This document shows, in pieces, positions 1-64,000 of a stretch of 64,000 nucleotides of DNA. The stretch is from Candidatus Aenigmatarchaeota archaeon (GTDB taxonomy: Archaea > Aenigmatarchaeota > Aenigmatarchaeia > Aenigmatarchaeales > JACQIB01), in the NCBI GenBank assembly GCA_016198755.1, contig JACQIB010000004.1:170913-234912 (forward strand), in the 5' to 3' direction. The translations under genes and the position numbers were made by a program. The first letter of the stretch is position 1. Every line of letters begins with the position of its first letter. The notes under the pieces are model-generated. The model ran no database searches. It was not told where the DNA came from and worked only from the letters and a program-made list of their open reading frames with translations.

Positions 1-251
1 TTGGAACACCAATTCCTGAGAGATACTTAACACTGTTCAACCAGAACCCAGTCTGCACAAACAAAATCGCGCCAACGATTTTGAACCAAACTCTGCGCCA
101 ACAGAGATATGGAAAAGTACTATTATAGTTTTACTCAGCCTATTTAAATAGTTTCTGACACGTCAAAATAGATTTTACAGTATATACTTCGTGCTTTTTT
201 ATTTTATTATAAAACTATTCTATCAAACTATTTATACAAAAAAAGAAATAT

Positions 252-2453
252 TTAGAAAAATTTGTGGAAAAATTCTATAATCAAAGATTGTATATTTATT
301 TCTTTTTCAAATTTTAATGTAAAGGCTCCTGTTGCGCTGGAAGTTCTTGCCTGCTGTGCTGCAGCCAGCATTTCCGGTGAAACCCCATCCACAGCAGGAG
401 CTCCTGAATTATACCAGGCTTCCCAGCTTGTAAATCCTGCTGGAGGAGCCGGTTGATTATAAGGCTGTGGGGCAGGCATTGGAAGTGTTGTTGGAACAAT
501 TATTGTTGTGGAAGTGGTTGTTGTAACTGAAGGCAATAAAGGCTGGATTTGCTGTGCAGAGTGTGCAGCATTTACCCAATCCTGCGGTATCCCATCTCCT
601 GCAGGTGCTCCAGCATTATACCATTCCTGCCAGCTTGAGAAACCAACAGGAGCCTCGGGGATAGTAGAAGGAACAACTGGAGGAACTGTTGTGGGAATTG
701 GTGTAAATATTGTTGTTGGAACAGTTTGAACATTGTTTGTAACAGGAATTAATGTAGTTTGTGTGGTTGCGATGGACTCCCTTGCTCTTGTAACAATATC
801 GCTTGAAACCCCCTCAACAGCAGGAGCTCCTGAACTATACCAATCCTGCCAGCTCGAGAAACCTGCTGGAGGAGCTGGTTCCTGTTGAGCTGGAATAACA
901 GCTTTGTCTGACGGACAACCTTGAACCCAGCCTTCAGGAAGGCAGTTGTTTGGGAATGTTGAACAAACTAAACTAACAGGATTATAAGCCTGTGTTATAA
1001 CCTGCATACATTTCTGTAATATAACAGTGGTTGTTGTTACAGGCGGAAGCCCATGTGCCATAGCATAGACTTCACTTGGTACATCTGGTAGGTTAGGAGA
1101 TCCTGCTGACTGCCAGTCCTGCCATGAAGAAAACCCTTTCGGAGGCTGAAGATTGATAGATTTCTGTGCAAGCGAACGTGCAAAGTTCTCATAATCTGTC
1201 CAGCTTGCAAACCCTTCAGGAGGGGTTTGAGGCGGGGAACCAGGGATATAGGGCTTTCCAGCAGCTTCCCAGTCTGCAACAGAACTATATGGGAAAGAAG
1301 GATTTCCAGTTTTTAATCCCTCTGAAGAAACCATATCAGAAGGCGTTGGGACCGCTGTTAAGGTAGGTTCTGAACGCCTCTCAGGCATACTTTCTAAGTA
1401 TTTTTGCATATCAGCAAGCATTGTTTTCTTTTGCTCCAAATCAAAAGAGCTTAAGCTCTCTTCTGGTATACTTTTTATAAGCTGGTATATATTTTCTGCC
1501 TCTCTTATACCAACTCCTGTTTCAGTCGGAGACATAACCATTCCAGAATTAGCAAAAATCCTTGAACATTCCTCAGCTGTCTTTCCAGAACATTCAACAG
1601 GCCTGTCTTTCTCATAAGCTTCTTTTGCAGCTTTCTGCACAATCTCCTTCAGTGAAACAGTCTGGAAAACAGCAAAAGGCGTTGGATTATCCACTATTTT
1701 CTTATCAAGATCCATACAGGCTTGCTGATCTCCCTGAAACCCGCATTTTAATGCATTTTCACTGTTATGTACGCAAATATCCCTATATTCTTTAACAAGT
1801 ATAGCAGAACAGTCACACTTCCCTGAAGATACACAGTTCTGTACAACTCCAGTAACAGCCTGTTCAGAATCCTTCTCAACTGCTTTTACTTCACTCTCAA
1901 CAAACCTTCTTACCCCATCACTTGCTTTAGTTCCAGAACAATATGGGTCTGATTTAACGGCTTCTATGCTCTGTTTAGCAAGAGAACCGCAATATTCAGC
2001 AGCTCTTACAGCAGCTTCAGCTGAAACCATCATTTTCTCAGATCCTGCAATAGCTCTCTCAGAAAGCTCTTCTGTTGGCAAAGAATCTCTATTTTTCTGA
2101 ACAAAACGTATTACTTGATTTGATAAATCCTTTGCATTTTCAGCCAGCTGCGGCGGCAGTTCCCTTTGCGCAATTTCCATAGTTTCAGTTGAGTGCTGGA
2201 GAGCAATTTCAGACTCTGCTGGCTTTCCAGCTTCACTCATCGCACTAGCTTCATACAACCTTTCTTTCGCTATATCCATTGCAAGCAAAGCTCTTTCATC
2301 CCCTGCTGCTATTGACATTGCAATATTGTCCATGAAAACGTCCATCCCATATAGTATATTGTCAGGAGCAATTCCCCCCCTATTCTCCTGTGCTAATACA
2401 GGCATTCCTAAAACAAGTAAACTAACTAAAATCCCAGCAACTGCTTTTTGCAT
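252..2453 (-). CDS. Secreted repeat protein (733 aa). It has an N-terminal signal peptide, a Cys-rich middle region, and about six copies of a W-rich motif PPxGF(S/A/T)SWQ(D/E)W(Y)xxGAP, separated by Thr/Pro/Val-rich linkers.
   Basis: Long ORF. N-terminus MQKAVAGILVSLLVLGMPVLAQ is a typical signal peptide. The internal repeats are visible at both protein and DNA level (about 330-1260). No recognisable enzymatic motif. Confidence 0.55.
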   Translation of the reverse strand: MQKAVAGILVSLLVLGMPVLAQENRGGIAPDNILYGMDVFMDNIAMSIAAGDERALLAMDIAKERLYEASAMSEAGKPAESEIALQHSTETMEIAQRELPPQLAENAKDLSNQVIRFVQKNRDSLPTEELSERAIAGSEKMMVSAEAAVRAAEYCGSLAKQSIEAVKSDPYCSGTKASDGVRRFVESEVKAVEKDSEQAVTGVVQNCVSSGKCDCSAILVKEYRDICVHNSENALKCGFQGDQQACMDLDKKIVDNPTPFAVFQTVSLKEIVQKAAKEAYEKDRPVECSGKTAEECSRIFANSGMVMSPTETGVGIREAENIYQLIKSIPEESLSSFDLEQKKTMLADMQKYLESMPERRSEPTLTAVPTPSDMVSSEGLKTGNPSFPYSSVADWEAAGKPYIPGSPPQTPPEGFASWTDYENFARSLAQKSINLQPPKGFSSWQDWQSAGSPNLPDVPSEVYAMAHGLPPVTTTTVILQKCMQVITQAYNPVSLVCSTFPNNCLPEGWVQGCPSDKAVIPAQQEPAPPAGFSSWQDWYSSGAPAVEGVSSDIVTRARESIATTQTTLIPVTNNVQTVPTTIFTPIPTTVPPVVPSTIPEAPVGFSSWQEWYNAGAPAGDGIPQDWVNAAHSAQQIQPLLPSVTTTTSTTIIVPTTLPMPAPQPYNQPAPPAGFTSWEAWYNSGAPAVDGVSPEMLAAAQQARTSSATGAFTLKFEKEINIQSLIIEFFHKFF

Positions 2454-2585
2454 ATAATATTTTGTTTCCAGCCTGAATAAAACATACCCCCATTAGACAG
2501 TCGTAGGTTTTGATTTGTCAGACATGTAAATGAAAAATTTGTCAAAATTAAGAAGGTTTAAATAAACTTCTTTCGAACCCTGAAT

Positions 2586-3491
2586 ATGGGAATGAAACAG
2601 GTTTGGAGCGGAGCAATTGGAAGAAAGCCGGATATGGATGCTCTTGCAAAAGAAATCGGAAATCCTCCTATGTACTGTTTTGTCCCGCGCTACATGATTT
2701 CCGGAGGTATGAAAGAGCTGTTCGGAAGCTATTCTCTTACCAATCCTTTTGAAATTTCAATACCTTGGGAGTTGTTTGCTGATCTTTTAGGTGATACAGA
2801 TTACAGAATTAATAAATCTGCTTTTTCTGATCCTATAAGAAACGGTGTTAATAGAGGCAACAATTTAGTTGGGATGTATTTTGTTGAGTATGATGGACTA
2901 TTGAGGGGAAGCGTTTCTGTTGTCAGCAAAGCAGAGACCAAATGGGGATCCCATTTAATTGCACTGAGCAAGCCACATACAATACCACTGACTCCTCATG
3001 AGAAAAAACAACTGGAAAAAATTGATGGTTATAGATCACATGCCAGAACGCAACTGGAAGTTATTGGTAGTCATAAATCACGTATAAGCAGAGAAGCTTT
3101 TAATAAATTATCTGGCAATGATAAGGATGGTCTGCTCATAGCTTTATTAGCATCCACACCCTCTGGAGCTGTTATTGAGGATGTTACTCCTATAGGTAAT
3201 GTTACTGGCTATGAAGAAGCTGTTAAGGCAGCAGAGTATAACAGAGTTCCTGTATCTGATATAGGAGAAAGGTTCAAAGAACTGGAAGCAGAGCTTGCAG
3301 AATTAAAAACCGCTTACAAAACAGACTTTCCAGATGTTGTTATGTTCAACGGTACTCTTCCAGAAAGATTAAAGGGCACTATTCCAAGCGAGTTTGGAAC
3401 AAGGAGAGAAAGGATTTTGGCCAGATTAGGTTCTGAAGCATTTATCAGAGAACTTCGCAGTCAGAAGCTTGCTGCCCCAGTACTTTTATAA
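2586..3491 (+). CDS. Hypothetical protein (301 aa), no recognisable motif
   Basis: Long ORF with an ATG start. A TATA-like tttaaataaa lies about 40 nt upstream. Confidence 0.45.
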   Translation: MGMKQVWSGAIGRKPDMDALAKEIGNPPMYCFVPRYMISGGMKELFGSYSLTNPFEISIPWELFADLLGDTDYRINKSAFSDPIRNGVNRGNNLVGMYFVEYDGLLRGSVSVVSKAETKWGSHLIALSKPHTIPLTPHEKKQLEKIDGYRSHARTQLEVIGSHKSRISREAFNKLSGNDKDGLLIALLASTPSGAVIEDVTPIGNVTGYEEAVKAAEYNRVPVSDIGERFKELEAELAELKTAYKTDFPDVVMFNGTLPERLKGTIPSEFGTRRERILARLGSEAFIRELRSQKLAAPVLL

Positions 3492-3518
3492 GCTTTCCAT
3501 ACACAAACTACAGCTTAT

Positions 3519-3604
3519 GCCCGGGTAGCTCAGCAGGAAGAGCGACTGGCTGTTAAATTGCGGAAACCAGTAGGTCGCAGGTTCGAGTCCTGCCTCGGGC
3601 GCCA
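3519..3604 (+). tRNA. tRNA-Asn(GTT) candidate with an insertion of about 10 nt (mini-intron) in the anticodon arm
   Basis: The sequence parses as acceptor GCCCGGG/CTCGGGC; D-arm GCTC-AGCAGGAA-GAGC; anticodon stem ACTGG/CCAGT enclosing 17 nt (CTGTTA A ATTGCGGAAA); T-arm GCAGG-TTCGAGT-CCTGC; G73 and an encoded CCA. If the intron sits at the canonical 37/38 site, the anticodon loop is CTGTTAA (GTT). Confidence 0.65.
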
Positions 3605-3605
3605 A

Positions 3606-4505
3606 TTATTCGTTTACGATAGCTCTATTTACCACGTTTAACCTGTCTGGATGGTTTCTTACTAAAGCTTTGCTGTAGGGATCTGAAACCCATATTATTG
3701 CAGTTCTGTCAGGAACATTTTCTATAGGGTAAAATTCCGGAGGTGCAAACCCTAACAATTCCAGTTGAGCGCTCATAGCTGTTTCAATCTCTCCTATATT
3801 ATAGTTGTCAGGATCCTTATCAAAGAACGGCTCACATATTTTCCTTGCACCTTTATATCCCTTATCGCCCATTTTTTTCCATCTCTCTGGCACTGTTTCT
3901 AAGAGTTCTGCACAAAGCCTGCTCTTGTCAGGCAGCCACCTATCAAAGGCAGCTTCGAGGACCCCTAACTTCATAAGTTCCTCAGCAACACTAAGATCTA
4001 TAACTTCTGTTCCAAACAAATCACTTACAGCTTTAACATCTTCTTTTTCACAAACCATCCTATAATGGGCGTCACTGCTTCTATTGAATGCAGTTAATTG
4101 AAGTTGAGCTGCGTTGTAAATGTCCAATAAGTCTTGCTCCCTTAATTCTACTCCGCCACTAATTCTGGGGTGCATCCTCCACAGATAGGCGTGTGATATA
4201 TTATCCTGTATACCTGTATTTAGCTGTACAAGCGCTTTTTGAAAGCTATCTTTAACATTATCTGTGAGTCCGCTGGGATTTTTGAAAGTGCATGGAACAA
4301 ACCAGGGAAACCCATTTTCTGCCATGTTTATGTGCAAATATTCATGGGAAATATTAGCTGATGTAGGGTTGTTTGTATAAATTACCCAATATCCCTGTTC
4401 GTATCTTGTATGTGTTTCTGAAACGCCCAAAGGATTTGCAGGCTTCCTTCTAATTTGTATATTTCCCCTAATGCCCAGTTCTTCTTTCCAGTTTACAGCT
4501 GTCAT
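3606..4505 (-). CDS. Putative zinc metallopeptidase (HExxH motif HEYLH), 299 aa
   Basis: Long ORF. A single HExxH (SHEYLHINM) lies near residue 55. No other family signature was recognised by eye. Confidence 0.45.
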   Translation of the reverse strand: MTAVNWKEELGIRGNIQIRRKPANPLGVSETHTRYEQGYWVIYTNNPTSANISHEYLHINMAENGFPWFVPCTFKNPSGLTDNVKDSFQKALVQLNTGIQDNISHAYLWRMHPRISGGVELREQDLLDIYNAAQLQLTAFNRSSDAHYRMVCEKEDVKAVSDLFGTEVIDLSVAEELMKLGVLEAAFDRWLPDKSRLCAELLETVPERWKKMGDKGYKGARKICEPFFDKDPDNYNIGEIETAMSAQLELLGFAPPEFYPIENVPDRTAIIWVSDPYSKALVRNHPDRLNVVNRAIVNE

Positions 4506-4595
4506 TTGGAAGACTAAACCACAAATCTTTAAATATGCACTGTTGTGTCGCAGGTACCATAAACATTAAATAGTCTGTTTTCCAGAGTTCTTAGC

Positions 4596-5279
4596 ATGGA
4601 TTCTGTAATATCCCTTGAGAACGTTGGAAAAGTTTACAGGAATGGAGGGGTTGATACGCCGGCACTTAGCAGTATAAACCTGAAAATAGGGAAGGGGGAT
4701 TTTGCTTCAATAATGGGTCCTTCTGGTTCAGGCAAATCTACATTATTGCACATTATAGGAGCATTAGACAAGCCAAGTTCGGGAAAAGTTATTATTGACG
4801 GGAAAGAAGTTTCAAAGTTAAAAGAGCCGGAAATAGCAAAACTGAGGGGGGAAAAGATAGGTTTTGTTTTTCAGTTTTTCAACCTTTACCCTACTTTAAC
4901 AGCCTTAGAGAACGTGGAACTGCCAATGGTTATAGCAGGAAAGGAAAAAAAAGAGAGAGTTAAACGAGCCAAGGAACTGTTGGAAATGGTTGGGTTAAAA
5001 GAAAAGGCAAACAGCTTCCCTTCCCAGCTTTCAGGCGGACAGAAACAGAGAGTTGCGATAGCAAGGGCGCTTGCAAATAATCCATTATTTGTGCTGGCTG
5101 ATGAACCAACTGGAAACCTTGACTCTAAAAGCGGAAAGGATATAATAGATATACTGGAAAATCTGAACAAGAAAGAAGGAAAAACTGTTGTGATTATAAC
5201 CCATGACCAGTCAATAGCTTCACATTCGAAACATATAATAAGGATAGAAGACGGAAGAATAGTGGGTGGTGCAAAATGA
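4596..5279 (+). CDS. ABC transporter ATP-binding protein (MacB/LolD-like)
   Basis: Walker [10 protein letters not shown]; ABC signature [15 protein letters not shown]; Walker [14 protein letters not shown]; H-loop ITHD. Confidence 0.9.
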
Positions 5280-6508
5280 CTGTATTAAAATCAATTATAA
5301 TTGCAATGTCAATAGTTTTAATTTTCTCTTCAGCTGCTATTGCAGCTGCACCTGTAGTCCAAATAACTCTTGTAACAAATCCAATAACAGCTTATCCGGG
5401 CGGAGACGGCTATATACAGGTAAACCTGAAAAACACTGGCACAGCTTCTGCACTAAATATTAAAGCAACAGTTACACCTCTTGATACAGGAATTGTTACA
5501 GACCAAACACCAATTAATATAGGAGGTTTAGCTGTAGGGGACAGTATTTCACAAACATTCAAGTTTTCAGTTCCTTCAACAACACCAGCAGGCCTTTACA
5601 GGATCCATATTGAAATAAGATATTGTCAGGATACTGGCTGCAGCGATACAGACCAGTATGCAATAATAAATGTGCAGTCGCAGCAAATATTGGAGCTGAC
5701 TTCTATAACTCCAAATATAGTTAGCATTGGAAGAAATACAACAACTAAATTCAGCGTTTATAACAGTGGTCAGACTGATATCAGCAACGTTGTTCTTACA
5801 TGGCAGGAACAGAACAATCTTATTCTCCCCCTAGGTTCTAGCAACAGGATAGTTCTTCCTATAATACATGCAAACCAGACATTTGAAATACCCATAGAAA
5901 TGGTTACAAGCCCAAGCATTACACCAGGAGCTTATGCACTGAACATAAAAATGGAGTATACAGACAAGAGCGGAATAAAACAAAATATCAGTTCAATTGC
6001 AGGGGTTATTGTTGGGGGAGCAGGTGATATTGATATTTCAATGCAGGAGTTTTCTGGCAGCACAATAACACTTTCAATAGCAAATATAGGCGTTAACCCA
6101 ACAACTTCGGTTTCTATAACTACCCAAGACCAGAAAGATTTTAGGATACTGGGTGCACAGACTGTTTTCCTTAGCAACATGAACCCTGGTGATTCAACGG
6201 TTGCAACTTTTAATGTTGTTCCTCTTGCAAACATAAGCCAAGGAAGTGGGGCAAATCAGGGAGGTAGAACAGGAGGGTTTAGAGAAGGTGCACAGACATT
6301 GCATGTGACACTCTCATATACAGACACATCAGGCTTCAGGCAGAGTGCAGAGAAAGATGTTAAAATAACAGCAGGTGCAGCAGTTTCAACGGGGCAAACA
6401 CAGAGGTTTGGAAGACAGGATAATACAGTATATTATTTTGTTGCAATATTGGTTGCTGTAGTTGTTATTGTTTATGCTTACGTAAGGTTTAGAAGGAAAA
6501 AGGAGTGA
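5276..6508 (+). CDS. Secreted accessory protein of the ABC exporter, with an N-terminal signal/anchor, Ig/CARDB-like beta-rich repeats and a C-terminal TM helix
   Basis: Its start overlaps the upstream stop (ATGA) and its stop overlaps the downstream start, which suggests translational coupling in one operon. N-terminal hydrophobic segment; C-terminal [22 protein letters not shown] anchor. Confidence 0.5.
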
Positions 6509-7779
6509 GCTATCCTATGCGGATAGAAGATATATTTAGGATGTCTTTGAACACAATTCTAAGCAGAAAACTAAGAAGCGGACTGACAATACTCGGAATT
6601 GTAATGGGTGTTGCAGCTGTTATAGCTCTTGTTTCTATTGGGCAGGGGTTGCAGGAGAGTGTTAACCAGCAGCTAAGCTCTCTGGGCGGAAACCTTGTAT
6701 TGATAACCCCAGGAAGTGAACGTGCAACACAGGGGTTTGGCTTTGCTGGTGGGTTTGGAGGGCAGAATTCAAAAACGCTTACTGATTCTGATTTGAGGAT
6801 AATAAAAATAATCCCTGGTATTTTGTATGCAACAGGGGTTGTTTCCGGATCTGTCTCACTCGAATATAACAGCCAGAAATCCGAATCAAGAGCACAGGGA
6901 GTTGAACCTGGTGTATGGGAACTTGTGCAGTCTGTTGACCTTGAATCCGGCAGGTTTCTTTCAAAGAGCGATCCAAATGGTGTTGTTATAGGCAACAGGG
7001 TTGCACACAGCCTTTTTAAAAAGGAAGTTGGAATAAACAGCCAGATAAAGATAAATAACAAAATTTTTCATGTTGTTGGTATATTGAAATCTACTGGAGG
7101 TTTTATTGGCGGTTCGGGAGATAACAGCGTAATAATATCCAAAACCAGCGCAGATGACATAAATCTTGTAAGTTCAGGGGAAAAGGACAGCTATTCTACA
7201 ATATATGTAAAAACCACAGAAGGTTCTGATACAGAGACAGTTTCAGGCTATATACAAGACAGGCTTAGGTCAAATCATCATGTTTCAGAGCAAAACCAAG
7301 ACTTTACAATTAACACTTCCAAAACAATACAGGCGCGCGTTGGTACGATAATAGGCACGATAACTCTTTTTCTTGGAGGTATAGCTGCAATTTCTCTGTT
7401 TGTTGGTGGGGTTGGGATAGCAAACACAATGTTCACATCAGTAATGGAAAGGACAAAGGAAATAGGCGTTCTTAAGTCCCTTGGAATGGCTAATTCTGAT
7501 ATTCTAAGGATGATACTTGTAGAGTCAGCTCTGTTAGGCCTTATGGGCGGTGCAATAGGAGTATTCTTCGGCACTCTTGCTTCTTCTATTATTTCCAGTA
7601 TAGGTGGTATTTCTCCTGCTGCAGGTCCGCTTGCAGGAAGGGCTGTAGGAACCTATGTATCTCTGGAAATGGTTTTGTTCGCTCTTTTATTTTCTGTTTG
7701 CGTGGGCGCTGTTTCAGGCTTGTTCCCAGCAAGGCGTGCAGCAAACTTACAGCCAGTTGAAGCTTTGAGATACGAGTAG
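6505..7779 (+). CDS. ABC transporter permease, FtsX/MacB family (periplasmic MacB-type domain plus 4 TM helices)
   Basis: N-terminal TM; large extracytoplasmic domain; C-terminal FtsX-like TM bundle (ITLFLGGIAAISLFVGGVGIANTMFTSVMERTKEIGVLKSLG). Confidence 0.85.
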   Translation: MSYPMRIEDIFRMSLNTILSRKLRSGLTILGIVMGVAAVIALVSIGQGLQESVNQQLSSLGGNLVLITPGSERATQGFGFAGGFGGQNSKTLTDSDLRIIKIIPGILYATGVVSGSVSLEYNSQKSESRAQGVEPGVWELVQSVDLESGRFLSKSDPNGVVIGNRVAHSLFKKEVGINSQIKINNKIFHVVGILKSTGGFIGGSGDNSVIISKTSADDINLVSSGEKDSYSTIYVKTTEGSDTETVSGYIQDRLRSNHHVSEQNQDFTINTSKTIQARVGTIIGTITLFLGGIAAISLFVGGVGIANTMFTSVMERTKEIGVLKSLGMANSDILRMILVESALLGLMGGAIGVFFGTLASSIISSIGGISPAAGPLAGRAVGTYVSLEMVLFALLFSVCVGAVSGLFPARRAANLQPVEALRYE

Positions 7780-7817
7780 GAGTATATACAACAAGCAAGT
7801 TTATATACTACCTAATA

Positions 7818-8156
7818 GTGATAATATATATGCATGAACTCTCTGGAACAGCTAATGGGATAGATGTTTTAAAAGCTGCAATTGATAGCGTTGGCGGGAA
7901 AAGTCAATATTTGGGAAAAGGCAATACTGGTTTCGGTTCCTCTATTTTACATTCTGGGGAGAAAACAACTTCCGTAGTTTGGAATATGAACGGCGGACAA
8001 TACAAAATCCGCGTTGAGGGTCCGCAGGAAGGGGAAGTATCAGGATCAATACAGCAAGCTTTGGAAGGCGCTGGAACAGTCTCTTCTTTAAAACCAAGAG
8101 AAATGAACGGACCTTATCTAGTAAACGAGCGCGGAACTCCATTGCTAGAGAGTTGA
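7818..8156 (+). CDS. Small hypothetical protein (112 aa)
   Basis: ORF only; Gly/Ser-rich; no motif. Confidence 0.3.
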   Translation: MIIYMHELSGTANGIDVLKAAIDSVGGKSQYLGKGNTGFGSSILHSGEKTTSVVWNMNGGQYKIRVEGPQEGEVSGSIQQALEGAGTVSSLKPREMNGPYLVNERGTPLLES

Positions 8157-8166
8157 AATATAAAAT

Positions 8167-9183
8167 TTACAATAGACCTTTTGGAAAGAAATTCAAGGTA
8201 AATTCTTCTGTTGTAATCATTGGTTCAATATCCGTTAAAACTCTGAAAAACTTGTTTTTAATATCTCTTACAAGAGCTTCAGCATTTTCCTGTTTATCTG
8301 TAGCATACCAGAAATATATTTCAGGCCTTCCAATAACTTTGAATGCCAGATGTATGTCATGTGTACTTTTGATATAATTTACAATTTCTGCTTCTATTTT
8401 CTTTGTCATATAACGAAAGTTCATTTGTACAAAATACTGTATAAGGCCTAATTTTTTATGGACAACAAAAGGGAAAAAAGTTCTGATAATACCATCATGT
8501 ACAAGCCTTCTGAAATGGTTTCTTGCTGTTTCCATTGAGCTTCCAGAAGCTTTCCCAAGCTCCTGATAGTTTGCTAGCCCATCCACAGTATTTAGATGGT
8601 GAAGAATCTTTTTGTCTATATCATCCAAAATATATATATTTTCTGTTGGAATCTCTTTATGTATTTTTTTATATGATTTTTTCCTTGTAAAAATCTGATG
8701 ATCGAGTTTTATATTTTCCATTAAAGTTTTCGAATCATAAGATTCCAAACTATCTCCAAGAAAAGTTAATACATCATCCAGTATATTTTCAAATTCTGCG
8801 GGTTTTTTAACAAGAAACTGCACAAATAGATCCCATCTGCCGAATATGCTTCCTGCCCAGACAACATTGGGGTGGTTTTTGAAGTACTCTTTTATTTCTT
8901 TTTCTCTTTCAGCAGAAGCTCTAAGTTTAATAAAAACATGATATTGATAAATATCTAATTTCTTATATTCAACAGGAGCGAAAAATTTCCATATAATTCC
9001 CCTTTCCTTGAGTTTTCGTATCCTATATAGTATGGCATTCTTGCTTAAACCGACTTCTTTTGCCATTATTCCGAGAGGAGTCCTTGAATTTTCAAGCAAA
9101 ACAGCTAAAAGCTGCTTATCCTTCTGATCAATATTATATATCATATATGGTATATTATTAAACTGTATATTTAAATCTTTCAT
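8167..9183 (-). CDS. Tandem Lrp/AsnC-family transcriptional regulator (two HTH-AsnC + RAM units)
   Basis: Two repeats of DxxDxxILxxLxxNxRxxxxELAxxVGLS...TPGxxD-like architecture (MIYNIDQKDKQLLAVLLENSRTPLGIMAKEVGLSKNAILYRIRKL and ILDDIDKKILHHLNTVDGLANYQELGKASGSSMETARNHFRRL). Confidence 0.8.
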   Translation of the reverse strand: MKDLNIQFNNIPYMIYNIDQKDKQLLAVLLENSRTPLGIMAKEVGLSKNAILYRIRKLKERGIIWKFFAPVEYKKLDIYQYHVFIKLRASAEREKEIKEYFKNHPNVVWAGSIFGRWDLFVQFLVKKPAEFENILDDVLTFLGDSLESYDSKTLMENIKLDHQIFTRKKSYKKIHKEIPTENIYILDDIDKKILHHLNTVDGLANYQELGKASGSSMETARNHFRRLVHDGIIRTFFPFVVHKKLGLIQYFVQMNFRYMTKKIEAEIVNYIKSTHDIHLAFKVIGRPEIYFWYATDKQENAEALVRDIKNKFFRVLTDIEPMITTEEFTLNFFPKGLL

Positions 9184-9251
9184 TTTATAACATAAATATA
9201 TCCAATGGCTTTATATAATGAACTGATATATCTACTGTAGAGTGATAAAAT

Positions 9252-9851
9252 ATGATAGAGAAAAAACCTGTTGAAGCAAGAAAAGTAGTTCCGTTTAGAA
9301 TAGTTCCAAACACTCCTGGAGGATTAGGTGTGTATGTTAACAGTTCAATAGATAATCCAGATGGAGCAGAAATATCTGGTGAATTTTCCACTCTTTTACT
9401 GCCCAATATACGAGTAGAATCCGGTTCTGTATACGCAGTAGAAGGAACTAAAGCAATTTCGATGCTTCTAACAGGTCATGTGCCAAAGGGTGTAGATCTT
9501 ACAGAAATGTACATTGAAAAAGAACTTGCTGCTCAAGGACTTGGAACATATTACTTAAAAGTAGGGGATGTAAGCGATCATATAGACGTTTCATGGGCAA
9601 AGATGGGTACTCTAGATTTAACCCTTTCTACATATTGTCCAAGCCTTGATATGAGAAGGGGAATTTTTGATACACTAGACTTTGGGTATGATGTGAACAG
9701 AAAAGTTCGCGGGCTTGACTTGAGAAGCACTACAATAAAGAATGTAGAAGGTGTGTTGCCAGCTGACACATCTGATATACAAATGGATAAAAATACGAAT
9801 GTTCCTGAAAACTTAAGAGCATATTTGAAAAGAATGAGCGCTGTTATATAA
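9252..9851 (+). CDS. Hypothetical protein (199 aa). Its C-terminus (GVLPADTSD) weakly resembles the 40485-41072 paralog family.
   Basis: ORF; no motif. Confidence 0.4.
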   Translation: MIEKKPVEARKVVPFRIVPNTPGGLGVYVNSSIDNPDGAEISGEFSTLLLPNIRVESGSVYAVEGTKAISMLLTGHVPKGVDLTEMYIEKELAAQGLGTYYLKVGDVSDHIDVSWAKMGTLDLTLSTYCPSLDMRRGIFDTLDFGYDVNRKVRGLDLRSTTIKNVEGVLPADTSDIQMDKNTNVPENLRAYLKRMSAVI

Positions 9852-9880
9852 ACACGTAGGTTAGAATTAGTCTTTACAAA

Positions 9881-10204
9881 TCAAGCAGTGGACATAGGAA
9901 TTATGTTTTGAGGACCAGAAATAAATCTTCTTCCCATATTCGTTGGATAATAAATTTTAGACTTTCCTGAAGTACGCTTACCCTCGCCGCGTCTGCGATA
10001 CACATAATGTCCGCTTTCCAACTTTCTAACAATCTTATAAGTATAGCTTGGATCTTTTCCTAAACCTCGGCAAATATCAGGAACAGAACTGCTAGGGTTA
10101 TTTACTATATACCCAAGAACCTGCATCTCAACAGTACCAGTCCTTGGAACATATTTTACCATGAAAATAATTCGATAGAAAACCTTATTAAGCCTCCTTA
10201 ACAT
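9881..10204 (-). CDS. Winged-helix transcriptional regulator (PadR/MarR-like)
   Basis: LGYIVNNPSSSVPDICRGLGKDPSYTYKIVRKLESGHYVYRR resembles a wHTH recognition helix plus wing. Confidence 0.5.
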   Translation of the reverse strand: MLRRLNKVFYRIIFMVKYVPRTGTVEMQVLGYIVNNPSSSVPDICRGLGKDPSYTYKIVRKLESGHYVYRRRGEGKRTSGKSKIYYPTNMGRRFISGPQNIIPMSTA

Positions 10205-10206
10205 GC

Positions 10207-10995
10207 CTAAATCAGATTCACATCAGCTGTCCTTCTGGGCTCATATACATCCTCTTCTGAATAACCTTCCTGTAGAAAATCTCTTTCCAGTCTCCCACTC
10301 CACTTGAATTCCCCCCCAGTGTTAAAGCCCAATTTCTTTATTTTAGCCCTAGTGCCTATAGGCACAAATTCTTTAGCAAGCGGATTGAAACCTTTCTTTC
10401 TAACTGCTTTATGCAAAACAACCACATCCTCCAGAATACACTCCATAGCAGTTGGTTCTGTTATGTTCCTTTCAATTCTATATCTATAGGGCAAAACCAG
10501 CAATGGCAGTTGCCTGCTCATCATAGAACTCAATATTCCTGGGAGAAAATCATGCGATTGGAAGCTTGTCTCGTACATATCTCTCAGCTCTACCAAAGCA
10601 CGTGTATGAGGATTTGCAACCCACGGGTCAAATTTCATTTTGTCTCTTGAAAAATCATTTGCACCCATAAAATCATCAACATAAAATGGACGTATAATAC
10701 CAGCATCGTCCAGAACAGCATACACGCCAGGATATCGTGTCATCTCATCCTGTATTCTCATCTCCCCAATAGCCAGAATAACACCCCTGTTAACCAGCAA
10801 GGGTACTCCAGTTATCTTAGCTGGTCTTGACGAGCCTCTGTAAACTAATGAACCCGAACCTGAAGAAGTTTCTAATGCAGGCCCCATATCAGGCACAACA
10901 CCAAAAGTTACATTATAACCTTTCTGCACACTATTCTGCAAAAATGTTCTCATTCCCTTAATATCCCTGCTGCTTATGTCTACCATGAAATTCAA
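10207..10995 (-). CDS. Hypothetical protein (262 aa)
   Basis: Long ORF immediately downstream of the wHTH regulator gene (a 2-nt gap). No motif recognised. Confidence 0.45.
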   Translation of the reverse strand: MNFMVDISSRDIKGMRTFLQNSVQKGYNVTFGVVPDMGPALETSSGSGSLVYRGSSRPAKITGVPLLVNRGVILAIGEMRIQDEMTRYPGVYAVLDDAGIIRPFYVDDFMGANDFSRDKMKFDPWVANPHTRALVELRDMYETSFQSHDFLPGILSSMMSRQLPLLVLPYRYRIERNITEPTAMECILEDVVVLHKAVRKKGFNPLAKEFVPIGTRAKIKKLGFNTGGEFKWSGRLERDFLQEGYSEEDVYEPRRTADVNLI

Positions 10996-11048
10996 ATTAT
11001 AATCTGTGGAGAAAAGGATAAATGTGTGTGTATTTGTATAGGATTCTG

Positions 11049-12194
11049 CTATTTTTTAGGAGATTGTTTTCTGGAAGCTAACTCGGCTTCCCTGAGTGTT
11101 GTTTCCATCGCATCCAAAGCTGTCTGGAATTTTGTCATATTCTTGTCAAATATCGAAAGCCTTTCATTCCATGCCGGTATAGAAAACTCTACATAAGGTT
11201 TTCCAAGAACTCCGAGTGCAGATTTCCTATTTGACCTTCCGGGGAAGCACAGGCTAGCATAATTTTCCACTTCCTCTCCAAGACCGAATGCAGTTGCATA
11301 CACAAGATATTTGTCCCAAATAATCAAAAATTTGGGTGGCCTCTCCTTTAATATGCTGAAATCTTTGATGAACATTTTCAACCCACTCCATTTTAGGAAA
11401 TGTTCAGTTCCAAGTTCTGTGTAACACATTAAATATTTCTTATATTTTGAAACAAGAATTCCATAAAATAGAGCTATAAAAAAGAGACTGAAAATTGAGA
11501 AACCTATAGTGGGGATAAATAAAAAGAAGGCAAGGATGAAGTTCAGAATAAAAATTATTTTGGTCCAATATACAAACCTTTCTAAGCCTGTAAAATCTAC
11601 TAGCTTCAGTTTTTTAACATCCTCTTCTACAAGTTTTTCCCAGTTTTCAATGAATAATTCATATTTTGGGTTCAAATACACCTTCAAAGCCAGTTGGCTC
11701 ATTTGTATACTATCGCTGACCATGTGTTCAGTATACAACTTATAGACAGCTTCCTCATAGGTCTTTAATCCCGGCTTTGAAGTCCTTTTCAGTCTAGTAA
11801 TTAAGTAGTCCTTCTCCTTTCCGAATATTTTCAAGTATTTCTTGTGCCCAATTTCCTCTATCTTAAAATACCCCCTTCTAACCAAATCCAGAAATGTAGC
11901 TGTTATATCATCCTCCTTCAAGTACATATCCAGAATAAAAGAAGCTATAGCAGGTCCATAATCATATGGTATTTCCCTAACATAAGCCGATTCCGTTATC
12001 TCTGGCTTTTTCCCATACTTCTTTGAAAGAGAAAAAAATAATAGTGTTTCCAAACCAGCAAAGATAAAAAACAAGGCCAACGCAAAAGAAAATGATAACA
12101 AGAATATTATTCCGAGACCTGAAGCAATAGCTCCTATACAAAAGAACATAAACCATAAAGAGAAGAACAACAGTACAAAAATCACTGGACGCAT
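11049..12194 (-). CDS. Polytopic membrane protein (DUF2207-like)
   Basis: Multiple TM segments flank a soluble loop. The C-terminal LIIWDKYLVYATAFGL motif resembles the DUF2207 family. Confidence 0.5.
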   Translation of the reverse strand: MRPVIFVLLFFSLWFMFFCIGAIASGLGIIFLLSFSFALALFFIFAGLETLLFFSLSKKYGKKPEITESAYVREIPYDYGPAIASFILDMYLKEDDITATFLDLVRRGYFKIEEIGHKKYLKIFGKEKDYLITRLKRTSKPGLKTYEEAVYKLYTEHMVSDSIQMSQLALKVYLNPKYELFIENWEKLVEEDVKKLKLVDFTGLERFVYWTKIIFILNFILAFFLFIPTIGFSIFSLFFIALFYGILVSKYKKYLMCYTELGTEHFLKWSGLKMFIKDFSILKERPPKFLIIWDKYLVYATAFGLGEEVENYASLCFPGRSNRKSALGVLGKPYVEFSIPAWNERLSIFDKNMTKFQTALDAMETTLREAELASRKQSPKK

Positions 12195-12212
12195 AAGTAT
12201 ATTTATGATTCC

Positions 12213-13955
12213 CTATAATAAAACCTTTGTACTCCTGAAAACCTTTTTCAGTTCTGTAAAAGGCAGGGTGTTTACAACATCCTTCTGCTCAAGCCAGCCT
12301 CTGCGCGCTGTTTTTATTCCCAGTTCAGTATACCAGAAAGTATTTTTATCATGTGAGTCTGTGTCAATTGCAAACTTGCAGTCGAATTCTCTTGCAAGCC
12401 TTATGTGATCATCCTTCAAGTCCAGCCTGTTTGGCTGCGAATCTATTTCTAAAACAACTCCCAGTTCAGCAGCTTTTGCAAAAACCTTTTTCAAATCCAA
12501 ATCAAAAGGCTTTCTCCGTGTTATTAACCTTCCTGTTGGGTGGCCCAAAATTGAAATTAATCCTGTTTCCATTGCTGCTAGCACGCGAGCAGTGATTTTT
12601 TCCTCCGGAGCTTTAAACCCTGAATGAATAGAACCAACAACAATATCCAGCTTTTTCAGCAAACTATCAGGATAGTCAAGAGATCCGTTTCCTTTAATGT
12701 CTACCTCACTTCCAGAAAGAATTTTTATTCCTTTAATTTTCTTCCTTGCCTCCTCTATTGCTTTCAGGTATTTTATCAGCCTCTCCTCGCTCATACCATG
12801 CGCTTGGTACTCTGATTTTGAATGGTCCGTTATTGCAATATACTCATACCCTAGGGATTTGGCTGCAAGAGCCATCTCCTCAATAGAATGGTTTCCATCA
12901 GACCAGTTTGTGTGCAAATGCAAATCCCCGCGGATATCGGAAAGTTTAACAAGTGCTGGCAGTTTTCCTGCAGCCGCAGCTTCAATCTCCCCATGATTCT
13001 CTCTCATCTCAGGCTCTATCCAGTGCAGCCCCAAAGTTTTGTAAACTTCCTCTTCTGTTTTTCCAGCCAATTGCTTTCCAGTTTTCCTGTCAAATAACCC
13101 ATATTCGGAGAGTTTATACCCCTTTGCAATAGCCATTGTCCTAAGCTCTACATTATGATCCATGTTTCCTGTAAAATACTGAAGAGCAGCTCCATAGCTT
13201 TCAGCTGGAAGTACCCTCAAGTCAGCCTGCAGCCCATTTTTCAGGACAACAGTGCTTTTTGTTGGCCCTTTAGAAAGAACCCTCCCAACTTCAGAAAGTG
13301 TTGTGAAAACTTCCATTACAGCAGCAGGCTTCCTGCTTATAACCAAAATATCCAAATCCCCCACAGTTTCCTTCCCCCTTCTTGTTGAACCAGCAATTTC
13401 CGCCTGTTCTACAGCCGGATTTTTCCTTAATTTTTCAACTATTTGCTTTGCAATCGGGAGCGCCTCGCCCAGCAAATAGCGTTCTTTGCTTTTCTTCAGC
13501 ATATCCACAGACTGCAGAATATTTTTTTCAGATTTTTCCCCGAAACCAGGCAAGTTTCTTAATTTCCCTGCTTTTGCAGCAGCAGCTAAATCCTGCACTG
13601 TTTTGACTTTTAGTTTCTTGTAAAGGAAAATAGCTTTCCTCGGCCCAATACCTTCCAGTTTCATTAGATTCATCAACCCTTCAGGTATCTTCTTTCCCAG
13701 CTGTTCTATCTTATTTATTCTTCCGGTTTTCAAATACTCCTCTATATTCGAGGAAATTGTTGCCCCAACCCCTGGTATCTCCTGCAGAGCTTTCACTCCC
13801 CCCTGCTTGTAAACTTCAGAAACCTCTGTAGGCAGGCTATCCAATACTCTGGCTACCTTCCTGTAAGCTATAGGCTCCCATTTTACTTCTAAAATATCCA
13901 GCATATCTGCTATTTCGTACAGCAGAGCAGCTATCTCTTTATTGGCTGAAGGCAT
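12213..13955 (-). CDS. polX: DNA polymerase X family protein with a C-terminal PHP phosphoesterase domain
   Basis: N-terminal HhH; nucleotidyltransferase motif GSTRRGKETVGDLDILV; C-terminal PHP motifs (LHLHTNWSDG, ITDHS). Confidence 0.9.
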   Translation of the reverse strand: MPSANKEIAALLYEIADMLDILEVKWEPIAYRKVARVLDSLPTEVSEVYKQGGVKALQEIPGVGATISSNIEEYLKTGRINKIEQLGKKIPEGLMNLMKLEGIGPRKAIFLYKKLKVKTVQDLAAAAKAGKLRNLPGFGEKSEKNILQSVDMLKKSKERYLLGEALPIAKQIVEKLRKNPAVEQAEIAGSTRRGKETVGDLDILVISRKPAAVMEVFTTLSEVGRVLSKGPTKSTVVLKNGLQADLRVLPAESYGAALQYFTGNMDHNVELRTMAIAKGYKLSEYGLFDRKTGKQLAGKTEEEVYKTLGLHWIEPEMRENHGEIEAAAAGKLPALVKLSDIRGDLHLHTNWSDGNHSIEEMALAAKSLGYEYIAITDHSKSEYQAHGMSEERLIKYLKAIEEARKKIKGIKILSGSEVDIKGNGSLDYPDSLLKKLDIVVGSIHSGFKAPEEKITARVLAAMETGLISILGHPTGRLITRRKPFDLDLKKVFAKAAELGVVLEIDSQPNRLDLKDDHIRLAREFDCKFAIDTDSHDKNTFWYTELGIKTARRGWLEQKDVVNTLPFTELKKVFRSTKVLL

Positions 13956-13957
13956 AA

Positions 13958-14215
13958 TTATCTATAAACCTCCTTTCTATGTTCAAACCTGAGCAATATT
14001 ATTTTATCTCCTTCAATAGAATAAATAAGCCTGTAGGGTTTAATGTATATTGTTCTCTCTCCCTTTAGATCATAACTAAGAGGTTTTCCAACTTCTGGCC
14101 TTTCGACAATCTTCTTTAACTGTTTTTTTATCTTCTCCTTAAGAGAACCATCCTTTATTTTTTTAATTTCTTCCTCAAATTTATCCGTTGGTATAATCAG
14201 CTTTATTTCTACCAT
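13958..14215 (-). CDS. RelE/ParE-family toxin
   Basis: 85 aa. C-terminal ILLRFEHRKEVY matches the RelE signature. Overlaps the upstream antitoxin gene by 7 nt. Confidence 0.7.
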   Translation of the reverse strand: MVEIKLIIPTDKFEEEIKKIKDGSLKEKIKKQLKKIVERPEVGKPLSYDLKGERTIYIKPYRLIYSIEGDKIILLRFEHRKEVYR

Positions 14216-14490
14216 TTTTCCAGCTCTTTAAAGAACTTTTCTTTAGTATAAATTTTATATCTGCCCTCTTCTATATCTTTCCATGCTTCCTCAACGAGCT
14301 TTAATGTTCTCAAATCTTCTTCTGTCATTTGTGTATTCAATTTTTTCAGAATAATAGTATCTTTTCTTGCGCTCACGGCAAATGAGCTACCTTCCCTTAT
14401 GCCAACCATCTTCCTTATATCACTTGGTATAACTATCTGTCCTTTTGAGCTGGCGCGTGTTATCTCAGGCAATATGCTCTGTTTTCTCAT
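14209..14490 (-). CDS. AbrB/MazE-type (SpoVT/AbrB swapped-hairpin) antitoxin
   Basis: GQIVIPSDIRKMVGIREGSSF is an AbrB-type DNA-binding motif. Genetically paired with the RelE gene. Confidence 0.65.
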   Translation of the reverse strand: MRKQSILPEITRASSKGQIVIPSDIRKMVGIREGSSFAVSARKDTIILKKLNTQMTEEDLRTLKLVEEAWKDIEEGRYKIYTKEKFFKELEKW

Positions 14491-14582
14491 ATATGTAAGA
14501 TATTCTTACTAGTATATAAATATATCCTATTAATATTAGAGAGGAACATAACTCTTATAAACCTTCCCTTCCCATTCTGCGC

Positions 14583-15008
14583 ATGGAAGAGCAATGCATA
14601 TTTTGTTCAATTGTAGAGGGAAAGATACCCGCCGCAATAATACATGAGGATGATGTTGGATTGGCTTTTCTGGATATAACTCCGGCAACAAAAGGGCATA
14701 CTGTACTTATTAGCAAAGAGCATTATGAGGATATTTTTTCTGTACCTTCTGAAAAACTTGAAAAACTTATTGTATTTGCAAAAGGGCTGATGGAGCATAT
14801 AAAAGAAAAACTTTCTGCCCAAGGATTCAATATGGAGAGTTTTATAGGGTCAGCCTCAGGTTCGATGATAAAGCATTTCTCTTTCCACTTAATACCCCGC
14901 TATGATGATGATGGACAGGAAAGGCCATTTGCAACGAGAATGAAGTTTGGGAGCAAAGAAGAGCTAACAAAGTATTTGGAAGAAACTGCTGAGAAAATAA
15001 CAGAATAA
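14583..15008 (+). CDS. HIT-family (histidine triad-like) hydrolase
   Basis: HIT-like fold signature KHFSFHLIPR, with the central His of the triad replaced by Ser; about 140 aa. Confidence 0.6.
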   Translation: MEEQCIFCSIVEGKIPAAIIHEDDVGLAFLDITPATKGHTVLISKEHYEDIFSVPSEKLEKLIVFAKGLMEHIKEKLSAQGFNMESFIGSASGSMIKHFSFHLIPRYDDDGQERPFATRMKFGSKEELTKYLEETAEKITE

Positions 15009-15026
15009 TTAATATTTTCAACACAT

Positions 15027-15434
15027 TTACAAGCTTTGTTGAGGTGCTTTTGGTATTAACAACTCTTCTAACTGTTCCCTGACAGCCAAAAGTCTAGCCC
15101 AATTATCAAGATATGTAACCTGTTCTGTCGGAACCCACTCTTTAGACTCTTTGGCTCCGTCAGCAAGAAGTTTTTTCCTGAAGGCATCATAATGATCACT
15201 ATCCACTCTTCTCGCCGTATAGATTGCAAATATATCTGAAGATGGAGGTGATGTTCTGGGACTTTCAACAGGTTTTACCAAAAGTTTCAGCGAAGGAATA
15301 TAAACAACACGTCTTGCACCATGTGACATAGATTTTCCATCAGGAAATTCTGTGCTAGTATCATAAGTAAAAACTATGGCCCGTATAGCAGATATTTCTG
15401 CAGGACTTCTGCCAGATAAAGAATCACTTTCCAT
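15027..15434 (-). CDS. Hypothetical protein (135 aa); paralog of 34058-34459
   Basis: Shares a DSDHYDAFRKKLLADG versus GDSAFYKEDAMRRAEEL block with the other ORF. Confidence 0.35.
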   Translation of the reverse strand: MESDSLSGRSPAEISAIRAIVFTYDTSTEFPDGKSMSHGARRVVYIPSLKLLVKPVESPRTSPPSSDIFAIYTARRVDSDHYDAFRKKLLADGAKESKEWVPTEQVTYLDNWARLLAVREQLEELLIPKAPQQSL

Positions 15435-15500
15435 AGAAACAATTAAGTATACATAAAGGATTTATAGGCTGTTGATATGTAAAATTCCTTTACCGAATAG

Positions 15501-16412
15501 TTATAAAACACATTTTTCTTCAATCAAAATTATTTTCTTGTCTGCATCTATTGAAACCTTAGCTCCGATGGGCAGGGTTGCAACAGGAGTATGGTGGCCA
15601 AAATCTTCTGTTTTCAGAATTGGAAAATCCTTTCCAGCTGTTAGCTCCAATAAACTTTGTTCCAGCTGCTTATCTTTGGGCCATTCTTTCTGCAGCCCAT
15701 AAATAAAACCCACAACAACACCCTTTACTTTATCAAAAACTCCCAACTCTTTCAATTTTTCCAGTGCTTTGTAAACGTCATCACACCTCATGTGGTAGTC
15801 TTCTAACATTAGGATAGAGTTTGAAAAATCAGGCCAGAATTCTGTTCCAGCCAATTTAAGCAGAGCCCTCAGGTTCCCTCCCAAAAACTTTCCCTGCGCA
15901 TGTCCTGCGCGGATTGTTTTTCTCTCTCTCAAAGCAGGAACCTCCCCTATTTTCCCTTTTACGAGCCTGTCTAGGAAAATTTTCCTGTCATAATCTGTAG
16001 AGTATAATCCAAAGCAGTGCCTTATTTCCGGTCCCTGAAAAGTTATAAGTCCTATTTTTACATAGATTGCATTCAACAAAGCTGCAACATCGCTGAAACC
16101 AACAAAAACTTTTGGATTTTTCTTTATTGTTTTCCAGTCTATAAATTCTAAAGTTTTTTGTATATTATTCCCCCCAACCGTAGAAACAATCCCTTTCACC
16201 TCAGGGTTCTGGAACAGCTCATTCAAGTCCTCAGCTTTCTTTTTTGGGTCTGTGCTGTTAAAGTTTTTGCTCAGTAAAACCTTAAACCCAAGCTTTTCCA
16301 GCTCTCCAACACCCTTCAAAAAGCGCGGATCATTTGGCCCACCCTCTACTGGGTCAGAAGGAGTGCAGGTTCCCAGTTTATCTCCAATTTTCAAACGCTT
16401 TGGTATAATCAT
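15501..16412 (-). CDS. LD-carboxypeptidase (peptidase S66, LdcA/MccF-like)
   Basis: About 300 aa with the S66 architecture. N-terminal IGDKLGTCTPSDPV; Ser-nucleophile region GFSDVAALLN. Confidence 0.75.
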   Translation of the reverse strand: MIIPKRLKIGDKLGTCTPSDPVEGGPNDPRFLKGVGELEKLGFKVLLSKNFNSTDPKKKAEDLNELFQNPEVKGIVSTVGGNNIQKTLEFIDWKTIKKNPKVFVGFSDVAALLNAIYVKIGLITFQGPEIRHCFGLYSTDYDRKIFLDRLVKGKIGEVPALRERKTIRAGHAQGKFLGGNLRALLKLAGTEFWPDFSNSILMLEDYHMRCDDVYKALEKLKELGVFDKVKGVVVGFIYGLQKEWPKDKQLEQSLLELTAGKDFPILKTEDFGHHTPVATLPIGAKVSIDADKKIILIEEKCVL

Positions 16413-16418
16413 AATGTC

Positions 16419-17117
16419 TCACTCAACAATCTTCTTTGATTCGCAGTTGTCTGTGCAGGGTTTTGGGATAAATTCCCTTAAAACCATTGTTTCACCCTTC
16501 ACTAGCTTTGAAAAATTTTCCTCAGCTTCGCGTGCCTTCTCTTTCAAAACCATTTTATAGTGCATTGGAATTGTAAGCTTTGCCTTAATAGTGTTAGCTG
16601 CCTCAGCAGCTTCCTCCACGCCCATTGTAAATTTTCCCCCCATTGGCAGGAGAGCAACATCTATGTTTTTCAATTCTCTCATCTCAGGGACAAAATCTGT
16701 GTCCCCAGCATGGTATAATCTGCCAGCAGGCAGGTTTAGAACAAACCCAACCCAGTTATTTGCACGTGGATGGAAGCTTAGCCTGTCTTCTTTAGTGTTG
16801 TAAGCAGGAATTGTCTCAACTTTAATACCGAAAATATTGTAGGTTTTTTGCGATTCAACTGGTATAAAACGTGCTGGAGAAACCAGTTCTTGCTGTAGGT
16901 TCGCAGGCCCAACCAGAACAGTCTCGGGCTTCAATATTCTTTTCAAATCCTGCTCACTAAAATGGTCATAGTGGGCATGGGTAATAAAAATCACATCAGC
17001 TTTCTCTTTTGTTTCAGGTATTTGAAACGGGTCTATATACAGGAAGTTTTTCTTGTTCAGGAAAATGGAAAAGGAAGCATGCCCAAACCAGCGCAGGTCG
17101 CGAAGTAAGTCTGACAT
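16419..17117 (-). CDS. Metallo-beta-lactamase-fold hydrolase
   Basis: HAHYDH metal-binding motif. Confidence 0.8.
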   Translation of the reverse strand: MSDLLRDLRWFGHASFSIFLNKKNFLYIDPFQIPETKEKADVIFITHAHYDHFSEQDLKRILKPETVLVGPANLQQELVSPARFIPVESQKTYNIFGIKVETIPAYNTKEDRLSFHPRANNWVGFVLNLPAGRLYHAGDTDFVPEMRELKNIDVALLPMGGKFTMGVEEAAEAANTIKAKLTIPMHYKMVLKEKAREAEENFSKLVKGETMVLREFIPKPCTDNCESKKIVE

Positions 17118-17164
17118 GAAACCTATTGGCGAAAAGGATATTTATAGGTTTGAACCTGCGCAAC

Positions 17165-17374
17165 TCAGCCGCTGCGGTTCATAACAAGTGATAAACTCTC
17201 ATTCAAAACACCCTTTACTGTTTCATTTACAGTGTGTGTTCCGAGAGTTGCTGTGTTCTGCAGGTTTAATGTTATCTGGGCGACAGCAACAAGCACAACA
17301 GCTGCAACCAAAAGCATTGCCAAGTACTTCAGAGGAAGGCCTTCTATTCCCTTTAAACGAAATACTTTCATCAT
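17165..17374 (-). CDS. Small pilin-like protein (possible class III signal peptide)
   Basis: MMKVFRLKGIEG followed by a hydrophobic stretch LAMLLVAAVVLVAVAQ. Immediately downstream of FlaJ. Confidence 0.4.
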   Translation of the reverse strand: MMKVFRLKGIEGLPLKYLAMLLVAAVVLVAVAQITLNLQNTATLGTHTVNETVKGVLNESLSLVMNRSG

Positions 17375-17379
17375 TTATA

Positions 17380-19173
17380 TCACGTCAAACTCTGCAGCAA
17401 TAGTATGCGCGTTGCCAATAATGTAACAGTAAAGACTATTAAAACCGCTGGAAATGATTCTGCCAGTTCAATACCGTTTGCAACAGGATCAGAACCCCAG
17501 CCTATCTTGCTAACATACCTTACAAGTACAAAGTTCAGTCCAATAGCATAAATCCCAACAATAAGTAAAAGTATATCAGGAGTTATGCTTGGTTTTGAAA
17601 TAAGTGTCGGACCTATGTTAGGAAGGTTCTGGGTTTGTATAGACTTTGTTATCATTTGAAAGAGCACAATTATAATTGAGGTTACAAGCGGGGAGAAAAC
17701 CAAAGCTGTTGCCTTCATCATTGTAAGGCTTTTTCTTAAAAGTTCTTTTATCCAGTCATCAACAGCATTCAACTTCTCTAGATAAGACAAAATAAGGGAA
17801 GCTGTGGAAGCTGCAGCAGCTGTTCCTCTGCTAAGGGAAGCTGCAATAAGTATAAGGAAAGACCTTATTAATTTTGAATCTATTTTCTCAAACTCAAGCG
17901 CTTTATTCAAAGGTAAGGAACCTGCACGCACTTTGTAAACAAGCCTGTCCAAAAGCCCTGCTATATCGCTCCCTTTGAGCAGTTTAGCTGTATAACTCAG
18001 AGCTTCTTCTATTGGCTTTCCCTCTGCAAGCTTGTTGCGTATATGGTAGAGAGCAGCAGGAAACTGTTCCTCTATCTTTCTAACCTCTTCCCGTTTTGCC
18101 TTGAACGGATAATAATTACTATAGTAGTAAACAAAAAACCCTATTCCAATACCCCATATTATAGGAAAAGTTGAGAGCGGCTTTACAGCAAGCAAAAACC
18201 ACTGGTTAATAATAACCCCAAAATAACCCAAAAGATAAACAAATCCCGGGAATGCAACCAGAAGGGAAAGCAAAATAGCAGCAGGCAAGCTTTTGTTTTC
18301 CAATTTGAACTCTATACCTCCCATTGAGGGGGGCCTTTTCCTGAGTATATGCTCTGAGTAAAGAAAGCTTGCAAAAAGCGTTGTAAAAAGGAAGAGAGAA
18401 GTTGGCAAAGGACCAACATCTGCCCCTAAAAACGATATTATTGGAAAGAGGGAGATTATCATTAGCGGGACGATTGTTCCTATACTGAAAAGCAAAAGTG
18501 TTGGTATATGCAGACCTGAAGCATACTCTTTTATTTTTGCTATCGTATCCTTCAAAAGCGTTTTTGTTGCCCTATCCAAATCCTTTATTTTAGCTTTTGG
18601 GTCAGACTCGCTGAAACTGGCTTCTATAAGAGAAACAGAAGACTGAAAAGCAGGGGAAAATTTCCCCCATTTCCTTCCAACTTTATCCAGTCCTTCCAAA
18701 GCATTCTTATACTTCCCAACAGCAACCTTCCAAACAGCTTTTTTCAGGTCATCAGCAACTAATCCAGTAGAATTCTCAGCTGCAAATTTCATTGCTCTCT
18801 CGGGTGAAGGGCTGCCTCTCAGGTATATGGAAAGCTGTGATAAAACTAAAGGAGCAGTACCCATGGCCTGCATAGCCTTGTCATTCGCAGCCATTTTAGG
18901 GTATTCTGTGAAAAGATAGAAAGTCAGGAAAGCTAAGGGAACTAAAAGTATAGTGTAGATTGGATTAAAGCCGAATAAAATAAATGAAAGAGACAATATT
19001 ATTGCTACTGTTGATAAAACAAGTAAATAAAAATAGCCGGCTCCTAATATTACCGCAGGCTCTGTTTTCAACTTTAACAATTTAGCAGCATTTATCAGTT
19101 CTTTGCTTGGCTCTGATTTTAACAGAGAACCTGGAAAACAGGCTTTATCAAAAAGGGAAATATAGTTAACCAA
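17380..19173 (-). CDS. FlaJ/TadC-like polytopic membrane platform protein of an archaeal type IV pilus
   Basis: 597 aa with two TM bundles separated by cytoplasmic domains. Overlaps the FlaI gene by 8 nt. Confidence 0.7.
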   Translation of the reverse strand: MVNYISLFDKACFPGSLLKSEPSKELINAAKLLKLKTEPAVILGAGYFYLLVLSTVAIILSLSFILFGFNPIYTILLVPLAFLTFYLFTEYPKMAANDKAMQAMGTAPLVLSQLSIYLRGSPSPERAMKFAAENSTGLVADDLKKAVWKVAVGKYKNALEGLDKVGRKWGKFSPAFQSSVSLIEASFSESDPKAKIKDLDRATKTLLKDTIAKIKEYASGLHIPTLLLFSIGTIVPLMIISLFPIISFLGADVGPLPTSLFLFTTLFASFLYSEHILRKRPPSMGGIEFKLENKSLPAAILLSLLVAFPGFVYLLGYFGVIINQWFLLAVKPLSTFPIIWGIGIGFFVYYYSNYYPFKAKREEVRKIEEQFPAALYHIRNKLAEGKPIEEALSYTAKLLKGSDIAGLLDRLVYKVRAGSLPLNKALEFEKIDSKLIRSFLILIAASLSRGTAAAASTASLILSYLEKLNAVDDWIKELLRKSLTMMKATALVFSPLVTSIIIVLFQMITKSIQTQNLPNIGPTLISKPSITPDILLLIVGIYAIGLNFVLVRYVSKIGWGSDPVANGIELAESFPAVLIVFTVTLLATRILLLQSLT

Positions 19174-21163
19174 GCTCTCCCCTCAGCCATTTCTTCCATC
19201 TCTGGAAGAGATTTTTCTTCCCTGATTCCAGAAGGGTATAATACATGCTGTTTGCACGCGCCAAAAAGTCGGCGCCCATGGCTTTAGGATTTTTCTTTGA
19301 AACTTTCAAAAGCTCAGCCTTCATTTTTCCCCTTAATTTAATATTTTTCAAAACATCTCTTATTCCTATTCCTTTGCTTTCTGCAATCTTTTTCAAAGTC
19401 TCAGACTTCTCAAGGCCGGAAACCCTCCATTTTCCTGTCTTCCTGTTATATTCCAGCAGTGTTTTGAAAACAGGCTCTCCCTTCCAATTCTTCCCAACCT
19501 CCTCTATGCTAAGTAGTTTCCTGTACCTTTTTAGGCTCTCCCCTTTCCTTATGCTTCCTGCAACAACCACAAAATCCACAGCCTTAAAGCTCGTGGAAGG
19601 AACCCCTAAATCATTTACAACCCTGTCCCATGTATCATATGCTGAAGAACCATGAATAGTTCCCATTACAGCATTTCCAGCTGCACCTATTCTCATTGCT
19701 TCAAACAATGCATGTGCTTCCTTCCCTCTTACCTCACCCATAACCAGCGTGCTTTCTCCCAGCCTTAAGCTCGTTCTGAGAGCATCTTCAGCGGAAATTT
19801 CAAACCCTTTTGCAAAAGCCTCCGTTTTCAAATGTTCAATCTTGTATCCTATGGTTTGCAAAGCACGCACAGGTATTTCAGCAGTATCCTCTATTGTTAC
19901 AATTCTTGTAGATTGTGGTATCTCTGCCATTAGAGAAGTTAGTATAGAGGTTTTACCTGAACCCCTCGAACCAGTAACCAGTATAGAGCTTTGTCCATCA
20001 ACTAAAAAGCTCAAAAAACCTGCAGCTGCACTATCTAACATTCCTGCATTCATGAACTCAACCAAAGTCCATGGGCTTGTTTTTCTCCTTCTGAAAGCAA
20101 ATCCTGTTCCTGAATAGGTAGAAGGCTGTGTTATACCACAAACCCTGATTCCCAGCTCCTCCAGCTCTGTATGTAAAACAGGGGTTGAAGCATCCAGCGG
20201 TCTGCCTGAAAGTTCCCTTAGTTTTGAGGAAATTTTCTCAGCACCCTCTTCAGTTAAAATAATGTTTGTTATGCATTCCCCGTGCTTTTCATGTACAATA
20301 TGCACTAATTTAGAACTTGAATCTATATACAAATCCTGTATTGCCTCATCCCTTAGCAAAGTATCCAGTGCTCCAAACCCTAAAGTATGGCGCAAAAGCA
20401 TACCTTTCATAACTTCCCTGTCTTCAGGCTCAGCTGCCATTGAAAGCTCTTCTACCCTTCTCCCAACTTCCTCTTTCAAAAGATCTGCTGAAAAGCTCCA
20501 GTCTGCCATTACAAGTTTTTTATAGGCTTCAGCAGCCTGCTTTGCAGCTTTTGCGGTCAAATCCAATTCAGGAAAATGAATAAAATAAAGTAAATCAGGC
20601 CTGTTTTCAATTTTGTGTATGCTAACCCTGATTTTGCTCACAGAATAGGAATCTATCTCTTCCCCTACTTTTTCTTTGTCCAAAAATGCTGAAACAAAAG
20701 AAGGATATCCCCATGCACTGAAAACTTTGTAAGCATCAGAAACTTTCCCAGCTCTTACAGCCTGCCTTATTAAAACCCAGCTTTTCAGTCTATCCTTTAT
20801 TTTATCCAATTCAGGATTGCACTGTTTACATGTTCTGTTATGAGCAAGCAGGAAGAAACGCACAGGATCTTCCCACCTGTTTCCTAAAGTTTGTTCACAT
20901 CTTGGACAGAGCACAAACTTTCCCAGTTCTTCCAAATACTTTTTATGCTTTTCCATTGAATAGAACTTGTAAAATCTCTTTTTCAGGGCAATCTGGTCTG
21001 CGCCCTTTTGCGCAAGCTGAAAAACCCATTTCCTGCATTGAGGGAGTTTTAGGCTTGATTTGAAAATACAGTCTTTACAGTCTATTTGTAAGACCTTCCC
21101 CTTTGGCAAAACCTGTAAAACCGAAGGGCATACCTCTTCCTGCCCATCCTTTGTGCGCAACAT
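19166..21163 (-). CDS. FlaI/VirB11/GspE-family secretion ATPase (archaeal type IV pilus assembly ATPase)
   Basis: Walker A GSRGSGKTS; Asp box TIEDTAEI; His box; N-terminal Cys-rich extension. Confidence 0.85.
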   Translation of the reverse strand: MLRTKDGQEEVCPSVLQVLPKGKVLQIDCKDCIFKSSLKLPQCRKWVFQLAQKGADQIALKKRFYKFYSMEKHKKYLEELGKFVLCPRCEQTLGNRWEDPVRFFLLAHNRTCKQCNPELDKIKDRLKSWVLIRQAVRAGKVSDAYKVFSAWGYPSFVSAFLDKEKVGEEIDSYSVSKIRVSIHKIENRPDLLYFIHFPELDLTAKAAKQAAEAYKKLVMADWSFSADLLKEEVGRRVEELSMAAEPEDREVMKGMLLRHTLGFGALDTLLRDEAIQDLYIDSSSKLVHIVHEKHGECITNIILTEEGAEKISSKLRELSGRPLDASTPVLHTELEELGIRVCGITQPSTYSGTGFAFRRRKTSPWTLVEFMNAGMLDSAAAGFLSFLVDGQSSILVTGSRGSGKTSILTSLMAEIPQSTRIVTIEDTAEIPVRALQTIGYKIEHLKTEAFAKGFEISAEDALRTSLRLGESTLVMGEVRGKEAHALFEAMRIGAAGNAVMGTIHGSSAYDTWDRVVNDLGVPSTSFKAVDFVVVAGSIRKGESLKRYRKLLSIEEVGKNWKGEPVFKTLLEYNRKTGKWRVSGLEKSETLKKIAESKGIGIRDVLKNIKLRGKMKAELLKVSKKNPKAMGADFLARANSMYYTLLESGKKNLFQRWKKWLRGELG

Positions 21164-21231
21164 GAAAAGTATTGGAACGAAAGCTTTTTAAACCCTGCTC
21201 AGGGGGATGTTTTCCACCACAATCTAGACCT

Positions 21232-21241
21232 CTTTATAAGC
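21232..21241 (+). promoter_or_regulatory. TATA-box-like element (ctttataagc) about 30 nt upstream of the pilin gene
   Basis: Archaeal TATA-like hexamer at the expected spacing from ATG 21270. Confidence 0.3.
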
Positions 21242-21269
21242 TTAAATTCATAGCCTGCAAATTTTCCAT

Positions 21270-21743
21270 GTGTTGCGCATGAAGGGGTTTTCAATAACAC
21301 CTGTTTTAGCTGTTGTACTGATACTTATAGCTGGCTTGACCCTGCTTACAATCTATACCATTGACAAAGAACAGGCTGCAGGAATACAGGCTGAGATAGA
21401 GGTAAACAGGCTTGGATATGAACTGGACCAGAACCGGACTTCAGAGCAGAATTTACTATTCCAGTTTGCTGCACAGGAGGCTGCTGATTCTAGTACAGAT
21501 ATAGCCACTTTCAAAACAGCTGTTGAGGGAGATTTGGACTTAAAGACAGGAACGCTGCTCTTGGATGGTTGCAGCAGCAAGTGGATAAATGTTTCCATTA
21601 ACTCAGCTTTTAACTATACTATAGGCAGAGCTGGAATAAACGCACCCTATTTTGCAAATGCCAGCATTAACTGCGATGCTGTTAAGCTATACGGTTCCAC
21701 AGCAAACATAAACTGCGGCGGTGAAACTTTCAGCTGCCCTTAA
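21270..21743 (+). CDS. Type IV pilin-like protein (class III signal peptide)
   Basis: MLRMKG|FSITPVLAVVLILIAGLTLL has a basic N-terminus, a KG cleavage-site-like motif, then a hydrophobic helix. Sits beside FlaI. Confidence 0.5.
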   Translation: MLRMKGFSITPVLAVVLILIAGLTLLTIYTIDKEQAAGIQAEIEVNRLGYELDQNRTSEQNLLFQFAAQEAADSSTDIATFKTAVEGDLDLKTGTLLLDGCSSKWINVSINSAFNYTIGRAGINAPYFANASINCDAVKLYGSTANINCGGETFSCP

Positions 21744-21749
21744 CAGAAT

Positions 21750-22832
21750 CTACCTGCGTTTCCAAGCCCTAGAGCCTTTAAGTCCGTGCGGAAATCCTGG
21801 GCGCGGGAAAGCTCTCCAAACACCCATTACACCATCCACTTTCCTTATCTCATTTCTGTGGAACCTGCTTACTTCCCTAGCTATTGCAGGTACATCACCA
21901 TTATACCAAGCATCCACAGCAGGTTGGAGCAAATATTTTGCTCTTCCAATTGAGCTTCTGCGTTGATGTGTAACGTTTGATAAAGAAACCCTGATAATTG
22001 GATTTTGTGATGCCATGATATTCGATCTTACTATCCAGCGATATGGTTTCACATTATCAACACGAATATGGTCAACATAACGCTGCATCATTCTGAGAGA
22101 AAAATGATCGAATATGTTGTATAGACTTCCCATTAAGTCCAGAAAAGTTCCGTTAGTGGAATATTCAACATTCTTTATATTGAGTCCTGTATTTAATCTC
22201 AAAAAATCTAATTCATCTTTTGCATCCATAGAAACGCTGGGGTGATAAATTGTTCTTTTTACGTCTTCACTGACAACTCCAACTTGTAACCTGTCGCTTG
22301 CATGTAAATCCCTGTTGCCAACCAACCCCAAGCTCCAAGCATAGGCAACAGCTTTTGTAAGATTGTCTATACTAAACTCTTTATCAGCAAAATCCTCTTC
22401 CATTGCTGGTAAAACATGGGTTTTTGCAGAACCTCCGCATGTATATTCTAACGGCCCACTAAAATCAACACCAGATGATTTACGTAATTCTATCTTGTAA
22501 ATCTCCGGATCACCGTTATGGAAATTGTTGCCTACAATTATTAGCGTACAGTGGAGATCTCTTTTTTTAGAGGCTTCTCCCCGCGCTATAGCCACAGCAG
22601 AAAAGTACGGTGACATCCCCTTACTGAAATATACCGGATTATTCAATAATTCTTGTATATAATCTACACTTCCAGAACTCACAACCAACGAACCGCCACA
22701 GTGATATAGTTTTTGTCTACCATTATACTTATGGTCAGAACCATTGGCCAAGTCATCTGCTACTACAACGGCATGTTTTGCCCTTGCATTTGTAGTTGGT
22801 ACAGTAAATGTAAATGCAGCTATATTAGTCAT
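21750..22832 (-). CDS. Proteasome-beta/HslV-like Ntn-hydrolase homolog (Thr2 directly after Met) with a roughly 170-aa C-terminal domain of unknown function
   Basis: MT-NIAAFTF; VVVADD..GS (Asp17-like); GRQKLYHCGG (Lys33-like); LIIVGNNFHNGDPEIYKI and CGGSAKT (GSG-loop-like). Paralog of 43736-44758. Confidence 0.5.
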   Translation of the reverse strand: MTNIAAFTFTVPTTNARAKHAVVVADDLANGSDHKYNGRQKLYHCGGSLVVSSGSVDYIQELLNNPVYFSKGMSPYFSAVAIARGEASKKRDLHCTLIIVGNNFHNGDPEIYKIELRKSSGVDFSGPLEYTCGGSAKTHVLPAMEEDFADKEFSIDNLTKAVAYAWSLGLVGNRDLHASDRLQVGVVSEDVKRTIYHPSVSMDAKDELDFLRLNTGLNIKNVEYSTNGTFLDLMGSLYNIFDHFSLRMMQRYVDHIRVDNVKPYRWIVRSNIMASQNPIIRVSLSNVTHQRRSSIGRAKYLLQPAVDAWYNGDVPAIAREVSRFHRNEIRKVDGVMGVWRAFPRPGFPHGLKGSRAWKRR

Positions 22833-22978
22833 ACAAAAAGCTAAGAATGAAACTTATTTAAACCCAACTTGCTCCCCTGTTAAAGAAAGTTTCAGCTGCT
22901 AAGTCTGCACTCATTTATATATGTTTCTAAAACGGAAACGATATGTTTACAAATAGGAAACACAATGTTTCTATTTTG

Positions 22979-23260
22979 TTACCCATGTCCCAGTTTCCAA
23001 GTCCTCTGCTGCACATCCACGTCCACAGAAATACCAATTTTCTTTAATTTTGATTCAATCTCCTTTACCATTGTCCCTATAGAACCGCAGGCTCCGCAAG
23101 CCATATCCGGCGGAATAAGTTTCATGTGCAGCATTTTCCCATCCAGCTTTAAGTCCTGCAACATTCCCATCTGCAACAGCCCCCCGCCTGTATCAGGATC
23201 TTCCACGCTGTCCAAAACAGCCAGTATACTTTCGGGTATCTCTTTAACAGCCTGTTCCAT
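22979..23260 (-). CDS. DUF59/MIP18-like small protein (Fe-S cluster assembly-associated)
   Basis: 93 aa with conserved Cys in LIPPDMACGACG; DPDTG motif. Confidence 0.5.
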   Translation of the reverse strand: MEQAVKEIPESILAVLDSVEDPDTGGGLLQMGMLQDLKLDGKMLHMKLIPPDMACGACGSIGTMVKEIESKLKKIGISVDVDVQQRTWKLGHG

Positions 23261-23285
23261 GTAAAACTATTTAACAGCGTCCTAT

Positions 23286-24041
23286 TTAAGCTTTTTGAGA
23301 AGCGTATTTTCCAGCTAAGCTGTTCAGTCTTATCTTAAGTATATCCAGAAACATTTTTGGCACATCCCTTATTACTGAAAGCTTGCTCTCTCCCTTATCA
23401 ACCCAGCGCACAGGAACCTCCTTTATTTTCATTTCCTTCTTTTTGGCTATAAACAATAACTCTGTATCAAAAGCAAACCCAAAAATACTCTGCTTTCTCA
23501 CTATATCTTTGGCAAGCTCTGTTTTAAACAGTTTAAACCCACACTGGGTATCTCTTATTCCAGGCAAAAGTAACAGCCTTACAATCAGTGGAAAGCTCTT
23601 CCCTGCAAACTGCCTGTGCAAAGGCTGTTTCACAACAATATCCGACTCCGGAAGGTTTCTTGAGGCTATAACAACATCATATTCCTTTGTATACTGCAAA
23701 AATTTTCCCAGCTCTTCTATTGAGGTTGCCAAATCAGCATCCATGAACAGAACAAACTGATATTTTGCCTCTAAAATACCTGTGTGTACAGCAAACCCCT
23801 TTCCCATGCGCTTTTCATTGTTAATTATTCTTACCCCCTTCCCAAATTCCTTGACAATTTCAGGTGTATGGTCCCCTGAATAATCGTTTACAACAATAAC
23901 CTCAAACTTTTCAAAATTCTTTTTACAAAAGGCTAGAACAGACTCTAAACAAGCCCTAATCCTTGTCTCTTCCCTGTAAGTCGGGATAACTATAGACATG
24001 TCCATAGAACTATAGGCTGGGAAAATAGCTATATAAACCAT
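23286..24041 (-). CDS. GT2 glycosyltransferase (dolichyl-phosphate mannose/glucose synthase-like)
   Basis: IVIPTYREE...VIVVNDYSGDHT...MDADL motifs of GT-A fold GT2 enzymes. Confidence 0.85.
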   Translation of the reverse strand: MVYIAIFPAYSSMDMSIVIPTYREETRIRACLESVLAFCKKNFEKFEVIVVNDYSGDHTPEIVKEFGKGVRIINNEKRMGKGFAVHTGILEAKYQFVLFMDADLATSIEELGKFLQYTKEYDVVIASRNLPESDIVVKQPLHRQFAGKSFPLIVRLLLLPGIRDTQCGFKLFKTELAKDIVRKQSIFGFAFDTELLFIAKKKEMKIKEVPVRWVDKGESKLSVIRDVPKMFLDILKIRLNSLAGKYASQKA

Positions 24042-24263
24042 TCAGAATTTCTGCGCTGCAGCCTGTATCCTCAGAAACTCTTCCACCGCGCTTTCTATAT
24101 CCTTGTCAGAGGCATTGCTTAATCCTCTATTCCTGAGAAACTCCATAAACATTGATAACAATAGCTTGTTATCATCCAGAGCTTTTCCAATCCTTTCCCT
24201 CTCCTCAGGCTCTGAAACCCCCAGTTCCAACAAAATTTGGTCTCCCCAGCTCATTTTAACCAC
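24042..24263 (-). CDS. Small hypothetical protein (73 aa)
   Basis: ORF directly downstream of the GT2 gene with no gap, which suggests an operon. Confidence 0.3.
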   Translation of the reverse strand: MVKMSWGDQILLELGVSEPEERERIGKALDDNKLLLSMFMEFLRNRGLSNASDKDIESAVEEFLRIQAAAQKF

Positions 24264-24305
24264 TAAGTATTAGAAGCTTTAATATATAGGCTTTCAAATA
24301 TTGTT

Positions 24306-24863
24306 ATGGTTGATCCAATTCTTTGGCTGAAAGTCCTGATAAAACCGAGGGAAACGTTTAGAAAAGCGAAAAATAAGGGGACTGTTGAAGGCATATTATT
24401 CAATATTGTTCCTGCGGTAATATCAGGAATTATTTTAGACCTATTGTCAAGGTTTGTTCTTGATCCCACTCGCGTAGGAACATCAGAAATTTACATAGCA
24501 AATTATTTGTTATCAGGCATTGCCACCACCATTATTTTATGGACACTTATTTCCTACATTACTTATTGGACATCAAAAATTTTCCATGGAAAAGGTACCA
24601 TTAAAATGCATCTCTGGTTAATCTCCCTGTTCACGGCTCCGATGTTCCTGTTATTAAATTTAGTCAGCTTCGTACCTTATATATATTACAGCAATGTTTC
24701 AAAGGCTATTATTGTTGTGTATTCACTGTATTTGTTGTTTTTGGCGCTTAAGGAAACACATGGTTATTCTAGTATAAAATCTATTGTAAATATTTTAATA
24801 CTGTGGATGTTTGCTATTGTTTTGGGTTTTATTATGACTATATTATATCCACCGTTGTATTAA
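24306..24863 (+). CDS. Membrane protein (Yip1-domain-like, 5 TM)
   Basis: Hydrophobicity pattern only. Confidence 0.45.
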   Translation: MVDPILWLKVLIKPRETFRKAKNKGTVEGILFNIVPAVISGIILDLLSRFVLDPTRVGTSEIYIANYLLSGIATTIILWTLISYITYWTSKIFHGKGTIKMHLWLISLFTAPMFLLLNLVSFVPYIYYSNVSKAIIVVYSLYLLFLALKETHGYSSIKSIVNILILWMFAIVLGFIMTILYPPLY

Positions 24864-24875
24864 CTAAATAAAAAT

Positions 24876-25005
24876 TGGTGGACTCGGTGGGATTTTCTCC
24901 AAACCCTTTTGGGGTTTGCAAAGACCTTTTCGGAAAAGGGATTTGCTTTGAACCCACAACCTCTTGCTTGCAAAGCAAGCGATCTTCCAGTTGATCTACG
25001 AGCCC
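24876..25005 (-). tRNA. tRNA-Ala(TGC) with a roughly 54-nt intron in the T-loop (non-canonical position about 59/60); CCA encoded
   Basis: The minus strand reads GGGCTCG TA GATC AACTGGAA GATC G CTTGC TTTGCAA GCAAG AGGTT GTGGG TTCAAA[G-intron-T] CCCAC CGAGTCC A CCA. The exons assemble into a perfect 76-nt cloverleaf. Confidence 0.8.
24904..24953. repeat. 50-nt sequence identical to 52268-52317 (core of the T-loop intron shared by tRNA-Ala and tRNA-Leu)
   Basis: Exact match: cccttttggggtttgcaaagaccttttcggaaaagggatttgctttgaac. Confidence 0.9.
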
Positions 25006-25090
25006 ATAAAGTTTGGGTAAATAGTGCTTAAATAGGTTTCATCTATACTTTTACATATAATATACAAAAATATATCGTATTTGAGAGACC

Positions 25091-25098
25091 TTTAAATA
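25091..25098 (+). promoter_or_regulatory. TATA-box-like element (tttaaata) about 34 nt upstream of ATG 25132
   Basis: Archaeal TATA consensus-like sequence at the expected spacing. Confidence 0.3.
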
Positions 25099-25131
25099 GG
25101 TTGCTGTTCCACATTTTATACAGGCTATTTG

Positions 25132-27945
25132 ATGAACAAATACATTAAAATTTTGTCTGCGGTTGTCGTTTTATTGCCATTGCTGTCTGTTGGAGCTTAT
25201 GCTATGGGCCAAACAGAAGTTACTAGTACAACAATTGATCCAACGAGATTCACTGGTATGTCAATTGCTCCGGCATTTGGATCTGATGGAATAACATATT
25301 TATCAGACACAACAGACATCTCAGCAGGCGTTTATGTTGGTGTAAATGGTGCTGACACAGAAAGCTGTAAATATAGTATAGATGGAGGGAATTCTTGGAA
25401 CGCTGCAAACTGGAATAGCGATACAGGAGAATGTTATGAAAACAATATTGACACAACCAATGCCCAGGAAGCTATACAAATGAGAATAAATGATAGTTCC
25501 GGAAATCCAGTTTCAATATCCACAGTTGGAGCAATAGTTGTGGATACTACAAAACCAACAACCACAGCCACTGCAGATGGATATGTTTTTGGTACATATG
25601 CAAATCAGGATGTTGGAGTTACACTCTCCTGTAATGATGGAGACGGAAGTGGATGTGATTTAGTAGGGTATAAAATAAGGTATTGCACAGATACTTCAGA
25701 TTTATGCTTTCCAGATTCACAATATGAAAATCCAGTTGTCATAAGCGATGAAGGTATTACGTACATAAGATTCTTTGGCAGAGATTATGTTAGTAATACA
25801 GAAGATGTGAAGAGCGAGAAAATAATAATAGACAAAACCATACCACAGGTATCAAGTGCAGAATCTTCAATGTCAACAATTACTGCAGATAATATTGGGA
25901 ATACTCTTACAATAACATTAACATACAATGAAGAGATGGATCAGGGCAGTTCGCCTGTTATAGAAGTGGCAAAAACAGGTGTTGAAGGACCATATTCTCT
26001 TGGACTTGAAAACCAGAGAGGCGGATGGACAGATTCTACACACTACGAGGCAGTTTATGACATTTCCTCTGTTGATGGGGAAGGAAATTATGATGTTAAT
26101 ATAGACTCGGCAAAAGACCTTGCAGGCAATACACAGGAATCAAGCTCAAATTCAAAATTATTCATGATAGATGCTGCTGCACCATCAACAACAGATGATA
26201 TGCCTATAGATTCTGGATGGACATCAGGTTCTGTAACTGTAATTTTAACAGCTACTGATGATGGTAGCGGTGTGTCTTCTATAAGATACTCAATTGATAA
26301 CGGGGAGTGGCAAATTGCAGATTTCTTAACTGGCAGAGACAGAGTTGAACAATCTATAAGCATAGAAGGAGACGGGAATCATTCTCTAACATACTATTCT
26401 GTTGATGTTTCAGGAAATCCTGAAGATCCGAAAACAATATATATTGGAATTGACTCTGCGACACCATCAACATCTGTAACAGGAAATGGGGGGGAATATA
26501 ATTTTGAGGATTGGAGCAATATACCTGTAACTGTTATGTTATCCTGTACAGACGAACCAAATGAGAACGGAAACTCAGGCTGCAACACAATATACTATAG
26601 GATGAATGAGGATGATGATGTTACAGAATATACTGGTCCTATATTATTTCCTGAAGATGGAACATACACACTATATTATTACAGTACAGACGGTGCTGGA
26701 AATTATGAGGATGAACAGGAGACTGATATATACGTAGATAGAACACCTCCTGTAATTTCTGTTTCAAGCCCAGCCAGCGGCACAACCTATACAGAGAATT
26801 CCGTTGAACTCAATTATGAAGTGTCAGATGATTTATCTGGTTTGAACCTAAGATCAGAAGTAAGTCCATGTTCATATTCATTGGATGATGGAGAAAATGT
26901 AAGTGCTACATGCGGCAAGTCAGTAACATTCTCTGAGCTTTCAAACGGTATGCATATGCTTACACTCTATGCAACAGATTATGTTGGAAATACAAACAAA
27001 AATCCTATATCATTCTATGTTATAGTTCCGCAGGGCAATCAGACAGTTCCATTCGATGAAAGCATGACTATAGATGGAGATATAAATCAAATAATATTCG
27101 CTGCCGGCAGCAATCTAAAAAATGTTATAGTGCCTTCAAACATAGCCGATGATAAAGAAATATTTATGGATTTCTCCTATATTATGAGCGATGGAAAGAT
27201 CACGCTCTCAAATGAATTTACTCTTGAGAGGAATTCAGATAACGATTATACTGTTACAATACCTTCAGGAACTGTTATAGATGGCGGGGCTTTATGGGAA
27301 GGAAATATGAATGTTCCAACTCTGAAGAGTATTTCAGACTATACAGCACCATCAGGATCCGTTGATATAGCAATAGATGTTGGAGCTGGGGTGTCTTTGA
27401 GTTTCTCAAAAGCAGTAAAGGTTGTAATAGGTGGAATGGCTGGCAAAAGAGCAGGATGGATTAGTGGAACAGGAGCATTGACAGACATAACAACTCTTTG
27501 TGACAGCGTGGATAATCCTACTAATATAGCAGCAGATGGAACAAGAGAATGCTATATAGATTCTGGTAGCGACCTTGTTATATGGACATATCACTTCACA
27601 ACATTTGCAGCTTACACTCCATCATCTACAACAACTTCAAATTCCAACAGCAATAGCGGAAGCGGTTCATATAATTACTTGGAATCTCCAACAACCACAA
27701 CACTTCCTCCAGTAGTTCCACCAACAGTACCCGAAACAACAACCACACAGGTATCTGAAACTCCAACAAACCCAAGCGAAACAACAACTACAACTTCTAC
27801 CACAACTACAATAAAACAGGGTCCATCTGGTCTTGCAACAGGATTGCCAACAAGTACTATAGTATCTGGCGCAGTGGTTTCTATTGCAGTATTACTTGGG
27901 TTGGTTTATTTTGGAAGAAATAGCATAAGAAAGAAATTCTTTTAA
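25132..27945 (+). CDS. Large cell-surface protein (about 937 aa) with a signal peptide, multiple Ig-like/beta-sandwich domains, a Thr/Ser/Pro-rich stalk and a C-terminal TM anchor
   Basis: Signal peptide ILSAVVVLLPLLSVGAYAMG; repeated D-x-S-G beta domains; TTTSNSNSNSGSG...TTTTSTTTT linker; C-terminal VVSIAVLLGLVYFGRNSIRKKFF. The tracked TTG at 25129 is probably not the true start. Confidence 0.7.
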   Translation: MNKYIKILSAVVVLLPLLSVGAYAMGQTEVTSTTIDPTRFTGMSIAPAFGSDGITYLSDTTDISAGVYVGVNGADTESCKYSIDGGNSWNAANWNSDTGECYENNIDTTNAQEAIQMRINDSSGNPVSISTVGAIVVDTTKPTTTATADGYVFGTYANQDVGVTLSCNDGDGSGCDLVGYKIRYCTDTSDLCFPDSQYENPVVISDEGITYIRFFGRDYVSNTEDVKSEKIIIDKTIPQVSSAESSMSTITADNIGNTLTITLTYNEEMDQGSSPVIEVAKTGVEGPYSLGLENQRGGWTDSTHYEAVYDISSVDGEGNYDVNIDSAKDLAGNTQESSSNSKLFMIDAAAPSTTDDMPIDSGWTSGSVTVILTATDDGSGVSSIRYSIDNGEWQIADFLTGRDRVEQSISIEGDGNHSLTYYSVDVSGNPEDPKTIYIGIDSATPSTSVTGNGGEYNFEDWSNIPVTVMLSCTDEPNENGNSGCNTIYYRMNEDDDVTEYTGPILFPEDGTYTLYYYSTDGAGNYEDEQETDIYVDRTPPVISVSSPASGTTYTENSVELNYEVSDDLSGLNLRSEVSPCSYSLDDGENVSATCGKSVTFSELSNGMHMLTLYATDYVGNTNKNPISFYVIVPQGNQTVPFDESMTIDGDINQIIFAAGSNLKNVIVPSNIADDKEIFMDFSYIMSDGKITLSNEFTLERNSDNDYTVTIPSGTVIDGGALWEGNMNVPTLKSISDYTAPSGSVDIAIDVGAGVSLSFSKAVKVVIGGMAGKRAGWISGTGALTDITTLCDSVDNPTNIAADGTRECYIDSGSDLVIWTYHFTTFAAYTPSSTTTSNSNSNSGSGSYNYLESPTTTTLPPVVPPTVPETTTTQVSETPTNPSETTTTTSTTTTIKQGPSGLATGLPTSTIVSGAVVSIAVLLGLVYFGRNSIRKKFF

Positions 27946-27947
27946 AT

Positions 27948-28271
27948 TTACTTCTGCCCGCGCGCCATAAGCTGTATTCTTATAGAATCTGGTCCAGTAA
28001 CAAACTCATTCACAACCTTATACCCTAGCGCCTCCATGCTTTTGTAGACCTCGTCCAAACTGGAAACCCTAAGAGCAATATGGTTCACAGACTGAGTTAT
28101 TGGAAGTTCTGTCTTGAACAGGGCTATTGTCTGGCTCCCAATAGAAAGGAAAACCTCCCCCTCATATCTGCCAGTTACTTTCAACCCCAGCCCTTTAGCA
28201 AAAAACTCTTCTGCTTTCTGTAAATCTGTTACATACAGGGCTATATGGTCTATCAATAAAGGCTCTGCCAT
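27948..28271 (-). CDS. VOC-family (glyoxalase I / bleomycin-resistance fold) protein
   Basis: IDHIALYVTDLQKAEEFF...VNHIALRVSSLDE are paired betaalphabetabetabeta modules. Confidence 0.7.
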   Translation of the reverse strand: MAEPLLIDHIALYVTDLQKAEEFFAKGLGLKVTGRYEGEVFLSIGSQTIALFKTELPITQSVNHIALRVSSLDEVYKSMEALGYKVVNEFVTGPDSIRIQLMARGQK

Positions 28272-28316
28272 AACCCTCCTATTATATAGGAGGAGGATTT
28301 AAACCTTGCTGGACTC

Positions 28317-29099
28317 CTATCTCATGTTCTTTCCCAAGAATTTGATACTGTTTATTTTTTTTCCATCCAGCTCAATCAGTGTATTAACATGCGAACCAAA
28401 TCCAGCATTCAGTGCAACCGCACCCTTTATTTTTATTTTTCCAAAGTGCTCATGTATATGCCCACCAACAGAGACCAACGGTTTGTTCCACTCTATAGCT
28501 TTTCTGACTAAAATTGAACCTGCATGTTTCCCATAAGCAGGTGAACGTTTATCCAGAACTTTGTCTAATTTTGTATTATACGGAACATTATGGGACAAAA
28601 AGATAACATGCCCCTTTGCTTTTTCAAACAGCCCCTTTAACTGGGAATAAGCTAAAACAAACTCTGCAGGCCCTTCAGGAGCTGTGGAAATTGCCCCTCC
28701 CCACACTGGATAACCTATAAGTGTATAGCCCATAAAAGTTTTTGATTCAAAACTAATATCCCTCAGATTTTTTAGTCCCTTTATCAGCTTTGAATATTCA
28801 TGGTCCCAGTTTCCCCGAACAATAAACACTGGCTTCCCAAGGGAATTCAGCTTCTTCAAAACTCTCCTCCCATCTGCAAAAGATTTTTTTATCAGCCCCT
28901 TTGCTTTTTTAACTCCAGTAATTTCAACCCAGCTTATTTCCCTTCCTTCCTTCAAACTTTTCCTATAGGAAATCCACTCATACTTTCTCATAGGATCCGA
29001 ACAAAAATCCCCCGGAGCTAACACAGCATCAAAATTCTTTACTCCAATTTTAGGAACCTGCCCATGCAAATCCCCTATCACTAAAAACCTGAATGCCAT
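28317..29099 (-). CDS. Calcineurin-like metallophosphoesterase
   Basis: GDLHG, GDF, GNWDH and GGHIHE motifs. Confidence 0.8.
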   Translation of the reverse strand: MAFRFLVIGDLHGQVPKIGVKNFDAVLAPGDFCSDPMRKYEWISYRKSLKEGREISWVEITGVKKAKGLIKKSFADGRRVLKKLNSLGKPVFIVRGNWDHEYSKLIKGLKNLRDISFESKTFMGYTLIGYPVWGGAISTAPEGPAEFVLAYSQLKGLFEKAKGHVIFLSHNVPYNTKLDKVLDKRSPAYGKHAGSILVRKAIEWNKPLVSVGGHIHEHFGKIKIKGAVALNAGFGSHVNTLIELDGKKINSIKFLGKNMR

Positions 29100-29148
29100 A
29101 CAAAAGATTAGCTATTTACCCATATTTAATAAACCACCTAACTTAATT

Positions 29149-29499
29149 ATGTGTATGAAAATTAGCATATTTCCTTTGGTAATTATCTTCCCCCTGATTG
29201 TTGCAGGCTGCACTTCCCAGAAACCAACAGAAACAACAACTAATACCCTAGTACAGCAGCTTTCAGAGCTCTGCATACAGGCCTGCAATAATGTTCTGGC
29301 TGCAGGCCAGCCTTTGGAAGAGGGGCCCTGTTTGTTGAATCCGATCCGTGAGGACAGAATATGGGTCTGCGATGTAGCACATAACCCACGGCAGCCCATA
29401 GACGATCTGCCTGAAAACCAGTGCTCTGCCTACATAAGCGGGGAAGCAAACCATTTTGTGGAAGTTACACCAGACTGTAAATTTATAAGAGCCAAGTAA
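29149..29499 (+). CDS. Small Cys-rich lipoprotein (lipobox IVAGC)
   Basis: Signal peptide plus lipobox; 8 Cys in the mature part. Confidence 0.45.
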   Translation: MCMKISIFPLVIIFPLIVAGCTSQKPTETTTNTLVQQLSELCIQACNNVLAAGQPLEEGPCLLNPIREDRIWVCDVAHNPRQPIDDLPENQCSAYISGEANHFVEVTPDCKFIRAK

Positions 29500-29912
29500 G
29501 TCGGTTGTTAGGAATTTTTGGAAATAGCTAAAGCTAAGCTGTAAAAATAGGTCGCGGCCGATGATATTAGCGCCCCGAATAAAAAATTTTGGAGGTGATC
29601 CAGCCCCACGTTCCCGTAGGGCTACCTTCTCATAGGAGTGCAGCCTGGCAAAATTATCCCTCTCAATTCACCTCAGTCCCCACTTGGGGCCCGCCTTTCT
29701 TTCTTTCATAGAGGAAAAATACAGACTACACTTCCTGTCTGTCAGTATTGCAGCTTTCACTGCAAAACATATGACTTAGCCTTTCTTGTAAGTCTCTGGC
29801 TCGACTCTTCCCATACCCATTGCTGGAAACGAAAAAAGCCTCGCCAAAGGCTCACTCAAATGGCTTGACAGGCGGTGTGTGCAAAGAACAGGGACGTATT
29901 CGGCGAACGAAT

Positions 29913-30701
29913 TCATGCTAGAAGCTTCGAAAAAGGTTTTATAATATTAATCAACTTATACACTGATTGATTAACAAGAACATCATTATATTCTTCCTTT
30001 ACAATATCTATAGCATCTTTTTGTATATTGCCTTCTAATATTGCTATCAATCTTACATAGGGATATTTTTGTCGAATTTTCATAGCTCTATAAGCAAGTT
30101 CTACGGCTTGCAAACGTTTCCTATAATTGAAATTCATTTGCTTTACCTCAATTATTATTTTGGGTATATTTTCAGAAGGCAAGGCAAAATCTACTACAAA
30201 ATTTCTATTGGTCCTCACTAGGGCATGAAACTTATGTGAAATGCCCAATTTCTGAAAGATTTCTATATATCTTTTTTCTTGTTCTGTAGGACCTTTTATT
30301 ATTGCACCTTTCAGAGATCTTTCTTTAGACGCCTTTAAACTCATTTTTCTTGCGCGTTCAGTATCTCTAAAAGTGCCGCGTTCGGAAATTTCATAATACC
30401 TGCGTATTAAGATTTCCCTAGAAGGAATTCTTTGCATGCATTTAATTTCTTCAAACACTTTGTTTATTACTTTTTCGTCTACACTTTTTCTAAATCCTTT
30501 CTCTATATTATAGACTGTGCCTTGACTCTTCCCTATAAACTTTGCTAATTGCCACTGACTCATATTCAATATTAAACGTAGAATCAGCAATCTCTGCGGT
30601 TTTGTATATATAATTTCAGGTTTCAGTTTCCTTAAACTGTCTGTTGTTCTATATACTTCATCACAGAGATTTTTTAATTTTAGCTTGTTTATGGTAATCA
30701 C
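29913..30701 (-). CDS. Intron-encoded putative homing endonuclease: N-terminal XRE-type HTH plus C-terminal PD-(D/E)XK nuclease-like domain (262 aa)
   Basis: HTH MSQWQLAKFIGKSQGTVYNIEKG; nuclease motif FVVDFALP...IIIEVKQ (D...E-x-K). Sits entirely inside the rRNA intron, with the stop overlapping the exon junction. Confidence 0.55.
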   Translation of the reverse strand: MITINKLKLKNLCDEVYRTTDSLRKLKPEIIYTKPQRLLILRLILNMSQWQLAKFIGKSQGTVYNIEKGFRKSVDEKVINKVFEEIKCMQRIPSREILIRRYYEISERGTFRDTERARKMSLKASKERSLKGAIIKGPTEQEKRYIEIFQKLGISHKFHALVRTNRNFVVDFALPSENIPKIIIEVKQMNFNYRKRLQAVELAYRAMKIRQKYPYVRLIAILEGNIQKDAIDIVKEEYNDVLVNQSVYKLINIIKPFSKLLA

Positions 30702-30757
30702 CGATATTATATTATATCGGTAACTACTATTTAACCCTTTACAGAGCTTCTAACTTT
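29916..30757 (-). mobile_element. 16S rRNA intron (about 840 nt) in the 3' domain, carrying an HTH + PD-(D/E)XK ORF
   Basis: Exon sequence ...GGCGAACGTCAT is interrupted and resumes ...GAATTCGTTCGCCGAATACGTCCCTG (the equivalent of E. coli position about 1360-1380). Confidence 0.7.
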
Positions 30758-31059
30758 ATGACGTTCGCCTACTATGAATTCCGGCTTCATGTGGGCGAGT
30801 TGCAGCCCACAATCTGGACTAAGATTGGGTTTAGGGGGTTAGCTTTGCCTTTCGGCATTGCATCCCATTGTCCCAACCATTGTAGGACGCGTGTAGCCCA
30901 GAGAATTCGGGCCGTACGGACCTACCGTCGCCCACTCCTTCCTCTGCTTTAGCAGCAGCGGTCCCGCCATTGTGCTCTCTCCCCGGAGGGAAAGGTGGCA
31001 AATGGCAGCGTGGGTCTCGCTCGTTAACGGACTTAACCGCACGCCTCAAGGTACGAGCT

Positions 31060-31219
31060 TTCTCGTCTTAGCAGCCCTCATACAAAACATTATCTTACTT
31101 TTCTCTATGTTTTACATAATTAGCATTCCACCAACGTCGTATCAGTATTAAGTTTGAATACTGGTTGCATATCGTTGTTGAAATTTTTCAATATCCCAAT
31201 TAAATTGAGACTGCCAAGA
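31060..31219 (-). other. Insertion of about 155 nt (ORF-less intron, likely BHB-type) in the 16S near the E. coli 1050-1070 region
   Basis: The conserved CATGGCCGTCGTCAGCTCGTACC is split: ...catggccatcgtca | 150 nt AT-rich | agctcgtaccttgagg. Flanking cttggcag/ctgctaag can pair to close the insert. Confidence 0.6.
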
Positions 31220-31763
31220 TGACGATGGCCATGCAACTCCTCTCAGCTTGTCTGGTAAACCCGTTAGGCTGACCCTCATTCTGCTGTCTTCTCTGGTAAG
31301 ATGTCCGGTGTTAAATCCAATTGAACCGCATCCTCCACTCATTGTGTGTTCCCCCGCCAATTCCTTTAAGTTTCAGCCTTGCGGCCGTACTCCCCAGGTG
31401 GCCCGCTTAACATCTACACTTCGGCACTGCATGTTCACGTAGAACGTGCAACACCAAGCGGGCATCGTTTACGGCTGGGACTACTGGGGTATCTAATCCC
31501 AATCGCTCCCCCAGCTGTCGCCCCTCACTGTCAGACTCGTTTTCGGTAGACGCCTTCGCCACAGGTGGTCCTCCACGGATTAAAGGATTTAACCCCTACA
31601 CGTGGAATACCTCTACCGTCTCCCGATCTCAAGGCTTGGAGTATCTCCAGCGCGCCTGACAGTTAGCTGCCAGATTTCACCAGAGACTTTCAAGCCCAGC
31701 TACGGGCGCTTTAGACCCAATAAACGCGATAGCCATTTGGACCGCGGGTATTACCGCGGCGGC

Positions 31764-31795
31764 GTGTGCGAACAAAGTCTACTGACTTTGAACAT
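31764..31795 (-). other. Hairpin insertion of about 30 nt inside the universal 515F/530-loop sequence of the 16S
   Basis: GTGCCA | tgttcaaagtc-agtag-gactttgttcgcaca | CGCCGCCGCGGTAATAC. The insert forms a 7-bp perfect stem, caaagtc/gactttg. Confidence 0.6.
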
Positions 31796-32249
31796 GGCAC
31801 CCGTCTTACCCAGTCCTTATTCGCCTAGGTTTTTAGCCTAAGCAAAAGCTCGTGCAAAGCACGAGCACTCGAGGTTCCCTTCTCACACGCTAATGCATTG
31901 GAAAGTTTTCGCTCCTGCTGCGACCCGTAGGCCCTGCGCTCATGTCTCAGAGCGCATCTGGAGGCTCACACTCTCATGTCCCCTACCCGTCACAGGCTTG
32001 TCAGTTTTATAAAGCAGGTAGCTTATGCTACCAAAAATTATTTTGGCAAACTAAGTTTGCCTATGCACTTTACACTGACAACAACCTGATAGGCCGCAGT
32101 CCCATTCTATGGCGCCGGAGCTTTCACTTTTGGTGCATTCCAGCATCCAAAAACTATGGGGCATTAGCCTCACTTTTGCGTTCACTTTCAAAAGAAAGTG
32201 GAATTCGCAAGATTATTCCCCACCATAGAGTAGGTTAACTACGTGTTAC

Positions 32250-32921
32250 TCAGCAGTGCGCCGAGGGCAAGAGCGGATTAAATAGAACCTTACCAGTCTT
32301 TTTACAATAAAAATAGTTTTTAAATTCCTTAGAAAGACATCTTACTTTTTCTAACTTTAGTGGATGTTTAAATTTTATTATTCTACAAAACTTTCTAAAA
32401 TTTTTAGCACCTTTTATTCGCCACCAATATACATCGTTTTTTCCATAAACTTTTGATACATGAATACCATATGTTTCTAATAATTCTTTACTCCATATGC
32501 AAAAATCCTTAGATTTAATTTGTAGTTCTATTACAGGATATTCATATATAGACATCATGGTCTTTCTCTTATACCTTTGGACTTCTTTGAATACGGAACA
32601 ATCACCATCAAAAAATCCTATAAGAAAATTCATCTTTTCTTTTCTATTTATGTGCACTGGTGGAGTGATGTCATGAGACTTTTTCCCTGGTTTTATATGA
32701 TAAAGTCTCTTAAATTTTTCGTATAGCTTACGATCACTTACCCTTATCTGAAATACTCTTTTTCTTAATTTGTAAGTAACCTTGTTTTTTGCAAATTTTT
32801 GAAGATTTTTTACTATATCATCTCTGAAGCGCTTGTTATTTGTGTAGACATAGACATACGGTCTATATTTTTCTAAATGACCATCTGCAGCTATTAAACC
32901 GGCCATATAAGAAAATTTCAT
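32250..32921 (-). CDS. LAGLIDADG-family homing endonuclease (double-motif, intron-encoded)
   Basis: Two LAGLIDADG motifs are present: MAGLIAADGHL and LIGFFDGDCSV. Confidence 0.85.
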   Translation of the reverse strand: MKFSYMAGLIAADGHLEKYRPYVYVYTNNKRFRDDIVKNLQKFAKNKVTYKLRKRVFQIRVSDRKLYEKFKRLYHIKPGKKSHDITPPVHINRKEKMNFLIGFFDGDCSVFKEVQRYKRKTMMSIYEYPVIELQIKSKDFCIWSKELLETYGIHVSKVYGKNDVYWWRIKGAKNFRKFCRIIKFKHPLKLEKVRCLSKEFKNYFYCKKTGKVLFNPLLPSAHC

Positions 32922-32992
32922 ATATTATTCTATGACGATATACAACTTATAGATTTCTATGTTTCGTTAGTAGTGTTCTACTTAATCCTTTA
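32277..32992 (-). mobile_element. 16S rRNA intron (about 715 nt) near the 5' end (after ...CATGCGAGCCGAGAGGGG), carrying a LAGLIDADG endonuclease ORF
   Basis: Exon resumes ...CCGCTCTTGCCCTCGGCGCACTGCTGAGTAACACGT. The ORF reads through the 3' junction to a TGA stop inside the exon. Confidence 0.75.
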
Positions 32993-33474
32993 CCCCTCTC
33001 GGCTCGCATGGATAAATCGAACCCCGATAACGGCTATCTCCGGCAGGATCAACCGGAATTAAATTAGGGGGGATTTCACAAACCTAATGGTTTGCGTTCC
33101 CTGTTTTCTTACTCGGAGTTTCGCTAACATCAGCCACGACTTCTAATCATGAACTCATCCGCACCCGCGCGCGCTTCCAAATTTCCCTCGCACTGGTCCG
33201 CTCATTGCTGCGTAAGCAGCTCGTTTGTATTTTTTCCCACAGGTTGGAACTGGGATGCTCATAGCGAGTTTACACTCTTGCTTGCAGCCCACACAGAAAG
33301 AGATGGAACAGCAGCGCCGTACCATTCATTTTGCCTGTGAGTACAGACTATAATAGCGTTATCGAAGGCTTTTAAAGGTTACTGCGGATGCCGTTGGCTG
33401 GGGTTTAAAAGGTTTTCTTACGACCACTTTCTTATGGCAACCTCAAAACCACAGCCACAATACATGTTTTTGCC

Positions 33475-33936
33475 CTAAAACCTGACAGCACCCTCCAAAA
33501 CTTTCAGCAAATTCACAGAGCGCATTTTGATTGTTTTTGTATGTAAACCTGGATTGAAAAAAACAAACTCGTTTTCCAGAACAGCATTGCTCAAATACGT
33601 TTTTAATTCCGTTTTCAAGCCAAAAGGCCCCACAGCCCCTATCTCCACTCCAGCTATCCTTTCAACTTCCTGCGGGTTTGCAAGCCCAATATTTTTGCAG
33701 TTTTCTAACAGGCACAGTATTTTGGTGTCTGCCCTGCTGTCTCCTGGAACTAAAACCAGAATAAACTTTCCAGCATCTGTTTTAAAAATTAAAGACTTAA
33801 CACCAGCGCGCGCAGATGGCAGGCCGCGCACACGAGATGCATCTTCTGATGTATAAACATGCTCATGCTCTGTCTCTTCGAATGGGATTTCTTTCTCTTT
33901 CAAAAGCTGTACTATTTTGTTGTATACAAAGAACAT
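33475..33936 (-). CDS. YbaK/ProX-type aminoacyl-tRNA deacylase
   Basis: 153 aa; YbaK-like pattern (GxxxKSLIFKTD...VLVLVPGDSR...). Confidence 0.75.
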   Translation of the reverse strand: MFFVYNKIVQLLKEKEIPFEETEHEHVYTSEDASRVRGLPSARAGVKSLIFKTDAGKFILVLVPGDSRADTKILCLLENCKNIGLANPQEVERIAGVEIGAVGPFGLKTELKTYLSNAVLENEFVFFNPGLHTKTIKMRSVNLLKVLEGAVRF

Positions 33937-34057
33937 TTTTAGAAGTATGCTGGGCAGGTATAAAAGCTTGGTGGGCTAAATTTTTAGCTGTATGATATAC
34001 AAGTGTAGGTATAACAGAAAAGTAAGCTTTATATACTACTTAATAGTAATAATTAAT

Positions 34058-34459
34058 ATGTCTGGAGATACATCTAATAGTCCTGAAAATGCTAGGAATA
34101 GATTTATAGTTGCACGTCATGTTCAGGGAGGAATAAGATCGCCTGTTCTACATGGTGATAGCGCATTCTATAAAGAAGATGCTATGAGAAGGGCTGAAGA
34201 GCTTAATCATGGAACCTGGCCTTTGGGAGATTCCGGCTGGGGAGTTTATAGTGTGAGGGAGGCTGGAAACAGAATTGCTGATTCTGTCAGAACTTTTTTA
34301 GGAGGCGGAAGCTATGCTATCGGAAATCCAACAGCATATGGAGGATTCTATTTACATAAAAAAGATGGTGCAGTACCTGTTTTTGGATGGAGATCACAGG
34401 TTGAAAAGGCTGCAGCCAGATCAGATCTTAGGGTACTTGTATTGACACCTGTTTTCTGA
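34058..34459 (+). CDS. Hypothetical protein (about 133 aa from ATG 34058); paralog of 15027-15434
   Basis: Shared motif block with 15027-15434. The upstream part of the tracked ORF (33992-) is AT-rich junk and probably not coding. Confidence 0.35.
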   Translation: MSGDTSNSPENARNRFIVARHVQGGIRSPVLHGDSAFYKEDAMRRAEELNHGTWPLGDSGWGVYSVREAGNRIADSVRTFLGGGSYAIGNPTAYGGFYLHKKDGAVPVFGWRSQVEKAAARSDLRVLVLTPVF

Positions 34460-34493
34460 TAGTAAGCAGTTTAAATATTTAGCTGTAAAATAC

Positions 34494-35369
34494 TTGTTTA
34501 GTGGACTTATGTTAAGCGAAACAGTCTGGAACAGTAACCTGAAAGAACTGAAAATAGACTATCTATACCATTTGGGGCTAGATAATACAGAAGATTTAAA
34601 AGGCACTTTCAAAGATACTAGATTTGTATGCATGTTCGGGAGCGCTCTAAGAGCTGAAATGTTTGCAAAAAAAGCAGGAAAACAACTTGGCTTTACTGTT
34701 GAGGGACCAATAGGAAAAACTGAGAGATTTTCACTTTACAAAATAGGGCCAGTTATTTCTGTTTCACATGGTATGGGCATGCCTTCTCTCCTGATTTTGC
34801 TTCATGAGATAACAAAATTGCTACAGTATGCTGAAGCCATAGATGTAGCCTATATAAGAATTGGAACCTGCGGGGGTGTTGGTATTGAACCGGGAACTGT
34901 TGTTATAACAACTGAAGCTGTGAATGAAAAATTGGAAGCTGTTTTTGAGCATATGGAACTGGGAAAAGTTCGCAGATATATAACAAAACTTGATAATAAG
35001 CTGGCTGAAAGTATTTTGAAGAGCGCAGGCGATATTAAGGCTGTGCTTGGAAAAACAATGGGCACTGATGATTTTTATGAGGGTCAGGGAAGGCTGGATG
35101 GAGCTTTACAACCTCGATATAAAGCAGAGGAGAAAATGGAATATCTGAAAAAAGCTGCTGAGATTGGGGTTTTGAATATAGAGATGGAAGCAACAGCTTT
35201 TGCTACCTTTTGCTCCAGAGCAGATATAACTGGAGCTATAGTGGATGCCGCATTGTTAGACAGGCTGAAAGTGGATCAGATTTATGTTGGGAAAGAAGAA
35301 CTGGCTGGATTTTCTGAAAAGGCACAGCAAGTTGTTCTGAACTATATAAAAAGCAAAATAAACGGCTGA
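34494..35369 (+). CDS. Nucleoside phosphorylase of the PNP/UDP family (uridine phosphorylase-like)
   Basis: About 290 aa; core GSALRAE...VISVSHGMGMPS...RIGTCGG...EMEA, typical of PNP_UDP_1. Confidence 0.7.
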   Translation: MFSGLMLSETVWNSNLKELKIDYLYHLGLDNTEDLKGTFKDTRFVCMFGSALRAEMFAKKAGKQLGFTVEGPIGKTERFSLYKIGPVISVSHGMGMPSLLILLHEITKLLQYAEAIDVAYIRIGTCGGVGIEPGTVVITTEAVNEKLEAVFEHMELGKVRRYITKLDNKLAESILKSAGDIKAVLGKTMGTDDFYEGQGRLDGALQPRYKAEEKMEYLKKAAEIGVLNIEMEATAFATFCSRADITGAIVDAALLDRLKVDQIYVGKEELAGFSEKAQQVVLNYIKSKING

Positions 35370-35456
35370 GCTGGCTAAGGCTTTTATTCTGCTTTCCCTA
35401 GGATTATGTATGGGAAAAACTATTAAAGTTTTTAACACCTCCAAAACCAAGAGGTT

Positions 35457-37277
35457 TTGATTGTGGCCAAGACACAGCTCTCGTTCTTTGAGATACTCTC
35501 GGTAACTATAGGCACTATACTTACAACAGCAGTGTTTTTGTTGCCAGGCCAGCTGGCTGCTGAGCATGGATTTTCCTCCCTATATATTTGGATTGCTATT
35601 GCTCTGTTAACAATACCAATAGGGCTTTCTTTTGCTGAATTGGCTGGTATGTTTTCACAGAGCGGAGGGCCTTTCATTTTTGTCAGGAAAGCTTTCGGAG
35701 ACTTTGCAGGATTTGTTGCAGGCTGGAGCACATGGGTTTACTCTACAATTGCTATTGCTGCACTTGCAAAAATCACTGGAAGTTATTTTTCCTTTCTTTT
35801 TCCACTTTCAGGATGGGGGATGGCTCTATTTTCTGTTGGGATTATAGGGATTTTTACCCTGATTAACCTGTTAGGGGCAAAACAGGGAGCTAAGGTAGAT
35901 ATGCTAATGATTTGGGTTTCAATTGGAATTGCGCTGCTTTTTGTTGTACTTGGCTTTGGAACAGTGGATATAACTAGGTTTTCAACTCTTCCTTCTGCTT
36001 CTTTGCCAGCGCTTGCTTTAGCTGGTATACTGGCTATGGAGCTGTTTATTGGCTGGGAATCTGCAACAATTATATCAGAAGAAGTTAAAAGTCCGAAAAG
36101 GCTCATACCTCGCGCTTTAGTATGGACAATTTTTATTGCAACAATAGTTTATCTTTCTGTTATTTTCGTTTTCCTTGGGAATGCTGATATTGGAAAAGTT
36201 TCTGAGAGCCTGAACCCGCTTGCTGAAACAGCAAAAAGCTTTGCTGGAGCTTTTGCGCCCGTGTTTTCAGTAGGAGCTGTAATAATAAGTCTTGCTGTTG
36301 TAAACAGCTGGATTCTGACTGTTGCCAGACTTCCATATGCAATGGCCAAAGGGAAGCTTTTCTTAAAATATTTTGAAAAAGAAAACAAGTACGGAGCTCC
36401 ATCTCATGCTCTGCTTCTGCAGTTCCTTTTTGCTTCTGCAGCTGTATTCTTCGATCTGGAGCATATTCTGCAGGTTTTGCTTTCAGTTGCCTTTATATTG
36501 TATATTGTAACCATGGCTGCCTTAATCAAATTGAGGAAAACAAATGAAAGCAGCTTTAAAGTCCCTAAAATACTTCCCTACATTGGAATTGCACTTCTGC
36601 TGGGAATGCTGATTTTTATTCCATGGGAAATACTTGCTGTGGGCTTGGTTTTGCTTTTTACTGGCCTTCCGGCTTTCTTTGTTGTCAAGCTTTTCACGGA
36701 CAGGGCTTTTGTGGAAGCTTACTGGGACAGGCTTGGAGGATTAATGGATGTCTATTTCCGCAGCCTGCTGGAAGGAGATATACTTGAAAAAGTTATATTA
36801 AATGCTGATATAAAGAAAAACCATACTGCACTGGATTATGGATGCGGTTCAGGGCATACAACAGATGATGTTGCAAAGCTGGCTGGGAAAGTTGTGGCCG
36901 CAGATCTATCTGTAAACCAGCTGCATAAAGCTGTTTCAAGCATACATAAAAAGGGTAATCTTACAAACATAATTTTTGTAAAACTCTCAAAACCAGCTCC
37001 TTTTGAAAAAGAAACCTTTGATAGAATTGTCTGCACACTTGCAACAAACTATTTTGTAAACCCTATAAAAGAATTTACAGCTCTTGCAAGGGTTTTGAAG
37101 CGGGGAGGAAAAGCCAGCTTTTTGTCTGTTCGCGCTGCAGGTATTCCGGAACATGATTTCCTGCACAAAGATGGCTCAATAAAATCTGTAATGATAAAAG
37201 CAGGATTTTCCAATATTGAAATAGAAAGGCTGAAAAAAGGACACAGGGAATATATGTTCATTGTTGCTGGCAAATAG
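35457..37277 (+). CDS. Fusion protein: APC-superfamily amino acid/polyamine permease (about 12 TM, residues 1-430) plus C-terminal class I SAM-dependent methyltransferase domain
   Basis: Hydrophobic N-terminal two-thirds with an APC-like GxxxAELA-type segment (FAELAGMFSQSGGPF). The C-terminus has SAM-binding motif I LDYGCGSGHTT and a post-I acidic residue. TTG/GTG start. Confidence 0.7.
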   Translation: MIVAKTQLSFFEILSVTIGTILTTAVFLLPGQLAAEHGFSSLYIWIAIALLTIPIGLSFAELAGMFSQSGGPFIFVRKAFGDFAGFVAGWSTWVYSTIAIAALAKITGSYFSFLFPLSGWGMALFSVGIIGIFTLINLLGAKQGAKVDMLMIWVSIGIALLFVVLGFGTVDITRFSTLPSASLPALALAGILAMELFIGWESATIISEEVKSPKRLIPRALVWTIFIATIVYLSVIFVFLGNADIGKVSESLNPLAETAKSFAGAFAPVFSVGAVIISLAVVNSWILTVARLPYAMAKGKLFLKYFEKENKYGAPSHALLLQFLFASAAVFFDLEHILQVLLSVAFILYIVTMAALIKLRKTNESSFKVPKILPYIGIALLLGMLIFIPWEILAVGLVLLFTGLPAFFVVKLFTDRAFVEAYWDRLGGLMDVYFRSLLEGDILEKVILNADIKKNHTALDYGCGSGHTTDDVAKLAGKVVAADLSVNQLHKAVSSIHKKGNLTNIIFVKLSKPAPFEKETFDRIVCTLATNYFVNPIKEFTALARVLKRGGKASFLSVRAAGIPEHDFLHKDGSIKSVMIKAGFSNIEIERLKKGHREYMFIVAGK

Positions 37278-37307
37278 GCTTATATTCTGGGCAGGCAAAA
37301 CATCTCT

Positions 37308-37781
37308 ATGCTTGTTAAAGACCATATGACTAAAAAGGTTATTACAGCAGAACCTGAGGAAAATCTGGGCTCTATTATAAGGAAGTTTGTAAAATATGAT
37401 ATTTCAGGGATTCCTGTTGTTGACGATAAAAAGAAGGTATTGGGAATTGTAACTGAAACAGATGTTGTGAAAGCAATAGACGTTTTCACACCTAAAATAC
37501 ACTTTGATACTGAAACTAGCTTTGCCTTAGTTCTGGCTTTTTTGAAAAAGGGGAAGGGTATGAAACCGTTTAAGGAAGAAGTAAGGAGGGGAGAATCCGT
37601 GAAAGTTAGGGAATTTATGACATCTCCTGTGCGTACTATAGATTCCCACAAAACAGTTCTGGAAGCTGCCCAAATGATGAACAACTATGGAATAAACAGG
37701 ATACCTGTTGTGGAAAGGGAAAAATTGGTTGGTATAATTGCCCGCGCAGATGTTATCAGAGCTTTCGGCAGCGGACAGTAG
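37308..37781 (+). CDS. CBS-domain pair protein
   Basis: Two CBS repeats (VKDHMTKKVITAEPEENL...IPVVDD and VREFMTSPVRTIDSHKTV...IPVVEREKLVGIIARADVIRA). Confidence 0.8.
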   Translation: MLVKDHMTKKVITAEPEENLGSIIRKFVKYDISGIPVVDDKKKVLGIVTETDVVKAIDVFTPKIHFDTETSFALVLAFLKKGKGMKPFKEEVRRGESVKVREFMTSPVRTIDSHKTVLEAAQMMNNYGINRIPVVEREKLVGIIARADVIRAFGSGQ

Positions 37782-37816
37782 ATGAGATTTTTATTCTGGT
37801 AATATAAGAATTTATA

Positions 37817-38380
37817 ATGGATATGAAAGGTTTCTGGAAACTTATTAAGAAAGAGGAAATGAAATATGGTAACCTGCTCCTGCTTTTAGTAAGCCTAATT
37901 GTTGCCTATATAATTCTAACCCCGTCACTTTTCGGCTCTCTGGTTGAAGGAATAAAAGAAACTAGGGAATATGGGCTGTTGGGAGTGTTTATAGCAGGAT
38001 TGTTTTTCTCATATGGATTGACAACGCCTGTTTCTATTGTTGTTTTGTATGCTTTTGGCTCTGTTTTTAACCCGCTTTCCGTAGCAGCCATTGGAGCTGC
38101 AGGCGCTGCCATATCAGACTATATAATTTACTATTTTGTAAAGAGGAGTTTTTCAAAAGAATTTGATAAAGGCTTGAAAAAATTTGGAAAACTATCAAAA
38201 TGGCTCCATTACTTTGCCCCTGTTATAGCAGGATTGATAATAGCCAGTCCCCTGCCGGACGAGCTTGGAGCAGCTTTTTTAGGGATTGTTAAGTTTGAGA
38301 AACGCAGGTTTTTTGTGTTCGCCTATTTTGCAAACTTCTTTGGAATACTTTTGCTGGCTTGGCTGGGAAGTGCTATCTAG
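37817..38380 (+). CDS. Small polytopic membrane protein (DedA/YqaA-like)
   Basis: Four to five TM segments; a Gly-rich re-entrant-like motif. Confidence 0.45.
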   Translation: MDMKGFWKLIKKEEMKYGNLLLLLVSLIVAYIILTPSLFGSLVEGIKETREYGLLGVFIAGLFFSYGLTTPVSIVVLYAFGSVFNPLSVAAIGAAGAAISDYIIYYFVKRSFSKEFDKGLKKFGKLSKWLHYFAPVIAGLIIASPLPDELGAAFLGIVKFEKRRFFVFAYFANFFGILLLAWLGSAI

Positions 38381-38388
38381 AATTAAAA

Positions 38389-38548
38389 TGGGGCCCGGAC
38401 CGAGATTTTCCCGCCCCACCTGAGGGGGTAGGGCTGTAGGGGGAAACTTCCCCCTGAGCTTTGAACTCGGGTCTAGGGCTGTCTGCTCCGCACGCCTTAA
38501 GCGCGCTGGGCCACAGGCCCACATGCTAACCACTACACCATCCGGGCC
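38389..38548 (-). tRNA. tRNA-His(GTG) with a genome-encoded G-1 and two introns (about 30 nt after position 37; about 54 nt in the T-loop); CCA encoded
   Basis: The minus strand reads G(-1) GCCCGGA TG GTGT AGTGGTTA GCAT G TGGGC CTGTGG [30-nt intron] A GCCCT AGAC CCGAG TTCAAAG [54-nt intron] CTCGG TCCGGGC C CCA. G-1:C73 is the hallmark of tRNA-His. Confidence 0.7.
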
Positions 38549-38553
38549 ATGGT

Positions 38554-39129
38554 TCAGAAATATCTAAGCAGAGGAGATTTAAAAGGTTGCGCGGGATGGA
38601 AAAAGTGCTTGGAAACTTCGAAAATGTTGTCTGTTGGAAGAAGTATTTTTCCTATATTGACAGCTTCGACCATTGGAATATCATTTGCTCCATCTCCAAA
38701 AGCCATAGTAATTTTGGCTTCGCAAAAGTCTGAAAAGAAGTGAATCCAGCTGTCTTTTACAGAAACGTTTACCTGAACATCAAAGAGCTTCCCGCTCCTG
38801 AACAAAAGTTTATTGCATGCCAAATAGTCTATTCCTAGCTCTTTGCAAACCAGTTTGGCCTGCAAATCAAATCCTCCTGTTATAACAGCTGTTGCAAAAT
38901 TATTTTTCTTAAACATCTTAACAGCTTCTTTTACTCCTTTTTTCAGTGTATACTTTTCTGATACTCTTAAAATATCCTTATACTCGATTCCCTCAAGGAT
39001 TTCAATTCTCCTTCTTAACCCATCTTCCCAGTTTATAACTCCGCACAGACCAAATTCTGTTATTTTCTTTATTTCCTTTTCTTTTCCTGTAAGTTTAGCA
39101 ATTTCAATTAACATTTCTTCCTCTATCAA
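38554..39129 (-). CDS. HAD-superfamily phosphatase (phosphoserine phosphatase SerB-like); annotated start is TTG
   Basis: Motifs II to IV are present (ITGG; K...GDGAND). The motif I sequence FDLEGTL lies immediately upstream of the first in-frame start codon; see findings. Confidence 0.65.
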   Translation of the reverse strand: MIEEEMLIEIAKLTGKEKEIKKITEFGLCGVINWEDGLRRRIEILEGIEYKDILRVSEKYTLKKGVKEAVKMFKKNNFATAVITGGFDLQAKLVCKELGIDYLACNKLLFRSGKLFDVQVNVSVKDSWIHFFSDFCEAKITMAFGDGANDIPMVEAVNIGKILLPTDNIFEVSKHFFHPAQPFKSPLLRYF

Positions 39130-39244
39130 AGTCCCTTCTAAATCAAAAACAACGAGTCCATTGATTGGCTGTACATCGCACTCAGAAAACTATATTGTAA
39201 CAAGTGCTTTTAAGCCTGTTAGGCAGAACCATTGACCAGTAGAA

Positions 39245-39343
39245 TCAAACTGGCTTTGCAGGGTATATTGCCACGTAAATCGCGCCAATAATTATAAGCG
39301 CAGCTAAAATAAACTGAACAATTCTTTTCAGGTTAATTACCAT
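39245..39343 (-). CDS. Hydrophobic 32-aa peptide MVINLKRIVQFILAALIIIGAIYVAIYPAKPV (single TM), 5 nt downstream of the Cys-rich peptide
   Basis: ATG...TGA. Tightly coupled to the upstream mini-ORF. Confidence 0.25.
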   Translation of the reverse strand: MVINLKRIVQFILAALIIIGAIYVAIYPAKPV

Positions 39344-39348
39344 TCAAA

Positions 39349-39429
39349 TCAACAGCAGCCACAGCCGCCCTTGCCTGAACAGTCCCCGCAACCGCAGGAA
39401 CTACCATGCTTTTTCTTTTCTTTTGCCAT
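39349..39429 (-). CDS. Cys-rich 26-aa peptide MAKEKKKHGSSCGCGDCSGKGGCGCC (metallothionein-like or RiPP-precursor-like); not in the ORF track (<60 aa)
   Basis: ATG start, TGA stop; 7 Cys in the last 15 residues. An AT-rich TATA-like stretch (ctttttatag) lies about 25 nt upstream on the coding strand. Confidence 0.35.
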   Translation of the reverse strand: MAKEKKKHGSSCGCGDCSGKGGCGCC

Positions 39430-39501
39430 TATAAAAATTAGATAATTAGCTATAAAAAGCTATATCAAAAACCTCTTATTTGTGTAAATACAATAATTTG
39501 T

Positions 39502-39957
39502 ATGGCTCTTTCAGCACAAAGGTTGATGCCACCAGAGCCCAGAAGGGTGGCACCTATCACACCTGCAGAGCTGACAGATAGAGAAAGATTTGGCTGGCTT
39601 TACTCACCTCCGCGTGGAAAAACAGTTGGATTTGAGTATATAGAAGGGGATAAGTTTTGTCTTGTAGTTGGTGAATTAAGTTACAGAAAACCGCCAAAAT
39701 ATTCTACAAGAAAACCATATTCTATAGATGTTACATTTGCAAAATACGAAGGTAGGGTACTTGGAGATGTGCTGGACAATACTTCTGCACGCATAGCTCC
39801 GGAAGGGCTTTTGTTCCGTTCGCATACCCCTGTTCATCTGTCCAGAGATACATTTTTGGAAAAGGTGCAGACTGTGAAGGGAATTATCAAAGGGACTAAT
39901 GAACAGATAGATTATTTTGAAGGTATAGTTGAGGGAGAAAGATTTGCAGCAGACTAA
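39502..39957 (+). CDS. Hypothetical protein, member 1 of a tandem three-gene paralog family (151 aa)
   Basis: Shares GK(T/N)VG(F/I)(E/A)Y, CL(V/L)xVG and ID(V/Y)x(F/L)(A/K)(K/F)(Y/A)(E/N)G blocks with 40485-41072. C-terminal DTFLEKV resembles 39992-40471 (ADFLREV). Confidence 0.5.
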   Translation: MALSAQRLMPPEPRRVAPITPAELTDRERFGWLYSPPRGKTVGFEYIEGDKFCLVVGELSYRKPPKYSTRKPYSIDVTFAKYEGRVLGDVLDNTSARIAPEGLLFRSHTPVHLSRDTFLEKVQTVKGIIKGTNEQIDYFEGIVEGERFAAD

Positions 39958-39991
39958 TGGTTTATTAACCTTTTCTATTGAATAGGATTCT

Positions 39992-40471
39992 ATGGGTATG
40001 GGAGGTTGGGGCATTTGGTTTGCCTTAAAAACTGCTGCAGAACAGGAAACAGCTACTAAGGCAAAATATGAAGTGGTGTTCCCTATAGCTGACATTTTAA
40101 GGCCAGCAGAATATGAGAGGTTCATAAATTGGGTAGGTCATAGGGCAGTTGGAGTTGGTTATGTTAATCCAGACCCTACTATGCCGCAGATGCAACTTGC
40201 AGTTGGTAAACTATCTACTATAGCTCCAACGGGAGGAAAACAGGACATTTCACTTAATTTTGATGGGGAAGGAACAGTGCTTTCAGCAGGTAGTATTTTT
40301 CACTCCGGAACAATGGAACTCCCTAAAAACACTCCTGTATATACGGGAAAGGCAGATTTTCTGCGAGAGGTAAGGAAACTGGACCCGCTTGTAAATTCTA
40401 GAAGGGTTGTGAGAGAACCTTATGAAGCGTTTATGAAAAAAGTGGAAGAGAGCAGGTTCCCGTTCCAGTAG
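39992..40471 (+). CDS. Hypothetical protein, member 2 of the tandem paralog family (159 aa)
   Basis: C-terminal similarity to member 1; same strand with a 35-nt spacing. Confidence 0.45.
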   Translation: MGMGGWGIWFALKTAAEQETATKAKYEVVFPIADILRPAEYERFINWVGHRAVGVGYVNPDPTMPQMQLAVGKLSTIAPTGGKQDISLNFDGEGTVLSAGSIFHSGTMELPKNTPVYTGKADFLREVRKLDPLVNSRRVVREPYEAFMKKVEESRFPFQ

Positions 40472-40484
40472 TTTCTGGAAAGTA

Positions 40485-41072
40485 ATGGGTTTTTATCCTT
40501 TCTTATATAATAACTTTCTTATGGGAATTCTTGGTTGGAGGAATGGAACGCGACACGAGCCTAGGACAAAGCCAACCAATGGACAGACAGCAGTCAATTA
40601 TCAGCAAAAACTTTATGTTAGCTCTCTGCTGGATCAAGCAAACCAACCAGCCTATAGGCAGCGGCTTGTTGGGAAAAATGTTGGAATTGCATACGAACAA
40701 CCTTCTGGAACAGAACCCTGTTTACTTTCTGTTGGAACAGTTATGACACCGCCAGAAGGTGTTATGCCTTGGAGACATATAAATAAAGATGGGATAGATT
40801 ATGTTGAACTAAAGTTTGCAAATGGTATTTCTGTAGATAGGAATAGACTGAAAGTTAATGTTACTGCAGTAAAGGCCGATACTGTTGGGGTAAATGCTGA
40901 TACTAGTGCAGAACCGTTCCTGCCAAGTGCTGTTATTTGTACTAGGAGAAAGGAATTCGCAGATTTAGCTGACAGAGTTGCTGGACTTATAATGCGAGAT
41001 ATGACTATGCAAGTTAGAATGGAGGATTATTATACTATACTGAATAAAGCCAATAAAGATCTGGAAATATAA
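40485..41072 (+). CDS. Hypothetical protein, member 3 of the tandem paralog family (195 aa)
   Basis: Motif similarity to member 1; 13-nt spacing from member 2. Confidence 0.5.
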   Translation: MGFYPFLYNNFLMGILGWRNGTRHEPRTKPTNGQTAVNYQQKLYVSSLLDQANQPAYRQRLVGKNVGIAYEQPSGTEPCLLSVGTVMTPPEGVMPWRHINKDGIDYVELKFANGISVDRNRLKVNVTAVKADTVGVNADTSAEPFLPSAVICTRRKEFADLADRVAGLIMRDMTMQVRMEDYYTILNKANKDLEI

Positions 41073-41115
41073 CAATAGAATAGAGTTTAAAAGCAGGCTT
41101 TTAGAATTAGTTTAT

Positions 41116-43710
41116 ATGCCTGAGGTCTGGGAAATAACTGCTGGTGAGGTTTTAAAAGAGTTAAATGGTTCTGAAGCTGGGTTAAGAACAGAAGAGGCGC
41201 AGCGCAGGCTGAAAAAATTTGGGCCAAACACAATAGAAAGAAAGCATGGACATGGCCCGTTAACAATTTTTGCAGAGCAGTTCAAGAGCTTTTTGGTTTT
41301 GCTTTTGGTTTTTGCAGCTGTAATTTCAGTTTTTTTCGGGGAGTTTATTGACTCTGCTGCTATAGCTATAATATTAGTTATAAATGCATTGTTAGGATTC
41401 TGGCAGGAATATAAGTCTGAAAAAGCCATAGAAGCCATTAAGAAAATGGTTGTTGAAAGAGCTATTGTTCTGAGGGATGGGACTAAATTGGAAATTCCAG
41501 CTGAAGAGCTTGTGCTGGGAGATATTGTTTTTATAGAAGCTGGTGAAAGAATACCAGCAGATATAAGGATTTTGCAGAGTTTTGGATTAAGGCTGGATGA
41601 ATCTATACTTACAGGAGAGTCTGTTTCTGTTGGAAAAATTACAGAAAAAGTACAGGGAAAACAACTGGGAGACAGAAAAAATATGCTTTACATGGGAACT
41701 TTGGCTGTTGAAGGTACAGGAAAAGGTGTTGTTGTAAGCACAGGTTCAGGAACAGAAATGGGAAAAATAGCAAAACTTATAGAAGAACCTGAGGAACCTA
41801 CAAAATTCCAGAAAGATATGGATAAGTTCGGGAAGAGAGTAGGCTATATAATAGTGGTTATTGCACTGGCTGTTTTCCTTTTGGATATGCTGCGCGGTGC
41901 TGGTCCAGTTAACTCTGCACTCATTGCAATAACTTTGGCTGTGGCAGCTGTGCCCGAAGGTTTGCCTGCTGTTGTAACAATAACCCTTGCAATAGGAATC
42001 CAAAAAATGGCAAAAAGAAACGCTTTCGTGCGCAGATTATCCTCAGTGGAAAGTTTGGGTATGATAACTGTTATTTGCGCTGACAAGACAGGCACAATGA
42101 CTTCTAACCAAATGACAGTCAGGAAAATATGGGCTAAAGGAAAGGAAATTGATATTACTGGTCTGGGCTATACTCCTGAAGGGAAATTTTTAGACGGGAA
42201 GAAAGAAACAACACTTGGAAAGGAAGAACTTTTGCTTTTGCGCACTGGTATGCTCTGTAATAATGCTGCACTCAGGCAAAATAAAGGCTGGGAAATTATT
42301 GGTGACCCGACTGAAGGGGCATTAATTGTAGCTGCTGAAAAAGCAGGTGTTAATGTGAAAGTGGAGAGAATATATGAAATACCCTTTAGCTCTGAAAGGA
42401 AGATGATGAGTGTTGTTTCTAAAGAAAAAGACGGTTTGTATGTGTATACAAAGGGAGCGCCGGAAATTATTCTTAATCATTGTATAAGAGAAATCGGAGG
42501 GCAGATGACATCAAGTAAAAAATACAATATACAGGAAGAGTTCAGGAAAATGGCTGAATCCGGTTTAAGGGTGCTTGCTCTGGCTTACAAACCTTTTGAT
42601 GGGAATCTGAAACGAGCAGAAGAAGGCTTGGTTTTCATTGGATTAGTAGGTATGATTGATCCTCCAACAGAAGAAACAAAACATTCTGTAGCTGTCTGTA
42701 AGGAAGCTGGTATAAGGCCAATAATGATAACAGGAGATCATTTGCTTACAGCAAAAGCAATATCAAAAGAAGTTGGTATAGAAGGAGAAGCTGTTACAGG
42801 GGAGGATTTGGAAAAGACAGATGAGGAATTGACAAAAACTCTGGATAATATTTCTATATTCGCAAGGGTTTCCCCGCTACAGAAGCTAAAAATTATAGAA
42901 GCTCTGCATAAGCGCGGAGAACTGGTTTCAATGACAGGAGATGGTGTGAATGATGCACCGGCTCTGAAAAAGGCTGATGTTGGAGTTGCTATGGGCAGGA
43001 GAGGAAGCGATGCAGCCAGAGAAGCTTCAGATATAGTGCTTGCTGATGATAATTTTTCAACTATTGTTTATGCTGTGGAAGAGGGGAGGGGAATTTTTGA
43101 CAATATAAAGAAATTTGTACATTATCTTATAGGAGCGAATATTGCAGAAGTTCTGGCTGTCCTTGGTTCCTTAGTATTTTTCCTTCCACTGCCCTTTACT
43201 CCATTGCAGCTTTTATGGATAAATCTTACAACAGATGGTTTGCCTGCATTGGCGCTGGGCTTTGAGAAAAAACAGAAAGAAATAATGAAAGAAAAGCCAA
43301 AAGGAACTGAATCTGGTATATTGAAAGGGAGCTGGAGTTTCCTGTTTGCTGTAGCTGTTGTAGGTGCTGCAGCAGTTCTTTTTAGCCTGTTCCTCACACT
43401 TCCTCAGGGAATTGAAAAAGCCCGCACCGTGGCGTTCACAACAATGACGTTTTTTGAGTTGTTCCTCGTTTTCAGCATACACGCTGGAAAAGATGGGCTG
43501 TTAAAAGCAAACCCATTCTCAAACACTAAGCTTGTGCTGGCTGTATTAACTTCAGTTTTGCTTCAACTCTTAGTTATTTATTTTGTTCCTCTACAGACAC
43601 TTTTCGATACAGTTCCACTCGCTTTAGGCGATTGGCTAACTATTTTGCTCTTGTCTGCGACAGGTCTATTTGTTTCTCCAAAGCTTTTCCTCGAGAAAAA
43701 TCAGGTTTAA
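41116..43710 (+). CDS. P-type ATPase, type IIA (Ca2+/cation-transporting)
   Basis: DKTGT(M)T phosphorylation site; PEGLP in TM4; TGDGVNDAPALKKADVGVAMG hinge; TGES actuator motif. Confidence 0.9.
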   Translation: MPEVWEITAGEVLKELNGSEAGLRTEEAQRRLKKFGPNTIERKHGHGPLTIFAEQFKSFLVLLLVFAAVISVFFGEFIDSAAIAIILVINALLGFWQEYKSEKAIEAIKKMVVERAIVLRDGTKLEIPAEELVLGDIVFIEAGERIPADIRILQSFGLRLDESILTGESVSVGKITEKVQGKQLGDRKNMLYMGTLAVEGTGKGVVVSTGSGTEMGKIAKLIEEPEEPTKFQKDMDKFGKRVGYIIVVIALAVFLLDMLRGAGPVNSALIAITLAVAAVPEGLPAVVTITLAIGIQKMAKRNAFVRRLSSVESLGMITVICADKTGTMTSNQMTVRKIWAKGKEIDITGLGYTPEGKFLDGKKETTLGKEELLLLRTGMLCNNAALRQNKGWEIIGDPTEGALIVAAEKAGVNVKVERIYEIPFSSERKMMSVVSKEKDGLYVYTKGAPEIILNHCIREIGGQMTSSKKYNIQEEFRKMAESGLRVLALAYKPFDGNLKRAEEGLVFIGLVGMIDPPTEETKHSVAVCKEAGIRPIMITGDHLLTAKAISKEVGIEGEAVTGEDLEKTDEELTKTLDNISIFARVSPLQKLKIIEALHKRGELVSMTGDGVNDAPALKKADVGVAMGRRGSDAAREASDIVLADDNFSTIVYAVEEGRGIFDNIKKFVHYLIGANIAEVLAVLGSLVFFLPLPFTPLQLLWINLTTDGLPALALGFEKKQKEIMKEKPKGTESGILKGSWSFLFAVAVVGAAAVLFSLFLTLPQGIEKARTVAFTTMTFFELFLVFSIHAGKDGLLKANPFSNTKLVLAVLTSVLLQLLVIYFVPLQTLFDTVPLALGDWLTILLLSATGLFVSPKLFLEKNQV

Positions 43711-43714
43711 ATAG
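43707..43714 (+). promoter_or_regulatory. TATA-like element (tttaaata) 22 nt upstream of ATG 43736
   Basis: Consistent with a leaderless archaeal transcript. Confidence 0.3.
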
Positions 43715-43735
43715 ATTTCTTTTTACAACCTAATT

Positions 43736-44758
43736 ATGACTTCGATATCAGCTCTGGCTGGCAGTAGGCAAGTAGGTGGGATGCTCGGCAACACTGAAAG
43801 GTTTGTAGTCACGCAAACAGACAGCCAGGAAACCTTTGTAGATAACCATGGTCCATACCAGAAGGATGGGAACGCACTTAAAACAAGGTATTTGGGCAGA
43901 TGCCTTGTAATGGGCACTGGCCAGGGATATCTTATTGAACATGCTACAGATAATTCACACATATTAGAACAGGATACACCAAAAGAGGTTGCAGAAAAAC
44001 TTTTTGAAACGACAAACGGGAGAGAATATGGAACAAAGGGTCTGTCTTTTATAGTTGCCGGGAATGATGGGAAAACCTCAGAAATCTACCATGTACACGC
44101 TTCCCCAAAGAAAAGCAGGAGGGTATCAGGACCAGTTGGTTGGATATTTGACGGGTCTGGGGCAAGGTTAATGAGGCCTGCATTTGAGAGAGATATAAAA
44201 AATGGAGCGCTTAATCTAAATATGGGCACCCTTCAGATGAGCATGGCAGATCTTATCTCATATCAGTGGAATCTTGGGGACAATGCAGCAAATGATATAG
44301 GTGTGAACGATAGGTGGGAAGTTGGATTGGTTACTCCTGATAAAATACGGACTCTTATAAGCCCAACAGTTCCTTTATGGAGCACAGCTCTTGAGGAGTA
44401 TATACAGCTTAATTTAGGTGTGAACGTAACAGATTCGGAAAAGATGGGTCCTTTCTGGGGGGTAATGAACGACCTGCACCATGCGATAGAAATAGGATGC
44501 AGGAGACTGGGTCAGGCAGATTATAGGCTAAATCAAACCTTCGGTAATCAAAAATACAGACCCGCTGGTAATAGGGTAGACGAACTGATTAAAAGCAAGC
44601 TCTCTGAGAGGGATGAAGAACGCAGAAAACTGGGTGTTCTGGTTGATGCATGGTATTCTGGAGAGTTGGAAACTGTTGTAACTGCTCTTGATATGTTTAG
44701 CGATGAAAGGAAAACTATGAGAACGAAGGCAGTGGAAATTGCAAGACAAGCTGCTTAA
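43736..44758 (+). CDS. Proteasome-beta/HslV-like Ntn-hydrolase homolog (Thr2 after Met) with a roughly 150-aa C-terminal extension; paralog of 21750-22832
   Basis: MT-SISALAG; RFVVTQTDSQ; LKTRYLGRCLVMGTGQG; GLSFIVAGNDGKTSEIYHVHASP...VSGPVGWIFDGSGA. This is a strong match to the proteasome beta pattern GLIVAGWD..GPQLY.IDPSG....A.GSGS. Confidence 0.55.
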   Translation: MTSISALAGSRQVGGMLGNTERFVVTQTDSQETFVDNHGPYQKDGNALKTRYLGRCLVMGTGQGYLIEHATDNSHILEQDTPKEVAEKLFETTNGREYGTKGLSFIVAGNDGKTSEIYHVHASPKKSRRVSGPVGWIFDGSGARLMRPAFERDIKNGALNLNMGTLQMSMADLISYQWNLGDNAANDIGVNDRWEVGLVTPDKIRTLISPTVPLWSTALEEYIQLNLGVNVTDSEKMGPFWGVMNDLHHAIEIGCRRLGQADYRLNQTFGNQKYRPAGNRVDELIKSKLSERDEERRKLGVLVDAWYSGELETVVTALDMFSDERKTMRTKAVEIARQAA

Positions 44759-45219
44759 GCCTGTTTAACCTGCTCAGCTAACAAAGGCTTTTTTCCGCCG
44801 AGCAAAACAATTATTTTGTCTGCAAAATCCTTAACTTCACTCTCTCCGGCAGATGTTAGAACTTTCTCACTGTCTTTTGGTATTCCGGCAGAATTTAACA
44901 GGGAAACTGCAGTACCGCTGGCTGCAACAATTTTCCCTGCATCAAAAAAATCCTTTGCCATTTTAACGGCTGCAGGGTTATTTTCCAGTCCTATAAAACC
45001 CGGAGAACAGCCAATAAAAACAACACCATCATACTCGTTTACCCTAACCTCTTCCAGCCTCATGTTAGGTAGATAGCTTTCCCCTTTCAAAGAAACAAGA
45101 GAAGTCTTCTGCGGCCCGCAAACAAGCTGCAGAATACCTGCGGCATCTATAAGCTTGCGCAGCTCAAAGAACTCTGCATCCGGAAACCCGCGCTGGGGGG
45201 TAATTTCTATTATTAGCAT
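44755..45219 (-). CDS. DJ-1/PfpI-family (class I glutamine amidotransferase-like fold) protein
   Basis: 154 aa with a DJ-1-like central beta-sheet pattern (DGVVFIGCSPG...AKDFFDAGKIVAASGTAVSLL). Confidence 0.65.
   Translation of the reverse strand: MLIIEITPQRGFPDAEFFELRKLIDAAGILQLVCGPQKTSLVSLKGESYLPNMRLEEVRVNEYDGVVFIGCSPGFIGLENNPAAVKMAKDFFDAGKIVAASGTAVSLLNSAGIPKDSEKVLTSAGESEVKDFADKIIVLLGGKKPLLAEQVKQA
45127..45187. repeat. Copy 1 of a 61-bp perfect direct repeat (lies inside the 5' end of the DJ-1 gene)
   Basis: ctgcagaatacctgcggcatctataagcttgcgcagctcaaagaactctgcatccggaaac is identical to 48854-48914. Confidence 0.95.
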
Positions 45220-45347
45220 TTACCACATTGGAAAAGAAGGTATAAAAAGGTATAGTTAACACTCATTGCTTTATTTACAATCTACTATATTATGATTGGG
45301 GGGAGAGTGTGAGAACCTTAAATAGTAGCGTCAAAATATTTATAAAT

Positions 45348-48300
45348 ATGTCAAAAAAACTCTCGCCTGCATCTGTTATCGTTGCTGTATTAATTGTTGC
45401 CGTTATTTTCCTGACATTTAGTGGGAATATTGTACTACATGCAGTAACTCCGGGACAGAATGTAACAGTCTGCGACGTGATAAATGCAGCAGGGAACTAC
45501 TATATGAATGCCAGTATAGGAAATAGCGGTTCTTCCACCTGCGTAGATATAACCCAGGGCAATGTGCTCTTGGACTGCAGGGGATTTGCAATAGATGGAA
45601 TCGATACTTCTGGCACAAACGGCATAAGAGCAGCAGCCACCAACAATGTAACAATAACAAACTGCACAGTTTCAGACTGGGGAACAGGAATAGACCTGTT
45701 AGATGTAAAAAACGGGACTGTAACAAATGTTACAGCAAGCTCAAACGGAAACGGTATATATATAGCTACGCTCGGTCCTGGATCACATAGCATTTTGGTT
45801 GAAAATTCTACTCTGAACTCAAATGTGGATGGTGTACATATAGAATCTGCACATAATGTTACAATAGCCAACAGCACTGTTTTTTCTAACACCGGCTATG
45901 GAATATATGATTTTGCAGGCAATAACACAACGATATTCAACAATACCATAAGCTTCTCTGCTCTGGATGGAATAGCCATTTTTGCCAATATAACAAACAT
46001 AACAAACAACACAATAAACTCCAACACAAGATACGGCATAAACATAACTACCACATCAGATACAAACGCTAGCATTATGGGTATGAATTTTATAAAAAAT
46101 AACACAAAAGCCGGCATACGTGCCTATGGATACGGTTACTATATAATTAACAACACTCTGCTATCAAATGGATGGGATGGCATAGAAGCGTATATAAACA
46201 CTAGTGCTGTATTGAACAATACAATAACCTCAAATTTCTACAGCGGAATTTTTCTCAATGCTTCCTATAACACAACAATACAAAACAATACATTGGCCTC
46301 TAATTCACAGGCAGGCCTGAATACCACAGACTCTAGGAACAATACAATAAGGGGAAACATTATAAAATCCAATTCCGCGGGCGGGGTTTTCCTGAACTTC
46401 TCTTCTAACAGCAGCATGGAAGGCAATATGATATTTTCCAATTCGGCGTCAGGCATACAATTTATATTCAACAGCACAAACAACACTGTTGTAAACAATA
46501 CAATACAGCTTAGCGGCCAGAATGGCATTTATATTTTAGGCAATTCCACGAACAACTCTGTGATAAACACACTGTTGCTACAAAACAGTATAGATGCCAT
46601 AAGAATAGAATCTGTTAGCAATTACACAAACATAACAGGCAACTTTATATCAGGCAACAACCGCGGCATTTATATTACAAATACAGGCGGAACAAGGCTG
46701 CATAACAATACTATGAGCTCAGATGGCACCGGAATGTATATACAAAACTCTGGGGGAGTAAACATGACAAACAACAGCATATCCAGTCTGAATGCAAGAT
46801 TTGATGTGAGAGGATCTGTTGTTGCCGATTTTGACAACTGGATAGACACCAGCAATAATATAGATTTCAACCCGATATACTACTGGGTAAGGCAGTATAA
46901 CCAGACAATGGATTCTGCTACAAATGCTGCCTATATAGCTGTGGTAAGCAGCAGCAACATAACTGTCAGAAATATTAACCTAAAAAATAATGCTCAGGGA
47001 ATTGTATTTGTAAATGCTTCAGATTCCATAATAAACAACACTAACACAACGTCCAGCAGCCAGTATGCGATATATATCCACCTCTCAAACAACAATAGTA
47101 TTGGAAATCTGTCTGCCGGTTCTAACAGCTTAGCTGATGGCATCTATATGTCAAACTCGACAAACAACACTATTAAAAATATAACAATAAACAGCAATTC
47201 GCGGGGAATGAATATTTATTATTCAAACAATAACACAATTTATAACAATACATTCAACTCTAACTCAGGCACCGGCGTAGACTTGGAAACTTCACATAAC
47301 AACACTGTATCAAACAACACTATACGTTCGGGTGGCGGCCATGGTATAATACTTGGTGGAGCGAGTAACAATACTGTCTCAAAAAATATTATCAGCCTTG
47401 TTAGAAACAGTGGTATACTTCTGCAGGTCTTCAGCAACGGCAATTATATAATAAACAATACACTTTCGAACAACACGCAGGAAGGGATTTTAATGACACA
47501 ATCCAACAACAATACTGTTAATAACAACACTATATCATCTAATATGCAAAACGGTATATACATAACTGGTGTGAATACTGTCGGACTGAATAGTATCAAC
47601 AACAGCATCAACTATAACACCATATTTTACAATGGTAACAACGGAATTTATGCAGATACTGCCAGTGATAATAACAGTTTTACAAACAGCACGGTCTCCC
47701 ACAATATCCTGAGTGGCATAAACCTTAGCCAGTCCAGTAATAATACTTTCCACAACATAATTCTCTCCAACAACACTCTATGGGACTTCTTTTCTGACAG
47801 CAATTCCATGAATAACAGCGCAACTTCAATGGCAGTTGGCTCGACAACATTAAGCTTTAGTGGAAGAGATATTGGTTTAAAGAACTCCAGCTCACCTGCT
47901 TCATCCCCTAGCGGATATACAGCTCTTGGCAAGTATGTTAATTTGAGCAATGCTACAACTTCCTCATGGTCTATATTGAACTTTTCCTATTCTGACTCTG
48001 ACATATCGGGCCTGACAGAAGGGAGTGCTATAATAGGTAGATATACTGAAAGTGCATGGGGAACTAATGTTTCTGCTTTTTCCTCGGGAGTTACAATAAA
48101 CACTGCAAACAATTACATATATACAAATGTAAGCAACTTCAGCATCTTCGGTGCGTTTGCCCCCACTACTACCACTACTCCGTCTTCCCCGTCATCTACG
48201 AGCAGCGGGGGTGGAGGAGGTGGTGGATACAGCCCTTACGTACCATCTTATGATATAAAAGTGCATGCCAGTGAAACTGTTTTTAAGCTGGAAAAGAACC

Positions 48301-48821
48301 AAAATAAAACAATAACAGTAACTTTGGAAAATAATGGTACAGATAATCTTACAGGCATAATTGTAAGGCTCATTGGGATTAACAATGCAACATATAGGGT
48401 AAATGGGCTGCCTGATTCTCTAAATGTAAATGAAAGTGTTGTCTTCACAATTACATTTACCTCAGCAGAAGAAGCGTACAATGTAAAGAGATTATTTATA
48501 AACACAACGCAGGGTGTGCATACTGAACTGTCCCTTTCAATAACACCTGATGGTGCAACAACAACCCTGCAAAAGCAGTGCTCTGTCTGCCCTGCTGTCG
48601 GGGAATTCGGTATATGTGAAAACTTCAAACAACAACGCACAATATACAAGTGCGGTCCTGATACAGACTATGTTTGCAAAGCAAATATAGAGGAAAGTGC
48701 ATGTATACCACTAACTCCAGAGGAAAGGAAATCTGTTTCTGTTATAGCCATACTATCGATATTCTCTATAGTAATACTATTCAAACTTAAAGTACACGCT
48801 ATAAGTTCCTTTGTAAAATAA
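45348..48821 (+). CDS. Giant surface protein (about 1,157 aa): signal/anchor, many parallel beta-helix (PbH1/NosD-like) repeats, an extremely high density of N-x-S/T sequons, a Cys-rich C-terminal module and a C-terminal TM helix
   Basis: Repeating 22-25-aa units (xNNTIxxNxxxGIxxxxSxN). C-terminal CSVCPAVGEFGICENF...C.C plus SVIAILSIFSIVILFKL. TATA-like ccttaaatag about 27 nt upstream of ATG 45348. The tracked GTG at 45309 is unlikely to be the start. Confidence 0.75.
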   Translation: MSKKLSPASVIVAVLIVAVIFLTFSGNIVLHAVTPGQNVTVCDVINAAGNYYMNASIGNSGSSTCVDITQGNVLLDCRGFAIDGIDTSGTNGIRAAATNNVTITNCTVSDWGTGIDLLDVKNGTVTNVTASSNGNGIYIATLGPGSHSILVENSTLNSNVDGVHIESAHNVTIANSTVFSNTGYGIYDFAGNNTTIFNNTISFSALDGIAIFANITNITNNTINSNTRYGINITTTSDTNASIMGMNFIKNNTKAGIRAYGYGYYIINNTLLSNGWDGIEAYINTSAVLNNTITSNFYSGIFLNASYNTTIQNNTLASNSQAGLNTTDSRNNTIRGNIIKSNSAGGVFLNFSSNSSMEGNMIFSNSASGIQFIFNSTNNTVVNNTIQLSGQNGIYILGNSTNNSVINTLLLQNSIDAIRIESVSNYTNITGNFISGNNRGIYITNTGGTRLHNNTMSSDGTGMYIQNSGGVNMTNNSISSLNARFDVRGSVVADFDNWIDTSNNIDFNPIYYWVRQYNQTMDSATNAAYIAVVSSSNITVRNINLKNNAQGIVFVNASDSIINNTNTTSSSQYAIYIHLSNNNSIGNLSAGSNSLADGIYMSNSTNNTIKNITINSNSRGMNIYYSNNNTIYNNTFNSNSGTGVDLETSHNNTVSNNTIRSGGGHGIILGGASNNTVSKNIISLVRNSGILLQVFSNGNYIINNTLSNNTQEGILMTQSNNNTVNNNTISSNMQNGIYITGVNTVGLNSINNSINYNTIFYNGNNGIYADTASDNNSFTNSTVSHNILSGINLSQSSNNTFHNIILSNNTLWDFFSDSNSMNNSATSMAVGSTTLSFSGRDIGLKNSSSPASSPSGYTALGKYVNLSNATTSSWSILNFSYSDSDISGLTEGSAIIGRYTESAWGTNVSAFSSGVTINTANNYIYTNVSNFSIFGAFAPTTTTTPSSPSSTSSGGGGGGGYSPYVPSYDIKVHASETVFKLEKNQNKTITVTLENNGTDNLTGIIVRLIGINNATYRVNGLPDSLNVNESVVFTITFTSAEEAYNVKRLFINTTQGVHTELSLSITPDGATTTLQKQCSVCPAVGEFGICENFKQQRTIYKCGPDTDYVCKANIEESACIPLTPEERKSVSVIAILSIFSIVILFKLKVHAISSFVK

Positions 48822-48853
48822 TGCTAAAATAACAATCAAAGAATGATATAATA

Positions 48854-48914
48854 CTGCAGAATACCTGCGGCATCTATAAGCTTGCGCAGCTCAAAGAACT
48901 CTGCATCCGGAAAC
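48854..48914. repeat. Copy 2 of the 61-bp perfect direct repeat
   Basis: Exact duplicate of 45127-45187, located between the beta-helix protein gene and the LmbE-like gene. Confidence 0.95.
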
Positions 48915-48953
48915 AAAAGAGTATTTATATGCAGGTTTTGTATAAGTGTATTC

Positions 48954-50144
48954 ATGCCAGAGAAATACCATGTAAAACTGCTTATACTTGCATTGTCTAT
49001 ATCCATAGCAATTAATCTAGTCAGTGCTTCACATTGGATTTATATTACTAGTGCAGAAATACTAGCTGGCCCCCCAAACTCCACGCTAGATGTTGAACAT
49101 ATAGTAGACAATAACTTCCATTTGGATTATAGCAATAGCACATGCGTAAACACGCATTTTTATATTGTTGCTCACATAGACGATGACTTCACTTTTTTGA
49201 ACCCAGATGAAGCAATAGATTTACAGAAAACAAATGACAATATAGTAATAATGTACCTGACTGCAGGGGACAAGGGAAGCGTATACCCAGACCCTGCAAC
49301 AAGCAAGTTTTTTTGGCAGTCAAGGGAACTGGGAGGCCAGAAGGTAATTGAAACTCTTTTAACTGAAGCAAATAAGTCATGGACAAAAATAAATGTCACA
49401 AGTATTATAGATGTGGGGGGGGCAAACAAAACATTATACAACATAAGATACACATCTGGGAAGAGGAATATCTATGTATACTACTTCAGGCTTCCTGATG
49501 GTTTCCCAAATGGATGCGGCAGGATAAACAACGGGTTCAATTCATTGCAAAAGTTGTATATAGGTGGTAACAATTCTATAGATAGATGCAGCTCAACTGG
49601 AACATATAGCATAAATACAGTAAAATCCTGCGACCCGGAAAGACCAAATGAATACTGCACAACGTGGAAAAAAGAGGAACTTACAACAGCAATAACCAGC
49701 ATACTTAACTATAATTCAGCTCCTCAAGCATGCGATAATATAGTAAATATTCCACATCCATTTGAAGATGAATGCTGGGCCCCTAATAATAAGCCTTATG
49801 CACATGCTGACCATGAATATACAGGCAAATTTGCATTCGATGCCTACAATAACTTTTACAAAAACCATAATAACACTCACTATGCTGCCTATAGAACTGA
49901 CACACTTGCATTCGTGCAACGCAATGTCACTAAACGGCAGAGGGATGCTGATTACTTGCTGTTTTGGAATGTTTATGCACCAGAAGTGCTTAAAAACTGG
50001 CCAAAATATGTGGATGATGAGGAGTATAAGAGCAGCGGCAGGATTTTTGAAACCTTCTACCTAAAGCAATGGAAAGCTGTTGATACTGTTTCATGCAATG
50101 CTCTACCATATCCCAATCTGGAAAATAACCCAGTATCAAAATAA
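48954..50144 (+). CDS. Membrane-anchored PIG-L/LmbE-family N-acetylglucosaminyl deacetylase-like protein
   Basis: IVAHIDDDF (the AHPDDE-like metal-binding motif) and HADHEY (the HxDH-like motif); N-terminal TM anchor KLLILALSISIAINLVSA. The tracked TTG at 48882 lies inside the direct repeat and is probably spurious. Confidence 0.55.
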   Translation: MPEKYHVKLLILALSISIAINLVSASHWIYITSAEILAGPPNSTLDVEHIVDNNFHLDYSNSTCVNTHFYIVAHIDDDFTFLNPDEAIDLQKTNDNIVIMYLTAGDKGSVYPDPATSKFFWQSRELGGQKVIETLLTEANKSWTKINVTSIIDVGGANKTLYNIRYTSGKRNIYVYYFRLPDGFPNGCGRINNGFNSLQKLYIGGNNSIDRCSSTGTYSINTVKSCDPERPNEYCTTWKKEELTTAITSILNYNSAPQACDNIVNIPHPFEDECWAPNNKPYAHADHEYTGKFAFDAYNNFYKNHNNTHYAAYRTDTLAFVQRNVTKRQRDADYLLFWNVYAPEVLKNWPKYVDDEEYKSSGRIFETFYLKQWKAVDTVSCNALPYPNLENNPVSK

Positions 50145-50213
50145 CAAAAGATATCCATGGAAGTTATAACTATAATACTTTGGTTTTTATACTTAATGCA
50201 TAAAGCTTCTCTT

Positions 50214-51212
50214 ATGATTGAAATTGATGGAAATGATGCTGGAGGGCAGCTTGTCAGAACCGCTGTTTCTCTGAGCGCCATAACAGGAAAGGCTTTTAGG
50301 ATTGTTAACATACGCGGGGCGCGACCCCAGCCTGGACTGAAAGCACAGCATATGGAAGGTATTGGAACTGTGGCAGAACTCTGTTCTGCAAAAGTTTCGG
50401 GGTTGGAGTTAGGCTCAAAAGAGCTGGAATTTATTCCTGGAAAGCTGGAACCAAAAAATTTGGAGGTTAAAATCTCTACAGCAGGTTCAATTGGATTAGT
50501 TTTGCAGTCTCTGTTAATTGATGCAACAAAGTTTGAAAAGCCTATTAATGTTAAGTTTTCAGGCGGTGGAACATGGGGAAAGTGGGCCCCACCCATGCTT
50601 TATCTGGAAAAGGTTTTTCTGCCCTGCTTATGTTCAGGTTTAAAAACAAAAGTTAAGAGAGAAGGTTTCTATCCTCGTGGTGGGGCAGAAGTAGAGGTTG
50701 AAATAACTCCAATTAAAGTAAAATCTATAGAGATTCTGGAGCATGGAAAGCTGCTGGAACTGAATATTTTCTCTGTTGCTGCCCAATTGGAAGGGAAAAA
50801 AGTAGCTGAGAGGCAGGCTGAGGCTGCGCGCAGTTTCCTAGAGGAGAGGATTGGGGTAAAGGTTTCTGTGAAAACAACCTATTCTGCAGCAGAAAATCCT
50901 GGCTCTGGTATTTTGATTGTTGGGAAGTGTGAAAATTCAGTGATTGGAGCTGACTCTATTGGAGAGCTAAATGTTCCAGCAGAGGAGGTTGGAAAGAGAG
51001 CTGGAAAGGATTTTTTTAATGAGTTTGCAAACGGGGCTGTAGACAGGCACTGCGCTGACATGCTTTTGCCCTATATTGCTCTGGCTGGAAAGGGAAGAAT
51101 AAAAACATCAGAGATAACCCAGCATATTGTTACCAGCATAGAACTAATAGAAAAGTTTCTGCCTGTAAAGTTTTCGATAGACAGGGAAAAGAAGATTATT
51201 TCTGTGCTATGA
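50214..51212 (+). CDS. rtcA: RNA 3'-terminal phosphate cyclase
   Basis: N-terminus MIEIDGNDAGGQLVRTAVSLSAITGKAFRI is the typical RtcA start. The conserved His-containing adenylylation region is consistent with RtcA (...GSGILIVGKCENSVIGADSIGE...DRHCADML). Confidence 0.8.
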   Translation: MIEIDGNDAGGQLVRTAVSLSAITGKAFRIVNIRGARPQPGLKAQHMEGIGTVAELCSAKVSGLELGSKELEFIPGKLEPKNLEVKISTAGSIGLVLQSLLIDATKFEKPINVKFSGGGTWGKWAPPMLYLEKVFLPCLCSGLKTKVKREGFYPRGGAEVEVEITPIKVKSIEILEHGKLLELNIFSVAAQLEGKKVAERQAEAARSFLEERIGVKVSVKTTYSAAENPGSGILIVGKCENSVIGADSIGELNVPAEEVGKRAGKDFFNEFANGAVDRHCADMLLPYIALAGKGRIKTSEITQHIVTSIELIEKFLPVKFSIDREKKIISVL

Positions 51213-51240
51213 AAGCTATTTAAAGTTTTCTTACTGTTTA

Positions 51241-52218
51241 TTGAACATGGAACTGTCAAGAGAATTCCAAAGACCTGCAACTGTAAAACATTTTATAGGG
51301 AAGGACGATATAACAGGCTTACAGGATGCAGTGAGAGGGAGATATGTTGGCATAACGCCTCCTCTCGGTAAACCTAAAACCGGAGCTTTTGCAATGGGAA
51401 GGTTAACAGGAAGAATTAATTCTTGGGAAGGAAATGTGGATTTAGGGCTTACTGATGGCTATCAAATTAGATGGAAAGATGGTAAGTACATTATTGAATC
51501 TCTTGCATCTGGTGTAAAAGTACCTGAAACTTCTATTCTGTATACAGATAGCACGCTTTACAGGCAGAATACTGCCCGCTTTTTGAGGGGATATGCTATT
51601 GGGAGAAGGTTTAACGAACAAATGGAAAGGGAAGAATTTGGCTGGACTTCAGAAAAAAAGAGAGTGGTTTTCCTTGGAGGAGTACATGGAGTTGGAAAAG
51701 GGACAGCACTCTCTAAAGCAGATACAAAAGGTCTGGTAGTTAAAGGGTTCAGCGATGTAATGAAAGGGCTAATTGCTGGTGAAAGTAAAGATTCACTTAA
51801 CAAAAAAAGCTATGAAGAAAGGAGAATAATGGTTGAAGGTGTATACAATATTTTGCTGGATATAGGATCTCCGGGTGTTATTATTGACAGCCACTTTACA
51901 ATGCCTATTAGAGATCCGCAGGGAATTGGAGTTGAAAGATGGGAGGTTGGACTGCCTGCACGCTATATACCGTATGTAACAGATTTTGTTGTGGTTACAG
52001 CTGATGAATCTCAGGTTTATTCCAGAAGGGCTGGAGATCCAGCTGGCAGGAGAATAACAACAAGACATTTAATTTCTGAGGAACTTGCAAACGAACTAAG
52101 CGGCGGAAGAGCAGCTGCAGGCCTTTCAGGCAGGTCACTGGTTGTTGTGGACAATAATCAAACTCCGGAAGAAGCCGGAGCACAGCTAACTGAAATATTT
52201 GCCTCTGCAGCAGACTAA
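51241..52218 (+). CDS. P-loop NTPase/kinase-like protein (Walker A GGVHGVGKGT) with a roughly 130-aa N-terminal domain
   Basis: Walker A VVFLGGVHGVGKGTALSK; Walker B-like VIIDSHF; 325 aa. Confidence 0.5.
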   Translation: MNMELSREFQRPATVKHFIGKDDITGLQDAVRGRYVGITPPLGKPKTGAFAMGRLTGRINSWEGNVDLGLTDGYQIRWKDGKYIIESLASGVKVPETSILYTDSTLYRQNTARFLRGYAIGRRFNEQMEREEFGWTSEKKRVVFLGGVHGVGKGTALSKADTKGLVVKGFSDVMKGLIAGESKDSLNKKSYEERRIMVEGVYNILLDIGSPGVIIDSHFTMPIRDPQGIGVERWEVGLPARYIPYVTDFVVVTADESQVYSRRAGDPAGRRITTRHLISEELANELSGGRAAAGLSGRSLVVVDNNQTPEEAGAQLTEIFASAAD

Positions 52219-52243
52219 GTTTGGTTTATTTTAGAAAATAGTT

Positions 52244-52427
52244 TGGTGCGGGAGGCAAGATTTTCAGCCCTTTTGGGGTTTGCAAAGACCTTTTCGGAAA
52301 AGGGATTTGCTTTGAACTTGCGTAGGGACTAACCCACTAGGTTTCTCATGCAGGTCTCTGAGCAACGCCTGCTCCTAAGCTTCGCTTAAATCATCTAGCG
52401 CCTTTGACCTGGCTGGGCCACTCCCGC
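52244..52427 (-). tRNA. Type II tRNA (Leu; anticodon TAG or GAG depending on intron parse) with at least two introns: one or two in the anticodon arm (about 44 nt total) and about 48 nt in the T-loop; CCA encoded
   Basis: Acceptor GCGGGAG/CTCCCGC with A73 plus CCA. D-arm TGGCCCAGCCAGGTCAAAGGCG is Leu-like. Long variable arm GGGTTAGTCCC. T-arm GCAAG-TTCAAAG[intron]-CTTGC. A CTTAGGA anticodon-loop-like heptamer is present in the interrupted anticodon region. Confidence 0.65.
52268..52317. repeat. 50-nt sequence identical to 24904-24953 (shared tRNA T-loop intron core)
   Basis: Exact match. Confidence 0.9.
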
Positions 52428-52460
52428 AAGAAAAGTATAGGGCAGAAGGTAATAAAAGCC

Positions 52461-52739
52461 TTACTCAGCCTTTCCAGGAGCCAGTTCTTCCCCTGTATCC
52501 ATGTTAATAACCTTAATAACACGCACAGGGCAGCCGTTTGCACCTGCAATAATCCTGTCAATATCATCTGTTTCAATCTCTTTAACCCACTTATCTCCTT
52601 CTACTGTTAGCTTTGTTCCCTCAACTAAATCAGCTTTAGCTTCATTATCATTCATTGCAAAGTTCTCAGAATCAATGGAAACACATGCCCAAGCTGCTAT
52701 GCAGCCTCCTCTATCATACTCTATTCTCAGCTTAACCAT
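52461..52739 (-). CDS. Small ferredoxin-like Cys-containing protein
   Basis: 92 aa; CIAAWAC...GCPV arrangement, suggestive of a single Fe-S or metal site. Confidence 0.35.
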   Translation of the reverse strand: MVKLRIEYDRGGCIAAWACVSIDSENFAMNDNEAKADLVEGTKLTVEGDKWVKEIETDDIDRIIAGANGCPVRVIKVINMDTGEELAPGKAE

Positions 52740-52780
52740 GCGGAAATAAGGGTAGAGAAGGTATAAAAGCGTTTTGCAGC

Positions 52781-53119
52781 TTAGGTTTTATTCTCTCTCA
52801 GCTCTCCCAAAACCTTTTCCAGATCCTGTTTTGTAAGCCCAAATCCTGGTATTCCATTTGCACGGGAGGTTTCTTTCCCTTCATTGAAAGCTACTATTGT
52901 AGGCAAAACGTCGACAGATATTGTATTATATAGGGGGTCATCTGGATCATCCAAAAAACACTGTGAAAACTTCAGGTTAGGATTCTCTTTTTCAGCCTTT
53001 TCAAACAAAGGAAAAAAAACCTTGCAAAAGCCGCACCAGTGTGCTGTAAACAAAACAATTGTTTTTTCTTTTTGCTTTATCTCTGTGCCTGAAAAATCTG
53101 CTTCTGAAAGGGTTATCAT
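52781..53119 (-). CDS. trx: Thioredoxin
   Basis: WCGFCK active site; 112 aa. Confidence 0.85.
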   Translation of the reverse strand: MITLSEADFSGTEIKQKEKTIVLFTAHWCGFCKVFFPLFEKAEKENPNLKFSQCFLDDPDDPLYNTISVDVLPTIVAFNEGKETSRANGIPGFGLTKQDLEKVLGELRENKT

Positions 53120-53156
53120 GTGAGAAGTTATGATATAAACAAGATAAATATGTGTC

Positions 53157-53927
53157 TCAAATGCTATCTGTAAGATTCTTTATTGTTTCAGCCTTGTCGA
53201 GGAAGCCAATTGAAGGAGAGCCTTTTTGCAGGGCGCGTAATAAAGTTGCCCGCAAAAGCGAATCAAGCGTACCAGAATCTGACCAGAACCCGTCAACTTT
53301 TATTGCTTTCAGCCTTCCCTGTTTTAGGTACCAGTTGTTCACATCAGTTATTTCCAGCTCGCCCCTGCCAGAAGGCTTAAGTGTTTTTATAAAATCAAAA
53401 ACATCTGCCGGGTAAATATACAGACCTGTTACAGCAAAGTTGGATTTTGGTTGGGCAGGCTTTTCCTCTATTTTTAGAATGTTTCCTGAAGAATCAAACA
53501 CAGGTACACCAAAGCGTTGGGGTTTTTTCATCTCTTTCAGGAAGATATAGGCATTGTCATCTGTAAACGCCTCTGGAGGTATGGAAACCCACTCGAAAAT
53601 ATTGTCCCCAAGAATTGTAATAATCTTCCCATTGTTGGAAAAGTTTTCTGTCTGCAGCAGGGCATGGGCTATTCCAAGAGCTCCATCCTGTATCTTGTAT
53701 GTCAGGTTAACTCCGAGATCTGAACCGCTCCCCAAAAACCTCATAAAATCTGCCATATACTCCCCGCCCGTTATAATACAAATATCATTTGCCCCAATAC
53801 TTTTCAGAGTTTCCAGCGGATGTATTATCATTGGGCGATCGAAAACTGGCAGTAAGTGTTTGTTAGTGACCAGTGTTAATGGTCTGAGCCTCGTTCCTTC
53901 ACCGCCTGCTAAAATAACTCCTTTCAT
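53157..53927 (-). CDS. rmlA: Sugar-phosphate nucleotidyltransferase (glucose-1-phosphate thymidylyltransferase-like)
   Basis: N-terminal MKGVILAGGEGTRLRPLT signature. Confidence 0.8.
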   Translation of the reverse strand: MKGVILAGGEGTRLRPLTLVTNKHLLPVFDRPMIIHPLETLKSIGANDICIITGGEYMADFMRFLGSGSDLGVNLTYKIQDGALGIAHALLQTENFSNNGKIITILGDNIFEWVSIPPEAFTDDNAYIFLKEMKKPQRFGVPVFDSSGNILKIEEKPAQPKSNFAVTGLYIYPADVFDFIKTLKPSGRGELEITDVNNWYLKQGRLKAIKVDGFWSDSGTLDSLLRATLLRALQKGSPSIGFLDKAETIKNLTDSI

Positions 53928-54000
53928 ACTATCACCAAAATCATAACATGATCTTATGATATTGTAATGTTTAAATACCTAACGGACCACTGTTCTAGAT

Positions 54001-54894
54001 ATGGAAAAATTGCTGGTTATAGGAGCCGGCGGGCTTTTGGGAGGCAGGGCGTTTGAGCTGGGAAAAGGTAGGTTTGAGGTTTTTGGGACGTATAATTTCC
54101 ATCCTGTAAAGGGGGAAAAAATGTTTCAGATGGATGTCACAAAAAGGCAGGAGGTTTTCAGAATTATTGAGAAAATAAAACCCAATATTATAATAGATAC
54201 ACACGCACTCCATCCTGTAGACTACTGTGAAACACATCCTGAAGAAACTTGGAATATTACAGTAAATGGAACAAAGAATGTTGCGGAAGCCAGTAAAAGA
54301 GTTGGAGCTAAATATGTATTTTTTTCTACTGATTATGTTTTTGACGGAAAAAGGCTTTCATATACAGAAAAAGACAAACCAAATCCCCTGAACTATTATG
54401 GAAAGACAAAATGGGCTGCTGAAATGGTTCTGGAAGCGCTGGGAGTGAATCATATTGTTGCCCGTGCAGCCGTTCTGTATGGCATGGGAGGACATGGAAA
54501 AGTGAGCTTTGTTTCTTGGGTAATTGAAGCACTGAGGAAAGGAGAGAAGATTAATATCGTTACAGATCAACATAACAACCCGACATTTGCTGACAACCTG
54601 ATTCAGATAGTGTTCAAGCTTTACGAGAAGGATTCTGAAGGACTGTTCCATATTACAGGTAAGGAGTGTTTGAGCAGATATGATTTTGCAAAACACATTG
54701 CAAAGGTGTTCGGACTGAACAGCAAGCTTATAGTACCCATAACCACACCGGATTTGGGTCAGATATCAACTAGGCCTGAAAAAATAAATATATCAACTAA
54801 AAAGGTTGAGAGAATATCTGGTATAAAAACGATGGGAATAGATGAGGGATTAAAAACATTAAAAATGCAACTGGAGGAGAATAAAAGTGATTGA
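54001..54894 (+). CDS. rmlD: dTDP-4-dehydrorhamnose reductase
   Basis: GAGGLLG Rossmann motif; FSTDYVFDG signature of RmlD. Confidence 0.8.
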   Translation: MEKLLVIGAGGLLGGRAFELGKGRFEVFGTYNFHPVKGEKMFQMDVTKRQEVFRIIEKIKPNIIIDTHALHPVDYCETHPEETWNITVNGTKNVAEASKRVGAKYVFFSTDYVFDGKRLSYTEKDKPNPLNYYGKTKWAAEMVLEALGVNHIVARAAVLYGMGGHGKVSFVSWVIEALRKGEKINIVTDQHNNPTFADNLIQIVFKLYEKDSEGLFHITGKECLSRYDFAKHIAKVFGLNSKLIVPITTPDLGQISTRPEKINISTKKVERISGIKTMGIDEGLKTLKMQLEENKSD

Positions 54895-55333
54895 TATAGA
54901 AAGGAAAGCACCTTTGGCTTCAGTGGAAATTATTATAGAAAAAGATGGAAAAATAGTTTTGATAAAAAGAGAGGGGCCACCATTTAAAGGGAAGTGGAAA
55001 CTGCCTGGGGGTATGGTAGAGTATGGGCAGACTGTGGAACAGGCCGCTGTACTTGAAGCAAAAGAAGAAACAAACTTGGATGTGGAACTGCTGGATATTT
55101 TAGGAGTATATTCCAACCCACAGAGGGATCCGCGCTTCCATTCTTTAGCTACGGTTTTTGTTGCAAAGCCCCTGAACGGAGAGTTGAAAGGTGATATTGT
55201 AGAGACAACTGATGCCAAATGGATCGATATAAAGTATCTAACAACAGATGATATGGGATTTGATCATGGAAAAATATTGGAAGATTTCAAAAAATGGCTT
55301 AGTGGAAAAAAAACATTTTGGACGGGGAGATAA
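54887..55333 (+). CDS. NUDIX hydrolase
   Basis: Nudix box GGMVEYGQTVEQAAVLEAKEETNL. Confidence 0.8.
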   Translation: MIDIERKAPLASVEIIIEKDGKIVLIKREGPPFKGKWKLPGGMVEYGQTVEQAAVLEAKEETNLDVELLDILGVYSNPQRDPRFHSLATVFVAKPLNGELKGDIVETTDAKWIDIKYLTTDDMGFDHGKILEDFKKWLSGKKTFWTGR

Positions 55334-55861
55334 ATGGAAACCGGAATTGAAGGACTGACAATAACGCTGAATAAAGTTGTAAATGACTGGCGTGGTTCAC
55401 TTTATGAACTGCTTCCGGGTGGATCTGGAAATCAATCAGTTTCCGATGGCATAGGCAACCTATATGTTTCTGTTGGGAAGAAAAAATTTGTATGCAGAGT
55501 AGGGCATTATCATAAGAATAATACAGAGAATTTCTTTACACTTGGAGGTGCTACTCTCTGGATTTTTTGCGATATGAGAAAGGGATCGAAAACAGAGGGA
55601 ACGGTTTTCGGTGGAATTTTCGGAGATGAATTCCAAAGTAAAACTTCCTTGCAGGTTATGACTATAGATAAGGGTACACTGGCAAAAGTGCGCGTTCCCA
55701 CGGGAGTTTGGCATGCATATTGGCCTATCACAGAAAAACCATCAATTATTATAGCTGTTGGATCTATCCCATACGAAAAGGAAGATAATGAAAAAGTTGA
55801 ATATTCTGACATTGATGATGTTGTCAAAATACTGAAAACTGAGGGTGTAATAGATGAATAA
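55334..55861 (+). CDS. RmlC-like cupin (dTDP-4-dehydrorhamnose 3,5-epimerase-like)
   Basis: Cupin beta-barrel pattern with His residues in HYHKNNTENFFTLGG...GVWHAY. Position between rmlD and rmlB. Confidence 0.6.
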   Translation: METGIEGLTITLNKVVNDWRGSLYELLPGGSGNQSVSDGIGNLYVSVGKKKFVCRVGHYHKNNTENFFTLGGATLWIFCDMRKGSKTEGTVFGGIFGDEFQSKTSLQVMTIDKGTLAKVRVPTGVWHAYWPITEKPSIIIAVGSIPYEKEDNEKVEYSDIDDVVKILKTEGVIDE

Positions 55862-56819
55862 AAAACTTCTGATAACAGGGGGGGCAGGTTTCATAGGAAG
55901 CAATTTTGTACACTACATACTCCAAAATCATCCTGACTATGATATTATTGTGCTGGATAAGCTGACTTACGCAGGCAACCTGAATAATCTGAAAGCTGTC
56001 ACAGACAAAATAAAATTTATCCGCGGGGATATATGCAACACTAAGGATGTTGAGATGGCAATGGAAGGTGTGGATTTTGTTGTTTCATTCGCAGCTGAGA
56101 CTCATGTAGACAGGAGTATATCTGGAGCAAAGGAGTTTGTAATGACAGAAGTTTTCGGGGCCAACACTCTCTTGGAAGTTGTGAATAGATTTGGGACAAA
56201 GAAGTTTGTTTTGGTTTCTACTGATGAGGTTTATGGGGAGATTGAAAAGGGCTCTTTTAATGAAACTGATCCTCTCCATCCAAGAAACCCTTATGCCGCC
56301 ACAAAAGCTGGGGCTGACCTGCTTGCGCTATCCTTCTTCGAAACTTATGGTCTTCCTGTTATGATAACGCGAACCACAAACAACTTCGGTCCTTACCAGC
56401 ATCCTGAAAAATTTATTCCGCGCGCCCTTACTTCTGTGATGTCTGGAAAACCAATACAAATATATGGGGATGGGAAGCAAATAAGAGACTGGATTTTTGT
56501 AAAGGACAATTGTGCAGCTATAGACACGGTTTTGCAGAAGGGTAATGTGGGGGAAGTTTATAATATCTGCGCAAAGAACGAGAAAACAAACATAGAGATT
56601 GCCACAAAGGTTTTGCAGCTTTTGGGAAAGCCTGTGGATTCTTTAAAGTTTGTGCCTGACAGGCCCGGACATGATAAACGATATTCTCTGGACCCATCCA
56701 AAATACATGCCCTAGGCTGGACATGTAAAGAGACTTTCGACTCTGGAATGAAAAATACTGTAGATTGGTATAAAGAAAATGAATGGTGGTGGAAGCCTCT
56801 TATTGAAAATATGGGCTGA
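55854..56819 (+). CDS. rmlB: dTDP-glucose 4,6-dehydratase
   Basis: TGGAGFIGSNF; catalytic YxxxK (YAATKAGAD); SDR-extended family. Confidence 0.9.
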   Translation: MNKKLLITGGAGFIGSNFVHYILQNHPDYDIIVLDKLTYAGNLNNLKAVTDKIKFIRGDICNTKDVEMAMEGVDFVVSFAAETHVDRSISGAKEFVMTEVFGANTLLEVVNRFGTKKFVLVSTDEVYGEIEKGSFNETDPLHPRNPYAATKAGADLLALSFFETYGLPVMITRTTNNFGPYQHPEKFIPRALTSVMSGKPIQIYGDGKQIRDWIFVKDNCAAIDTVLQKGNVGEVYNICAKNEKTNIEIATKVLQLLGKPVDSLKFVPDRPGHDKRYSLDPSKIHALGWTCKETFDSGMKNTVDWYKENEWWWKPLIENMG

Positions 56820-56852
56820 GGGTACGGTAAACTTATAAGCGTTCCACCATTT

Positions 56853-57812
56853 ATGAGTTGCATGAAAAATCCAAAAACCAGCATTATAATACTTAACTGG
56901 AACACGGCTGTAGATACTATAGAATGTTTGGAATCTTTGAAAAAACAGACTGAGAAGGATTTTGAGATTATATTGGTGGATAATGCCTCTGCACCTTCTG
57001 ATATCGAGAAGTTAAAATTTTATTGTGAAAAAGAGAGGCAAATGGGAATACAACTTCTATTTAACAAGGAAAACATGGGTTTTGCTGGTGGGAGTAATGC
57101 TGGCCTTAAACTTGCACGAGGGGAAATAATTATTTCTCTGAACAATGATACTGTTGTGACAGAAGATTGGCTGGAAAATCTTCTTATCCCGTTCAAAGAT
57201 CAGTCTGTGGGGGCTTCTGGATCCAAAGCTATTTACTTTTATGAAAGGGATAAAAAAATTGTACAATTTTCCGGGGGTAGGGTAACATTCTATGGTGCAG
57301 CAGTATGCGATGGTCAGGGAAAACCTGATGATAATATACCTTCTGATACGGTGGAATCGCAGTGGCTGATGGGAGCTGCATTTGCATTCAGGAGGACTAT
57401 AATAGAAAAAATGGGCGAGTGGTTTTGTGAGTATTTCTTTGCATATTATGATGAAGTTGATATCTGCTGGAGGATAAGATCTATGGGATATAGGGTAGTA
57501 TATTGCCCGAAATCCACACTTTACCATAAGGGTTCTGCCTCAGTTAAAATAAATAAATTCTCTTACATGCAGCAAAAACTTTCTTTTAGGAACAAATACC
57601 TGACTTTCTGGAGAAATTTGCCTGTGTATAAATTCTTGGTTGTTTTGCCTTTCCTTTGCTCATATGACCTGCTCAGGTGTATAAAATATTCTGTTAGGGG
57701 CGAATTTTATTTTGCTAAATCGTATCTAGAAGGCATGATTGGTTTTGTTCTATCCTTGAATAAAGTGCACAGAATGCGCCTTGGTAAACTGTCCGACCTA
57801 TCATTAAAATAA
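56853..57812 (+). CDS. GT2-family glycosyltransferase
   Basis: IIILNWNTAVDT...LVDNAS...NNDT...DxD-containing GT-A motifs. Confidence 0.8.
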   Translation: MSCMKNPKTSIIILNWNTAVDTIECLESLKKQTEKDFEIILVDNASAPSDIEKLKFYCEKERQMGIQLLFNKENMGFAGGSNAGLKLARGEIIISLNNDTVVTEDWLENLLIPFKDQSVGASGSKAIYFYERDKKIVQFSGGRVTFYGAAVCDGQGKPDDNIPSDTVESQWLMGAAFAFRRTIIEKMGEWFCEYFFAYYDEVDICWRIRSMGYRVVYCPKSTLYHKGSASVKINKFSYMQQKLSFRNKYLTFWRNLPVYKFLVVLPFLCSYDLLRCIKYSVRGEFYFAKSYLEGMIGFVLSLNKVHRMRLGKLSDLSLK

Positions 57813-57813
57813 A

Positions 57814-59046
57814 CTATACAATCCTTACATCTGGCACCGGAATTATGAATTTTCCCCCGCTTTTCCGGAATTTTCTTTCCTTTTCTATTATAACCGCGGC
57901 ATAATTCCATGACAAAAGAAGAGCATAATCTATATGTGATTTGTATAAGCTGTCTGGTGGCAGGATTTTTATATGTGTTCCGGGTGTGTACAATCCCTGT
58001 TTCATCGGTGTGGAATCAGTAACAAAATCTAGAATTTTGCCATCTATTCCGCAGTAATTCAGCAATGTGCTTCCCTTTGCAGGTGCACCATATCCTATTA
58101 TTGTCTTACCATCCCCTTTAAGGCTTAAAAGCAGCTCTACCAGGGCTTTTTTGTTTTTTTCAACCCTATCTGCAAATTTCATATATGTCTCAATTTTGTC
58201 AAGACCTAATTCCTTTTCAAGAGTAATCTGCCCAAGCACTGCTTCAGACTGCTCACGCCCTGCGGAAACAAATACTCTCAACGACTCCCCGTGTATGGGC
58301 ACTTTTTCTACATCGAAAATATCCAAGCCGACAGACTTCACTATGGTAGATAAAGCGTGGAGAGAAAAATATGAGAGATGCTCGTGATATATCTGATCGA
58401 ATCCTCCATCACCTATAAGATTTCCAACCCAATGTACTTCAAATACGAAAACTCCTTCTTTACCTACCAGAGCTTTTACACCGTTGAAAAGTCCCCTAAG
58501 GTCGTCTATATGCGCCACAACATTATTTGCAATAACAATCTTCGCATTTCCGTATTTTTTTATTATTTCTGCTGCCAGTCTCTCGCTGAAAAATTCTGGT
58601 ATGGTTTCTATACCCCGTGATACGGAAACTTTAGCCAGATTATCTGCCGGTTCTATACCGAGAGTTTTACACCTGTTATTTATCGCATACAGTAAAGCCC
58701 CGTCATTGCTTCCAATCTCAATAACCAGAGACGAAACCGAATTTACAAACTTATTGACAAGGTCTTCGCCCATTTTTCTAAAATGTTCCTCCAGCGGTTT
58801 GCTTGCTGATGTAGAATATGCATAATTATTGAACAGAATTTTAGGGTTAACAATATCAACGAGTTGGACAAGATAACAATCCATGCAAAAATAGACTTCC
58901 AGTGGAAACTTCTCATCCTCTTGATACGAATTTTTAACGAACGCATTTGCTAACGCCATTTTTCCAAGATTCAGAAACCTGTAGAGTTTTCGCCCTCCGC
59001 ATACTCTACATGTTTCTCTGTGAGAAAAATTGTCCATTTTAATCAA
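57814..59046 (-). CDS. Sugar C-methyltransferase (TylC3/NovU-like: N-terminal Zn-ribbon, class I SAM MTase core, C-terminal C-MT domain)
   Basis: CRVCGG...CMDC zinc ribbon; LVIEIGSNDGALL SAM motif; 410 aa, typical of NDP-hexose 3-C-methyltransferases. Convergent with the rml cluster. Confidence 0.65.
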   Translation of the reverse strand: MIKMDNFSHRETCRVCGGRKLYRFLNLGKMALANAFVKNSYQEDEKFPLEVYFCMDCYLVQLVDIVNPKILFNNYAYSTSASKPLEEHFRKMGEDLVNKFVNSVSSLVIEIGSNDGALLYAINNRCKTLGIEPADNLAKVSVSRGIETIPEFFSERLAAEIIKKYGNAKIVIANNVVAHIDDLRGLFNGVKALVGKEGVFVFEVHWVGNLIGDGGFDQIYHEHLSYFSLHALSTIVKSVGLDIFDVEKVPIHGESLRVFVSAGREQSEAVLGQITLEKELGLDKIETYMKFADRVEKNKKALVELLLSLKGDGKTIIGYGAPAKGSTLLNYCGIDGKILDFVTDSTPMKQGLYTPGTHIKILPPDSLYKSHIDYALLLSWNYAAVIIEKERKFRKSGGKFIIPVPDVRIV

Positions 59047-59157
59047 TCAACTGTTGTGCGGAACGTTTATAAATCATATACGTATACAACGGATTTCAGG
59101 CCAAGAACTTCTGACCTGTCATTATAGGTATTTATATTCTAGATATGGCTGATTGGA

Positions 59158-59622
59158 TTGATGGATTACAAAATACTTTCCTTTATAGTTGTTCTTGCAC
59201 TGCTTGCAGCAGGCTGCACAGGACAGGGGGAAAAGAAAGCTGTATCGGGGGATACTGTTTCAGTTTTTTATACAGGAAAATTGGATGGCGGGACTGTTTT
59301 TGACTCAAATGTAGGAAAGGAGGCATTAAAATTCAAAATCGGGGAGGGACAGGTTATAAAAGGGTTTGAGGATGCTGTTGTTGGACTGAAAGTCGGGGAA
59401 ACAAAAATAGTAAGAATACCAGCGGAAAAAGCATATGGAAACAGGGATGAAAAGCTTGTCATAGAACAGGAACTTGTGAATGGTACACAGATTGAATTGA
59501 AACTGCCGCGCCAGCCTTCTGCTGTGGAAAAGATAAACGATACTTATGTAAAGGTTGATTATAACCCAAAGTTTGCAGGGCAGGCGCTAAACTTCGAGAT
59601 TAGGTTATTCTCAATAGAGTAG
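59158..59622 (+). CDS. FKBP-type peptidyl-prolyl cis-trans isomerase, lipoprotein (lipobox LAAGC)
   Basis: GDTVSVFYTGKLDGGTVFDSN; FKBP fold signature. Confidence 0.8.
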   Translation: MMDYKILSFIVVLALLAAGCTGQGEKKAVSGDTVSVFYTGKLDGGTVFDSNVGKEALKFKIGEGQVIKGFEDAVVGLKVGETKIVRIPAEKAYGNRDEKLVIEQELVNGTQIELKLPRQPSAVEKINDTYVKVDYNPKFAGQALNFEIRLFSIE

Positions 59623-59663
59623 CAGTATTTATACTATCTGTTTTAATTGGTATTCTGACTTTT

Positions 59664-60893
59664 ATGCCAACATTAAAAGAGAATGCGCTAGTTTATCATA
59701 AGAAAGGAAAGCATGGTAAATTGGAAGTGCGGGGAACAAAGCCTGCGCGCACAATGAAAGATTTGAGCTTAGCTTACACTCCGGGAGTTGCTGAGGTTTG
59801 CAGGGCAATAGTTGAAAATCCTGAGAGAGTTTATGACTATACAATAAAGGGGAACTGCATAGCTATCCTAACTAATGGAACAAGAGTTTTGGGATTGGGA
59901 AATATTGGGCCCAGCGCAGGGCTGCCTGTAATGGAAGGGAAGGCGTTAATTTACAAACTGCTGGGGGGTGTAGATGCTTTCCCTGTTTGCATTAAAGCTG
60001 ATTCCGTGGAAGAATTTATTGCAGTTGCAAAAGCACTGGAACCTACTTTTGGTGGTTTTAATTTGGAGGATATACGCTCTCCAGACTGCTTTGATATTGA
60101 AAGAACACTGGAAAATGAGCTGGGTATACCAGTTTTCCATGATGACCAGCATGGGACTGCTGTTTCTGTCTGCGCTGCCCTGATAAATGCATTAAAAATT
60201 ATTGGAAAGGATTTTGCTGATGTGAAAATTGCAATAAGCGGAGCCGGAGCTGCAGGGTTGGCTGTTACAAAGCTTTTGAACTCTGGCTTTGGAGCCAGAA
60301 AAATTGTTGTATGTGACAGTAAGGGTATAATTTTTCCCGGAAGGGACAATTTAACAGAGGATAAGAATGAAATTGCTATACTTACTGCACCCAAAGAACG
60401 CGGTGGACTGAAAGAAGCCATGAAAGGAGCTGATGTTTTTATTGGTCTATCTTCCGGAGGCATTGTTTCTTCCCAGATGGTAATCTCTATGGCTTCACAG
60501 CCAATAATTTTTGCGCTTGCAAACCCTGTACCTGAGATTTCCCCAGAAGAAGCAAAAAAATCAGGAGCCTATATAGTTGGAACAGCAAGGGCTGATTATC
60601 CAAATCAAGTAAACAATTCTGTTGCTTTTCCAGGAATTATGAGAGGTCTGCTTGACTGTAATGCAAGAAAACTTAACATGGAAATAAAGGTAGCTGCTGC
60701 CCGCGCAATTGCTGGCTGTGTGAAGAAACCTACAGTAAATAATATTATTCCAACTTCTCTCGACAAAACTGTTGCTCCTAAAGTGGCTGCAGCTGTTGTA
60801 AGCGCAGCTCAGGATAGTGAGGTTGCGAGGAGAGGAATAAAAGATTTGAAACAATATGAAGCAGAAGTTAAGAAACGCATATCATCTGGCTAA
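59664..60893 (+). CDS. NAD(P)-dependent malic enzyme (short form)
   Basis: About 409 aa; LAYTPGVA, GxGxxG (ISGAGAAGLAV) and HDDQHGTA motifs of malic enzymes. Confidence 0.9.
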   Translation: MPTLKENALVYHKKGKHGKLEVRGTKPARTMKDLSLAYTPGVAEVCRAIVENPERVYDYTIKGNCIAILTNGTRVLGLGNIGPSAGLPVMEGKALIYKLLGGVDAFPVCIKADSVEEFIAVAKALEPTFGGFNLEDIRSPDCFDIERTLENELGIPVFHDDQHGTAVSVCAALINALKIIGKDFADVKIAISGAGAAGLAVTKLLNSGFGARKIVVCDSKGIIFPGRDNLTEDKNEIAILTAPKERGGLKEAMKGADVFIGLSSGGIVSSQMVISMASQPIIFALANPVPEISPEEAKKSGAYIVGTARADYPNQVNNSVAFPGIMRGLLDCNARKLNMEIKVAAARAIAGCVKKPTVNNIIPTSLDKTVAPKVAAAVVSAAQDSEVARRGIKDLKQYEAEVKKRISSG

Positions 60894-63130
60894 GCTATAA
60901 TTCCTTTGAAAAAGAAAGCTAACAGGAAAAGTATTGCCCCGAAAGATATTATTGCTGCACCAATATACTTTCCTTTTCCAGATTCCCCCCTTCTTATTTT
61001 AGTAACAAAACCAGCAAGCTGTAGAGCTATTACCAGTACTGTAACAGAAATTAACAAATAGCCTGGGGGAGTGAAAAGAGCCGGAGGGTTCATCCGTGTA
61101 TAGTGGAGTATAGAGAAAATATAGCCCACATAAATTAGGCGGTGGATTGCTTTCCAGCGGGCAAAGCCTAATTTTCGCACAGCCCAATCTGTTGAAGTGG
61201 AATAGAGAGGCAAGAAAATAGCGAAAGCAAAGACGCCGAACAAAACAGCATTTGCAAACGGATTCAGGGAAAAGAACAGTGCAGCAAAATCAAAACCATA
61301 TACATAAGCTATGGCTGACAGTGCATGTAAAATTATAATAGTAAACCCCCCGACTCCGAAAGTCCTTCTGTACTCTACAAAATTGTATTTTGGCTTGAGC
61401 AGAGATAAAGGCCCGAGCATTATCGCAATACCTATTAACGTTGCACCAGAGAATGATGAGGCACGAACAAGTGACAGAGAAAGGCTGCCATTGGAAAATG
61501 AGAAATACTGATAGACAAACTGCACAGCCCAGAACAAAATTAAAAGGGCTGCTGTTTTTGCTATATAGGCTTTTTTGCCCCATATTTCCTTTCCAAGGGA
61601 ATGTTGCTCTGCTTCAGGACTCTGCTTTTCTTGGTCTGCTTTTCCTGAAAGGTTTATTTCAATATTCTCTCCGGAAACACGGGTTTCGTATGCTTTAACA
61701 GGCATAGTGGCTGGCGGCCCTAAAACTTTCCCTGTAGTAACATCAAACTTTGCACCATGGTATGGACACTGGACTATTTGTCCTTTTATTTCACCCTCAG
61801 AAAGCGGCCCGCCCGCATGTGTACACATGTTGTCTATCGCATAAATTTTCCCTGAAACATTGAAAAGTGCGATCTTTCTACCGCCAGCAGACGCGCAGAA
61901 AGGCTTTCCTTCTACAACATCTTTTGTAGTTGCAACTTTTGTAAATCCGTGAACAACTTGGGCCTTTGGAATTTCAGGTAATTTAGAACCTGCGCGGGCA
62001 AAGGAAAAAATATCTGTATACTCATTGTTTTTCCCTGAAACTAAATCAGAAAGCAAATTAGCAGCAACAGCTGAAAAAACCAGCCCATTCCCTCCAAAAC
62101 CTGTCACCAGAAAAATCCTGTCTTTGAACGCTGGATGAGCTGAGATATAGGGAAGACCATCTGCTGTTTCAAAAAGGCTGCCAGACCACTTTTTCTGGAT
62201 TTCAAACTCTCCCGGCAAATAATCCTCCAGAAACTGCTTTAGTGTTTCATGCGGATCTCCCTCAGTCTTTACTCCAACTGCCCTGTCAGCTCCGCCCAAC
62301 ATTAGAGTTTTGTCATCAATCTTCCTGTAGTAATAATAAGGCCGGAAAGTATCTGCAAAAGTATTATCTGGTATTGTAAGGTTCTTGTACTTTGCTGTTA
62401 TTGCAAACGTTATTTTTGGCTCAATTATGTGGGAAAAATTCCCAATAAAAGCCGGTGGTGAGCCTGTTGTGAAAATAACTTTCTTTGCCTTTACTCTGCC
62501 TGAAGCTGTTTTTAAAATAACAGTGTGTCCAATATCCTCGAAGGATAAAACCTCAGAATTTTCAAAAACCTGAATTTTTGCCCTCTGTACAAGAGACAGG
62601 ACAAACTTGCGCGGGTTAAATCTTCCTTCATTTGGAAAAACTATAGCCTGCTTTATTTTTCCTATATCTTCAGAAACAAGCTTGGCAGAAGTGTCAGCTT
62701 CCCGCACAGTTTCCCATTCCTTTTTCAGGAAGCTGTCTGTTTTGGAGTAGGAACAGTAATAAAGTTTGCAGGGAGAAAAATCACATTCTATATTTTCCTT
62801 TTTTATCGTCTCAATAAAAACCTCCTGTGCGCGCGCAGTGCAAAAGAAAAGCCTGCGCAGGAAAGCTTTCCCATACTTTTTCTCAAGGGCTGATATATTT
62901 GTGTCTGGAACTCTCGTTAAAAAGCCTGTTGAGTAAGATGTATCACCGGAAGCTATTTCCTTTTTTTCCAAAAGGACAACTGAAAAACCTTTTTTAGCCA
63001 GTGTATATGCTGTGAAAACCCCTGCTATCCCGCCCCCTACAACGCAGACATCAGCTGAAATGTCTGAAGAAAGGCTTGGATAACCAATACTCTTTGCTGT
63101 AGGAATCCATGGGGAAGAGCTGCTTTCCAT
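60890..63130 (-). CDS. Fusion: FAD-dependent oxidoreductase (DAO-like) + Rieske [2Fe-2S] domain + C-terminal 6-TM membrane domain
   Basis: VVGGGIAGV dinucleotide motif; Rieske CTHAGGPL...CPYHGAKF; C-terminal hydrophobic helices containing conserved His. Confidence 0.7.
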   Translation of the reverse strand: MESSSSPWIPTAKSIGYPSLSSDISADVCVVGGGIAGVFTAYTLAKKGFSVVLLEKKEIASGDTSYSTGFLTRVPDTNISALEKKYGKAFLRRLFFCTARAQEVFIETIKKENIECDFSPCKLYYCSYSKTDSFLKKEWETVREADTSAKLVSEDIGKIKQAIVFPNEGRFNPRKFVLSLVQRAKIQVFENSEVLSFEDIGHTVILKTASGRVKAKKVIFTTGSPPAFIGNFSHIIEPKITFAITAKYKNLTIPDNTFADTFRPYYYYRKIDDKTLMLGGADRAVGVKTEGDPHETLKQFLEDYLPGEFEIQKKWSGSLFETADGLPYISAHPAFKDRIFLVTGFGGNGLVFSAVAANLLSDLVSGKNNEYTDIFSFARAGSKLPEIPKAQVVHGFTKVATTKDVVEGKPFCASAGGRKIALFNVSGKIYAIDNMCTHAGGPLSEGEIKGQIVQCPYHGAKFDVTTGKVLGPPATMPVKAYETRVSGENIEINLSGKADQEKQSPEAEQHSLGKEIWGKKAYIAKTAALLILFWAVQFVYQYFSFSNGSLSLSLVRASSFSGATLIGIAIMLGPLSLLKPKYNFVEYRRTFGVGGFTIIILHALSAIAYVYGFDFAALFFSLNPFANAVLFGVFAFAIFLPLYSTSTDWAVRKLGFARWKAIHRLIYVGYIFSILHYTRMNPPALFTPPGYLLISVTVLVIALQLAGFVTKIRRGESGKGKYIGAAIISFGAILFLLAFFFKGIIA

Positions 63131-63196
63131 ATACCAGAATTTGCTGTTTGGAATATAAGCTTTATATGACCGGTTTTTTCCTGTCTATTTTGACAT

Positions 63197-64000
63197 TTAC
63201 GTCTTGAACCATGTACTATGTTGGGTGGGAGGAGCAGCATTATCTGAAACCATTGTTACCACTAACCTTGTATCCACTTTTCTAGGCACATCCAGCGATA
63301 TTTTATACCAACCGCTTCCAGCAGACTCTATATCCAGCGGAGCGCTATATTTCTGGCTATATACCTTATTTGGATCTGAAGTTTCAAAAGCCACATAAAC
63401 CTTTGTGTTCAGAGCTGTTTCTGAGCCCTCATTTGATACATTGACAGTTATAAGATAGTTAACTTTTTTACTGTCATAACTCACTGACTTTGCAGTCCAT
63501 TCAAAAGTTAGATAGGGCTTGGCTATCAGAGGCAATACCTCAACCTTTTGGTCCTTGTATTCCTTTGGTATTTCCCCTATTTTCCAGTTATCTCCGGTTG
63601 TTTCAAGATAATAATATTTTTTTCCTTTGAACTCATAGTATGTTCCGGATTGGCTTTCTAAATTTACGCCGACAGCCATGTGTCTGGGCGGGGATATCAT
63701 AACAACATCATATCCCATTTCCTTGAGAAGTACAGATGTCAATATAGCAGTGTCCTCACAGTCCCCGCCATTATCCCAGAGTGTTTCATATGGATATCTC
63801 TGATATTCATCAAACCCTGTAGTTACATTGTCTGAAGTGTATGGCAGACTTTGAACAAAAGAAATTACAAAATTTATAGTATCGCGGTCATTATATCCTT
63901 CCCCTGAAGCTGACTGTTTAAATAATTCAACAATAGTCCGTATTAGTTCATCATCATAAGGGTCTGTTGCATATGTTGTATATTCATCTGTCCTTTTCTT
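63197..64000 (-). CDS. Transglutaminase-like cysteine-protease-domain protein, 5'-partial (N-terminus beyond the window end)
   Basis: GDCEDTAILTSVLLKEMGYDVVMI matches the transglutaminase-core Cys motif. The reading frame stays open to position 64000. Confidence 0.55.
   Translation of the reverse strand, partial: KKRTDEYTTYATDPYDDELIRTIVELFKQSASGEGYNDRDTINFVISFVQSLPYTSDNVTTGFDEYQRYPYETLWDNGGDCEDTAILTSVLLKEMGYDVVMISPPRHMAVGVNLESQSGTYYEFKGKKYYYLETTGDNWKIGEIPKEYKDQKVEVLPLIAKPYLTFEWTAKSVSYDSKKVNYLITVNVSNEGSETALNTKVYVAFETSDPNKVYSQKYSAPLDIESAGSGWYKISLDVPRKVDTRLVVTMVSDNAAPPTQHSTWFKT

Follow-up and report, generated by a model that had tools for sequence, protein, structure and literature searches.

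Two paralogous proteins of an Aenigmarchaeota archaeon support a further, mostly DPANN branch of proteasome-like Ntn hydrolases that bears a conserved helical domain at the C terminus

Introduction

Two genes within a 64-kb stretch of the genome of an Aenigmarchaeota archaeon, a small DPANN organism of the symbiotic type (the whole stretch of DNA analyzed is here called the window), encode proteins that begin with Met-Thr and are annotated as nothing more than hypothetical. They raise the question of whether such proteins are Ntn hydrolases of the proteasome type and, if so, to which branch they belong and what they might do. An earlier note, made by reading the letters of this DNA, had described them as divergent paralogs resembling proteasome beta subunits or HslV, without a propeptide and with novel C-terminal domains, and had suggested that they could form a new family of proteases or ligases. 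It is already established that many proteasome homologs lack propeptides and carry odd C termini. Fuchs, Alva and Lupas catalogued 22 new families of proteasome homologs in 2021, among which WPH, PHI, PMI-1 to PMI-4, GPH and ACC are archaeal candidates; several homologs bear uncharacterized C-terminal domains, and gene context proved uninformative (PMC8665760).

Results

Position and start codons of the two genes

Both open reading frames were recovered with the Met-Thr starts that had been claimed for them. The genes and the box found upstream of each are as follows.

21750..22832 (-), copy 1 gene, 360 aa plus stop codon (NCBI MAG locus HY362_03185, "hypothetical protein," Candidatus Aenigmarchaeota archaeon)
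43736..44758 (+), copy 2 gene, 340 aa plus stop codon (NCBI MAG locus HY362_03305, "hypothetical protein")
22855..22864 (-), BRE/TATA-like box GGTTTAAATA, 22 nt 5' of the copy 1 ATG
43704..43713 (+), BRE/TATA-like box GGTTTAAATA, 22 nt 5' of the copy 2 ATG

The predicted N termini are MTNIAAF (copy 1) and MTSISAL (copy 2). In each gene an in-frame stop lies 7 codons 5' of the ATG, which is the earliest start codon past that stop, and the same GGTTTAAATA is placed exactly 22 nt before the ATG in both copies; the copy 2 box lies where the P-type ATPase gene upstream ends, and it overlaps that gene's stop codon. TATA-like boxes (TTTAAATA, TTTATATA and similar) precede about a dozen open reading frame starts in the window (e.g., at 2555-2564, 22855-22864 and 43704-43713, plus about 10 more), at spacings of 17 to 27 nt and mostly 21 to 24 nt from the start codon. 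Judged by this spacing, the sequence suggests that leaderless mRNAs are common in this genome, and copy 1 and copy 2 would each probably have their own promoter and a leaderless mRNA. Because the upstream stop is close and the TATA box stands at a leaderless type of spacing, the Met-Thr N terminus of both proteins is well supported; both proteins lack a propeptide. Noncanonical proteasome homologs as a rule lack propeptides (PMC8665760); therefore, this feature is not special to the proteins described here.

Paralogy and the wider family

The two proteins are 24% identical over 235 aa by BLASTP (E = 1e-17), and by this sequence comparison they are genuine paralogs, as had been proposed. The detectable similarity covers residues 96 to 324, that is, the later half of the catalytic domain and the C-terminal domain; the N-terminal motifs fall outside the region of pairwise similarity that BLASTP detects.

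With the cutoff relaxed to E ≤ 10, neither protein matched a Pfam or NCBIfam model, and single-sequence searches of the PDB, PHROGs and PADLOC gave nothing significant for either, the sole hint in PHROGs being phrog_1040, "peptidase HslV family" (E = 0.4). In a word-indexed search of 5.8 billion proteins, each window protein retrieved itself alone, and with the family alignment as the query three proteins only were obtained. The family was detected solely when a two-sequence profile was run exhaustively with HMMER against 1.84 billion representatives of clusters at 50% identity; this gave 95 proteins at E ≤ 1e-3, 44 of them at E ≤ 1e-10. Two matches (P0084 and P0089) were repeat proteins and were dropped, leaving 93 relatives, mostly of about 300 to 370 aa plus a few fragments. 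These fall into at least five subfamilies and, outside the catalytic residues, are only about 20% identical to each other. Both window proteins are outliers, with at most 22% (copy 1) and 32% (copy 2) identity to any other member; their scores against the family HMM are 193.6 and 262.7 bits, respectively, and that HMM found only these two proteins in a six-frame translation of the window.

All named members come from archaeal metagenome-assembled genomes (MAGs), mostly of DPANN (Aenigmarchaeota, Woesearchaeota and Nanoarchaeota) and some of an unclassified "archaeon," and an unnamed subfamily has a plainly archaeal context with Spt5, SecE, GINS and RIO kinase genes. Two TPA bins with members (L010 and L012) are labeled "uncultured Methanosarcinales archaeon"; either the family extends past DPANN or these short contigs were misbinned. 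The family is thus far seen almost solely in metagenomes, and no RefSeq protein was found among the 32 family clusters checked. One member has been automatically annotated as "20S proteasome alpha/beta subunit" by IMG, but pipelines mostly call members "hypothetical protein," since no Pfam or NCBIfam model covers the family. A phage origin was considered and rejected, the only phage proteasome homologs from BFVD being weak matches of a single domain (TM about 0.3); a scan of viral contigs returned no family members. A role in a defense system was likewise set aside, as there were no PADLOC matches.

The N-terminal domain

The earlier note had let its reading stand or fall with profile searches of the N-terminal domain and with the conservation of Thr2. 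Searched against the PDB, the family profile retrieved proteasome-type chains exclusively, with Vairimorpha beta6 as the top match (E = 5.6e-10). The alignment to yeast beta1 (E = 3.9e-8) begins at the mature Thr1, and the T2, D, K, G and GSG of the family fall on Thr1, Asp17, Lys33, Gly47 and G128-S129-G130 of yeast beta1. BPH was matched at E = 0.029 and HslV at E = 0.059; thus, the proposed likeness to proteasome beta subunits held, 20S beta subunits being nearest, but the proteins are not especially near HslV. The Pfam Proteasome model (PF00227) matched 8 of 46 members weakly (best E = 4e-4), no other Pfam family recurred, and both window proteins stayed below its gathering threshold. The domains and the residues predicted to be catalytic map to the DNA as follows.

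22233..22832 (-), copy 1 residues 1 to 200, proteasome-beta-like Ntn-hydrolase domain
22827..22829 (-), copy 1 Thr2 codon, predicted N-terminal nucleophile once Met is gone; aligns to mature Thr1 of yeast beta1
22755..22757 (-), copy 1 Asp26, Asp17 equivalent; D in 82 of 84 members
22710..22712 (-), copy 1 Lys41, Lys33 equivalent; K in 84 of 84
22671..22673 (-), copy 1 Gly54, equivalent of the Gly47 oxyanion hole; G in 89 of 89
22428..22430 (-), copy 1 Ser135 in G134-S135-A136, equivalent of Gly128-Ser129-Gly130; S in 80 of 91
43736..44371 (+), copy 2 residues 1 to 212, proteasome-beta-like domain; boundary from the alignment to copy 1
43739-43741 (+), copy 2 Thr2
43820-43822 (+), copy 2 Asp29
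43880-43882 (+), copy 2 Lys49
43919-43921 (+), copy 2 Gly62
44156-44158 (+), copy 2 Ser141

Of the 77 aligned N termini, 75 have Thr at position 2 and the other 2 have Ser, a count that leaves out fragments and visibly miscalled starts among the 93 sequences, and G134 is present in all 91 aligned members. In an alignment of 46 sequences (copy 1 numbering), K41, G54, G101 and G134 are invariant, and conservation reaches at least 90% at M1, T2, D26, G136, Q183 and P198. The catalytic Thr1/Asp17/Lys33/Gly-Ser-Gly arrangement that had been proposed is thus in register with yeast beta1 and conserved across the family. The motif blocks on which that proposal had been built were found again: the hVVxxD block reads AVVVADD in copy 1 and FVVTQTD in copy 2, the VAGN and EIY blocks read LIIVGNN and EIYKI (copy 1) and SFIVAGND and EIYHV (copy 2), and the glycine-serine block reads GGSA (copy 1) and DGSGA (copy 2). 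The KxRY(H/L)G block is exact in copy 2 (LKTRYLG) and only loose in copy 1 (QKLYHCG).

An AF2 model made with the family alignment (pLDDT 88.1, pTM 0.86) has the strand and helix order of a beta subunit, H1/H2 and H3/H4 included, and the four-layer alpha-beta-beta-alpha topology of proteasome subunits. In copy 1 the strands lie at residues 4 to 12, 17 to 26, 42 to 55, 95 to 133 and 182 to 196, and the helices at 56 to 87 (H1/H2) and 137 to 172 (H3/H4). Fold searches likewise placed this domain nearest to 20S beta subunits. Together, the profile and fold searches and the model support the assignment of residues 1 to 200 to the proteasome-beta Ntn fold.

At several positions that are conserved elsewhere in the family, copy 1 differs. 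It has Lys160 where 81 of 93 members have Asp or Glu (an acidic, D166-like residue where H4 starts), Ala136 in place of Gly, and HASDRLQ in place of GVNDKLQ. By these sequence features copy 1 is the more derived paralog, and because of them it may be less active or may be a regulatory partner of copy 2.

The C-terminal helical domain

The claim that the C-terminal domains are novel was supported. A conserved domain of about 140 to 160 aa, made of four to five helices, follows the catalytic domain, and neither sequence nor fold searches gave a relative for it.

21810..22232 (-), copy 1 residues 201 to 341, conserved all-alpha C-terminal domain
44372..44734 (+), copy 2 residues 213 to 333, homologous helical domain with a VDAWYSGE motif

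The copy 1 helices lie at residues 204 to 215, 228 to 259, 263 to 276, 278 to 310 and 314 to 341; the domain contains a VDAWYNGD motif and is followed by a short tail past residue 341. The long C-terminal helices are modeled as a folded multihelix domain. An extension of 160 residues could be incompatible with proteasome-like rings.

Gene neighborhoods

Copy 1 stands tail-to-tail with a 157-aa open reading frame bearing an N-terminal hydrophobic segment, which, judged by its sequence, may encode a pilin; a FeS-assembly gene and a glycosyltransferase gene lie upstream of copy 1. A type IV pilus or archaellum-like cluster (17380-21743) adjoins copy 1. It comprises a T2SSE ATPase of 665 aa with a long, cysteine-rich N-terminal extension and a weakly T2SSF-like membrane protein of 597 aa, with the 157-aa frame transcribed divergently. 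Copy 2 is located 3' of the P-type ATPase gene, and it converges with a gene for a DJ-1/PfpI protein.

Family loci were also retrieved with a sub-alignment, which gave five from GTDB, eight from metagenomes and none from viruses. All-against-all comparison of open reading frames at 9 and then 21 loci revealed no conserved gene partner beyond close synteny, and no unfoldase was consistently adjacent to family genes at the 21 loci. Classic-clade AAA ATPases were present 1.7 to 2.8 kb from family genes at 2 of the 21 (L015, 8767-10212; L023, 2063-3205), the one in L023 being PAN-like (Prot_ATP_ID_OB_C, AAA and lid). TrmB-family regulators were near family genes at three loci (L020, 512-1396; L023, 3220-4014; L009, 11891-12622), and in L020 the regulator and the family gene are immediate, divergent neighbors. 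Archaea commonly have TrmB regulators, and their proximity may be a coincidence; both the ATPases and the regulators were rejected as partners for being too sporadic.

Within a divergent subgroup of the family, two other archaeal contigs carry tandem pairs of family genes on the same strand, 10 to 31 bp apart.

L015, 4890-7053, tandem pair on Candidatus Woesearchaeota MAG contig JAWOBY010000019.1
L016, 3143-5234, tandem pair on an ENA groundwater contig

In each pair an upstream gene beginning MTY(I/V)G (Thr type) is followed by one beginning MSN or MSH, with Ser at position 2. Their sequences suggest that the Thr-type and Ser-type genes encode a two-subunit enzyme, and the tandem pairs on these two contigs lend support to pairs or mixed assemblies of family members.

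Other features of the window

An archaeal 16S rRNA gene was found at 30689-32314 (-) (Rfam, 1035 bits); at 1626 bases against a model of 1478 positions, it holds about 150 extra bases. An open reading frame for a LAGLIDADG homing endonuclease, 32250-32921 (-), overlaps its 5' end. The gene at 45309-48821 (+) encodes a protein of 1170 aa with an N-terminal hydrophobic segment, a C-terminal hydrophobic anchor and dozens of Asn-rich "NNT/NxS" repeats, which, judged by the sequence, give it the look of a right-handed beta-helix surface protein. A tRNA match at 24936-24998 (-) scored 30.9 bits, barely over the Rfam threshold, and covers model positions 8 to 63 only; the tRNA could be degenerate, split or interrupted by an intron.

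Discussion

Relation to known proteasome homologs

Compared with 20S beta subunits (PsmB; MEROPS T1, PF00227), the family lacks a propeptide and is about 10 to 17% identical. Thr and the catalytic Asp are spaced about 8 residues further apart in the family (24) than in 20S beta (16). The conserved helical domain of about 140 to 160 aa and the motifs GVNDKLQxG, YHP and DAWxSGD are found in the family only, and no alpha-subunit gene lies near copy 1 or copy 2. A canonical PsmB is a single domain of about 200 to 220 aa, usually with an N-terminal propeptide, and has alpha partners, a description that does not fit proteins of 360 and 340 aa. HslV is bacterial, a single domain of about 175 aa and encoded next to hslU (AAA+ HslU), and neither its size nor its neighbor recurs here. 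Anbu is bacterial as well, with one extra helix (H5, a coiled coil) and a conserved operon, whereas the present family is archaeal, has a far bigger helical domain and has no conserved neighbors. Connectase (MJ0548, DUF2121), with which the earlier note had drawn a parallel, is like the family in being archaeal and monocistronic, in starting with Met-Thr and in bearing an extra domain at the C terminus, but connectase has lost H1/H2 and gained a two-helix insertion between S3 and S4 (PMC8665760), whereas the AF2 model keeps H1/H2 and has no such insertion; a connectase likeness of fold was clearly not found. Long insertions after H2 and between H3 and H4 are likewise missing from the model; together with the absence of one between S3 and S4, this argues against PHI and PMI-2 to PMI-6.

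A further close description is that of ACC (representative WP_161937350.1, KEGG OC.1179207; PMC8665760). Like our family, ACC is archaeal, consists of a few very divergent sequences without a propeptide or informative gene context, and has a C-terminal helical extension, which in ACC is predicted as a coiled coil. It differs in that this extension is a lengthened H5 helix forming the coiled coil, whereas the family has a multihelix domain of about 140 residues, and in that its representative is a RefSeq protein, whereas every named relative of copy 1 and copy 2 comes from a MAG. The family, compared with ACC by its published description, may already be listed under that name. The idea of a new family is weakened by the 2021 catalogue and by the possible overlap with ACC; no later paper describing the family was found in the literature. 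What the results support is one more branch of the proteasome-like Ntn hydrolases, deep and mostly DPANN, whose conserved helical domain has no known relative.

Proposed function and alternatives

We favor, with moderate confidence, the reading that copy 1 and copy 2 are propeptide-free N-terminal-threonine peptidases whose helical domain serves assembly or the recognition of substrates or partners. Each gene would have a TATA box of its own and give a leaderless mRNA, on which translation would begin at the annotated ATG. Methionine aminopeptidase would remove Met1, Thr being a permitted second residue, and the Thr exposed as residue 1 without propeptide or autoprocessing would attack the peptide bond through its hydroxyl. 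The Lys33/Asp17 pair would be Lys41 and Asp26 in copy 1 and Lys49 and Asp29 in copy 2, with Gly54 and Gly62 as the respective oxyanion hole and Gly-Ser135 and Ser141 supporting the active site. The helical domain would be noncatalytic and would most likely act in self-assembly or in substrate or partner recognition; the proteins would oligomerize, possibly as a mixed assembly of copy 1 and copy 2.

The same catalytic constellation, the missing propeptide, the extra C-terminal domain and the lack of a conserved unfoldase partner would also suit sequence-specific transpeptidases, that is, protein ligases resembling connectase, which shows that a proteasome homolog may have ligase activity (PMC7980362, PMC8665760). 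Here, a Thr1 acyl-enzyme formed with a recognition motif of the target protein would be resolved by an amine rather than by water, the helical domain would confer specificity and the enzyme would be monomeric. Sequence alone does not separate a hydrolase from a transpeptidase, and we regard a ligase as unlikely. That the proteins instead replace the canonical 20S proteasome, or are specialized subunits of it that assemble with alpha-type rings or with PAN/Cdc48, the helical domain serving as alpha ring or gate, appears quite unlikely. Their fold is nearest to genuine beta subunits, the paralog pairs recall the alpha/beta duplication, and AAA ATPases, one of them PAN-like, lie less than 3 kb from family genes at two loci; such adjacency is, however, rare and not conserved. 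No canonical alpha- or beta-type subunit was found within the window, but the window takes in 64 kb only, and its contig is at least 243 kb long. Moreover, family members diverge strongly and seem patchily distributed, the search of 5.8 billion proteins having returned self-matches only, and the conserved core of the DPANN phylum Nanobdellota is reported to include a canonical proteasome subunit (bioRxiv 10.64898/2026.05.13.725050), so that coexistence with a canonical proteasome is to be expected.

The departures of copy 1 at Lys160, Ala136 and elsewhere, together with its lower family score, are what a catalytically dead scaffold might display, one or both copies having kept the fold in the manner of alpha and inactive eukaryotic beta subunits. 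However, the Thr2, Asp, Lys, Gly and Ser residues are intact in both copies, and the catalytic residues are strongly conserved although members are only about 20% identical. Inactive proteasome subunits typically lack Thr1. Since the catalytic triad is invariant, a pseudoenzyme is very unlikely. The preferred reading remains that of an N-terminal-threonine peptidase. As a bolder and more doubtful extension, it is conceivable that the family is an undescribed archaeal, largely DPANN branch of the proteasome family outside the 22 catalogued homologs, that the helical domain drives a new quaternary architecture and that two paralogs together make up a self-contained Thr/Ser protease or ligase of two subunits, of which copy 1 with copy 2 and the tandem Thr-type and Ser-type genes of Woesearchaeota would be examples. 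If this were true, the two-subunit enzyme might act on a class of substrates tied to a reduced, host-dependent lifestyle.

Implications

Proteasome-like Ntn hydrolases span a range from general proteases to the precise ligase connectase, which is now a tool of biotechnology, and because they range so widely, each new branch is a candidate for new forms of chemistry or assembly. The present branch stands out for its size and depth, its intact predicted catalytic site without a propeptide, its conserved helical domain, its frequent paralog pairs and its occurrence mostly in genome-reduced DPANN archaea. Characterization would tell if the helical domain stands in for ring assembly, acts as a gate to the active site or serves to choose substrates, and would add a data point on the diversification of the proteasome fold in archaea.

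Follow-up and report, generated by a model that had tools for sequence, protein, structure and literature searches.

The 64,000-nt stretch of DNA analysed here, referred to below as the window, has a G+C content of 39.8%, includes an archaeal 16S rRNA gene detected by Rfam, and comes from an uncultured DPANN archaeon of the Aenigmarchaeota, and not from the Thermoproteales; its RtcA and GT2 proteins match, at 100% identity, NCBI entries named Candidatus Aenigmarchaeota archaeon. A scan for acceptor stems and T-arms located four tRNA genes with an encoded CCA, for tRNA-Asn, tRNA-Ala, tRNA-His and a class-II tRNA-Leu (Table 1), and in three of the four (Ala, His and Leu, all on the minus strand) the T-loop is interrupted between positions 59 and 60. 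The T-loop of all three interrupted genes reads TTCAAAT, and that of the uninterrupted tRNA-Asn gene reads TTCGAGT. In the raw sequence of the window ARAGORN calls one tRNA only and none of the Ala, His and Leu genes, and Rfam finds the same single tRNA together with a partial match to the Ala gene (24936-24998). The names "Phe(gaa)", "Ser(tga)", "Lys(ttt)" and "Asp(gtc)" that ARAGORN assigns to partly spliced versions of the interrupted genes are artefacts of its single-intron model. One other candidate T-arm, at 17093-17159, was rejected as a tRNA, since it is part of a small ORF and the promoter region of that ORF.

Table 1. The tRNA genes of the window and the sequences that interrupt them
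Feature	Position	Strand	Remarks
tRNA-Asn(GUU)	3519..3604	+	internal control; 10-nt anticodon-loop intron 3556-3565 only; T-loop intact
tRNA-Ala(UGC), 130 nt	24876..25005	-	CCA encoded; G3:U70; exons 24947-25005 and 24876-24892; identified by ARAGORN after splicing
Family A intron at 59/60 of tRNA-Ala, 54 nt	24893..24946	-	43-nt core 24904-24946 (two hairpins), then tail TTTGGAGAAAA
tRNA-His(GUG)	38389..38548	-	G-1 at 38548; exons 38511-38547, 38460-38480 and 38389-38405
Canonical 37/38 intron of tRNA-His, 30 nt	38481..38510	-	
Family C intron at 59/60 of tRNA-His, 54 nt	38406..38459	-	G+C-rich; two hairpins; 3' end GGGAAAA
Class-II tRNA-Leu, 184 nt, three interruptions	52244..52427	-	exon 1 52395-52427; exon 3 52311-52342; 3' exon 52244-52260
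Family A intron at 59/60 of tRNA-Leu, 50 nt	52261..52310	-	same 43-nt core (52268-52310), then tail CTGAAAA
Anticodon-region insert of tRNA-Leu, 52 nt	52343..52394	-	two alternative 7-nt middle exons

An earlier note on this DNA had observed that 50 nt of the Ala and Leu introns are identical. The repeat is indeed exact (24904-24953 = 52268-52317, with two copies in the window as compared to none in 100 shuffles), but in gene orientation its first bases are GTTCAAA, i.e., G53 and T-loop positions 54-59 of the exon (24947-24953 and 52311-52317), and only then continues into 43 nt of intron (24904-24946 and 52268-52310); as seven of its 50 bases are exonic, the length attributed to the introns was slightly too high. 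The same note had proposed that a perfect tRNA-Ala(TGC) requires the removal of about 54 nt from the T-loop and that the Leu gene is interrupted at the equivalent place, and both proposals agree with what ARAGORN recognises: tRNA-Ala(tgc), with G3:U70, after deletion of the 54 nt, and tRNA-Leu after deletion of the 50-nt T-loop intron along with the inserts in the anticodon region. Once the 54-nt T-loop intron is deleted from the third gene, ARAGORN calls tRNA-His(gtg), with G-1 encoded and a canonical 37/38 intron of 30 nt. For this gene the note was right that a different intron occupies the same site and wrong about a shared ending, since only the His intron ends in ...GGGAAAAT; the 3' end that the 59/60 introns of Ala, Leu and His have in common is GAAAA^T (here and below, a caret marks a splice site). 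Altogether, removal of the inserts restores canonical cloverleaves for Ala(tgc), His(gtg), Leu(tag/cag) and, in a related genome described below, Val(tac), and leaves the identity elements G3:U70 of tRNA-Ala and G-1:C73 of tRNA-His intact.

The 59/60 introns of the window and its relatives are 50-57 nt in length and fall into three otherwise unrelated families, A, B and C, which are alike in plan: two hairpins followed by a short variable tail that ends in (U/G/A)GAAA(A/C). In each of the 13 gene copies GAAA(A/C) stands before T60. The site itself corresponds to position 6/7 in a 7-nt loop on a 5-bp stem, and the canonical 37/38 site has the same geometry. In MFE folds of the T-arm with its intron, the T-stem is predicted to be lengthened by a helix of 3-4 bp between U54-U55-C56(-A57) and the intron sequence (U)GAA, with a 3-nt bulge, AA^U60, on the 3' strand that contains the 3' splice site, and with the 5' splice site, A59^N, in a loop at the base of hairpin 1. 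The earlier note had held that its reading would fall if no plausible BHB or BHL could be folded at the junctions. Such a BHL is part of the MFE structure in eight of the nine distinct T-arm precursors; in the ninth, that of tRNA-His in the window, it costs 1.6 kcal/mol relative to the MFE. Compared with dinucleotide shuffles, each of the nine has the better fold (z between -2.0 and -3.4). For the window's tRNA-Ala precursor the MFE structure combines the T-stem, a UUC/GAA helix and an AAU bulge (z = -2.39). The central helix of the window's tRNA-Leu, UUCA/UGAA, is a perfect 4 bp, and that of the window's Ala and His genes and of several other copies is just 3 bp, with an A·A or A·G mismatch. 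As predicted by these folds, the junction motif is of the relaxed hBH/BHL kind and not of the strict 3-4-3 form. A lenient BHB scanner produces many chance matches in any tRNA, so that BHB matches alone are weak evidence, and we have placed the weight on the quality of the spliced products and on the MFE folds. A group I or homing-endonuclease intron was rejected on the grounds that the inserts are 50-57 nt long and without an Rfam match even at E <= 10; the core of a group I ribozyme exceeds about 200 nt. Readings of the repeated core as a C/D-box RNA, a K-turn or a CRISPR repeat were likewise rejected by eye, as the core has neither a C box nor a tandem G·A motif and has no Rfam match.

The comparison covered 22 loci outside the window (L-numbers below). 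Syntenic loci of three relatives were fetched by way of homologues of the window's RtcA (50157-51212) and GT2 (23286-24041) proteins and are compared here with the window genome (W): R1, which is pieced together from several unbinned ENA and JGI contigs (86% identity to the window in RtcA and 90% in GT2); R2, assembly GCA_053536735.1, with both loci on one contig (82% and 75%); and R3, assembly GCA_053529795.1 (81% and 70%). The exons of tRNA-Ala and tRNA-Leu are 100% identical in all four genomes, and in the Leu gene this identity extends over the first 117 nt, i.e., everything 5' of the T-loop intron, as well as the 17-nt 3' exon. At 59/60 these same genes carry different families: tRNA-Ala has family A in W and R1 and family B in R2 and R3, tRNA-Leu has family A in W and R2 and family B in R1 and R3, and tRNA-His, which was not recovered for R2 and R3, has family C in W and family A in R1. 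Family B (e.g., TGGGGAGAAACTACGTATCTCCC...GGCGGAAAA) is unrelated to family A save for the terminal GAAAA, and the pairing of its second hairpin is kept with changed sequences (CAUCCU/AGGAUG, CCUCUC/GAGAGG, CCCUC/GAGGG); these compensatory changes were read from individual folds, as MAFFT alignments of families A and B misalign the hairpins because of indels.

An exact search with a 29-mer of the family A core gave no match in 185,579 representative genomes, which means that the representative of this species lacks the core or that the species is not included among them, and matched only two contigs, L002 and L003, in JGI metagenomes. L002 carries the same core at 59/60 of a tRNA-Val(UAC) gene that adjoins an uninterrupted tRNA-Ala(GGC) gene. 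L003 is syntenic with 38.4-40.7 kb of the window at 75-83% nucleotide identity and holds the R1 orthologue of tRNA-His, in which family A stands in place of the G+C-rich intron of the window. This R1 gene (L003 157-342, minus strand; L006 276-461, minus strand) also has an extra 26-nt D-loop intron that is absent from the window gene, and its 37/38 intron is unlike the window's at many positions, with a hairpin predicted in both. A homologue search with the HAD protein encoded beside tRNA-His returned itself and matches of 37% identity or less, which are useless for synteny.

In sum, genes for four tRNAs (Ala, Leu, His and Val) contain family A, and those for two (Ala and Leu) contain family B. 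A diverged core of family A (CCCTTTTC-GCA-GAAAAGGTCT ... CCCCAAAAGG), about 75% similar, is found in a 66-nt D-loop intron, in the 16/17 region, of tRNA-Tyr(GUA) in L005 and L012, whose RtcA proteins are about 70% identical to that of the window, and it is the single example of the family at another tRNA position. The tRNA-Tyr(GUA) gene (L005 1907-2059, minus strand; L012 5937-6089, minus strand) requires the removal of an 11-nt insert at 25/26 as well, and the exon directly before its D-loop intron reads CTCAAC, which resembles TTCAAA of the T-loop. The possibility that the repeat belongs to a larger family with no tie to tRNAs, raised in the earlier note, finds no footing in the window and the 22 loci, where a tolerant pattern detected 11 copies of family A, all of them inside tRNA genes and in sense orientation, and none outside tRNA genes. 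A MITE-like dispersed repeat was rejected on the same evidence of location and single orientation. A degenerate three-block pattern of the core had no match in viral contigs, and there is hence no sign of a viral carrier. The Logan short-read contig L016 ends inside the repeated core, at the equivalent of window position 52288; introns of this type fragment assemblies at tRNA genes.

The relationships among the introns are incongruent with those among the host genes and genomes. The tRNA-Leu intron of the window equals the tRNA-Ala intron of R1 at 49 of 50 positions, tail included, and the tail of the window's own tRNA-Ala intron differs; likewise, the family B intron in tRNA-Ala of R2 is nearer to that in tRNA-Leu of R3 than to that in tRNA-Ala of R3. 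Taken with the different families at one site of orthologous Ala, Leu and His genes, and with the occurrence of family A in tRNA-Val and, in diverged form, in the D-loop of tRNA-Tyr, these comparisons of sequence support the view of the earlier note that we are dealing with a mobile tRNA intron. The explanation that we favour as a whole, and consider likely, is that these are 59/60 introns spliced by an EndA-type enzyme and that tRNA genes have exchanged the families with one another, as have alleles of related strains.

An alternative to which we assign a minor share of probability is that there has been no recent ectopic movement, that the introns are old and vertically inherited with a core under strong selection (e.g., as a stable or circular intron RNA or as a protein-binding site), and that families A and B are an ancestral polymorphism shuffled by recombination between strains. 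It draws support from the 43-nt core, which is invariant in five genes and one or two bases off in two more, next to tails that differ, and which persists in recognisable form in the genomes with about 70% RtcA identity. It is also in keeping with the fact that every orthologue of Ala, Leu and His recovered already has a 59/60 intron: no orthologue with an empty site was found, empty TTCAAAT T-loops being seen in other genes only, such as the Ala(GGC) gene of L002, and the events documented here are therefore replacements and not insertions into empty sites. Around tRNA-Leu, moreover, the four genomes group differently for each segment (W with R3 in the 5' flank, W with R2 in the intron, R2 with R3 in the 3' flank), so that allelic recombination, between strains and within the conserved exons, probably accounts for part of the patchiness. 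Strict vertical descent at every locus cannot account for the 43-50 nt that Ala, Leu, His and Val genes have in common, since identical introns beside differing T-stems call for transfer between genes, at least one for each gene. The near identity of the W-Leu and R1-Ala introns, which extends to a tail that the orthologous W-Ala intron does not share, counts against it too, as do the several independent replacements implied by one site that holds C or A in tRNA-His and A or B in tRNA-Leu and tRNA-Ala.

Far less probable is a reading of the inserts as small non-autonomous mobile elements or integration scars in tRNA pseudogenes. That the inserts are repeated, that one assembly breaks inside the core and that standard tRNA finders miss the genes would all fit such a reading, but the exons have remained fully conserved in four genomes while the flanks diverged, a promoter-like AAGGCTTTTATT box is retained upstream of the Leu gene, and removal gives perfect cloverleaves, G3:U70 and G-1:C73 included. 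The inserts are moreover confined to a single phosphodiester position and never lie in antisense orientation, and each of them ends in a tail complementary to the T-loop. The window does come from a MAG and short-read assemblies do break at the repeat, but a chimeric assembly or binning artefact as the source of the identical 50-mer is scarcely credible when the same gene structures, each with its own tail variants, appear in independent NCBI, ENA, JGI and Logan assemblies.

Returning to introns that move between genes, we infer that the T-loop inserts are removed by splicing, and the structure of the junctions suggests how they could be at home in more than one tRNA. The GAA of the intron tail (often UGAA) would pair with U54-U55-C56(-A57) and stack on the T-stem; both splice sites would then be cut by EndA and the exons joined by an RtcB-type ligase. 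The sequence U54-U55-C56(-A57) is near-universal in the T-loops of tRNAs. The intron would in this way supply its own half of the recognition helix, with the conserved T-loop as the partner strand, and the same intron would be expected to work in any T-loop that reads TTCAAAT and to be spliceable wherever the T-loop has TTCA; such a portable half-helix with a universal counterpart would explain why the Ala, Leu, His and Val genes hold identical copies. The limits of the shared segment are at the splice sites or within 7 nt of them (GTTCAAA on the left, GAAAATC on the right), so that the moving unit is essentially the intron as the splice sites define it. A process directed by the splice sites or by RNA structure is thereby favoured, such as reverse splicing followed by reverse transcription; conversion at the level of DNA on microhomology is another candidate route of transfer.

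The RtcA gene of the window (plus strand) lies about 1 kb upstream of the tRNA-Leu gene with three introns. RtcA is the RNA 3'-phosphate cyclase and not the ligase. The neighbourhood, consisting of RtcA, an AAA-like protein of 323-325 aa, tRNA-Leu, thioredoxin and RmlA, is kept in W and in R1, R2 and R3. A scan of 30 ORFs of the window with Pfam found none with an EndA domain, nor was a ligase gene seen, and the relaxed-specificity splicing endonuclease that the earlier note took the introns to imply is a suggestion that comes from the literature: Kaneta et al. (PMC5829648) report that the alpha4 EndAs of several DPANN lineages carry an additional L3 loop, associated with a larger number of disrupted tRNA genes, and the present case appears consistent with that report.

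In the anticodon region of the tRNA-Leu gene, the BHB scan indicates that the 52-nt insert could be processed in two ways. Removal of 14 and 31 nt around the middle exon GCTTAGG (52374-52380) gives a form with anticodon UAG, and removal of 31 and 14 nt around the middle exon GCTCAGA (52357-52363) gives a form with anticodon CAG. For the first, a strict 3-4-3 BHB (CGCU/AGCG, with bulges AG^A and AA^G) would take out 14 nt and join CUAG to GCUUAGG; for the second, another BHB (CGCU/GGCG, with bulges AG^A and UU^G) would take out 31 nt and join CUAG to GCUCAGA. Ahead of each module stands a separate complement to CGCU (tRNA nt 25-28) with two further bases (AGCG-AA^ and GGCG-UU^). Only one UGAG lies before the common 3' site, AA^A38, and it is able to pair with nt 32-35 of either module (CUUA or CUCA). 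The two products, CUAGG-CUUAGGA-CCUAG and CUAGG-CUCAGAA-CCUAG, form perfect anticodon arms and are both recognised as tRNA-Leu by ARAGORN, and the folds that would produce them are mutually exclusive. The unconstrained MFE structure of the whole 184-nt precursor (-58.5 kcal/mol) matches the UAG conformer exactly and contains the two BHBs as well as the T-arm BHL; the CAG conformer, in which the UAG module is buried in a 7-bp hairpin, is predicted at -56.5 kcal/mol, 2 kcal/mol higher. With criteria that were set post hoc, a second valid module arose by chance in 1,256 to 2,261 of 2,000,000 randomised loops (0.06-0.11%), and one with a Leu anticodon in 376 to 773 of 2,000,000 (0.02-0.04%). The 5' part of the gene is invariant in the four genomes, as compared with a His 37/38 intron that differs between W and R1 and gene flanks that have diverged, and the codon CUG is common here (21 per 1000). 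There is no tRNA-Leu beside RtcA in L004, L005, L012, L013 and L022, from genomes with about 70% RtcA identity. Our default reading is of a tRNA-Leu(UAG) gene with three introns; that it encodes a bistable precursor, from which two isoacceptors (UAG and CAG) would be made by alternative splicing in cis, is a tentative proposal from these folds that is rather less likely to be right than wrong.

Introns of this general kind are already known, and four systems invite comparison. For Thermoproteales, the similarity of introns across tRNA species has been interpreted as the outcome of transposition on a large scale (Fujishima 2010, Mol Biol Evol 27:2233, as cited in PMC4090602 and PMC4033280). As far as these citing papers, from which the families of that study are known here, describe them, the two cases are alike in that the similarity of the introns is incongruent with the tRNA bodies and genes with several introns are common. 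They differ in that the host is here a DPANN archaeon of about 40% G+C as opposed to a hyperthermophilic crenarchaeote, that three unrelated families here compete for one site, 59/60, and that replacement between orthologues of close relatives is here seen directly. The second system is ARMAN-2, in which a 59/60 intron with an hBH motif is cleaved in vitro by the organism's own EndA (PMC3239211), an enzyme of the epsilon2 type in ARMAN-2 / Candidatus Micrarchaeum, and tolerance of relaxed motifs depends on an EndA of broad specificity (PMC3239211, PMC3488258). ARMAN-2 shares with the present lineage its DPANN affiliation, the 59/60 position and the relaxed hBH motif, with cleavage demonstrated for its intron and the present introns known from sequence. 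The ARMAN-2 example is 13 nt long and sharing between tRNAs was not reported for it, whereas the introns described here are 50-57 nt long, have two hairpins and form families.

The heterogeneity of a tRNA-Thr locus in Caldiarchaeum subterraneum has been described as a snapshot of intron gain (PMC3293823), and there too related genomes or populations vary in the intron content of one tRNA gene; the element in that case is 1.8 kb long, encodes a recombinase and is accompanied by gene splitting, whereas the unit of exchange here is a 50-nt intron with no protein-coding element. In Nanoarchaeum and Caldivirga, split and tri-split tRNAs share pieces that give rise to synonymous isoacceptors (PMC4033280). 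The likeness is to the Leu modules only, as one tRNA body is combined with alternative anticodon pieces by way of BHB junctions, but in those archaea separate transcripts are joined in trans, and the Leu modules lie in tandem in one gene, where the choice would be made by folding in cis. Our literature search found these trans-spliced jigsaw tRNAs (PMC4033280) and no cis alternative splicing of a tRNA, and it found no paper describing introns of the present type for Aenigmarchaeota. What is new is the lineage, the alternation of three families at one site among close relatives with identical exons, and the design of two hairpins plus a T-loop-complementary tail.

Selfish elements of other kinds appear to be common in this lineage. 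The 16S rRNA gene of the window (30689-33059, minus strand) extends beyond its Rfam match, with a canonical 5' end, ATTCCGGTTGATCCTGCCGG, at 33040-33059; its 5' domain is split by an insertion of ~700 nt with a LAGLIDADG ORF (32250-32921) and no group I intron match, and the gene has another three inserts, all short (30, 62 and 39 nt) and hairpin-forming. Near the Ala locus of R2 (GCA_053536735.1), five LAGLIDADG-type ORFs lie in a row (L020 1914-6689) in what is probably an rRNA gene, one that looks heavily colonised by endonuclease-bearing introns. In L009 of the same genome, a 651-aa dTDP-glucose dehydratase-like gene has an intein match and a LAGLIDADG-like ORF adjoins RmlA (16631-18586 and 13832-14704). 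Elsewhere in the window, an exact direct repeat of 61 nt (45127-45187 and 48854-48914) brackets the gene for a 1170-aa beta-helix (NosD-like) surface protein; a PIG-L-like ORF (48882-50144) starts with the second copy, and because the relatives lack this ORF here, an insertion or duplication of recent date is suggested. ORFs of 150-360 aa without a Pfam match occur at 2586-4505, 9252-10995, 21750-22832, 39502-41072 and 43736-44758; those at 21750-22832 and 43736-44758 are similar by eye, and at 39502-41072 three small ORFs that resemble one another lie in succession.

Three of the four tRNA genes of the window are missed by standard finders, and for this reason the tRNA counts reported for DPANN MAGs may run low, to the point that their tRNA complements may be badly under-counted. 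If the dual-anticodon reading of the Leu gene is true, it would be the first case of cis alternative splicing of a tRNA. For the spread of archaeal tRNA introns more generally, the four close Aenigmarchaeota genomes, with their identical exons, three alternating families and boundaries within 7 nt of the splice sites, offer snapshots of the process, and they suggest a rule of portability by which pairing of its 3' tail with the universal T-loop would make an intron functional in any tRNA.

What the first reader, a model, noticed from the sequence alone, without database searches (positions are those of the whole stretch)
29591..33059. Hyper-interrupted, unlinked 16S rRNA gene carrying two different homing-endonuclease genes
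Conserved 16S blocks occur in the correct order on the minus strand, but the gene spans about 3.47 kb instead of about 1.5 kb. I can place at least five insertions. There are two ORF-bearing introns, one of about 715 nt with a LAGLIDADG ORF near the 5' end and one of about 840 nt with an HTH/PD-(D/E)XK ORF in the 3' domain. There are also inserts of about 155 nt near position 1060, about 30 nt in the 530 loop, and about 135 nt near the 3' end (helix 44/45). No 23S follows within about 3.5 kb on either side, so the rRNA genes are unlinked. This is the condition described for intron-rich Thermoproteales and several DPANN lineages. It makes the organism hard to recover with standard SSU primers.
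Basis: partly seen in the sequence, partly recalled or inferred. Interest (0 to 1): 0.75.

Follow-up and report, generated by a model that had tools for sequence, protein, structure and literature searches.

The report
Eight-intron 16S gene in a DPANN archaeon
The single 16S ribosomal RNA gene of this tiny uncultured archaeon (Aenigmarchaeota) is split by eight protein-spliced (bulge-helix-bulge) introns, two of which carry genes for DNA-cutting "homing" enzymes, one of them of a type not previously described for archaeal introns.

Summary
An archaeal 16S rRNA gene lies on the minus strand at exactly 33059..29591 (3469 nt). No 23S or 5S gene occurs anywhere in the 64 kb window. I count eight insertions at seven sites (E. 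coli 81, 161, 265, 520, 1066, 1363, 1499, 1501), totalling 1987 nt. Removing them leaves a 1482-nt RNA colinear with intron-less relatives.

[quoted passage not shown] It is strict for the two ORF-bearing introns and relaxed for the six small ones. The motifs at 1363 and 1501 show strong compensatory covariation across 14-15 relatives. The 3'-terminal insert is best read as two introns, 31 and 108 nt, separated by a 2-nt micro-exon.

ORF 1 is a double-motif LAGLIDADG enzyme related to I-Tsp061I. ORF 2 combines an Xre-type HTH with a PD-(D/E)XK nuclease. Its close homologues all sit at the same 16S position in other DPANN genomes, so it is probably a non-LAGLIDADG homing endonuclease.

Relatives in metagenomes carry up to 7 or more such insertions each, spread over about 45 positions, so this is a lineage trait. 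Splicing itself is inferred; there is no RNA evidence. Verdict: new variant of a known kind.

The parts
29591..33059 (-). Complete interrupted 16S rRNA gene (3469 nt; predicted mature RNA 1482 nt)
   Evidence: Rfam RF01959 at 1035 bits. Canonical 5' and 3' termini read directly. Exon table.
32269..32989 (-). Intron I1, 721 nt, in the apical loop of helix 6 (after E. coli ~81). Strict hBHBh' junction: cgagag GGGU AA|A ggauua ... uaaucc GCUC UU|G cccucg
   Evidence: BHB scan. The spliced product is exactly colinear with the intron-less relative L012. GC is 28% against 54% in the exons.
32250..32921 (-). LAGLIDADG homing endonuclease ORF (223 aa, two motifs). Its last 19 nt run past the 3' splice site into exon 2.
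   Evidence: Pfam LAGLIDADG_3 at 1.8e-14. PDB 2dch (I-Tsp061I) at 1.6e-18. NCBI names it a LAGLIDADG family homing endonuclease.
32175..32203 (-). Intron I2, 29 nt hairpin mini-intron in the h8 tetraloop (after 161). Central helix UGCG/CGCA; the outer helix is weak.
   Evidence: Splicing gives AUCUUGCGAA|AGUGAGG, identical to L012. L037 has a 428-nt BHB intron in the same register.
32007..32067 (-). Intron I3, 61 nt, in the h11 loop (after 265). Central helix GUAA/UUAU and a 6-bp outer helix; the inner helix is irregular.
   Evidence: The spliced length equals L012 and the Rfam consensus. No relative carries it.
31764..31794 (-). Intron I4, 31 nt, inside the 530 loop between A520 and G521. Central helix GUGC/GCAC and a 7-bp hairpin.
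   Evidence: Removal restores GGTGCCA|GCCGCCGCGGTAA exactly.
31060..31220 (-). Intron I5, 161 nt, after 1066. BHB junction: auggcc AUCG UC|A ucuugg ... cuaaga CGAG AA|A gcucgu (3 of 4 central pairs).
   Evidence: Relatives L022, L025, L046 and L071 have canonical AUCG/CGAU introns of 226-742 nt at the same site.
29911..30755 (-). Intron I6, 845 nt, in the h43 loop (after 1363). Perfect hBHBh' junction: cgaacg UCAU AA|A guuaga ... ucuagc AUGA AU|U cguucg
   Evidence: Across 15 sequences 93.8% of cells pair and 11 of 16 pairs carry compensatory changes, with 0 of 500 shuffles as good.
29913..30701 (-). ORF of 262 aa: Xre-type HTH plus a C-terminal PD-(D/E)XK-like nuclease (E142, D171, E185-x-K187). 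Putative homing endonuclease. Its TGA stop lies in the BHB central helix.
29739..29769 (-). Intron I7a, 31 nt hairpin mini-intron after 1499. Central helix GUCA/UGAC; inner helix 8 of 9 bp.
   Evidence: Its removal recreates the GUCAUAAC sequence that 20 of the 21 relatives with an intron at this site keep.
29737..29738 (-). 2-nt micro-exon AC (E. coli A1500, C1501) between I7a and I7b
   Evidence: Inferred from comparison with relatives and from the two BHBs.
29629..29736 (-). Intron I7b, 108 nt, after 1501. Central helix CAUA/UAUG, which can form only after I7a has been removed.
   Evidence: It is homologous to introns in 20 relatives. The inner helix covaries at all 6 pairs and the H pair A-U changes to G-C together with exon nucleotide 1497.
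33105..33140 (-). 5' strand of the pre-16S processing stem
   Evidence: RNAduplex/cofold with the 3' flank. Coordinates.
29551..29586 (-). 3' strand of the pre-16S processing stem. Two 3-nt bulges on opposite strands, 6 bp apart.

Best explanation
This is the functional, unlinked 16S rRNA gene of a DPANN archaeon (Aenigmarchaeota). It is interrupted by eight archaeal bulge-helix-bulge introns.

Proposed mechanism (inferred, not shown): the pre-rRNA is transcribed through all the introns. The tRNA-splicing endonuclease (EndA) cuts two nucleotides 3' of the 4-bp central helix on each strand of each BHB. An RtcB-type ligase then joins the exons, giving a 1482-nt mature RNA and free, probably circular, introns.

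At the 3' end, the 31-nt intron I7a must be removed first. Only then can the neighbouring 108-nt intron I7b form its own BHB, because the two central helices overlap and the exon between them is just 2 nt.

The two large introns are mobile elements. I1 encodes a monomeric double-motif LAGLIDADG homing endonuclease. I6 encodes an HTH plus PD-(D/E)XK nuclease that most likely cuts the intron-less rDNA site at position 1363 and so drives homing. The six small introns are ORF-less derivatives or hairpin mini-introns that persist because they still splice.
For: **Shown**
- Gene limits and the absence of 23S/5S in the window.
- Every insertion has a BHB register whose predicted cleavage gives a product colinear with intron-less relatives and with the Rfam consensus.
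- That register restores the universally conserved GTGCCAGCCGCCGCGGTAA, GTCAGCTCGT, the h43 hairpin and GTCATAACAAGGTAGCC.
- A fixed random register in this gene shows 4/4 central pairs plus at least 9/12 flanking pairs in only 49 of 200,000 trials.
- BHB covariation at 1363: 93.8% of cells paired, 11 of 16 pairs compensatory, 0 of 500 shuffles as good, slid controls 31-46%.
- BHB covariation at 1501: 84.4% paired, inner helix 6 of 6 pairs compensatory.
- Exons are 54% GC and introns 28-47%.
- No group I or II model matches.
- In 80 related metagenome loci, 60 of 115 non-redundant insertions pass a strict BHB test, against 12 of 635 random controls.
- LAGLIDADG identity.
- Nuclease fold and motif of ORF 2.
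- ORF 2 homologues of 36-55% identity sit at the same site in loci labelled Micrarchaeota and Nanoarchaeota (L010-L012) and in other unnamed or unlabelled contigs. ORF-less 34-52-nt introns occupy that site in other relatives.
- A more distant family member lies in an intron at site 908.
- The same genome has tRNA introns, including one in a T-loop.

**Inferred**: actual cleavage and ligation, the order of I7a and I7b removal, and endonuclease activity and homing.
Against: - There is no RNA evidence of splicing.
- Six of the eight BHBs are relaxed. I5 has 3 of 4 central pairs. I2, I7a and I7b have weak outer helices. I3 has an irregular inner helix.
- Relaxed BHBs need a broad-specificity EndA, which I could not look for outside the window. 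Neither EndA nor RtcB was among the 20 window ORFs I scanned.
- I1, I2 and I3 sit in peripheral hairpin loops, where retained expansions would be structurally tolerable.
- I1, I3, I4 and I7a have no counterpart in the 80 relatives, so their junctions rest on one sequence.
- BHB registers in relatives were chosen as the best within a few nucleotides, which inflates pairing somewhat.
- The Lys of the ExK motif is not conserved in the most distant ORF 2 relatives.
- One distant relative of ORF 2 is free-standing among housekeeping genes.
Confidence: 0.8

Rival explanations
1. Some or all of the small inserts, especially I1-I3 in the apical loops of h6, h8 and h11, are not spliced and religated. 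They either stay in the ribosome as expansion segments or are excised without ligation, giving a fragmented 16S rRNA.
For: I1, I2, I3 and I6 all lie in hairpin loops, where fragmentation or expansion is structurally tolerable. The BHBs of I2 and I3 are relaxed. Sakai et al. 2022 (PMC8784108) say it is uncertain whether the 16S insertion of a cultivated Micrarchaeote is spliced out.
Against: I4 (530 loop), I5 (1066) and I7a/I7b (1499/1501) interrupt universally conserved functional strands. Every junction has a BHB in the exact register that restores the consensus. L037 has a 428-nt BHB intron in the same register as I2. The BHBs at 1363 and 1501 covary.
Confidence: 0.12
2. The 3' insert is one 139-nt intron (29767..29629), cut through the CAUA/UAUG helix directly. 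The mature rRNA would then read GUCAUAUG|AAGG, with U1500 and G1501 in place of the universal A and C.
For: A BHB with 4/4 central pairs and 5/7 outer pairs exists in the unspliced sequence, and its product has the canonical length.
Against: Its inner helix is almost absent (1 of 7 pairs). 20 of the 21 relatives with an intron here keep AC at 1500-1501. The extra 31 nt have a BHB of their own (GUCA/UGAC plus an 8/9-bp hairpin). Removing them recreates GUCAUAAC|AGGAAGUG, which is the relatives' junction.
Confidence: 0.2
3. The HTH-nuclease ORF in I6 is not a homing endonuclease. It could be an inactive remnant, a regulator or maturase-like RNA or DNA binder, or a domesticated host nuclease that happens to be lodged in the intron.
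For: No activity data exist. Pfam recognises only the HTH domain. PDB sequence searches find only HTH proteins. The AF2 model has moderate confidence, pLDDT 73.7. Distant relatives include a free-standing 400-aa gene, and some lack the motif Lys.
Against: E142, D171, E185 and K187 are invariant in the five aligned homologues P0001-P0005, which are as little as 36% identical. The top fold matches are type II restriction enzymes, and I-Bth0305I matches at 23% identity. The ORF is intact in most copies. It appears sporadically at one rDNA site in loci given different phylum labels, alongside ORF-less introns at that same site. This is the usual homing endonuclease gain-and-loss pattern. A paralogue lies in an intron at site 908.
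Confidence: 0.25
4. The insertions are self-splicing group I or group II introns, as in CPR bacteria and some DPANN 23S genes.
For: Group I introns do occur in DPANN rRNA genes, including one at SSU/1498 in a Micrarchaeote (PMC6125680). L096 has a group I match in its LSU.
Against: No Intron_gpI or group II match appears in the window at the gathering threshold. None appears at E<=1 in the subregions that hold I1, I5, I6 and I7a/I7b. Six of the inserts are 29-161 nt, too short for a ribozyme core. BHB motifs are present at all junctions.
Confidence: 0.02
5. The locus is a pseudogene or an assembly artefact.
For: The gene is highly unusual, and nucleotide 1404 departs from the universal consensus.
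Against: Five independent assemblies are identical over I5-I7. The exons score 1035 bits and are 54% GC. U1404 is compensated by A1497 and is shared with relatives. Both ORFs are intact. The gene is flanked by a processing stem.
Confidence: 0.02

Closest known systems
16S rRNA BHB introns of Thermoproteales/Desulfurococcales (Jay & Inskeep 2015, PMC4496867; I-Tsp061I, PDB 2dch; the Pog.S1213/Pog.S1205 pair)
   Same: BHB junctions, LAGLIDADG ORFs, short hairpin mini-introns and ORF-less remnants, interruption of universal primer sites, and closely spaced intron pairs. ORF 1 is a sequence homologue of I-Tsp061I.
   Different: The phylum is different: mesophilic DPANN rather than hyperthermophilic Crenarchaeota. 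None of the eight sites (81, 161, 265, 520, 1066, 1363, 1499, 1501) is among the 13 catalogued loci (374...1391). Three sites lie in hairpin loops of variable regions, which that study found intron-free. There are eight introns in one gene. One ORF is not LAGLIDADG. Two introns are only 2 nt apart.
16S insertion at E. coli 1093 with a hypothetical ORF in Micrarchaeota (ARMAN-2, ARM-1; Sakai et al. 2022, PMC8784108)
   Same: A DPANN 16S gene interrupted by an ORF-bearing insertion of unknown function. The Micrarchaeota-labelled loci L010 and L011 carry both a ~1095-1100 insertion and the 1363 HTH-nuclease intron.
   Different: That work describes a single insertion at a different site, with the ORF unassigned and splicing left open. 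Here there are eight insertions, BHB junctions are defined, and the second ORF is assigned to a nuclease fold.
PD-(D/E)XK and EDxHD homing endonucleases of bacterial or phage group I introns (I-Ssp6803I; I-Bth0305I, PDB 3r3p)
   Different: The host element is an archaeal protein-spliced BHB intron, not a ribozyme. The protein has an N-terminal Xre-type HTH. Its motif is E...D...ExK, not EDxHD. No sequence-level relationship is detectable.
Insertion sequences in rRNA genes of CPR bacteria (Brown et al. 2015; Tsurumaki et al. 2024, PMC11270868)
   Same: Ultra-small symbionts whose rRNA genes are heavily interrupted, often with LAGLIDADG ORFs, and which escape universal primers.
   Different: Those are bacterial insertions that often resemble group I or II introns. 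Here the junctions are archaeal BHBs and no ribozyme model matches.
Multi-intron, non-canonical-position tRNA genes of Thermoproteales and ARMAN, processed by broad-specificity EndA ((alpha-beta)2 or epsilon2; PMC3239211, PMC5829648)
   Same: Relaxed BHB motifs, several introns per gene, and introns at non-canonical positions. This window has a tRNA-Cys with a T-loop intron.
   Different: The substrate here is rRNA. The EndA type of this genome is unknown.

Membership tests
Archaeal bulge-helix-bulge (BHB) intron | Two 3-nt bulges on opposite strands separated by a 4-bp helix at the exon-intron junctions, flanked by helices (hBHBh', or the relaxed HBh'/hBH forms) | tested here: met
   I1 and I6 are strict (A 5-6/6, H 4/4, B 6/6). 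I2, I3, I4, I7a and I7b have 4/4 central pairs with one weak flanking helix. I5 has 3/4 central pairs, and its relatives at the same site have 4/4.
Archaeal bulge-helix-bulge (BHB) intron | Cleavage two nucleotides 3' of the central helix on both strands yields a colinear, functional host RNA | tested here: met
   The predicted products match intron-less L012 at I1-I5 and match the relatives' exons at I6 and I7. The total is 1482 nt against a 1478-position model.
Archaeal bulge-helix-bulge (BHB) intron | The structure is conserved through compensatory changes | tested here: met
   Site 1363: 11 of 16 pairs compensatory, 0 of 500 shuffles as good. Site 1501: inner helix 6 of 6 pairs compensatory. 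This could not be tested for I1, I3, I4 or I7a, which have no homologues.
Archaeal bulge-helix-bulge (BHB) intron | Excision by the splicing endonuclease EndA and ligation by RtcB, producing a spliced RNA and a circular intron | not testable with these tools
   No RNA data are available. EndA and RtcB were not among the 20 window ORFs scanned. An RtcA cyclase gene is present at 50157..51212.
LAGLIDADG homing endonuclease | LAGLIDADG domain above the curated threshold, with two motifs carrying acidic residues | tested here: met
   PF14528 at 54.2 bits against a cut-off of 22.5. PDB 2dch at 1.6e-18 over residues 3-194. The motifs GLIAADG and GFFDGDC can be read in the translation.
LAGLIDADG homing endonuclease | Cleaves the intron-less target site | not testable with these tools
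   This needs an enzyme assay. No other copy of an intron at site 81 was found.
PD-(D/E)XK (restriction-endonuclease-like) nuclease | An alpha-beta-beta-beta-alpha-beta core with a conserved E...D...(D/E)xK | tested here: met
EDxHD homing endonucleases (I-Bth0305I type) | The E-D-x-H-D catalytic motif | tested here: not met
Homing endonuclease (as a functional class) for ORF 2 | Encoded inside a mobile intron, found sporadically at one conserved target site in divergent hosts, with ORF-less derivatives at the same site | tested here: met
   ORF-bearing copies at 1363 occur in the window, L006-L012 and L096, at 36-55% identity. ORF-less 34-52-nt introns occupy the same site in L021, L023, L024, L027, L046, L082 and L086. 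Many relatives lack any intron there.
Homing endonuclease (as a functional class) for ORF 2 | Site-specific cleavage of the intron-less allele | not testable with these tools
   This needs a biochemical assay.
Group I / group II self-splicing introns | A match to the ribozyme covariance models | tested here: not met
   No Intron_gpI or group II hit in the window at the gathering threshold. None at E<=1 in the subregions that hold I1, I5, I6 and I7a/I7b.

The most novel reading that the evidence does not exclude
The HTH plus PD-(D/E)XK proteins encoded at 16S position 1363, with a paralogue at position 908, are a previously unrecognised family of archaeal homing endonucleases. They would be the first non-LAGLIDADG homing enzymes carried by protein-spliced BHB introns. 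In addition, the 3' end of this 16S is matured by obligatorily ordered splicing of two BHB introns around a 2-nt micro-exon in the decoding centre, an rRNA 'twintron-like' arrangement. Together with roughly 45 insertion positions seen in relatives, this would make Aenigmarchaeota and their relatives the richest known reservoir of archaeal rRNA introns.
Probability: 0.5. Interest if true: 0.7.

Novelty: new variant of a known kind. Interest (0 to 1): 0.58.

Why it matters
- **Primer blindness.** Introns in the 515F/530-loop site, near position 1066 and in the 1492R site, plus a 3.5-kb gene length, make this lineage invisible or mis-sized in standard 16S surveys. Automated annotation also truncates the gene: Rfam reports only 32314..30689.
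- **Wider known range of archaeal rRNA introns.** The literature I could search records 16S insertions only for Crenarchaeota, Aigarchaeota and Micrarchaeota, at 13 loci. This gene adds eight new sites, including loops of variable regions and the decoding centre. The survey of relatives suggests dozens more.
- **A testable new homing-endonuclease family.** It has a compact HTH plus PD-(D/E)XK architecture and a defined rDNA target, which is of interest for mobile-element biology and possibly for enzyme engineering.
- **A natural substrate for EndA studies.** The 2-nt micro-exon and the overlapping BHBs can be used to study the order and specificity of EndA cleavage in a genome-reduced symbiont.

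Tried and rejected
- **Unconstrained BHB scan of the whole gene.** It gave 1634 chance hits and was useless. I replaced it with scans restricted to the insertion boundaries and checked them against relatives.
- **Rfam's global alignment at the gene ends.** It forces model positions 1-60 and 1300-1478 onto intron sequence. I rejected it after reading the true termini.
- **First reading of the 3' insert as an h44 expansion or a 160-nt intron inside h44.** I rejected it once GGCUAAGUC was recognised as the true 3' strand of h44.
- **First I5 register (UCGU/ACGA, 159 nt, leaving two extra A).** I rejected it in favour of the register shared with relatives, which gives the canonical GUCAGCUCGU.
- **cmscan's placement of the I5 insert 6 nt downstream.** I rejected it because GCUCGU, not UCUUGG, pairs with ACGAGC.
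- **Searches that added nothing.** The word-indexed protein search with the LAGLIDADG ORF found only the ORF itself. The protein-pattern scan of metagenome contigs with the HTH family found nothing. Sequence searches of Pfam and PDB for the nuclease domain found only the HTH.
- **EndA and RtcB.** I looked for them among 20 window ORFs and found neither.
- **L097, a distant homologue.** It shows no rRNA match in its short flanks.

Full report

A scan of the whole window against Rfam gives one archaeal SSU rRNA match on the minus strand (1035 bits), two tRNA matches, and no LSU or 5S rRNA. The reported span, 32314..30689, is misleading. At both ends the model is forced onto unrelated sequence.

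Reading the strand directly shows the canonical archaeal 5' end ATTCCGGTTGATCCTGCCGGAG starting at 33059. The 3' end GGCTGGATCACCTCC finishes at 29591.

Five contigs assembled independently from five sequencing runs are 100% identical to 31379..29599 or to parts of it. Assembly error is therefore excluded for the 3' half.

NCBI's names for the two ORF products place the contig (242,759 nt) in 'Candidatus Aenigmarchaeota archaeon'.

**2. How many insertions, and where?**

The covariance-model alignment shows unaligned blocks at the following places:

| Place | Size of block |
|---|---|
| Tip of h8 | 30 nt |
| h11 loop | 62 nt |
| Inside GUGCCA...GGUAAUAC | 39 nt against 8 in the consensus |
| Near GUCAGCUCGU | 168 nt against 6 in the consensus |
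| Two ORF-bearing blocks | they detach the terminal exons |

I aligned the spliced sequence to E. coli rrsH and compared it with a close relative that lacks most of these inserts. That relative is L012, a MAG labelled Nanoarchaeota whose 16S is about 80-86% identical to this one. The resulting table is:

| Intron | Window coordinates | Length | Position (E. coli numbering) |
|---|---|---|---|
| I1 | 32989..32269 | 721 nt | h6 loop, after ~81 |
| I2 | 32203..32175 | 29 nt | h8 loop, after 161 |
| I3 | 32067..32007 | 61 nt | h11 loop, after 265 |
| I4 | 31794..31764 | 31 nt | 530 loop, after 520 |
| I5 | 31220..31060 | 161 nt | after 1066 |
| I6 | 30755..29911 | 845 nt | h43 loop, after 1363 |
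| I7a | 29769..29739 | 31 nt | after 1499 |
| I7b | 29736..29629 | 108 nt | after 1501 |

The exons sum to 1482 nt, against a model length of 1478, and are 54% GC. The introns are 28-47% GC and the window as a whole is 40%.

**3. Are they BHB introns?**

I used the standard geometry. The outer helix A is followed by a 4-bp helix H, then a 3-nt bulge cut after its second nucleotide, then the inner helix B. The mirror image lies on the 3' side.

An unconstrained scan is meaningless: it gave 1634 hits. Scans restricted to the insertion boundaries single out one register per site:

- **I6** is perfect: cgaacg UCAU AA|A guuaga ... ucuagc AUGA AU|U cguucg. It recreates the h43 hairpin with loop UCAUAAU (consensus UCAACAU).
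- **I1** is strict, with A 5/6, H 4/4 and B 6/6. Its product, CCGAGAGGG-GUAA-GCCCUCGGC, has exactly the length of L012's GCGAGAGGU-GAAA-GACCUCGCC.
- **I4** has H GUGC/GCAC around a 7-bp hairpin and restores GGUGCCA|GCCGCCGCGGUAA.
- **I2** has H UGCG/CGCA. Its product, AUCUUGCGAA|AGUGAGG, is letter for letter L012's sequence. L037 has a 428-nt intron in the same register.
- **I3** has H GUAA/UUAU and a 6-bp outer helix. It restores the consensus loop length, but its inner helix is irregular.
- **I5** at first seemed to use UCGU/ACGA, which would leave two extra A residues. Four relatives carry 226-742-nt introns at this site with a canonical AUCG/CGAU helix, cut to give CGUC|AGCUCGU. In that register the window has AUCG/CGAG (3 of 4 pairs), a 6-bp inner helix, and the canonical product.

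A fixed random register in this gene reaches H 4/4 with A+B at least 9/12 in 49 of 200,000 trials.

**4. The 3' end**

I first took the extra sequence for an h44 expansion. However, GGCUAAGUC at 29781 is the genuine 3' strand of h44, and the whole of h44 upstream is normal. The insert lies in GUC-GUAAC-AAGGUAGCC.

Twenty of the 21 relatives with an intron here have ...GUC(A/G)UAAC|A... ...UA(U/C)G NN|AAGGUAGCC. That is a BHB with H CAUA/UAUG, cut after C1501.

The window reads GUCAUA-UGUUUUGCAGUGAAAGCUGCAAUACUGACAG-AC-AGGAAGUG... The 31 extra nucleotides have a BHB of their own: H GUCA/UGAC at 4/4 pairs, and inner hairpin GUUUUGCAG/CUGCAAUAC at 8/9. Deleting them recreates the relatives' junction exactly.

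The two central helices overlap by two nucleotides (CA), so they cannot form together. I7a therefore has to be removed before I7b's 5' bulge exists, and the exon between them is just AC (A1500, C1501).

The alternative is one 139-nt intron giving UG at 1500-1501. It keeps the right length but changes two universally conserved decoding-centre nucleotides and has almost no inner helix. I give it about 20%.

A loose precedent for closely spaced introns is the Pog.S1205/S1213 pair, which lies 8 nt apart (PMC4496867).

**5. Comparative test of the structures**

For site 1363 I assembled the two junction halves from 15 sequences: the window, L006-L008, L010-L012, L021, L023, L024, L027, L046, L082, L086 and L096.

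- 93.8% of cells pair.
- 11 of 16 pairs show changes on both sides.
- No shuffle out of 500 does as well.
- Sliding the partner by 1-3 columns drops pairing to 31-46%.

For site 1501, with 14 sequences, 84.4% of cells pair and all six inner-helix pairs covary. The H pair that involves exon nucleotide 1497 switches from A-U to G-C together with the intron.

One caveat applies. In relatives I chose the best register within a few nucleotides, subject to colinearity, and this favours pairing somewhat.

Neither the window scan at gathering threshold nor the E<=1 scans of the subregions holding I1, I5, I6 and I7a/I7b gives a group I or group II intron match.

**6. The ORFs**

*ORF 1* (32921..32250, 223 aa) matches Pfam LAGLIDADG_3 at 1.8e-14. 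Over residues 3-194 it matches the solved 16S-intron enzyme I-Tsp061I (2dch) at 1.6e-18. It has two motifs, GLIAADG and GFFDGDC. It is very divergent: a word-indexed search of 5.8 billion clusters found only the ORF itself. tblastn finds relatives of 25-34% identity in introns at other 16S sites in related contigs.

*ORF 2* (30701..29913, 262 aa) has the following properties:

- **Domain search.** Only an Xre-type HTH is recognisable in Pfam.
- **Conserved residues.** Four homologues of 36-55% identity share invariant T139-x-Q141-E142, FVVDF (D171) and E185-x-K187.
- **Model.** The AlphaFold model (pLDDT 73.7) shows a helical HTH domain, a disordered linker, and an alpha-beta-beta-beta-alpha-beta-alpha-beta domain.
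- **Foldseek.** It gives PspGI at E 1.3e-4, then AF1548, R.BspD6I, SfsA, Ecl18kI, MUS81 and EndoMS, which are all PD-(D/E)XK enzymes.
- **Family size.** A full profile search finds 288 clusters at E<=1e-3. Many have the same ~250-290-aa architecture, and some have two to four HTH repeats.
- **Genomic context.** Every close homologue whose DNA I could read sits in an SSU rRNA gene at the same h43 position. A 27.6%-identical member (L066) occupies an 830-nt intron at site 908. A 23%-identical 400-aa member is free-standing.

At 1363, other relatives carry ORF-less introns of 34-52 nt. That presence/absence pattern, together with the conserved catalytic residues, is what a homing endonuclease would leave. 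Activity is not shown. The EDxHD motif of the I-Bth0305I family is absent.

**7. Is this gene exceptional within its lineage?**

A 20-nt signature just 3' of I5 retrieved 80 metagenome loci with 73-85% identical 16S genes. A long-gap pairwise alignment found the following:

- 127 insertions of at least 25 nt at about 45 positions. These include known crenarchaeal loci (722, 781, 908, 1093-1102, 1205) and many others.
- 60 of 115 non-redundant insertions pass a strict BHB test, against 12 of 635 random controls.
- 23 of 27 full-length genes are interrupted, by up to 7 insertions.
- Partial genes such as L092 show 11.

Heavy interruption is therefore a trait of the clade. This gene is at the top of the range. 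Sites 81, 265, 520 and 1499 were seen only here.

**8. Comparison with the literature**

- Jay & Inskeep (PMC4496867) list 13 loci for Thermoproteales and Desulfurococcales. They found only LAGLIDADG ORFs and reported variable regions to be intron-free.
- Nawrocki et al. (PMC6125680) found group I introns coexisting with BHB introns in DPANN rRNA genes, mostly in the LSU.
- Sakai et al. (PMC8784108) state that 16S insertions had been reported only in Crenarchaeota, Aigarchaeota and Micrarchaeota. They leave open whether theirs is spliced.
- He et al. (PMC7906910) mention intron-containing 16S genes of CPR/DPANN organisms only as a primer problem.

I found no description of an Aenigmarchaeota multi-intron 16S gene, of these sites, or of an HTH-PD-(D/E)XK ORF in an archaeal intron. 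The library does not hold most subscription-journal papers, so this absence is weak evidence.

**9. Verdict**

The mechanism (EndA/RtcB splicing of BHB introns and homing by intron-encoded nucleases) is a known kind. The new elements are the phylum, the number and positions of the introns, the two adjacent introns around a 2-nt exon, and the non-LAGLIDADG nuclease family. All statements about actual splicing and cleavage are inferences that RNA reads and enzyme assays could settle quickly.

Noticed in passing
window 24876..25005 (-): A tRNA-Cys(GCA) gene with an encoded CCA and a ~54-nt intron inside the T-loop. Splicing gives GUGGGUUCAAA|UCCCAC; the BHB has 3 of 4 central pairs. ARAGORN missed it, and Rfam matched only model positions 8-63 at 30.9 bits.
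   Followed up: partly
window 3519..3604 (+): ARAGORN labels this tRNA Leu(TAA). However, it has a short variable loop and a 17-nt anticodon loop reading CU-GUU-A. It therefore looks like tRNA-Asn(GUU) with a ~10-nt intron at or near the canonical 37/38 position.
   Followed up: partly
window 33105..33140 and 29551..29586 (-): The flanks of the 16S gene form a ~33-bp processing stem. It has two 3-nt bulges (AAA and UAU) on opposite strands, separated by 6 bp rather than the canonical 4 bp. This is a BHB-like pre-rRNA processing site with unusual spacing.
   Followed up: partly
window 30697..30724 (-): A conserved hairpin (GUUACCGAUAU...AUAUCGGUGAU) lies just upstream of the HTH-nuclease ORF and overlaps its GTG start codon. 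L006, L010 and L012 have a hairpin at the same place with different stem sequences; L008 may as well, though I only read the sequence. It may be a translational control element or a structural element of the intron.
   Followed up: no
window 32250..32268 and 29911..29915 (-): The LAGLIDADG ORF reads 19 nt past the predicted 3' splice site and stops in exon 2. Its C-terminus would therefore differ if it were translated from the excised intron. The TGA stop of the HTH-nuclease ORF forms part of the BHB central helix of I6.
   Followed up: no
window 50157..51212 (+): An RNA 3'-terminal phosphate cyclase (RtcA) gene, Pfam RTC at 2e-66. It belongs to an RNA end-healing and ligation pathway. No EndA or RtcB was seen among the 20 ORFs scanned.
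   Followed up: no
window 29868..29875 and 29770..29775 (-); L010, L012: The decoding-centre pair C1404-G1497 is replaced by U-A in this gene and in L012. L010 changes 1404-1407 and 1494-1497 together (UACC/GGUA). L012 also has U at position 1400.
   Followed up: no
L013-L092 (metagenome relatives): About 45 distinct insertion positions occur in related 16S genes. Several partial or full genes carry 7-11 insertions, for example L092, L090, L085 and L022. Sites 793 (~50 nt) and 1499-1501 are the most frequent.
   Followed up: partly
L007 ~1000..1318; L034 and L045 at site ~1498: L007 has a further insertion directly after ACACACCG, around position 1401. L034 and L045 carry a ~755-nt insertion at 1498/1499 that does not fit the 1501 BHB register. 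It could be like the SSU/1498 group I intron reported for a Micrarchaeote.
   Followed up: no
L096 (GCA_964493685.1) 2637..8741: In this genome the SSU and LSU genes are linked. The SSU carries the HTH-nuclease intron plus a LAGLIDADG_1 intron. The LSU has a near-threshold group I intron match (48.6 bits against a cut-off of 50). BHB and group I introns therefore occur in one operon.
   Followed up: no
L012 5001..5760: The HTH-nuclease ORF in this relative appears to be truncated or frameshifted: the match ends at residue 229, and its stop codon is no longer in the BHB. This may be a decaying copy.
   Followed up: no
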